Assembly: GCA_002269645.1 (NCBI GenBank)
Contig: NIVC01004460.1
Coordinates: 1 to 44,983 of the forward strand
Origin: Macrostomum lignano
Lineage: Eukaryota
Reading direction: 5' to 3'
Length of the DNA: 44,983 nt
A program made the translations under genes and the position numbers. The first letter of the stretch is position 1; each line of letters opens with the position of its first letter. A model generated the notes under the pieces. That model saw only the letters and a list, made by a program, of their open reading frames with translations. It had not been told where the DNA came from and did not search any database. This document shows, piece after piece, positions 1 through 44,983 of the stretch.

Positions 1-86
1 CTGAGGGTTGAGACGAAGGTTGAGCATTAGGAAGGTTTTTAGACTGTTTTTCATTTTTTGGAGAGCAAAGACTGTGGAATGGACTA

Positions 87-570
87 AGCACTGATGCTGA
101 GGTGAGAGTGAGCACTGATGCTGAGGTGAGAGTGAGCACTGATGCTGAGGTGAGAGTGAGCACTGATGCTGAGGTGAGAGTGAGTACTGATGCTGAGGTG
201 AGAGTGAGCACTGATGCTGAGGTGAGAGTGAGTACTGATGCTGAGGTGAGAGTGAGTACTGATGCTGAGGTGAGAGTGAGTACTGATGCTGAGGTGAGAG
301 TGAGCACTGATGCTGAGGTGAGAGTGAGCAGAAACAAACTCAGGTGAGAGTGAGCAGAAACAAACTCAGGTGAGAGTGAGCAGAAACAAACTCAGGTGAG
401 AGTGAGCAGAAACAAACTCAGGTGAGAGTGAGCAGAAACAAACTCAGGTGAGAGTGAGCAGAAACAAACTCAGGTGAGAGTGAGCAGACCCTCAGGTGAG
501 AGTGAGCAGACACTCAGGTAAGAGTGAGCAGACACTCAGGTAAGAGTGAGCAGACCCTCAGGTGAGAGTG
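87..570. repeat. Graded minisatellite: 10 x 24 bp (87-326), 6 x 26 bp (327-482), 4 x 22 bp (483-570), intronic
   Basis: Units AGCACTGATGCTGAGGTGAGAGTG, AGCAGAAACAAACTCAGGTGAGAGTG and AGCAGACCCTCAGGTGAGAGTG share a core close to AGGTGAGAGTGAGCA. Explains ORF 102..347. Confidence 0.95.
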
Positions 571-595
571 AGCTAGCTGACCCATGAAATCTCAC

Positions 596-2184
596 TTGGT
601 GCTGAGAATGACGAGTCCATCAGGCGACACCTGCAGCAGGATGTTCGGCACTGTGACGGTGTGAAAGAGCCCGGACTTCTCATTCAAGAAGTAGATATCT
701 GGCTGCCAGACCCTGTCCACCATGAATCCAATGCTGAGCACGTCAGTGAGGGAGCTGCTGTACTTTAACCTGTCGTCGTACCAAATCCTCCGAAAGTACA
801 TCGAAGCGGAGAAGTCCTGTACGTGAGTAGTATTTTAGGAGCATAGCAGAGCTGTTGTTGACATGTTGGACATCATCAATTGGGCTCTGAAAAAGCTCTA
901 ATTGATGGGACTGTCTAGCCCTGTAAAATATTGGCTCTCTATAATGTTGTCATAGTTTACTAGGCAATGGAGAGCTTGAAAACAACCTCCAATAGTTTCA
1001 TTATCATTTCCTGCGTTACTCATATATTTTCATATGACTTTAACCCGTAGAATCGACTGAGAGAAGAGTTAGCAGGAAGTAGAGATGCTATCCTTCTGAA
1101 TTCATGCAAACAGAATAAATTTGCAGGTGAGGTCAGGATTAAAGCTTTTGATAACAAACACCTTTGTGCCGCTCTTCCTTTGATGGACCAGAAATTTATT
1201 TTAACTGACAGAATAAATTCTGTCACGAATTTAGTTCTCAGTAAAAACAGCCTGCGGAGCATTCAGATTTGCACTGGTAAACCGGCTGAATTCAGTGAGA
1301 TGGAGGTGCGAGCAGGGGATGAAAAGGAGAACGAAAAAGAAGGGGGAGAGAGGGAGAGGGAGAAGGAGAGGGCAGAAGAAGAGGGCAGAAGGAGAGGGGA
1401 GAAGGAGAGGGGAGAAGGAGAGGGGAGTAGGAGAGGGGAGAAGGAGAGGGGAGAAGAAGAGGGGAGTAGGAGAGGGGAGAAGGAGAGGGGAGTAGGAGAG
1501 GGGAGAAGGAGAGGAGAGAAGGAGGGGAAAAGGAGAGGGGAGAAGAAGAGGGGAGAAGGAGAGGGGAGAAGAAGAGGGGAGAAGGAGAGGGAAGAAGAAG
1601 AGGGGAGAAGGAGAGGAGAGAAGAAGAGGGGAGAAGGAGAGGGGAGAAGAAGAGGGGAGAAGGAGAGGGAAGAAGAAGAGGGGAGAAGGAGATGGCAGAA
1701 GAAGAGGGGAGAAGGAGAGGAGAGAAGAAGAGGGGAGAATGAGAGGGAAGAAGAAGAGGGGAGAAGGAGTGGAGAGAAGAAGAGGGAGAAGGAGAGGAGA
1801 GGAGAAGAGGGGAGAATCAGAGGAGGAAACAGTGTGCACTGTTTGTGCCTTGGGGGTTGGGCCACGCACGGAATCGAACCAAAGACCTCCAATATAAGTT
1901 TTAAGCTACTCCGCGACCCCCCCCCACCAGCTCACCATATTGACCTCATTAGTGGCGGTAACCTCGATAATATAGATGCTGATGTTGACAATTACTGGCA
2001 GCCTCTTGTCCAGGTCGGGCCTGACTTGGCTATTGTACGGCGGGGCCAGCAGGCTGGTTGCTAACCTGGTGAGCACTTGAGACTGCAAGCTGCTAGAGTT
2101 GGTCGGCGATGCTGTGCTGGAGACGGTGGTGCTGGCAGCGGCCATAGACAGCAGCCCAAGCAGCAGCAGCAGCAGCTGAAGCAT
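596..2184 (-). CDS. Cys-loop ligand-gated ion channel subunit (GABA/Gly/GluCl-like), 5' part; exons 2184-1936 and 816-596; continues beyond the window start
   Basis: Exon 1: signal peptide MLQLLLLLLGLLSMAAA, then YNSQVRP...PVIVNISIYIIEV...NEVNM, donor ATG|gtgagc. Exon 2: acceptor tacag|, DFSASMYFRRIWYDDRL...VWQPDIYFLNEK...FHTVTVPNILLQVSPDGLVILST, donor |gtgag. The phase-0 join gives the canonical EVNM|DF. W-x-P-D-x-x-F-x-N-x-K is the loop A motif. Confidence 0.9.
1330..1825. repeat. Polypurine (GA-rich) degenerate minisatellite, ~30-bp period, in the channel intron
   Basis: Runs such as GGGGAGAAGGAGAGGGGAGAAGAAGA with almost no pyrimidines on the + strand. Explains the E/R/G-rich and S/P/L-rich ORFs. 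Confidence 0.95.
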
Positions 2185-2534
2185 TCTAGGAACTGTAGAG
2201 AATGTTGCTGATAAAAACGATTTGCTGGTTCATTGACGCCAACCCAAATTGTAAATTCACAAATTCCCTCCCCCTTTTAAGGACCGGTTGGGCTGGCTTG
2301 CTCTAGCTGGGTGTCCCCGATTGGGTGTTTAATGCATCTGGACTTGTTGGACTTTTATAGCGATTGGCTACGTGTGATGCGAAATCTTCTTTGCAATATT
2401 CTTGTCCGTAGTTGATACTCATACCTCTGATGGGCAATAACCTGAGTTTGGTATCCGTGAGGTGAGTGGATGCCAGTATGATTAATAAATGTTGCACTGG
2501 GTTAAAGTAGTGAATAGATTTCTCTCTGTCTTAG

Positions 2535-3069
<535 letters not shown>

Positions 3070-3595
3070 ATGTCCGTCGATTTTTTTATTATGGCTTGAT
3101 GATTTAAGCAACTACTCGCAGATTGAGTAGTACAGCATTGTAGTTCGTAATTCGCCAAAAGAAATTTTATGGCTACGATTAATAAGTGGTTGATATTTTA
3201 TTTGAACAGCGTCTAAGTAGCAAAACTTGCCATTCAGCTCGACAAGTCTACAGTGCTATTCAATGAACAAAACAGAGGTGCACACGGAAGACGCATCTAT
3301 ACCAATAAAAATGAAAACCTTTTGTACAAAATACAAAAACCGCATTGTAGAAAGCTAGTTAAACAAGCAACTTCATCGAACAGTGAAAACAAAAGTACTG
3401 TAGACCGCCACAAACGACAGTACATTAGGCGTGCCAAACGGAATGAGAATACTGTGTACCAGGTACACACTTTCAACGAAAACGTTGGTTATTGGCTATA
3501 GGCTCCACTTTTTGTTACTTCGATACACGTTGCAGCTATGGATATGGTTTCCAGTTCTGAGAAACAGGAGCCGCCATGAAAAATTCAAGCTACGT

Positions 3596-3941
3596 GGGAC
3601 TCAAAATATACATGGGACTCAAACTACACGGGACTCAAGCCACTTGGGACTCAAGCCACTTCTGGCTCAAACCACTTGGGACTCAAACCACTTCTGGCTC
3701 AAACCACTTGGGACTCAAACCCCTTGGGACTCAAACTACACGGGACTCAAGCCACTTGGGACTCAAGCCACTTCTGGCTCAAACCACTTGGGACTCAAAC
3801 CACTTCTGGCTCAAACCACTTGGGACTCAAACCCCTTGGGACTCAAACTACACGGGACTCAAGCCACTTGGGACTCAAGCCACTTGGGACTCAAGCCACT
3901 TGGGACTCAAGCCACTTGGGACTCAAGCCACTTGGGACTCA
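3596..3941. repeat. 16-bp minisatellite with patterned variants (GGGACTCAAGCCACTT / CTGGCTCAAACCACTT / GGGACTCAAACTACAC)
   Basis: Direct reading; the variants recur in an ordered higher-order pattern. Confidence 0.95.
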
Positions 3942-4296
3942 AACAGGCTCAAATTCATCCAAGCCGTCGCTACCGGAGCTGCCGCCTGCGTCATTGACTG
4001 GCGCCACCAGCCAGTCGCCGAAATCGCCCTCCTCCTTGAAGCTGATCAACTTTCTTTGACTCTTGCCGCCGTTCCGAGCTGGATTTCTGCCGGCCAGATT
4101 CCGCCTGTGCACCGCGTAGGCGAGCACCAGGAGGCCGGCCGCCAGCGAGGAGGCAGCCAGAGCCGCGCTGGCCCGTCGACCGCGAATGGTGAAGCCGAGC
4201 CGGCTGCTTCTGGAAGCAGCGTCTGCCGGCAAGAGAGAATCGTTTGCTGCACCTCCAAGTGCGATCGATTCGTTTGAAGCTTCGCGTTTCTGCCGG
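3939..4296 (-). CDS. Probable terminal coding exon of a type I membrane protein (furin-like RQKR site, one TM helix, short tail ending EFEPV*)
   Basis: Acceptor ttttgcag| at 4299-4297. Frame reads RQKREASNES...SAALAASSLAAGLLVLAYAVHRR...DEFEPV* with strong GC3 codon bias. A phase-compatible 51-nt upstream exon exists at 4715-4665 (KLAQRRLGSKATSRHY); further weak candidates at 5579-5514 and 6058-5967. Confidence 0.5.
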
Positions 4297-4393
4297 CTGC
4301 AAAATGTTTTTCTTGTTTGCAACATTCTACTTTTAGTAGATGCTAAAGGTAATGCGTTATTAAAATTTATTGCTTATTCCGAGTACAACTAGA

Positions 4394-4655
4394 CCATTGT
4401 CTTCTCCTGACACCCATTGTCCCTCCTTCTGACATCCACTGTCTTTCCTCCTGACATCCATTGTTCTTCCTCCTGACATCCATTGTTCTTCCTCCTGACA
4501 TCCATTGTTCTTCCTCCTGACATCCATTGTCCCTCCTGACATCCAGTCCCTCCTCTTGACACCTCCTGACACCCTCTGTTTCCCCTCCTGACACCCACTG
4601 TTTCCTCTCCTGACACCCACTGTTTACCCTCCTGACACCCATTGTCTCCCCTACT
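4394..4655. repeat. ~22-bp minisatellite (TCCTCCTGACATCCATTGTTCT), degenerate at the ends
   Basis: Direct reading. Confidence 0.92.
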
Positions 4656-7194
4656 GACGCCCACCGGTAGTGCCTGGAAGTTGCTTTGCTCCCTAAACGC
4701 CTCTGCGCTAGCTTACTGTAAAATTAGGAAACCTCTGTCATACCAGTAGTTCAGACAGCTCTCCCAAGTCCAGATTAACCCTGGAAAATAATAGATTTAA
4801 CACTGGAGACTAGGGCAATATTCCCCTAGATAAGAAGTGAAGGCAGAGAGCTATCTTGACTACCTTAGGCATATATAAAGACAGCACCAGGCAAACGCAA
4901 ACAAACTGCTCAATAGGGGGAGGGGGGCAGCAAATCTGAATCAATCTAGGAAGCAATGTACCTGGTATAGACTCAGAGACCGGATGTTGGACCAGTCAAG
5001 TCATTCGCTCTATCCACGCTCAACAGCAGTGTACAGTAAAGACAGAGAATTGGCTGACTAACGCGTCAACTGAGTGGCTCGTTACTAAGAAAAATTGAAA
5101 CTAAAATATTCGATTCTATTTTTGTCATAGCGCAAACGGCGTATTAACGTTCTTGTTTCGAAAACATCGGAAATTCGAACAACTACTTACGGAATGGAAA
5201 AATCAGTAGTACAAATTAAATTTTTTAAAGAGTTGCATTACAAAAAATAAAACCTTACCTAATAATTTTTGCTGGGTCTTCCAGTGTATCGCGGCTTAGC
5301 TAAAATAAAAATATATTTTGTTTATTTGATCATTTGATTTTTTATTTAGTCAGGCCCTAATTTATTACAATAAACTTAAATAAGTTGTACAATGTTGGTT
5401 TTGGTGTTCCTGTTTTCGAAGCAAAGTAAAAAATAAGGAATAGCTAATAAAAACTTGTCGAAAAAATTTACTAGAGGCGTATGCACTTTACACAACATCT
5501 TAAACTATTTTACCTGCTGCATGTTGAGGTCGGTCGCCTTTAACATTGAGTTGCCGCAGACCAGCAGAGGGAACAAAAACTGCAGGTAAAGGTCCCTGAT
5601 AGCCATGCTTAAATTGTCGGGCCTAAAATGGTGTAAATTTACAAAATTAACAAAATAACACTATATTAATTAACTTCATATTAAATACGAATTGTAAGAA
5701 TTCAGCAACATCGGTTGCACTATTTTGACAAATAGCAAACAACCTCAGCCATTATAACAGCCAAAATTATTTGACTTATAGATTTTTATACTCGATAGAT
5801 TTTAAAGTTACTGATATCATTCATAGTCCTCGTCTATAGTGCACTATTATTCGAATGCAAAAATATTTTTTTACTGTGTTGTTGTAAAGCGTAATATTTT
5901 AGTTGAAATTCTCTGTAAAATTTTAGTGTAATAACTACAAAAGGGTAAAAAGCACACAACATATACCTTTGTTTTTGGTTGCGATACAAAAAACAAGTGT
6001 TTTTTTATAAATATAAGTTTTAATTAAAGGTCTGTCGCACAGTCGACCGAAGTAAGACCTAAGGAAGTATACCGGTATTGAGTTGAAAACTTGAATATCT
6101 AAAGTTACGAAATTAAAAATCCACTTGAATATTTATCGAGAAAATTTATAAAAGTAATTAGAAAACATAAATATTCTTGTTTGATATAGATAAATTAACT
6201 ACAAGAGTAGCCTGGTGATCGTTCTTTAAAGTATATTATTCAGTATATTTATCCAACTTTTGTTATGACGGATCTAATTTACGCGCGAATTATGCAAATT
6301 ATAATGCATATCACTTTGCAAGATTCCTGAAATTTCTGAAATGAAAGCAGAATTTTATCATTTTAATTTTTCCTTAACCTTTTTCGTTTATCATATGCAA
6401 AAGTCTTTGATAATTTAGTATTGCTAGTTTAATTGTGCTAGCATTGTGTTTAAAGTTTTAAAATATTTTTCTGTGCTGTTTATGACAATTTGTACGTAGA
6501 TGTCAAATACATGTACTACCAACTCTCCGAATTTTCCTCGATTTTCCTCGAGCTGTGAAATGACGAAAATGTGAGTTTCTTTTTCACTATCAAATTTGAA
6601 TCAATGTCAGAGTTGCGTTTTTTTAAATCAAGTCTGCAGTTAGACTTAGGCTTTTTTATACTTTAGCTGCTTTTGAAACTACATATCATGTACATGTACG
6701 AGCACATGTATAGCCTGCCAGGCCTATGCGGAGTCTACAAGCGTTTCTGACCTCGCGGACACCATTTAAGTTTGCAGCTATTGGACATATATATGCAAGC
6801 ACACACTACAGTATAAGTTTAACCAGTCATTATAATATATATACAGCCCACTCTTCCACAATAACATTAATTGCCACAAGCTCTCCTGCTATAGCAGTCA
6901 TTCAAGCCATTATTTATATTTTTTGCCGTACGATTTGCACGTGAGCATAGGAAAAAGGAAACTTAATTTTTGTCACCTCTCTAATCCCTGCAGCTAAGTA
7001 TAAGCTGTGCACTCTGGTCTGCTTTGAGCCGCATCCGCCCCCCACGCCTATAAGCACTGAGGTGAGCTGCTCACCCACTCCTCTAAGGCATCTGTGCCTA
7101 ACTTGCAGGTGCTACCTTAGTGCTGATCATGCGCTGACCCACCGGATTAGTGACGCTCTAAATCCCTTTTCAAGAGATTCCAGGATAAGAGCAC

Positions 7195-7622
7195 CTTTGA
7201 CCTCTCATCGGATCCCTTTGACCTCAATTGGACCCCTTTGACCTCATCGGACCCCTTTGACCTCAATTGGACCCCTTTGACCTCATCGGACCCCTTTGAC
7301 CTCAATTGGACCCCTTTGACCTCATCGGATCCCTTTGACCTCAATTGGACCCCTTTGACCTCATCGGACCCCTTTGACCTCAATTGGACCCCTTTGACCT
7401 CATCGGACCCCTTTGACCTCAATTGGACCCCTTTGACCTCATCGGATCCCTTTGACCTCAATTGGACCCCTTTGACCTCATCGGACCCCTTTGACCTCAA
7501 TTGGACCCCTTTGACCTCATCGGACCCCTTTGACCTCAATTGGACCCCTTTGACCTCATCGGACCCATTTGACCTTATCGGACCCATTTGACCTCATCGG
7601 ACCCATTTGACCTCATCGGACC
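7195..7622. repeat. 39-bp higher-order minisatellite built from 19-bp and 20-bp monomers
   Basis: TTTGACCTCATCGGACCCC alternates with TTTGACCTCAATTGGACCCC. The 13-aa period in ORF 7147..7587 confirms 39 bp. Confidence 0.96.
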
Positions 7623-7839
7623 TCTTCCTCTGTGAGGTTGGGGGTTGGCTCTCATGTGGGCGTGAATCTCACGAAATGAACAATATTCCACGGAATCGAA
7701 CCTCGGACCTTGTTTGGCACGAGAGAGTCTGTTTATTTCTAACTAGTATATACACGCATGGGAAGGGTAGCTTATTATGATATTGGCCCACATTTATTAA
7801 ATAACCAAGCATGCCAACATTTCGCTATCTAACAGTCCA

Positions 7840-9077
7840 TCACACGGCAGTGGCTTGTGACACTCGAAGCTTGCCGTCACCTTCGCATCGGCGACTGGCA
7901 CCGATCAGCAGGCAGCTCAGCAGAATCAGAACCGCTGGCAGGCAGGCCAGGACGCTGATCACCGGCCAAGTGAGCCGCTCCAGCAGCTGAGCGGCCCGAG
8001 CGAGCCTGTGACCGCAGTAGAGCAGCGTCACGTAGCCAGCTAGCAGCAGCAACAGGCTGATGGCTTTCATCGTCAGGCCGGTGCACTGTCGAAGCCAGGA
8101 CGGCTGCTGGCCATGCCCGGCTGCCACCGCCGCTGCGGCTGCTTCCGGCCCCGCCGCCACTGCGTCCTCCGACGGATCTGACGGCGACGAAGTCGACCGT
8201 CGGGAACCGCCAGAGCCTCTTCTCTGCCGTGAAGCGGTCGCCAGCTCGCCGGCAGAATCTCCGGCCACTATGATCACTGTGGCCTCGGCCACGCCGCTTG
8301 CGCCGGCACCTCCAGCGAGACCGCGTCCGGCCCCGGGTCGACGGGCGCCACCATGATCGACGCCGTCTGGGGCAGCCTCGCCGACCTCGCGGCCCGGGGA
8401 ACCTCGGTCCACCTGCAGTGGGTGCCTGGCCACGCGGGAATCCCAGGCAACGAGGCCGTGGACGAGATCGCCAAGCAAGGCACCACGCTGGCGCAAGGCA
8501 CCGCGCCCGTACCGCTAGCTGCCGCGCAGGCTGCCGTCCGCCGCTACTGCCTCGCCCGCTGGCACCAGATCTACAACGCGGCGGCCACCGAGGCGGCGAG
8601 CACGAGCTCGCTTGCCTGGCACCTTGCCTGCACGGCGGGCCGCCTGCCGCCTCAGCCGACAAGCGACCTCACGCGGCGGCAGGAGCGGCTGATCTGCCAG
8701 CTGCGCGCCGACCGCTGCCCGGCCCTGCGGGGCTTCCAGGCCGCCATCGGCGTTGACGTGGCCCCACCTGCCGCCTCTGTGGCGATGGAGAGGAGACGGC
8801 GGCCCATCTGCTGATCTCCTGCCCCGCCCTGACATCACACCGCTGCCGCCTCTGGGGGCCAAGCCCGGAGCCCGCGGCAGTTTTCGAGAACTGCGTCGCG
8901 GTGTTGAACTTCCTCGGGAAGGCGGGCGCCATCTGACGCCCGGTGCCATGGGCCCTGGCCCGAGCACGCCCGAAGAAGAAGAAGAAGAAGACCGCTTCGA
9001 TAGCCTTCGTGCTGCTGCTGAGCAACTTCAGAACTGTAGTCAATTTTTTTCTGCTGCTGCCTTCCGTGCGATGTCAT
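7840..9077 (-). pseudogene. Single-exon gene for a ~190-aa protein with two C-terminal TM helices, disrupted by a LINE insertion in the coding sequence
   Basis: Removing the insert and one TSD copy joins MTSHGRQQQKKIDYSSEVAQQQHEGYRSG in frame to LAGGAGASGVAEATVIIV...MKAISLLLLLAGYVTLLYC...WPVISVLACLPAVLILLSCLLIG...ATAV*. Confidence 0.75.
8325..8988 (+). mobile_element. 5'-truncated non-LTR retrotransposon (RNase H-bearing, I/R1/Ingi-type) with (GAA)n tail and 7-bp TSD AGACCGC
   Basis: RNase H C-terminal motif VHLQWVPGHAGIPGNEAVDEIAK. After a 1-bp shift near 8761-8765 comes the CCHC finger CRLCGDGEETAAHLLISC, ending NFLGKAGAI*. About six GAA units at 8972-8990. AGACCGC occurs at 8318-8324 and 8989-8995. 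Confidence 0.9.
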
Positions 9078-9330
9078 TTGCGAGCGAAAGAAATTGGTTT
9101 TTTTCGAGCGCTGAATTCTCACAACGATTTTTAAGGCTGCTGCGATAAGGAAATATTGAGATAATTTTTTATGAATAATTCAAGAGGCTCTTGCCATAGA
9201 CAATACACGCTATTTATAGCCTGAGTCGCTCTATAAGAATATATTCCAGCCTCTTAAGGCTATCAACATGAACATCAATATCAAGGACGTCCGGCGGATT
9301 GATGCTCAAAAATAGATGCTTTGCATGTAC

Positions 9331-10021
9331 CAGGGACTTCTGCGATATTAATTTACCATAGAAAGAAGGGACTGGAAACTCTGTTTTAGTGAGTAAGAAA
9401 TGTGGGGGCTGGCTTATTGAAGGTAAGACGAACACGTGTCTATTTATAAGCTTAAAAAGTCACTTAAAAATCCAAGCATATGTCAATAAATCTAACGAAA
9501 GACGCACTAACCAACGAGGAAACAAAAGAACGAGAGGACAGGAACCCAACAAATCGAAGAACCAGAAAGCAAGAGTACAGAAGAACAGAAGAACCATAGA
9601 AGAGAATAATCAGAGAAGAGGAGAACAGGAAAGCAGAAAATTCACTGTAACGCAAGCGACACACGTGGTGTGTCAACGGAGTTGTCCTCATAATCCCGAG
9701 CATTTACTGAGACATCACCAGACTACAGATACATCAAATTTTCTTTTGCGAATCGAATACTGATTTGAGTTTTTGCCAGCTTGACGTAGCCCTTTGAAAA
9801 AGTATTAAATATGCAACCGGAGAATGAACGGAGGTTCGGAAATGTAATCCTGTCACTGCTGTAAACCAGTGACAGGTTTACAGGCACGGCGTTGCTTTCT
9901 GGATTGGAATCGTAGTGTGTTGAGCAGCCGAAAACCGTGCACTTTCTCACCATTTCTTACTCACTAAAACCGAATTTCCAGTCCCTTCTTTCTATGGTAA
10001 ATTTATATCACAGAAGTCCCT
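9331..10021 (-). mobile_element. Non-autonomous TIR transposon with a THAP-like N-terminal remnant (P-superfamily-like), ~71-bp TIRs, 7-bp TSD CATGTAC
   Basis: 9331-9402 and 9951-10021 are inverted repeats with a few mismatches. CATGTAC occurs at 9324-9330 and 10022-10028. ORF 9953..9723 starts MVRKCTVFGCSTHY (THAP C-x4-C start); the remaining THAP motifs are absent. Confidence 0.7.
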
Positions 10022-10807
10022 CATGTACTAAAATAGTGATATTGGTAAAAAATATTGGAGTTTAGTATATCCATACTATGGATGGATTCCTGCATGTTTC
10101 AACAACTTGTCTATTTAAACAAAATTTCAACAAAATTCATTGGCTATTTTGTCATTCCATTTTAGTACACCATTTAAAGTTTTTTAGACAAACCAAAATT
10201 GAATTTTAAGAGCGGCACTCCAATTCAAACAGTTCCTTGTTACAATCTGGATTGTCTATGGCTAATAAGTATTTGTGATCTGAGGCAAAACGCAATTTCA
10301 AATTTGACAGTCATTTATTCATTCTATTTAGAAAACGTAAATTTATCGCCATAATACTTTTATCTTTCTGTGCTTCTTTGAATTGGAAGCATTAAAAAAT
10401 GTTGAGTTTTTATAGCGATCCAGTTGTTGGATATCTTCTAATGTGACCTATTTTTCTTATCGGCCGTAGATACATTAGCCCCGGGGTTTTCGCGCTGCGG
10501 CCTGGGGGTATAAAGAATCTGTGGCTGAGAGAGTACGAAAATTTGTTGATACAACAAGCTGTCTATGGCCTCAGCTCAACTCTCTCGTCCCTCACTATCA
10601 AAGGGTAGCTTGGGCAAAATTTCCATGGTACAATATCAGTTTTAGACATGCCACTAGGCGCAAAGTATGGAGCGCTTGTCCATGGTTCAAATCGATAGAA
10701 AATAGACTAGATGGGTTTGCTTATTCCTTTGGCTGAGTGATTAATTGTTTCGAAAAATTCTATGCTGGTCATCCATGCTGATGACTCGCTTCTTAGCCAA
10801 TATATTA

Positions 10808-10890
10808 ATATAGACTGGCTGTTGAGGACTGAAATGAACTGAAAAGCCTCGGCGTTTCAGTTCATTTCAGTCCGAACAGCCAGTCCATAT
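10808..10890. repeat. Near-perfect ~35-bp-stem palindrome (hairpin / mini-MITE)
   Basis: ACTGGCTGTT-GA-GGACTGAAATGAACTGAAA, a 10-nt loop, then TTTCAGTTCATTTCAGTCC-G-AACAGCCAGT. Confidence 0.85.
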
Positions 10891-10893
10891 TAG

Positions 10894-11789
10894 TGTTATG
10901 GGTAGGCTGAAGCGCGGACGCACAACGCGGTTTCACGTCCACAGAAACTGTCTATGGTTGAAAAAGCTTTAGCTATATGCTTCGTGGCGGTTTCGCAGTC
11001 CGCGTAGACTGTCTATGGTTGAAACCCAAATAGAGTTTGAAGCATTCTTCTCTTGGTGGGTGGGAGAGAAAATAAGATTTAAACAGCTTCAAGGTTCGGA
11101 ATTAGCCATGTTTCACTGGGAATCAATACTAGAGGAAGATATTAGCGGTTTAGAAATGAATGAGATTGACTTTCTGCAGCAACTTGGACATCGTGATCCT
11201 GGTGAAGAAGTTAGTCAGTGGACCGGTGTGACCGTAAGACAGCAGGGACCGATTTCACGAAGCTTAGCAGCTAGCAGTCAGCAGTAGCTCAACCAATCTA
11301 TGGCCTCGATTCTGTCACGTGATGCATCGCTCAAGAGCTACTGTTGACTGAGCAGAATTGTCCAATCCAAGCATTCTGAATAATGCCGAGCTTCTGCGGG
11401 AACTGACGGAAGAAGAGGAAGCTGCTGTGCAAGACGTCGAAGAGGCTGCCAAACGCAAATCGACCACGGATCAAACCGCTCTCCATGTAAAGCGCTTCAA
11501 AAAATATCTGGTATTGAGATTCAAAAAACTATTGAGGTAACTATTGATGAGCTCTCCAGCCACATATCATTTTGAGCTTCCAAGCGTTATTTACTGAATT
11601 ATTTCGTTTACTTTGTGTTTCATTCCTGTTGTGTTTGGTCTTGTGTTTGTTGGCAGTAAAATATACAGTGGCTATAAGTGATGAATTGAATATGAATATA
11701 ATTGAAATATGCTTCAACCATAGACAGTGACGGCGGACAAATGTAGAGCGTTTCAATCGCGTTTCAACCCAGGCAGCCTACCCATAACG
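10894..11789. mobile_element. Degenerate inverted-repeat-bounded element containing a short ORF remnant
   Basis: GTTATGGGTAGGCTG near 10894 is inverted near 11774-11789. ACTGTCTATGGTTGAA (~10947, ~11008) is inverted at ~11714-11730. Internal ORF 11358..11540 reads ELTEEEEAAV...KRKSTTDQTALHVKRFKKYL. Confidence 0.45.
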
Positions 11790-12443
11790 ATAGTGTACAA
11801 CGCGCTTAACCGTGCAGGTAATGGATGTCTATGGCCTAACTATGGTCATGTTTATTCAATATGACAAAGTATCGCTTTTGACACTGTAGACTGCAATAGC
11901 CAAGCAAAGTGATACATGTAAAAAGCCACCTAAACTGAGAATTCATAGATTTAAACAAGGAATTCTAAATCCTAATGCTAGATTTAGAATTCCTTGATTT
12001 AAACGTCGTGTACTATTGTATATTTATTCGCAACTTAGACTAAGGCCCATAGACAAAGCTGGCAAGACGCCGCCAAGGCCCTTCGCAGGCAGCGTATAGA
12101 CATATATGAAGGAACACGTACGGAGGATTCTCAGTTGGGTTGAAAAAAGCTACGGACATATTTCCATAGCTCAACGTTCTCAACGTCGGCCCACTCCAAA
12201 TGGTGGGAGATCTCACCGGCCGTCATGCCGCTTCTCATGCCGTTAGGAAATAATGAATCCATATGTGGCCAAACTCACGATCAGAAGCTTGTGAATAGCA
12301 AGAAATTGTCTATGGTCACTAAGAAAATGTCTATGGTAGGAACTCCTAGCTGCAGGAATAAAAAGCGTGCAGATAATAAAGTACAGTGCTGTGACGAAGA
12401 AGTTTTTCAACGCACGCTCAGTCATGGGACAATATGCCTAGTA

Positions 12444-14723
12444 CACCATTTTACCCTCGCTTTTGAACAAACTCCGTTTCACTTTAGACAGTCGGAACTT
12501 CAGTTAAGACACTTTTAGACTGGAGCCCCGAATCTACATTCACTATCGACAAACTCCGTTTCAGTATCGACAGCTAAGCTTTGTGCTGCTACACTTCTAT
12601 CTATTTACATAGGCAAGTAAGGAAACGCACATCCAGATCTAGGCGAAACTCCCTTTCACTTTCGACAAACGCCACTTCTCCTTAAATAGTCTATGGTCTA
12701 AGCTGCTGAAACTCCGTTTCATTTTAGTCAACCAACATTCAAGATAGACAAGATACATTCACTTTAGACATGAACTCACACGGGAGGTGTGCAAAGGTTT
12801 ATTAAGCATGTTCATGGAAATTTCCAAGGATAAAAACTTTCATTGTAACGGAAGATGGCGTGCAACGAGAATTTTTTATCAATAAACAGTTAGTTTGGTG
12901 GCCTAATTTAAAAGGCATTTGAGAATGCAGGACTGTTCCGAAAAATGTTTGTTTAACAGCGTCGTGATTAAAACGGCAAAGCCAGCAGAAGCGAAACGAT
13001 AGTTCAGCGATGGGTTCTGATTTCCATTAGCCATCAATCGGCTGAGACGCCAAGCACCGTGGCAGATACCTGAAGCAATGGCTGAGCCACCGTGCCACCT
13101 TCTCTGGAGTGATGCAGTCTGCGGTGCCGTCCACCTCACGGAGTAGAATGTCTCGGCGGTACGCCGCCAGGCTGCGACCAGCAAGCTGCTGCTCGTCGGC
13201 CTGATGAAGGAATCTTGGATCGCCGACAGTCGACGCTTCAGAGCCGCCTTCCAGCATGATATCGCGTTCTCAACTGGGGTGAGAAATGGACTGTAGGGTG
13301 GCAGTCGTCTCACTTCCACAGCGTCTTCGACCTCGTAGCTTTCGGCGTCATTGTGGCTGCTGACGTTGTCTATGACAACACTGATGCTGCTGTCTGGAAA
13401 CACGCTGTGGAAGTTGGCGATTGTGATTGTGAGAAACTCGCCGAATCTCTCCTTTGTCATGCCGCTGTCGTATGACTGGAAGTGCACGATTCCAGCAGTT
13501 GGGCTTACTGCCAGGCAGACTGTGATGCGCTGTCCCTTCTGTCCAGAAACCTGTCGGTACACGCGCTGTCCACGAAGAGATCGTCCATAGGATCGCCGCA
13601 TCCATGTGTTGAAGCCAAACTCGTCAATAAAAATCTTCTCTGTGTCAGATGCTTCGGGCGAGCACATCCACTGAGCAAATTGCTCACGAGCGGCTACAAC
13701 CCTTGGCGAGTTGCGCTCAGCTGGAAGATCTCGTGCCAGCTTCGTTGTGAACAGTGCACCGTCGAGTTTTATGCTCAGTGTCTTTTCTGAGACATGCTGC
13801 TTCTCAGGAAAAGCTTGTCTGAGCATGGTGTTCATCTCTTTCAGAGTCAGCAATGGATTCTGCTCCACGATTGCGCACAAATATTCTTGCATCTCACCAT
13901 CCCACTTCACGTTCTTGGCTCCGCCGCACGAAAGCTTCTCCGCTCGTCCACTCCTCACAATGGAATATGCGGTCGTTCTCTTGATGCCAAGTTGAGAGGC
14001 CAGTAGGATAAAATCTTCGCCCTTCTGGTAAGTGGAGAGAAGTCGCTGCCTGTCCTGGTTGCTCACTGGCTGTCGCTGTTGCGCTGGAGCCTCCTCTTCA
14101 AAGTCGCTTTCACTTTCGTCTTCGTAACCAGGCTCCTCTTCTAGGTACGAATCTTCGCTGTCCTCCATCTTTTTCAGGGCTTGCTTTAGCGAATATTTTT
14201 AGCGAATAGGCTTCAGTGTTTGGAGCGAAGGGAGAGTAGGCTGAGACTTTGGTTCGGAAGTTCGGAAGGTCTGGCCGGCGACCCTGCCACCCCACACTGT
14301 TCAAAGGGGCGAAAAAGGTGTCTTAAAAGGTATCTATGGTCAAAACCCCTCTTTCAGCTAACACTTAGGCGTAAACAAATGACGCATCTAAGAATCTGTC
14401 TAAAGTGAATGTATCTTGTCTATCTTGAATGTTGGTTGACTAAAATGAAACGGAGTTTCAGCAGCTTAGACCATAGACTATTTAAGGAGAAGTGGCGTTT
14501 GTCGAAAGTGAAAGGGAGTTTCGCCTAGATCTGGATGTGCGTTTCCTTACTTGCCTATGTAAATAGATAGAAGTGTAGCAGCACAAAGCTTAGCTGTCGA
14601 TACTGAAACGGAGTTTGTCGATAGTGAATGTAGATTCGGGGCTCCAGTCTAAAAGTGTCTAAACTGAAGTTCCGACTGTCTAAAGTGAAACGGAGTTTGT
14701 TCAAAAGCGAGGGTAAAATGGTG
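12444..14723 (-). mobile_element. IS630/Tc1/mariner-superfamily DNA transposon, 2280 bp, 327-bp TIRs (12444-12770, 14397-14723), TA TSD
   Basis: TA|CACCATTTT...AAAATGGTG|TA. The TIRs are near-identical (one mismatch seen) and contain ~5 internal direct repeats close to AAACTCCGTTTCACTTTAGAC. Confidence 0.95.
13027..14168 (-). CDS. DDE transposase (~380 aa) with HTH N-terminus and DD32E triad; one 1-bp frameshift near 13190-13200
   Basis: IFIDEFGFN...ITVCLAVS...VVIDNVSSH...LPPYSPFLTPVE. The true C-terminus (...ITPEKVARWLSHCFRYLPRCLASQPIDG*) lies in the frame of ORF 13027..13257. Confidence 0.9.
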
Positions 14724-14909
14724 TAGTAATCTTACATTATCTAGATAGCATACGCGTGCAGATAATACTCATAAATGTCTATGGCCAAAAGACTGAGACT
14801 TTCGCGTGCATAAAATGCATATAGCACAAAAGTTTCGTGTTGTTAACGGCTTAGCACGACCGCGCGTAAAACTTTGAGTGTCGATCCATCATTTTCAAAG
14901 ACAAAGAAA

Positions 14910-21307
<6,398 letters not shown>

Positions 21308-21744
21308 TAAGGCGTTCGAGAATATCGACTAGCAATACGTTACCGGTTGTCTTAACTGTTTTAGGGTTTGCTAAGTTAATCTCTCGGAACTCTTAATCAA
21401 TTAGAGATCATCTTAAAGGTATATTTGTTCTTTTTGTGTCAAATAAAATTCCACTTACACAAATAAAAACGTTGATTAATTCAGAAAGCTGAATAAAATA
21501 TCAATCGAAAAAAACGTTATTAATTTTAATTTAAAAATTCTAGAATATGCACGAACTAGGAAGATTTCCAAACAGAGAAAATTCTTAAAAAAAGAAACCA
21601 TTAAACCAAGTTATTAAAACATAAAAAATTACAGCAAGCATGTAAAATGGTGCTGGCTTTGCCAAAACAAAATACAAAAAGAAAAATACTCAATGTAGAA
21701 CATAATCAGTTTAGATAGATCAATGATCTAGCAAGTGTATAAAC

Positions 21745-23118
21745 CACTACTTCACGGTGTATGTTTGAGTGACCCACCACTTCACGGTGTATGTTTGAGT
21801 GACCCAACACTTCACGGTGTATGTTTGAGTGACCCACCACTTCACGGTGTATGTTTGAGTGACCCAACACTTCAGGGGGTATGTTTGAGTGACCCAACAC
21901 TTCAGGGGGTATGTTTCAGTGACCCAACACTTCAGGGTGTGTTTGAGTGACCCACCACTTCACGGTGTATGTTTGAGTGACCCAACACTTCACCGTGTAT
22001 GTTTGAGTGACCCACCACTTCACGGTGTATGTTTGAGTGACCCAACACTTCAGGGTGTATGTTTCAGTGACCCAACAGTGTATGTTTGAGTGACCCAACA
22101 CTTCACGGTGTATGTTGGAGTGACCCAACACTTCAGGGTGTATGTTTGAGTGACCCACCACTTCAGGGGGTATGTTTCAGTGACCCAACACTTCAGGGTG
22201 TATGTTTGAGTGACCCAACCCTTCAGGGTGTATGTTTGAGTGACCCAACACTTCAGGGGGTATGTTTGAGTGACCCAACACTTTACGGTGTATGTTTGAG
22301 TGACCCAACCCTTCAGGGTGTATGTTTGAGTGACCCAACCCTTCAGGGTGTATGTTTCAGTGTCCCAACACTTCAGGGTGTATGTTTGAGTGACCCACCA
22401 CTTCACGGTGTATGTTTCAGTGACCCAACACTTCAGGGTGTATGTTTGAGTGACCCAACACTTCACGGTGTATGTTTCAGTGACCCAACACTTCAGGGGG
22501 TATGTTGGAGTGACCCAACACTTCAGAATGTATGTTTGAGTGACCCAACACTTCAGGGTGTATGTTTGAGTGACCCAACCCTTCAGGGTGTATTTTTGAG
22601 TGACCCAACACTTCAGGGGGTATGTTTGAGTGACCCAACACTTCAGGGGGTATGTTGGAGTGACCCAACACTTCAGAATGTATGTTTGAGTGACCCAACA
22701 CTTCAGGGTGTATGTTTGAGTGACCCAACCCTTCAGGGTGTATTTTTGAGTGACCCAACACTTCAGGGGGTATGTTTGAGTGACCCAACACTTCACGGTG
22801 TATGTTTCAGTGACCCAACCCTTCAGGGTGTATTTTTGAGTGACCCAACACTTCACGGTGTATGTTTCAGTGACCCAACCCTTCAGGGTGTATTTTTGAG
22901 TGACCCAACCCTTCAGGGTGTATGTTTCAGTGACCCAACAGTGTATGTTTGAGTGACCCAACACTTCACGGTGTATGTTGGAGTGACCCAACACTTCAGG
23001 GTGTATGTTTGAGTGACCCACCACTTCAGGGGGTATGTTTCAGTGACCCAACACTTCAGGGTGTATGTTTCAGTGACCCAACACTTCAGGGTGTATGTTT
23101 CAGTGACCCAACACTTCA
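21745..23118. repeat. 30-bp minisatellite, ~45 copies (GTGTATGTTTGAGTGACCCAACACTTCAGG)
   Basis: Direct reading; gives the 10-aa periodic ORFs. Confidence 0.97.
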
Positions 23119-23251
23119 GTTTGCGTGCTTGAGTAATCCAAAACCTCCCTGTGTGTCAGCACAGTGAACTGCTTATTACAGAAGTTTGTAGGAAGTCGCA
23201 CCCGAAAATAATTGATTCGACCCTACAAAACAGGCTTTGTTAAACTCCGCT

Positions 23252-23821
23252 TTACAAGAAATCGCGTCCCTGCTGGGCGGCGGCGCCTTTTGGACGACGC
23301 CCTTTATTGTTCTTCCGCTGCTCCCGCCGCCGCTGCCGGTGCACCCACGGCTCCACAGGTGGCACCGCACGGCCCCAGAGGCCGCGACCGCTGCGCTTTG
23401 CCTCGGCCTGCTCAGCGCGGTATTCCGGGCAGCAGCGGCCGCGGTAGCACCAGGCGAGGCCGCCGGCCACCAGCCATCGGTTGATGTCGCTGTTGCCATG
23501 GCAGACGAAGCCGAGCACGCGGCCGTAGCGGTCGAGCCCAGGCGAGACCACGCAGACGCGGCTGCCAACCGGGAGGCGCCGAACTAGCGCCGATAAGGCG
23601 TCGGCGCCGAACTCCTGGTCGAGCTCGGGCGCGTCGATCTGCGCCAGTCGAATCCGCGTCGTCGAGGTCGTCAGGTCGCCATCGGTCCGGACCCGCAGCG
23701 AGTCGGCGTCGTGGATGGAAGCGACGGAGCCGCAGAGGTACTTCTCTGTAGCGTGTGGGTTGTGTGCGCATGCTACTTGTTTGCGATGCTACTTACTTTG
23801 AGACAGTAGTATACAAAGCAT
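23252..23821 (-). CDS. Single-domain thermonuclease (staphylococcal-nuclease fold), 172 aa in model A; exons 23821-23797 and 23745-23252
   Basis: Frame extended by hand: [18 protein letters not shown]...[17 protein letters not shown]...[12 protein letters not shown]...[15 protein letters not shown]...[17 protein letters not shown]...PVEPWVHR. This matches the SNase motifs DGDT, R-x4-DAPE, DKYGR, GLA and GLW. The 51-nt intron gtaagt...ctacag is phase 1 on both sides. Confidence 0.9.
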
Positions 23822-23844
23822 ATTTTATAATCAATAGCCACTGA

Positions 23845-24180
<336 letters not shown>

Positions 24181-24628
24181 AAACTAAGAAAGACTGACAC
24201 TGAGACAAAATGAAGACATCCCGAGTTTGTTGCGAGCTGTCTGCGATTCGCATGCAGCTAAAAGTTATTGCATACCCGGTCATCACAGCTACAAATTGCC
24301 AAGACTTTTGCTACTCAGCGGAGAAGCCAGCTAGCTCAAGGGCCGGTAATGTCGCACAGTATCGTTGAATCAAAATCGGTAGCTTCATCAATGTAGAAGA
24401 CTTTTTGAACACGCACACCACACTGAATTTATTTTGGGGCAGAAGTCCTTCAAAGACGTCGAAGGTTGGAACCAGGGAACATAAAGGTTACAGCTCGTTC
24501 TGTAGCAAAGCCACACTTGCACGGTCAACGAGGTTTCGTGTTGCACAAGTTTATGACTGACTAGCGCAGGTGGTGAAACATGAGACTGATGACTCGGTGA
24601 CTCAAAGTGTGTGGGGGACTATTAGTCT

Positions 24629-24700
24629 GGGTAGCCAGTCTAGTGGTCTGGCGCGGCACTCTGATGTGCCAGCGGCCCAGGCTCGATTCTCAAATGCAGT
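24629..24700 (+). mobile_element. Possible degenerate tRNA-derived SINE head
   Basis: A-box-like CAGTCTAGTGG and B-box-like GGCTCGATTC at tRNA-like spacing. No cloverleaf, tail or TSD confirmed. Confidence 0.3.
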
Positions 24701-25254
24701 CGTCACTTTACTTTGGGGCTAAATTAGAATCTCGGCTTGGCTCTGCTCGTGTAATTAACGGCCTTGAGGGCCAACACCCAGGGCACAGTGAGGGCCGCTG
24801 TACACTCTTGTGTGAGTGTGTGCCTGTGCGTATGACTGCGTACGTATCCGCGCGCTTGTGTGCCTCGTTAAACCAATCGCAAGAAAGAGTGGCCATAGAC
24901 ATTTAAACTGCCATCAAGCTCTGACGATAGCTAGAGAAGGGAAATGTTGCCAATTGCTTGAATCTAATAAGCTAGATGGACGGACAGCAGTCTTACACAA
25001 TGGGATTAACGCGAGTATTGCAACACGGAAATTAAACAACATTTCGGCTTCTCAGAAACAGCGGGAGCACTAATAAAATACAGCCTAGAAATGCTGAAAT
25101 CCTATTTTCCCAATACGACTAAAAGAAAAACAAGATGAAAGGCCAAGTCATGTGCACGAAACGCACTCAGGTCGGTACTTGAACTAGCAGCGTCTCTGTT
25201 CCGGGATCTGGGTAGCTTTAGCTGTTTTTGTTAGGGGAAAATGCCTCCATTCCA

Positions 25255-25820
25255 AATGCCTCATCTCTCTGTGCCTCATCTCTCTGTGCCTCATCTCCCA
25301 ATGCCTCATCTCCCTGTGCCTCATCTCCCTGTGCCTCATTTCCCAATGCCTCATCTCCCAATGCCTCATCTCCCAATGCCTCATCTCCCAATGCCTCATC
25401 TCCCAATGCCTCATCTCCCAATGCCTCATCTCCCAATGCCTCATCTCCCAATGCCTCATCTCCCAATGCCTCATCTCCCAATGCCTCATCTCCCAATGCC
25501 TCATCTCCCAATGCCTCATCTCCCAATGCCTCATCTCCCAATGCCTCATCTCCCAATGCCTCATCTCCCAATGCCTCATCTCCCAATGCCTCATCTCCCA
25601 ATGCCTCATCTCCCAATGCCTCATCTCCCAATGCCTCATCTCCCAATGCCTCATCTCCCAATGCCTCATCTCCCAATGCCTCATCTCCCAATGCCTCATC
25701 TCCCAATGCCTCATCTCCCAATGCCTCATCTCCCAATGCCTCATCTCCCAATGCCTCATCTCCCAATGCCTCATCTCCCAATGCCTCATCTCCCAATGCC
25801 TCATTTCCCAATGCCTCATC
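25255..25820. repeat. 15-bp minisatellite (CCCAATGCCTCATCT), ~37 copies, highly homogeneous
   Basis: Direct reading; gives the WEMRH / PNASS ORFs. Confidence 0.98.
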
Positions 25821-25849
25821 TGCTGTAAACCATTCCGAATTGGACTCAC

Positions 25850-26025
25850 CTGCCGTGGCGCAATCAACAGCCGATTTTGCTTTTTTTCCGGGTGATTTTT
25901 TTTCGCCCCGAAGATTTGCACAGCTCGACTTCGGTTGCCAATAGCAACAGCAGCAGCAGCAGCGGCCGCAGCTGGACTGCTGAGCCGAAATAGTTCAGAC
26001 GCCGCTGGAATGAAAATAGCATCAT
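25850..26025 (-). CDS. Candidate upstream exon of the thermonuclease gene encoding a signal-peptide-like segment (model B; needs a 1-nt correction in an A-run)
   Basis: MMLFSFQRRLNYFGSAVQLRPLLLLLLLLATEVELCKSSGRKK... with a strong donor CAG|gtgagt at 25850. As assembled the frame stops; removing one A from the A8 or A7 run gives ...KKAKSAVDCATA plus a phase-1 G that joins the 23745 exon in frame. Confidence 0.4.
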
Positions 26026-26346
26026 TATCTGTTAGTAGCTTTGTAGTTAAATAGGTGGGCCTACTGGCATTTGTCTGTCCTCTACTGGCATCTGTCTGGG
26101 CGCTACTGGAATTTGTCTGGGCGTCTGAAGCGCTATAATAAATTATAAGCACACGTTTGTACTTCTCAGTGTCACACTAGCTATTCTGCATTGTGTGACT
26201 AAGAGTATATTTTGGTTTAGTGCAGTGGATATGCAATCTGAGCTGTGCGAAATTGCTCGTTTTAGAAATTACACCTTAAAATTATCAAACAACAGAGATT
26301 GTCACGTACGGGCACGAAAACTATTTCTAGGCTTTTGTCAGCACTT

Positions 26347-26932
<586 letters not shown>

Positions 26933-27362
26933 CCAGCCTCTAGTGAAATATGCCAATAGTGCAAACAAAGCCATGATTGACAGGGGCGCAAAGCAGAAAT
27001 ACAGATTTACAGAGCAAAAATATGACTATTGTAGGCAATAAGAAAATACAGATTGACAGATTTAATGATAAGCTTAGCTAGTCTTATCAGATGGGGAAAG
27101 TAAGTTTTTAACTAGTGTAAAATAATGCAACTAAGAGACCAGAATAAACAAAAAGAACGATTTAAGAACACGACCCCATAAAGGTAACGGTGAATAAAAC
27201 ACAATTCTTTGTCAGGCGATATTGAACCTAAAAGACTTCCCAACAGGTAGGGAATTAATTTGAGTCCGAAACGATATATTCTAAAAAAAGAGGTTTGATT
27301 AGGACACAGAAGCCATCTCGCAAGCTTGTTTACAGCAAAATAATTAAGTCGTGGCCGCGTGC

Positions 27363-28417
27363 TCAACCCACAACTCCCACATTGCTCTTGGTCGGCCTAG
27401 CCGGGCCGCTGGAGTTGCGGCCCCTGCTGGTGCATCCGCTGCCCAACACCTGAACTTTCCGCCTGAACTCGGCGTTGAGCGTCAGCTGAAGCAGCGGCTT
27501 CACCGAACAGCTGCACAGGGCCAGCCAGACCATGAAGTTGTGCAGCGCAATCGGTTGTCGTTCAGTGATAAATCGTATGAAAGTCACGTGACAGAAGTAG
27601 GGCAGCCAGAGCAGGTTGAACAGCACGTAGTTGAGCATCACTGAGCTCAGCGAGCGGATCAGCTTGCGCTGCTCAGCAATCTGCCTGGCCCCGGCGACAA
27701 GGTCCTGGATACGCCTGCGCGAGGCCACGACGTGGGCGAGTACGCGACCGTAGCAGAAGCCGGCCACAGCGGACGGTGTGGTCACCATGAGCAACATGAC
27801 GGCTAGCGCGAGCGCCATGTTACTTTCGCCGTCGTCGCCAAAGAAGCACAAATAACTGTCCGGCACGTACTTGAATGCGCGCTGCGAGAAGACAACACCG
27901 CTTAGCGCTAGCCAGAGAGTCCAGTTGGCGATCAGGCGGATGATCACGTGACCTGCTCCCTCCAGGCAGCGATGGTAGGCAGCCTGGTGCAGGACGAATG
28001 CGTATCGATTGAGTCCAATCAGAGCGAAGCTGGAATTGGCCACGCCGACGCAGACGAAGAGGGCGCAGCCGCTGGCCAGACAGACATCGTCGCCGAGCAG
28101 CCTGGAGCCGGCGAAGCGCTGGCGAACACCAGCGGCAGGATGAGGACGCAAACCAGCAGGTCGCAGACGGCGATGTTGCCAACGCAGGCGTTGATGCCGT
28201 TCTGCAGCGTCTTGAACCTGGCCAACAGGATCAAGATTGTGACGTTGCCAGTCGTCCCGATGCCAGCCAGTAAGACGAGGAACACGAGCGCGCTGATGCG
28301 CCATCCGGGACTGTTTAGCAGTTGCCATCCGGGATCGACAGCAACGGTCGTGTCAAGCGGCGTCGCAAAGCTGTCATTCGGGCTGCCGGGATCCGGAGTC
28401 GACGATGGATGCGACAT
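27363..28417 (-). CDS. Intronless rhodopsin-class GPCR, melatonin-receptor-like; one 1-bp frameshift near 28113-28117
   Basis: N-glycosylation site NDS; TM1 GN (GTTGNVTILILL); TM2 NIAVCDL; TM3 LIGLNRYAFVLH (NRY in place of DRY); ECL2 YLCFF; TM6 LLWLPYF; TM7/H8 LNAEFRR. ORFs 28019..28465 and 27363..28328 each hold part of the protein. Confidence 0.88.
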
Positions 28418-29198
28418 GCCCGGCTCTCTAAAGCTGCCTTCAGACAGTTTTTCAGGCAAAGTCAAGCTCGATCAGGCTTGCAAATCCTCGGATGTATATA
28501 AGATTTTATCCGAATTCAGGCGGCCAATGGGATTTAGGCGCTGCAGCCGGGGGAGGCCTACAGTCCCTTCTCCTAATCCCGTAGTTGTTGGGGAGAAAAA
28601 ACTGACCAAAACAAGATTTTCCAAAAAAATTATTCGAGCGTCAAATTTCAAACGGAGATTCAAAGTGATTTGAAGATTGCTTGCTTTAAGATGCTACCCC
28701 AGATAGACTCAGGTGGAAATCGCCTACGTACTGACTTGAGCCCTGCGTCCCTGATTAGCTTATTGAGAAGGATTCCGTCCGGGATATTTGAATCATCCGA
28801 CCATGAAGAACAGCTCGCTTCACATTTGATACGCTATAAGGCAAATAACCTATAGCAAGGTAACCAAATAAAATTTCCTATCGGGATTAAGTAAACTGGA
28901 ATCAGTCATACATACTAATGGGGATGGGGGCATATTTGGAATCTATCTCATTAGCGGACAGGGAGTAAGCTTTTTATCCTTGACCCGTTTTTTGTAGCAA
29001 TGATTTGCTGAGGAAACAATTAGCTCTGTTGAATGTCGAAAATAAAGTCGAAAATTTGTCCAAGAAGAAAAACATAGATTGTCAGCAGCCACAGAACTGC
29101 ACTCAATCATAGACCGTAGAGTCAAATCAAGCTGATAAAAGTTAATTTGTTTTTTTTAACTTGGTGCAAATTTTAATTACCAATGGGATGATTCTTAC

Positions 29199-29394
29199 CG
29201 ACACAAAACCAGTTTGTCTGTGAACTTGTACATTTTCAAGAGCCATGCGGATTCACTTCCTGCTGCAGGGAGCTCGATGCGGTCAAAGAAGCATTTAGTT
29301 ATCAGGTGTGAATCCTCTGGCTGAACTAGGCAAGTCGATGCGTATTTGCAATCTTTTTCACAGTCTACTACAGGACAATTTGCCACTAACGGCA
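29199..29394 (-). CDS. Orphan Cys-rich internal exon of an unidentified gene
   Basis: Strong acceptor (ttctctttctctttag) and donor (CG|gtaaga). The 196-nt open frame reads PLVANCPVVDCEKDCKYASTCLVQ...LVLCR. Partner exons were not resolved. Confidence 0.45.
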
Positions 29395-29882
29395 CTAAAG
29401 AAAGAGAAAACGAAGGTGCTGCACCTGATTAATATAAAGCAAATAGTCTTGAAAATACTTAAGCAAAAGTACACCGGATTAGCGTTCAACTTGCAGGATA
29501 TGCAAGTCTGTAAGGTTTAAGTGATTTGAACTCGATCAGAAGCTCGCTACAGTGCTGCAGCTGTGCCACACGGCTATTTCGTTGCCACGTAGTATTCACG
29601 TGTCCGAATTCATAACCAAACACAGTCTTAAAGGAATGCAAAAAACATAATTACAAACATTATAATTGCAGAGACAATTATATTCTTGTTTTTTGCATTC
29701 CTTAAGCGAAGTAGCATTCCAAAAAACACAGTCTTAGCAAAAAGTTTTTTTCCTTTCACAGTGATCTATCAATACTTTTTCATAATAAGAAATTGTAGCA
29801 TGCTAGCAGAATTCATAAGTCCATTAAAATTGACTCTAGTCAATAAACGATCGCAAGTCATTTATGCTCGCTGAGCCGTATG

Positions 29883-30070
29883 GGCCATAGACTGCAAAAG
29901 CCAAGCAAAGAAAAGGAAAGAAAGACAAAAAGACTAATACTCAGTTTGGGTGGCTTTTTATCACAACTGCCTGACTTTTGCAGTCTATGGCCAATAGACT
30001 AAGGCAAGACATAGGCAAGGCCCTTCGCAGGCAGCGTATGAGGATTTTCAGTTAGGATATCAAAAACTCT
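29883..30070. mobile_element. CCATAGAC-type small TIR element plus an interspersed-repeat block shared with ~11890-12150
   Basis: Perfect 18-bp inverted repeat GGCCATAGACTGCAAAAG (29883-29900 / 29975-29992). CAAGGCCCTTCGCAGGCAGCGTAT also occurs near 12080. Confidence 0.7.
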
Positions 30071-30678
30071 ATGGTAAATACCGCTGCAGCGTGCACTGCC
30101 CAAATCGATTGCAAAAACTCTATGGTAAATACTGCTGCAGCGTGCGCTGCCCAGCTTGATTGCAAAAACTCTATGGTAAATACCGCTGCAGCGTGCACTG
30201 CCCAGCTTGATTGCAAACACTCTATGGTAAATACTGCTGCAGCGTGCACTGCCCAGATTGATTGCAAACACTCTATGGTAAATACCGCTGCAGCGTGCAC
30301 TGCCCAGATTGATTGCAAACACTCTATGGTAAATACTGCTGCAGCGTGCACTGCCCAGATTGATTGCAAACACTCTATGGTAAATACCGCTGCAGCGTGC
30401 ACTGCCCAGATTGATTGCAAACACTCTATGGTAAATACCGCTGCAGCGTGCACTGCCCAGATTGATTGCAAACACTCTATGGTAAATACCGCTGCAGCGT
30501 GCACTGCCCAGATTGATTGCAAAAACTCTATGGTAAATACCGCTGCAGCGTGCACTGCCCAGATTGATTGCAAACACTCTATGGTAAATACCGCTGCAGC
30601 GTGGACTGCCCAGATTGATTGCAAAAACTCTATGGTAAATACCGCTACAGCGTGCACTGCCCAGATTGATTGCAAAAA
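30069..30678. repeat. 51-bp minisatellite, ~12 copies (CTCTATGGTAAATACCGCTGCAGCGTGCACTGCCCAGATTGATTGCAAACA)
   Basis: Direct reading; gives the 17-aa periodic ORFs. Confidence 0.96.
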
Positions 30679-32370
30679 TGGTGAAATGAAATGCAAAAAA
30701 GGTGCGCGGAAAAGATTGTCGCTGGCTGTCTATGGTAATTAACAGCTAGAGTTTTTGTTATCAGCTAATCAGTTCAGCGCGGCCTGCGCACGACTGACTC
30801 ACTACTCGTAAAATGCATTTTGCAGCTGTTTATGCATTATGATGCAATCAGCGAGACTGCCTTTAGCACGCGGGCCAAGTCCAAGATTAAAGCGGTTTGT
30901 TTTAAATTTCAATCATTCTATGCTAGATATTGATCTACAAGTACTCGTATGTCGTTATTTTGATTTGTCACTTTATGGTATTGAAATGCCTTTTGCCAGA
31001 TAAAGCGTGCAGGAATGTCATATTGTGCGTCAAATTTGCCTTCAATTTCAATTTAAAGCTCCAATGAATCATGCAGGATTTCGGCAAATCGAATTTAAAA
31101 ATAGACAGCCTAAATTTAACTAGCTAACCAATTCAGATTTGCATTAGCTAATTTAATGCAAGAGCTCCGTTGCTCAAATCCAACGAATAAATTCAATTTG
31201 TTGATGAACCAGGGAGAATGCATGAGGGCTTTCGTGCCCTCTAATTTTGACAATTTAATTGACTACTGTGGAATGCTAAAAAAGAAGAGGAAATTTCGAA
31301 AGAAAATTTCGGGCAGATAGACAGAAAATGTCTATGGTCTAGCCAATAAGACTAAATTTCACAAGAAGAAGGTGAGAGAAAAATACTTGTTCACTTTTAA
31401 TCTGTGAAGACACGATACAGAGCATTGTCATCACTCTAATCTGTTTATTACATCTAGAGAATGTTGAACTTAAGCAATCTGCCTAAACCAAATAATGGTC
31501 TGCGGGTTTTCAACAGTAGGGTTAGAGTGGGTTACTTCTGAATCAGCAAGTCGAATACTTGTGTGGAGGAATTATGCACGTACTATAAAGATGCCCTATA
31601 AAAGAGCTGAAGAGAGCTAGCTTAAACAAGAAGGAATTCCCAAGTCTAAACTTCGGAACTATAACGATGGTCTCTACTTTTGCACCCCATCATTGATTTG
31701 AATTCAAACTATAGATTGCATCGATTTTTCAACATCAATCGTGTCTAATGTACTATTGTACTACTCTACCGTTTGCTTCCACCAAGTTTTTTAACGTTTG
31801 TTTACAAAGAACACTCCTTCATCGAACTGAGAAAAACAATGTACCGAATGGACCATAGACTATATGGGAATTCTGAGCCGAAATCTCATTCATGTATCCC
31901 CAAGTTGCACTGGTGCAGCAGTCTATGGTTTAATTGTTGCTTCGCCTCAGTCAATAAACTGGTCACTCAAGCATTTATTGCCTTAGCACTGGTATAAATG
32001 GGTATAAATACCATTGATACTTTCCCTTTCCCCCTGAAAAGTATTGTCAGCCTTGATGATTTACTGACAATTCCCCCATTGTGATCAGTATTGCATTCCG
32101 AAAGTGAAAATTTAAGTAGCTACTCCGTGCAATATACACTTGGATATGCTTTAGATTCTTAAAGGTTTCAAATCTTTTTTACGACGAAATATTCAGGGAA
32201 TTGATGAAAAATTTCTAGGTGACGACTAGAAGATGAATAATTGAATTTTATAATTAGCATCCACCCACACCCGAGTGTAAAGCAACATTAACGATTTTCA
32301 ATTCAAATAAAATCAGTATTGAAAGCTTTGCCTATTGGGAATTTCAGAAATTTCAGCTTTCTCCATTCAG

Positions 32371-32640
32371 TAAACATACTATTTGGCACCCCGATCCCAA
32401 GGGAAAGCTGTGCTACAATCTCTCTCCAGCAGATGTTGTGCAATATTAACAGCAAAATCCCGTCGAGGCACAGAGTCTTGAGTTCATCCAGCAAGTATCT
32501 TTCCAAAGAATGCTTTGTATTCGCCATTTCCTATTTCCTTGTTTTCTGTAATTTCTGCAGGTGGCGGAGTTGCTCTCTGGACTAAAGACTAAGAAGCATA
32601 AAATCTACAGAATCAGCATATTAAATATTTGTGTATATGA
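32371..32640 (+). pseudogene. Two-exon fragment of an unidentified gene with an in-frame premature TAA (32447-32449)
   Basis: Exon 32371-32494 reads KHTIWHPDPKGKLCYNLSPADVVQY*QQNPVEAQSLEFIQQ. A 66-nt GT-AG intron with a good pyrimidine tract follows, then VAELLSGLKTKKHK in phase 0. Confidence 0.35.
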
Positions 32641-35600
32641 GTACACAACCTGTAATTATGAGCTAGAAATTTGGCTAGCTACTAGCGAGCTAATTATTTG
32701 ACGAATCATTAATATTAACAGACAAGCAGCCGATAGATACTACTACATCCAGTCCAGAGATGCAGGTCGCAGGTGTGAATCGCAGCGAGCGCATCTAATC
32801 AGCACATTCAGATCACAAAAAATGAATAATTATTCCTCATTTTACCAACGAGTCTAAGTATAAAAGTTGTGAGTCTCATTTTTACTTTTGGCGCCAACTC
32901 TTTTATAGTTAAACAAATAAAAAAAGAGACAAAAAGAATTAAATTTACTGAGAGGGTCGCTGGAAACTTGTAAAGTGATGTAGTTAATGAAGTTAAAAAC
33001 TTGGTACAATAAGGAATGTCAAAGGGCTAACCTTCTGTCTTTATAAATAATCCCACAATGCCACCAAGTTGTACTAGGGGTTATACTTCTTTCTATATTA
33101 AATGTCTTAATGTTGGTAGCTATTAATAAATTATGAGTTTATTAATCTTAGAATAAGTCTGAGAAATGTTTCTTGGAATGTTTCTTTATCTGAGTAGTTG
33201 TCTAAGTATATATTTGAGGATTATTCTTATAATACCATTTAGTCCTTATCTTTCTGTTATTCCGGTAGCATTTACTATTGTTCTGGTAGTGTTCTACTAA
33301 TAATTTGGCCTGAGCGGTGTATTGGCTTACTGGTATATGTATTGCATGTATTTCCAAGTCCTGGGCGTTACCGAGATCAGAAGGTCACAGCCTCGTTTAC
33401 TTCTATATGTATTCTCTAGAATCTACTTTGTTCTTTCTACTTCTACTTCTCAGTAGTATATACTGTATATGCTTCAGTCTACTTCACTTTACTTTAGAAA
33501 AATAAAACAGTTAACTCGGAAAACACTTCTCAAATATTTCTTGAACAACTCACTATTATATGCTTCACTTATTTGCGCTGCTTGGTGGCTTGAAACCGCA
33601 AACCAGGTTGACTCTTCTGGCTCCGAAATGCATCTATTTATACCAATTTTCATCATTGTTTATAACAAAAATTAAATCGGGAAAATTATTTAGAGAAACA
33701 CGGAAAGTGAAACAAAAAGTTTTTCTTTGTTTTGCGCAAGTTTAAAATGCATACTAACATAAGATTTTCGTACATAAAACAAGTGGGGCCTTCCTCAGGA
33801 ATTCAGTTGTAAATGCTACTAGAAGTAGTGCAGCCACTCAGTGATTAGGTATTAACATATTAGTAAGCTCATATTGGGGCTCTATGAATTATTAGCTGCA
33901 ATATTACTGGCCAATAGGTTCAAATTAAAACAATATAAGATATCAGATTAGATAATATGGAAAACAAAATTGCATGAATTGTGTGGGATTGCACTCTAAA
34001 GCAAAAAATAATTTGGAATAGTAAAAAACCCAGATTTTTTTATTTGGTCTTAAAACAAATATGCACATCATAATTATTTAATTTATATTTAAAGAATACT
34101 TTAAATAATGACCTTTTTTCTTTATACTATATTATAATCTGATTTGTGAGTAGCAATAAATCACTAGATATAGATAAGTTTTCAAAATTTTGATAGGTAA
34201 ATGTTTGCATTGCATACTGTATATTATTATTGTACATCGCTTCATCTAGTGACCCATAGGTCATAGTAGCCAGTTTATGCAATTATTGAGATGTTAAGTT
34301 AACAAATATAAGAAGCTTAAAGCCAAGTATAAAAAACATCAGTCTCTAGTCTGGGATTATGGGGTGTAAACTTTTTTTCCATATACCCTTGCTTCTCTGA
34401 AATTAAAGTTTCTATAACTTCAGGTTTAATGAATACTTTCAAAAATTATATGATAATCAGTATTTTTTAGTAATGGGAGAAACTTATTGTCAACAGTTTT
34501 TAACCCAACAGCCTAACAGGTGATTATTTATATGCTTGTATTAAGTGCTTATTGTTTGTACTAAAGTTTTAGGTTCCTAACTTCTTTCCTAAGCTCAGAG
34601 AAAGCATTGTGACCAATAAATAAACTACAACGTAAGACATATGCGCATTTATGTTTTATAATAAACTGCCCATAAAACATATGCGCATTTAGTGAAATGA
34701 TTAAAAACAAGAAGCATAACGAAAGTGAAAAAATTTGAGTCAGAAGACTCATCGTCATAACATATAAAACTAAATTAAAAATTACATCTACTATCCATAA
34801 AAAATTGACTACCTATATCTATTCTATTTTTTTAAAGGGTTGAGTCTCTTCAGCGGGAAACTACTCATTTTTTAGATTTTTTCTGCAATATCTAAATTCC
34901 AGTCTGCAATTAATGAACACGACACAGTAAAATTGAATACGAGGCATTATTATTGTCATCAATTCGTATTATCAAACTAAATTTGCTTTTTTTCTTTGAA
35001 AAAGGTTTACTAGCACTCCTTGAAGTAATTTTTTGTATTGTTTCTACAAAAGTCTTAGAATACTACAAGAAATACGGTAGCTTTGTTATACTGTGCGTTT
35101 TTGTGAAAATAAGAATAAAAAGTTGTGTGTACACTTGTAGCAGATGATTACATTATTATTTAGTTAGAAAAACTGCTCTCGGTATACAGGATTTTTGCTA
35201 TCTGCAATGAAAAGACTACTAAATTCATGAATGCACTGATATGGAGGCAAAGCCAAGCGGATTCTTAATGGATGTCAGTCAAGATATAAGGGCAAGGAAC
35301 GTCCATTGTCTGCATTGACAGATTCGACAGTTATGGACAGAGGGGTCGATAATTCATACATGTATACATTTATACATGGTTACATGAATTGGGCGTTTTA
35401 GTAGCCCTTTCACAGCAGTGTATTAATCGTAGCTGAAAACGTGACCGCGTTTAATTAAAAGCGTACGCATACTGCAGTAGCAGTATGTACTATATATGCA
35501 TGCAGTATATGTATAATTACATGTATATGTACATATACTGTATATGCAGTATTTACATGTACATGTACACAACTACTGTAGCTCGTATACAGAACCAGTA

Positions 35601-35963
35601 AATGCATAGTAGCAATAAAAACAGTAGGACTAGATGTTCATGTAGAATCCGGAACTCTACGTGATTTTGATGAGAAGGAAGTAATTTAAAAACGATGATA
35701 ATTAACATGTACATATATAAAGTATGTAGCAGATACAGGAAAAAATTATTTGATAATTATAGTTTATAGGGGCGGATACAAAAATTGGGGGAGGGGGCAA
35801 GCTATACCAAGCTGCAATAATACAACACAGAATTTTATAATAGACTATAGCTTGCATAGTTGTACAGGCCAGAAAAGTATGGGCTCAATTTTTTTGGCCA
35901 CGGCTAAGGGGGGCATGGCCCCCTTGCCCCTCCTCCTGATCCGCCCCAGCAGTTTACTAGAAT

Positions 35964-36109
<146 letters not shown>

Positions 36110-36329
36110 TAATTACTGGGGCTAAACAAAACTGACTGCTTTTCTGGTTTGTAAACTTTCTAGTTGGGACTGAATAAGCACAGTCAGTGAACGCTCAAAC
36201 AGAAATGCGACGTGAATGAGTGAGGGCGTTGAGTCTGTGCTGCAGGAAGACTCATTTGGCACTAATATTAGACAAAGAAGAGCGCTGCGTGGAATGAAAC
36301 TGAACTGGTAGGCGCAGATGAAGTTGCTA

Positions 36330-36790
36330 AACCTGGCAAAATGGCTCATAGTCTTCGAGAGTGGTTGCTGGGTGGAATTTGAGACTCTAGCTGAAAAGTA
36401 CGCTATATGGTAAGCATTCAAATAAAACATAAATTAAATGCAGTTTCTGTTCTAACTCATCAATCCGACAGCTTTAAAGCAACTTTTAACCCTGAAAAAA
36501 GACCAGCACATCGCAAAGTCATCATCTATGAAGGAGTTCGACTCAATGGTACAGTTATATACGTTCGACTTAAAGGGCTTTGGGTACGTTGCGCGGAGCG
36601 AACGAGAATTACAAAGGCTGGTGCTCGGAGATCAGGAGCCGGGTTGCACGTGGCGACCTTTTTAAGGATACGACAGCGTATCGCAGAGAAATGCAGTTCA
36701 GCACCTTCGATGCGGATAATGATAAGTGGTCAGGAGGAGCCTGCAGATTCTCAAAGACATACGTGTAATGCTGGATGGTGGTACCTACTT
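36330..36790 (+). pseudogene. Fibrinogen-related domain (FReD) remnant with several frameshifts
   Basis: ANENYK, GDLF and MQFSTFDADNDKWSGGAC, then after a frameshift CNAGWWY, match the FReD motifs FST-x-D-x-DND and GGWW. The pieces are spread over three frames. Confidence 0.7.
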
Positions 36791-38799
36791 TTAATTATAT
36801 CCAACTTTTTAGACTTTCACCTTAACGATGCTGCTAATATTTTTGCTCAATATCTAATGTAGACAACAAACTGAATACGCACGAGTACGAAGCTGTCCTT
36901 CAGTTGCAGTTGAGACAGGCCGCCTCCTGCTAAACCAGCTTCTGTTGAACACTCTGCAGTGTCCCAGCAGTGTCCCTTATCATCGGCTATGACTTCGAGA
37001 TTGACAGCAAAAAGACACTAGTTGGCAGGTAAGTGCAAAGCCCCTTCTAGTCGGAAGCCCGATTTCGAGAGTCCCGGTGTGGTGAGCCAGGACGCACGGG
37101 CTGGTGGCAGCGAGTTAGCTAACCTGCGGGTTAACTAATTTCTACCTTCAAAATTCTCCCTGCTTGTCTCTCGCTGTCCCCCTCTTAGCTATAGGACCTA
37201 GACTGCTCGCCACACTATCAAGCTACCATGGGGCTGACCATCTGACAGGAGTGGGGGGCCAGGACTCTAATTGATTTATTTCTGAGCCTGAGGCCCGAAG
37301 GCTTCCCCACAAGGGGGCCGAAAGGTCGAAACCCATCAATCATAAAAAACATGAGAGAGGAACTATCAGTTGATTCTGGGGGTAGAGTGGCTTGTGAATA
37401 AAAGTGTGGAAGTTCGATACTGAAAATTGCGGATCGAACGGTGCAATTTTCATGAAAAACTGTTGAGCCGTTATTTCTGAAATCAATTCACATAGCTAGA
37501 GACAACTCATTCTTAGTAGAGTGGACTAACAATATGCGCCACCCCCTGATTCAGAGAATTAAACGCAGAAAAGAATAAAATGTTCAGAATAAACTAAATG
37601 TAGCTTTTTTTGCCTTGAACAGTCAGTGAGCTATCTCACAAACTATATGACTCACCTATGCCTCTCACCGCTCACCAACCATATTAAGTCATTTGCACTA
37701 ACTGTGTATAATTTGGACACGGAAGGTAGCTACCTATAAATTGCTTCTAACATGAGTGCATATGTTTCAGCGGGTTGTGTGTCATGTGTTCAGGTTTTTT
37801 TGTTTAGAATGTATTTTCTGATTTGTTATATAGATTTGAGCAATTGTGAGCACAACTGATTGTAAAATAAGATCGATCACATTTTGAATCGCGTCTGATA
37901 TTTTTGAGAGATAATTTTTTAATGTTAGGAATTCGCTTTTAAAAAACCTATGGATTCGAAAGTTTTAATAAATTAGCTGCCTACGTTTCAACTAAAAGAT
38001 ATAGTTTAAAGTCGGAATTCGTTCACTTTTGTTCGAAATGCTTCAATTTTAATTTGCGGAACCGCTTTTTTCAAAAATAGAAAAAATGTGAAATGATAAA
38101 TTCGATATTTTGAACCTCAATTGAATTAAAAGACTTTCCCAAACTATCAAGGAAAAATAGCTACTCGTAGTTTTCTGTGGAATTACCCCGAGAAGTTTCA
38201 ATAATTCTCCAAAAATTGTACTGCATTTTATTATGCCGAATAAAAAATGGAGCAATAAAACAATCATTTCCCTTCTTTCTGTGCAAAATTTCTGACAATT
38301 CAACTTACGTTTCTGTGATTTGTGCTAAAAGAACTCAAAAATGATATCGAATGGATAAACTGAAGTCCAAACTCGAGATAAAGCCAATTAGTTAAGTTTT
38401 TGAAGGTGTGCACAACTTGGTGTCTCTCTCATGTAAATTCATTTGCCTAGTTTAGTTTTATTTATAGATGCCACTCTCAGTTTTCAGACTTTTAGTATAC
38501 TGGACTAGCAATCTGCTCCCCCCCCCATTGGGGAGGCAACAAAGAAAGAAAATTTTCTAGTATAAACTTAGTTTTTTACCTTCCTGCAGTCAGTATCGTT
38601 AATTTCTTAAGGAAAATCCACATTGAAAGCCTTGCATGCTATCATTAATATTCATTCATTCATTTCATTAATTCACTCATTCATATTCGTACACAGGCCA
38701 ACTAAAGCAACATATAGCTATGCTCACAGGACGCGACACTCACTTTTAACAGTAGCTAGAACTACCAGAGGGGGGAATTCCCCCCTGACAATATTTTTT

Positions 38800-39240
38800 G
38801 CTGCGCCGTATTGGAGCAACGCAGGCACACGAAATTTAAGAACACGGGCAACTTTTTGTTGCGCACGTTCTCAAACAAGAATCAAGTCGCCTGCTCTCCA
38901 GACCGTCGAGATATTCGACGATTCTGCCAGAAGGTCGGATTTTTTCATGAGCGCAAGTGTATTCAGTACACCCCTGTGCGCCAATCAGCACTGCGCCTCA
39001 GTGCAGCCTTGCCGAGTCTTTAACTTTCATCAGCACGTCGATCACATGTGTCTGCATCAGCTGTGACTTCGTTGGTCACTAGCCTTCACCCAGGCGGAGC
39101 TTCTGGACCTTTAACAGGTGGCAGCAGGTGACTATGGACACCCTGATGCGAATGTCTCTAGTTTCGCCGATCAAGCCTCGACAGTGGGCAAGCCTCAACT
39201 ACTGGACATCCTCAGCTGGTCTCCGACGGCTTCAGGGTGA
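38800..39240 (+). other. GC-richer decayed coding-like segment, possibly a transposase N-terminal remnant
   Basis: Cys-containing fragments in several frames, separated by stops. No catalytic motif or TIR was found. Confidence 0.2.
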
Positions 39241-39689
39241 TGACGGGATACTAAAAATGGTCTGTCGGTAGTATCTATCTAGGTAGGTAGTTATGTGAAC
39301 GGTTTTTATCAAAAACGGCTCAACCGATTCTCTTCGAACTTGCACTGTTCGATCAGAAATTTTTCCTTGACGGTACATGCAACATTGCATCACAATAGGC
39401 TGGTTATTGCTGGCACGTGCCTATATAGGATTTAGAAATCATCGCACGAATTCGTTGATATGTGCATCTTTGGGAAGCCATCCTCACGCCATCCTCACGC
39501 CATCCTCATGCTTTCATATTTTAGAGCCGCACACACTCACGACCATGGCATATATCGATGCAAAAACAGGCATTGCATATTTGTCTTCATCGTATCTGAC
39601 TATTTAGGGCAGCATCGCAGCCATCGCACGATGTTTTCAAAAATTGTGAGGATGGCGTGAGGCTAGGTTTACGTCAGTCAGCAGGTAAA

Positions 39690-42600
39690 GGCTGGTGGGA
39701 TATCTGCACCCTCTATTTGCCTCTGGCAGCCGCAGACCCGCCACGATGTCTCGCAAGTCGACCCAGGGGTACACGTCCCCGCGAGTGTTCTGAATGTAGG
39801 GCTGCTGGACAGACTGGGCTCCGGCGCTGACGACCCATCCAGTGGCTTCGGCCGAACTTGGGTGTGCGGGTCTGGTTCGCCAGCCTGCAGGCCGTGGTAC
39901 TGCGCTTAACGTACCCTCTAATGCCTAAGGTGTTGACCGTGCCGATGGGCTGGAAGGCCGGGGAGTAATCCGGTCGCTAGCGGTCCCGTTTTTCAAACCG
40001 GCTGGCTTGGGGTGTCGGCCAGTCGGGTACTCAACTCGCGTAACGAGTAGCCCTCCCCCGCTTTTCAGCTATGGCCACTAACGCCACCACCACCAACGAA
40101 ACTGACCCGGTCGCCACGGCCCACCGGGATCAGCCGCTCCGGCAGCTACCGCTGGTAGCTCCAACGCCCAACCTGGTCCAACCGGGCCAGCTGACGCTGC
40201 CGCCGAGCACCCTGGCCGCCAGTCAAGCCGACCGCCCACGGCCGAGGCCCGACGCCAGCGCAACATCCGCCGCAACCTTAAGCGGCAGGAGAAGCGGACT
40301 GCTGTTGCGTCCGCGGAGGACGGGCAAGCCGCGGTGAGGCCTTCGGTAGCCACCGCGATGGGGAAGCCCTCTGGAGAGTCTGGTGGCGCGGCTGGACGTC
40401 AGGAACTGCCGTATCCTCGGACTCTCAGGGGGGCAACCCTGCCAGCCTACCGCCTTCCAAGGACAAAGTGGCCCCCCATAAGACCTCGGAGACCTATGCC
40501 TCCAAAGTCAAGCAGACGCTTCAACCCGCCGTGATGATCCTCGGCGGGGACTGCGACCTTACTCCCGAGCAGCTCGACGTCGTCGCGTGGCGCACTATCG
40601 ACGAGAGCCTGTTTAACTTAACCCTGGAGGGTGTCTTTGTGGACATCGTCAAGTGCATCCTCCTGTGGTGCAAATCCGAGGAGAGCACCCAGCTCCTGCG
40701 GGATCAGCTGCCCATGTTCGACTGGCCCATTGACCTGGGCCAGCTGACCTTCGCCCTGGAGAGCGAGCGGCCGAAGACCATCCGCCATCGGATTTGGGTC
40801 CCGGCCGACAGCGCGATCAAGTCCGGGGAGCAGCTGCAGCAGCTCCTGCTCAAGCGGCACCCGGATCTCGACGTCAGTGGTCTTGTGTACCACAACACTC
40901 TCATTCTCGGCCTGACGGCGGCTACCGCACGGCTCGAACCTCCACCTTGGTCTCCATCAGTGACCATCCTCCGCTGTGAGGAGGGCAATACGGAGGCCAA
41001 GAACGACGGGAAGCGCGCCGCACCCGGAGCTGGGGCTCAGGCTCCGCCGGCCAAGCGTCAGCAGCAACCCGATCCCGAGCCTAACAAGGCTATTCGCGCT
41101 GCTGAGTCCACCTCGCGCGGACGTGGACCCGCCCGCAGTAGCAGGCGGTCCGGGCTAGTTCAGCGCGCACTTGGTGAAGCTCAGGCTCAGCCATCCAACT
41201 GGTGGGACTGCCACAAGGAGGACGCTGCCGGCCGAGTTCAGACTCCCGACGGCGGGGCGTACGGCGAAGGCAGCAGCCGTACCTCAGTTGCTGGGGAGGG
41301 AAGCCGTGCAGCGCGGCCAGGTGACTCACCTTCCATGGGCGCCGCGTCCACCTCCGTGGCCGGGGAGGCGGCTGAGCCTGAGCCAATGGAAATTGGCGAC
41401 TTAACTCTCACCGAGGAGGCTGAGAATGAGTTGCTTTTCTCCTCCCCTGGACAGTAGCCATGAAAGTCTCCCAGGGCACTCACTGCTTGCAGGTCAACCT
41501 GCAGCACAGCATTGCTTCTTCAGTCAACCTCATGAAGCCCACTGAACAATACGCACCAGGGATTATCCTTATCCAGGAACCTTGGACGCTAAGGGGCAGG
41601 CCCCAACATGTCCCCACCGGCTACCAGTGTTTAACCGCTGGCACAGATACTATATAACTAGATAGGTCACTCGGACTCGCTCACTGCTGCCTTCGAAATA
41701 TCATGCCTACTAAAGGCATATAAAGGCAAACAGTCGGCCCCATGGTGGAACCCGCAGCTTGGCGACCTCCGTTGCAAAGCCAAAGGCTGCACCGTAGGGC
41801 CCAAAAAACTAAAAAAACCGGCTGACTAAACCGCCTACCTGAACTCTATCCACGAGTTCAAGAGGCCGGTTAGGAACGCCAAAACAAAACCAATAAGTGG
41901 CGCGAATACTGTGAGGAACTTGAGGGCTCCCGCCCCACCTCCAGAATCGTTAAAGCCCTCACTCTGGACAAAATGTCCAAACTTTCCTCAGTAAAGAGAG
42001 CCGACGGCTCGCTCACTGAGAACCCAGGAGAAACGCTGGAGGCGATGCTAACAGCCTTTTTACCGCACGAGCCAGCCAGGCCGGACCCCCTGATCATTCA
42101 GTGGGCGGACACGTACTGGCTGACTCAATCATTACGGGGGACCGCGTTACTAAAGCAGTCTCCTCCTTCAAACCCTTCAAATCGCCAGGACCGGACGGCG
42201 TTGTGCCAGCCTTCCTGCGAGAGGCGGTGAAATGCACCGGTTTCCTGTGGAACCTTTGCCGGCTCCTGAAAGCTTGCATTTTACTCGGCTTTGTTCCAAA
42301 ACCCTGGACCGAGGTGAAGGTGGTTTTTATCCCCAAGCCCGGCCGACCGGACTACCGGTCCATTAAATCCTTCAGACCAATCAGCCTCACCTCCTCACTC
42401 GTGAAGCTGTTGGAGAGACTAGTGCTTTGGCGCCTCCTCTCTGTAGAACTGAAGAACAAGCCACTCAGTGAGAACCAGCACACCTTTAGGGCAGGCAGGT
42501 CCATGGAGAGCGCGCTACACGTCTTGGTTGACATGCTGGAGAAAGCCGTTTTGGTAATGGCTACGCTCTCGCTGTCTTCCTCGACATTGTTGGAGCCTTC

Positions 42601-44652
42601 GATAATTTCCTCTTTGAGGCTTTCGACAGAGCTCTACGTGCTAGAGGAACCCACTCGCACCTCACCCGGTGGATCATGTATATGATCAGCCACTGTACTG
42701 CCACCGCACACCTGCTGGGCCACCAACGGAGGTAACCATCTGCAAAGGCAGCCCCCAGGGCGGTGTTCTCTCTCCACTTCTCTGGAACATGGTCATCGAT
42801 GATATCCTTCAGGACAGCCTTCTTGACCCCATTCTTAAGGTCGGTTACGCCGATGATGTTACAGCCGTAGCATCCGGACCGTCACCCGAAACCTTTAGGG
42901 ATCTTCTGCAAAACTTTATTCGCTCTGCCGAACAATGGGCGGACAGGTGCGGCCTCAGGCTCTCCGAGACCAAAACTGTCGCAATCTTGTTCACCAGCAG
43001 GATCAACTGGCGTATTTGCCCACTAAAGCTTTACGGGGTGGAAATCCCATCCTGCAAGCAAACCGAGAGTCTCGGCGTTACGCTGGACCACCGGCTGAGC
43101 TGGTCCACCCACGTCCAGGCCAAAACCAAAAAGCCCTCGCGATTCTTGCGCAGCTGCGCAGAGCCGTCGGCACCACCTGGGGCCTCACCCCGAAGCGGCT
43201 CTGGTGGATCTATACCGCAATGGTCCGACTAGCCGTTACTTACGCCGGCCTGGTCTGGACCAGCGCCTTGCAGATTAAAACCTGCCACAAAGCCCTCAAA
43301 AAGGTGCAGGGACGCGCGTGCCGCATGATTCTGAATGCCCCGCTCTTTGCTCCCTTTGACGGCCTCAACGCTTTTCTGCTCTCGCCTCGCCCCTGGACAT
43401 CTTCGTCCGTCGCGAGGCTGCTAAAACCACCCGCCGGCTCATCGAGGCTGGCGTTAGCTTCAAGCCACAAAGAGCGATGGCAAAGCGCAAGCTCCTGTAG
43501 CACTCTGACCTGTGCCTTAAGTTCTGGAGGAGAGTGGGAGTGCGGCTGTCCTTTCGGACACTGAGCCGCGCTCCCTCAACCTCTACCAACGCTTCAAGGT
43601 CACTATCCCCTCCAGGGAGAACGCCAACGACAGCTGGGCCCCTCAGGAGGTTCACTGCTTCACTGACGGATCCTCCAAAGACGGCTTATCCGGCTTTGGA
43701 GTCTGCATCCTTATCAACGGCTGCGTGATCGCCACTCATGCCCAACATACTGGCAGACTCTCTAGCGTCTTCCAGAACGAAGTCCTTGCCATCAGCTCCT
43801 GCGCAGCTGAGCTCTACTGCAGGGACTTCAAAGACAGAAGAATCTTCTTCCACTCTGACAGCCAGGCCGCTTTGCAGGCCCTGTGTCACACCACTACGAA
43901 CTCCCGAACAGTCCGCAACTGTATCGGGCAGCACAACAAGCTGGCTCGTAGGAACACCATCCGGCTTACGTGGATCCCAGGACACGCCGGCTTCAAAGGT
44001 AACGAGCTCGCCGACTCCCTCGCCAAGGTGGGTTGTTCTGGCTCGCTCCTTGGCCCCGCGCCCCTGGTCCCCATCTCCGCCACGGTCATTAATCGTCAGA
44101 TTAACGACTGGGCGGACATCCTGCACTTGCGCAGATGGGATGGTATCTCCAACTGCCGCCAATCCCGTGCGGCAGTGCCCAATCCGTCCCTCAAGATGGG
44201 GAGAATCATTCTGAATCAAAATCGAAAAGATATCCGCGCTCTCACTATGACCTTCACAGGTCACGGTTGCTTTTCCAGGCATTGTTTCCTCCGAAGTGTT
44301 CACCGGAGCGAACTCTGCCCTTTCTGCAACCTCGAGAACGAAGACGCCAAGCACTTCGTCTGCTACTGTCTGGCCTTCAACCGAGACCGGCTCAACCACC
44401 TCGGGCCCAACCCGTCCCTGGACGACGCTTGCCGGCCGAGAACATCCACGGCTTATCCGGTTCCTCCGGGCCACCAAGCGAGGCTATAGCCTCCGTCTTC
44501 CCCACCGAAGACAACGCTGCAGACAGGACAGGCAGACCTCCCTGACCGGCCCCGCGCCCTAGCCTATGCCGGTCTTTCAGGGATTAGCGTAATGAGCGAC
44601 GATTGCCTCAGCACTGCGTCTTCGGACCGCCCAGCAGCTAAGTCAAGTAAGT
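39690..44652 (+). mobile_element. Decayed near-full-length non-LTR retrotransposon, R1/LOA-type with RNase H (5'UTR, ORF1, ORF2, 3'UTR)
   Basis: ORF1 ~40071-41457. ORF2 from 41460: APE start LQVNLQHS...ILIQEPW; PWWN; RT motifs FKSPGPDGV, FRPISLTS, QHTFRAGRS, GSPQGGVLSPLLWN, GYADD; RNase H motifs FTDGS, EVLAI, HSDSQAAL, WIPGHAGFKGNELAD; CCHC finger CPFC..EDAKHFVCYC. Many frameshifts; the 3' end is near AAGTCAAGTAAGT. Confidence 0.92.
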
Positions 44653-44744
44653 GAAGACCTGGGTTCGAATCTTAGTAGTGTAAAATATTGCTATTTTTTT
44701 ATTAAAAGCTTCTATTAAAGGACTAATTAAAAAGACCTGCATTA

Positions 44745-44915
44745 TTGCGCTTGATAAACTATGGATTAATGCGCTTGGGAAACAAAGGATTACTGCGCTT
44801 GATAAACCAAGGATTACTGCACTTGATAAACCAAAAAATACTGCACCTGATAAACTAAGGGTTACTGCACTTGATAAACTAAGTATTATTGCACTAGCTT
44901 AGAAATGGACTAACG
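44745..44915. repeat. Degenerate ~27-bp tandem repeat (TTACTGCACTTGATAAACCAAGGA-like)
   Basis: Recurrent GCACTTGATAAAC / GCGCTTGATAAAC cores. Confidence 0.75.
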
Positions 44916-44983
44916 CACTAGCTGAGACATCGATTTTGCACTTGATGAGTAAAGGATTATTGCACTAGATGCTAAAATGATTT

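What the first reader, a model, noticed from the sequence alone, without database searches (positions are those of the whole stretch)
23252..23821. Bacterial-type single-domain thermonuclease with a spliceosomal intron in an animal genome: candidate domesticated horizontal gene transfer
Seen: an intact 164-codon exon, only half-reported by the ORF track, encodes one complete SNase-fold domain. It retains equivalents of staphylococcal nuclease D21 (HDADS), R35/D40/E43 ([11 protein letters not shown]) and D83/Y85/R87 (DRYGR), plus GLAW, GLW and the PxxPWxxR tail. It is joined through a canonical 51-nt GTAAGT...CTACAG intron, has GC-rich third positions like the neighbouring host exons, and sits among host-type satellites. 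Established: animals typically carry this fold only in multi-domain Tudor-SN/SND1; stand-alone forms are known from bacteria, phage and plasmids, fungi (Lcl3) and plants (CaN). Inference: a horizontally acquired, intronised and probably active Ca2+-dependent nuclease that may be undescribed in this lineage.
Basis: partly seen in the sequence, partly recalled or inferred. Interest (0 to 1): 0.88.

Follow-up and report, generated by a model that had tools for sequence, protein, structure and literature searches.

The report
Bacterial-type secreted nuclease gene in flatworm

Summary
The window is contig NIVC01004460.1 of the flatworm Macrostomum lignano. The 164-codon minus-strand exon (23745..23252) is real. 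It encodes a complete SNase domain with all catalytic residues (Pfam E 3.7e-15; model matches S. aureus nuclease, TM 0.76).

GenBank's RNA-seq-derived models join the same acceptor to an exon 2.1 kb upstream (26004..25850), which encodes a signal-peptide-like leader.

The gene is already deposited as a "hypothetical protein" (PAA47422.1). It has two near-identical syntenic copies. I also found two diverged paralogue families in the same genome (50% and 46% identity). All three share a phase-1 intron at the homologous codon and five cysteines.

Outside M. lignano, every close relative is prokaryotic: chromosomal or conjugative-plasmid thermonucleases at 31-47% identity. Human SND1 repeats score about seven times lower.

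Horizontal transfer before the family expanded is the best reading. Tree support is weak, and other flatworm genomes could not be searched.

The window's own copy has an extra A in exon 1 (A7 against A6). This is either a frameshift or an assembly error.

Best guess at function: a secreted Ca2+-dependent nuclease.

The parts
23252..23745 (-). Exon 2 of gene BOX15_Mlig013652g3 (PAA47422.1). It encodes the whole mature SNase domain plus a basic C-terminal tail; stop TAA at 23254-23252.
   Evidence: It is 100% identical over 631 nt to the copy on NIVC01002300.1. It differs at 5 sites (4 synonymous, 1 not) from the copy on NIVC01000025.1.
23746..25849 (-). Phase-1 spliceosomal intron, 2104 nt, GTGAGT...CTACAG. 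It contains a 15-nt satellite (25240-25821) and (ACAG)n (23845-24181).
   Evidence: The deposited protein reads VDCATA-E-KYLCG across the junction. Sequence; repeats. The donor and acceptor match the M. lignano consensus GT[G/A]AG and CAG (PMC8629364).
25850..26004 (-). Exon 1: arginine-rich N-terminus, L8 hydrophobic core and basic linker (RRLNYFGSAVQLRPLLLLLLLLATEVELCKSSGRKKITRKK...), i.e. a signal-peptide-like leader.
   Evidence: tblastn of the paralogues' N-termini; sequence; three-copy alignment; hydropathy peak of 3.6 at residues 15-24; helix 6-24 in the model.
25881..25887 (-). A7 homopolymer. It is A6 in the L002 copy and AAACAA in the L001 copy. In the window it shifts the frame to KKSKIGC*, which is why the deposited CDS starts only at 25868.
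   Evidence: Whether this is a real mutation or an assembly error is undecided.
26005..26010 (-). TTCCAG acceptor immediately 5' of exon 1. It fits the M. lignano spliced-leader trans-splice acceptor motif [T/C]TNCAG.
   Evidence: motif and SL sequence from PMC8629364. The deposited CDS of the L001 copy begins at the first base after this AG. The SL's terminal ATG would be in frame. This is inference; no SL reads were seen.
26020..26025 (-). Two in-frame genomic ATG codons, 15-21 nt upstream of exon 1 and just after a TAA at 26034-26032. They offer an alternative start if the transcript is not trans-spliced. They are conserved in all three copies.
   Evidence: Read directly.
23797..23821 (-). 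It lies inside the real intron. No deposited model uses it, and its product would lack a signal peptide.
23519..23710 (-). Codons of the catalytic and Ca2+-binding residues (numbering of P0001):
- D64 23710-08
- D66 23704-02 (= S. aureus D21)
- R84 23650-48 (R35)
- D89 23635-33 (D40)
- E92 23626-24 (E43)
- D123 23533-31 (D83)
- Y125 23527-25 (Y85)
- R127 23521-19 (R87)
   Evidence: Alignments; coordinates read.
27363..28420 (-). Upstream same-strand host gene, a rhodopsin-family GPCR. Its stop lies 1.36 kb from exon 1, and 585 nt of that gap is (GGCA)n. This may be an operon-like arrangement.
   Evidence: Pfam 7tm_1 E 1.2e-16. Operon criterion from PMC8629364. This is inference.

Best explanation
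The exon is the main coding exon of a transcribed two-exon gene of Macrostomum lignano (Mlig013652.g3).

Exon 1 supplies a eukaryotic signal-peptide-like leader. A phase-1 GT-AG intron of 2.1 kb follows. Exon 2 encodes a complete staphylococcal-nuclease-fold domain that begins about where bacterial homologues have their signal-peptide cleavage site.

The gene belongs to a worm-specific family with at least three diverged subfamilies and about ten annotated gene copies. The family most likely descends from one bacterial thermonuclease gene of the YncB / 'micrococcal nuclease' type, which is common on conjugative plasmids. The transfer happened before the family diversified. The gene then gained its leader exon, its intron and five conserved cysteines.

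The product most likely works as S. aureus nuclease does (inferred):
- Ca2+ is held by the two aspartates (D66, D89).
- E92 activates water.
- R84 and R127 stabilise the transition state.
- DNA and RNA are cut to 3'-phosphate products outside the cell. The location is probably the gut lumen or another secretion, for digesting nucleic acids of prey and biofilm.

The start codon is either the AUG at the 3' end of the spliced leader or a genomic ATG 15-21 nt upstream. Both are in frame.

The window's own copy may be disabled by a +1 A in exon 1.
For: Identity and host:
- The window is NIVC01004460.1, with the deposited CDS at 23252..25868 on the minus strand.

Fold and active site:
- Pfam SNase E 3.7e-15.
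- AlphaFold2 model, pLDDT 87.
- Foldseek best match is S. aureus nuclease, TM 0.76, probability 1.0.
- All catalytic residues are kept in subfamilies A, B and C.

Gene model:
-.

Transcription:
- The GenBank annotation of NIVC01 was built only from RNA-seq-based, genome-guided transcripts cut at trans-splice and poly(A) sites (PMC5730564).

Host locus:
- There are three collinear copies at 94-100% identity. They sit with a GPCR, a Tc1-like transposase and a conserved 551-aa neighbour gene.

Selection:
- Window against L001, exon 2: pS 0.031, pN 0.0028, ratio 0.09, Fisher p 0.018. The unique part of the intron differs by 1.9%.

Family:
- Subfamily B (Mlig022653): 146 bits, 50% identity.
- Subfamily C (Mlig018861/002410): 127 bits, 46% identity.
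- These are the best hits among 1.84 billion representatives.
- All three subfamilies have a phase-1 GTGAGT...AG intron in the fifth codon after a conserved [D/N]C.
- Five cysteines are conserved, against 0-3 in bacterial relatives.

Bacterial affinity:
- Every non-Macrostomum hit that could be identified is prokaryotic.
- More than 5000 plasmid records, 4108 of them conjugative, carry a homologue at up to 42% identity.
- phmmer bit scores: bacteria 58-87, S. aureus NucA 14, human SND1 SN1-4 1-12.5. The SND1 sequence was verified against PDB entries 4QMG and 3BDL.
Against: - Neighbour-joining trees do not resolve a donor. They give only 17-24% bootstrap for monophyly of the worm family and 75% for separating it, together with the bacterial family, from NucA and SND1.
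- Plant CAN and fungal LCL3 stand-alone SNases were not in the trees.
- Identity to bacteria (31-47%) is hardly lower than identity between the worm subfamilies (44-50%). The family is therefore old, and an ancient eukaryotic origin with losses is not excluded.
- Other flatworm genomes and transcriptomes could not be searched.
- No RNA-seq reads, SL reads or expression site were seen directly.
- The gene identifiers appear in no paper or held supplement that I searched.
- The signal peptide is judged from hydropathy only.
- In the window copy, the A7 run would stop translation before the nuclease domain, and exon 2 contains no Met.
Confidence: 0.7

Rival explanations
1. Vertical inheritance. 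An ancient eukaryotic or metazoan stand-alone SNase gene was kept and expanded in macrostomid flatworms and lost or diverged beyond recognition elsewhere. No transfer from bacteria took place.
For: The family is old within the genome: subfamilies are only 44-50% identical and share an intron. Stand-alone SNases exist in plants and fungi (PMC3505149 listed; own knowledge for LCL3). The trees are unresolved.
Against: No eukaryotic protein other than M. lignano's own appears among the best 120 or 150 hits of three searches of collections that include NCBI nr and UniRef. All identifiable neighbours are prokaryotic. The C-terminal P..PW..R tail and the domain boundaries match the bacterial family column for column.
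Confidence: 0.12
2. The window's copy is a pseudogene. The extra A in exon 1 is real, so this particular locus makes no nuclease, while its sister copies do.
For: A7 in the window against A6 or AAACAA in the two sister copies. The deposited CDS is 5'-partial and starts after the shift. Another family member, Mlig022653g1, is also truncated. The genome is a redundant neopolyploid (PMC5730564).
Against: Homopolymer indels are typical errors of long-read assemblies (own knowledge). Exon 2 is 100% identical to the intact L002 copy, with no further damage.
Confidence: 0.35
3. One reading: translation starts at ATG 23821 and a 51-nt intron (23796-23746) is removed.
For: ATG, GTAAGT and CAG are present, the join is in frame and removes an in-frame stop. 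The stretch is identical in all three copies. It would rescue the window copy from the exon 1 frameshift.
Against: None of the deposited RNA-seq-derived models uses it; all join the distal exon. Subfamilies B and C also use a distal leader exon at the homologous phase-1 site. The product would begin MLCILLSQK, without a signal peptide. The conservation says nothing, because all 115 nt upstream of exon 2 are identical.
Confidence: 0.06
4. Bacterial contamination or a chimeric assembly join.
For: High GC3 (0.835) relative to neighbouring exons.
Against: The exon sits between worm satellites inside a spliced gene, in three collinear contigs and in an independent earlier assembly (UniProt A0A1I8GL13). 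Its neighbours are a GPCR and transposons. Exon 1 and the intron are shared with paralogue families elsewhere in the genome.
Confidence: 0.01

Closest known systems
Bacterial thermonuclease family proteins of the YncB / 'micrococcal nuclease' type (Pfam PF00565), chromosomal and on conjugative plasmids
   Same: Single SNase domain of about 130 residues. Same invariant residues (D.D, R.RL..IDAPE, DRYGR, G.AW.Y, GLW, P..PW..R), a basic C-terminal tail and an N-terminal export signal. 31-47% identity and 58-99 bits.
   Different: Encoded in an animal genome and split by a spliceosomal intron. The leader is on a separate exon. It has five to six cysteines where most bacterial members have none. 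No Excalibur domain. It is present as an expanded paralogue family.
Staphylococcus aureus nuclease A (Nuc, micrococcal nuclease)
   Same: Same fold (Foldseek TM 0.76). Equivalents of D21, R35, D40, E43, D83, Y85 and R87 are kept. Secreted enzyme.
   Different: Only about 23-25% identity (14-30 bits). It lacks the loop at residues 44-50 and has K84R. The tail carries P..PW..R, which Nuc lacks.
Tudor-SN / SND1, the usual animal carrier of SNase folds
   Same: SNase-like OB-fold (Foldseek hit to 4QMG).
   Different: SND1 has four tandem SN repeats plus a Tudor-SN5 module and has lost most catalytic residues (own knowledge). The worm protein is a single catalytic-type domain and scores only 1-12.5 bits against the four human repeats.
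Plant CAN1/CAN2 and fungal LCL3 stand-alone SNases
   Same: Eukaryotic single-domain, Ca2+-dependent SNase-type nucleases (PMC3505149; own knowledge).
   Different: They are membrane-anchored rather than carrying a cleavable-looking leader. None appeared among the best hits of any search.

Membership tests
SNase / thermonuclease superfamily (PF00565) | Full-length match to the SNase domain model above the curated threshold | tested here: met
   56.7 bits against a cut-off of 21, profile positions 1-105 of 107.
SNase / thermonuclease superfamily (PF00565) | OB-fold barrel plus three helices | tested here: met
   AlphaFold2 pLDDT 87. Foldseek to S. aureus nuclease structures, probability 1.0, TM 0.76.
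SNase / thermonuclease superfamily (PF00565) | Ca2+ ligands (D21, D40) and catalytic R35, E43, R87 | tested here: met
   D66, D89, R84, E92 and R127 align with them. They are also kept in subfamilies B and C.
SNase / thermonuclease superfamily (PF00565) | Ca2+-dependent hydrolysis of DNA and RNA | not testable with these tools
   Needs recombinant enzyme.
Bacterial YncB-like / plasmid thermonuclease family | Closest sequence relatives, and shared C-terminal P..PW..R motif | tested here: met
Bacterial YncB-like / plasmid thermonuclease family | Prokaryotic gene organisation (uninterrupted ORF in a dense bacterial context) | tested here: not met
   The gene is interrupted by a 2.1-kb GT-AG intron and has animal neighbours. 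It is a eukaryotic derivative, not a bacterial gene.
Tudor-SN / SND1 | Four tandem SN repeats plus a Tudor domain | tested here: not met
   One SNase stretch only and no Tudor domain. 1-12.5 bits to the human SN1-SN4 repeats.
Horizontally acquired animal gene (usual criteria) | Physically linked to bona fide host genes, not contamination | tested here: met
   Three syntenic contigs, GPCR, Tc1-like transposase and a conserved neighbour gene.
Horizontally acquired animal gene (usual criteria) | Host-type gene structure (spliceosomal intron, host splice consensus) | tested here: met
   GTGAGT...CAG phase-1 intron shared by three subfamilies. Consensus from PMC8629364.
Horizontally acquired animal gene (usual criteria) | Nearest relatives in the donor domain; no comparably similar gene in other animals | tested here: met
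   Only M. lignano and then prokaryotes. Caveat: unannotated flatworm genomes are not in these collections.
Horizontally acquired animal gene (usual criteria) | Supported phylogenetic nesting within a donor clade | tested here: inconclusive
   NJ bootstraps: 17 for any sister, 17-24 for worm monophyly, 75 for separation from the outgroups.
Horizontally acquired animal gene (usual criteria) | Transcribed and spliced | tested here: inconclusive
   Indirect only. The deposited models derive from an RNA-seq-guided transcriptome. No reads were inspected.
SL trans-spliced genes of M. lignano | [quoted passage not shown] | tested here: inconclusive
   TTCCAG is present, and the L001 model starts exactly after it. 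A chimeric model with an upstream GPCR donor also exists.
SL trans-spliced genes of M. lignano | Reads carrying the 35-nt spliced leader at that site | not testable with these tools
   No read data available.

The most novel reading that the evidence does not exclude
A thermonuclease ('nuc') gene from a broad-host-range conjugative plasmid entered the macrostomid germ line. It gained a leader exon, a phase-1 intron and disulfide cysteines. It then expanded into the first described family of stand-alone, secreted, catalytically active SNases in an animal. The worm uses them for extracellular digestion of prey or biofilm nucleic acids, or as an antimicrobial or reproductive secretion. In subfamily A, the initiator AUG is donated by the spliced leader itself.
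Probability: 0.25. Interest if true: 0.65.

Novelty: new member of a known kind. Interest (0 to 1): 0.5.

Why it matters
Well-supported bacterium-to-animal gene transfers that became expressed, intron-bearing and expanded gene families are still few. I found none described for Macrostomum lignano or other flatworms.

M. lignano has transgenesis, RNAi and in situ methods. The steps by which a bacterial secreted enzyme is fitted with a eukaryotic leader exon, an intron and disulfides could therefore be tested directly, as could what a worm does with a micrococcal-type nuclease.

Practically, the finding also corrects a gene model. It flags a chimeric 1918-aa UniProt entry and a possible frameshift in the reference contig.

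Tried and rejected
1. I asked whether the apparent peptide similarity between the end of exon 1 and the sequence just upstream of exon 2 (tblastn) marks an intron made by duplication. At the DNA level the best local alignment is reached by 55 of 500 shuffles, so it is chance.
2. I looked for a donor lineage with neighbour-joining trees of 63-113 domains. They were unresolved, and no maximum-likelihood program was available.
3. I looked for expression or localisation data. The gene identifiers Mlig013652, 008456, 022653, 018861 and 002410 occur in no searchable paper. They also do not occur in the held supplements of PMC5816591, PMC12732829, PMC7336406 and PMC12896417.
4. I looked for earlier descriptions: Macrostomum plus HGT, thermonuclease plus Macrostomum, thermonuclease plus HGT plus metazoa, and Platyhelminthes plus HGT plus nuclease. 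Nothing relevant turned up.
5. NCBIfam gave only a weak partial hit to EcnA (29.8 bits against a cut-off of 180). PHROGs gave generic endonuclease families. Phage genomes hold only three weak homologues, so a phage vector is not favoured.
6. Base composition as evidence of foreignness is not decisive. GC3 is 0.835 for subfamily A but 0.64-0.71 for B and C, 0.52-0.70 for neighbouring host exons and 0.65-0.83 for bacterial homologues.
7. The first word-indexed search missed the 46-50% identical worm paralogues. They appeared only in the exhaustive HMMER search.

Full report
**1. What is in the sequence**

On the minus strand an open frame runs from a CTACAG acceptor (23751-23746) to TAA at 23254-23252. 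The mechanical ORF list shows only its last 99 codons, because the frame has no ATG, GTG or TTG before 23551.

- The 163-residue product matches Pfam SNase (PF00565) end to end: E 3.7e-15, 56.7 bits against a threshold of 21.
- It aligns with S. aureus nuclease structures.
- An AlphaFold2 model built on 24 homologues has mean pLDDT 87. Its best structural matches are S. aureus nuclease crystal structures, with probability 1.0 and TM 0.76.
They fall on the invariant columns of the bacterial family and on S. aureus D21, R35, D40, E43, D83, Y85 and R87.

The observation of an intact, catalytically plausible SNase exon is therefore confirmed.

**2. Whose genome**

The best database hit is 99% identical: 'hypothetical protein BOX15_Mlig008456g1, partial [Macrostomum lignano]'. 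Two members of its cluster, PAA47422.1 and PAA47420.1, sit on a contig of exactly 44,983 bp.

The window is NIVC01004460.1 of assembly GCA_002269645.1, in the same coordinates. The deposited CDS lies at 23252..25868 on the minus strand. Other features of the window:

- a rhodopsin-type GPCR;
- a Tc1-like DDE_3 transposase;
- reverse-transcriptase and RNase H fragments;
- large satellites.

**3. The gene model**

They read ...SAVDCATAE-KYLCGS....

- tblastn places the upstream part at 26004..25850. The sequence there shows TTCCAG|CGGCGT... at the 5' side and ...ACGGCAG|GTGAGT at the 3' side.
- The real intron is 25849..23746 (2104 nt, phase 1). It contains the 15-nt satellite and the (ACAG)n array.
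They are formally in frame, but no deposited model uses them.
- These models come from a genome-guided RNA-seq transcriptome whose transcript ends were cut at experimentally mapped trans-splice and poly(A) sites (PMC5730564).

Exon 1 encodes RRLNYFGSAVQLRPLLLLLLLLATEVELCKSSGRKKITRKK.... This has basic residues, an eight-leucine core (hydropathy 3.6; helix in the model) and a polar, basic linker. It looks like a signal peptide, but no dedicated predictor was available.

**4. The start codon**

Exon 1 has no ATG.

- The deposited CDS of the sister copy on NIVC01000025.1 begins at the first base after the TTCCAG acceptor.
- That hexamer fits the M. lignano trans-splice acceptor motif [T/C]TNCAG.
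- The 35-nt spliced leader ends in ...TTGCATG (PMC8629364). That ATG would be in frame with CGG CGT CTG.
- Alternatively, two genomic ATGs at 26025-26020, just after a TAA at 26034-26032, are also in frame and are conserved in all three copies.

Which start is used is an inference that needs SL-containing reads.

**5. Copies and selection**

Two further copies lie on a 608-kb and a 185-kb contig. The loci are collinear with the window over more than 13 kb at 94-98% identity. They share the GPCR, the satellites and a 551-aa neighbour gene.

- Exon 2 is identical to the 185-kb copy over 631 nt. It differs from the 608-kb copy at five sites, four of them synonymous.
- This gives pS 0.031, pN 0.0028, a ratio of 0.09 and Fisher p 0.018. 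The unique part of the intron differs by 1.9%.
- That is modest evidence for purifying selection on the nuclease domain.

In exon 1 the window has A7 (25887-25881) where the others have A6 or AAACAA. The shift gives KKSKIGC-stop, and this explains why the window's deposited CDS is 5'-partial and starts at 25868. Exon 2 contains no methionine, so a real A7 would silence this copy. It could equally be a homopolymer error of the long-read assembly.

**6. A family, not a single gene**

The exhaustive HMMER search of 1.84 billion representatives found 14,379 homologues. The best after self are two more M. lignano groups:

- Mlig022653 g1-g4 (200-203 aa, 50% identity, 146 bits);
- Mlig018861/Mlig002410 (183 aa, 46% identity, 127 bits).

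UniProt names them 'TNase-like domain-containing protein'. Both have their own ATG and a hydrophobic leader. Both are two-exon genes.

In all three groups the single intron is phase 1. It starts with GTGAGT and lies in the fifth codon after a conserved [D/N]C:

- A: GCA G|gt...ag|AG
- B: GAT C|gt...ag|CC
- C: ATT A|gt...ag|GA

Five cysteines and all catalytic residues are shared. Most bacterial relatives have no cysteine in the domain. The leader exon and the intron therefore predate the split of the family. One member, Mlig022653g1, is truncated.

**7. Relatives outside the worm**

- In the first search, every hit after self was an unnamed metagenomic protein or one named 'endonuclease YncB (thermonuclease family)' or 'micrococcal nuclease', at 35-44% identity.
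- A scan of one genome per prokaryotic species found 462 relatives. The best were Acidovorax (45%), Competibacteraceae, Alcaligenaceae, Planctomycetes and others.
- Contigs of unnamed top hits have prokaryotic gene density and content: a RES-Xre toxin-antitoxin pair, overlapping genes and a lipobox.
- A profile of the three worm subfamilies, searched against 5.8 billion proteins, again returned only M. lignano and then prokaryotic proteins. No other animal or eukaryote was among the best 120.
- More than 5000 plasmid records, 4108 of them conjugative, carry a homologue of up to 42% identity. Only three phage records do.
- Against the worm protein, bacterial members score 58-87 bits, S. aureus NucA 14 bits, and the four SN repeats of human SND1 1-12.5 bits. 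I checked the SND1 sequence against PDB entries 4QMG and 3BDL.

**8. Limits of the transfer inference**

- Neighbour-joining trees place the worm proteins inside the bacterial family, but with no supported sister (bootstrap 17).
- Support for worm monophyly is weak (17-24%), and A+B get 56%. Separation from NucA and SND1 gets 75%.
- The domain is short, and no maximum-likelihood tool was at hand.
- Plant CAN and fungal LCL3 could not be included.
- Unannotated flatworm genomes such as M. cliftonense and M. hystrix (PMC10468722) are not in the protein collections. 'Absent from other animals' therefore holds only for annotated proteomes.
- Base composition is not informative.

I rate bacterial origin at about 0.75-0.8 and vertical descent with massive loss at about 0.1.

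**9. Function**

- Shown: fold, active-site residues, leader-like exon, and signs of constraint.
- Inferred: a secreted Ca2+-dependent endo-exonuclease acting like S. aureus nuclease, used outside the cell.
- A digestive or anti-biofilm role in the gut of this diatom-feeding worm is my best guess. No expression data could be found.

**10. Novelty**

The gene is already deposited, but as a hypothetical protein. No paper I could search mentions it, the family, or HGT in this worm.

HGT-derived secreted enzymes in invertebrates are a known kind, and this would be a new member. It is moderately interesting (0.5), not 0.88.

Noticed in passing
window 595-28420, minus strand: UniProt A0A1I8GL13 (1918 aa, 'G_PROTEIN_RECEP_F1_2 domain-containing protein') is a chimeric read-through model. 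It strings together the GPCR, the SNase gene, a Tc1-like transposase, gene Mlig031327 and exons at 595-5621 from one end of this contig to the other.
   Followed up: partly
window 26347-26931: A perfect (GGCA)146 microsatellite (100% matches) fills much of the 1.36-kb gap between the GPCR stop (27363) and SNase exon 1. The repeat-adjusted distance of about 0.77 kb is under the 1-kb operon criterion used for M. lignano (PMC8629364).
   Followed up: partly
window 25240-25821; L001 10183-11619: The 15-nt intronic satellite (AATGCCTCATCTCCC, 38.8 copies, 97% matches) is about 2.5 times longer in the paralogous locus on NIVC01000025.1. The intron length therefore differs between copies mainly through this array.
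   Followed up: no
window 21749-23119: A 30-nt satellite (46 copies, 90% matches) starts about 130 nt after the SNase stop codon. It produces long spurious ORFs on both strands.
   Followed up: no
window 12903-14168, minus strand: An uninterrupted 421-codon ORF with DDE_3 (E 1.2e-18) and HTH_32 domains. This looks like an intact Tc1/mariner-type transposase.
   Followed up: no
window 42101-44489, plus strand: Fragmented reverse-transcriptase (RVT_1) and RNase H ORFs in different frames. This is a decayed retroelement at the GC-rich end of the contig.
   Followed up: no
window 14910-21307, plus strand: An annotated 551-aa gene without any Pfam hit lies convergent to the SNase gene. It sits in the same position beside all three subfamily-A copies (L001, L002 and the window).
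   Followed up: no
window 7843-9128, minus strand: Gene Mlig031327g2 (PAA47420.1, 205 aa, GC 0.69 in its main exon) has no Pfam match. It has a hydrophobic C-terminal half. It was placed in the same 90% cluster as the SNase proteins only through the chimeric UniProt entry.
   Followed up: no
L001 about 13990-14005 (3' UTR of the Mlig008456g1 copy): A 15-nt insertion (GCGGGAAAGTTTATT) relative to the window and L002, about 20 nt after the stop codon.
   Followed up: no
P0160 = PAA66989.1 (Mlig022653g1), contig of 69,795 bp: A subfamily-B copy whose product starts inside the domain (MQIDAPE...) and leaves the frame after ...VAGLG. It is probably a decaying or mis-modelled copy.
   Followed up: no
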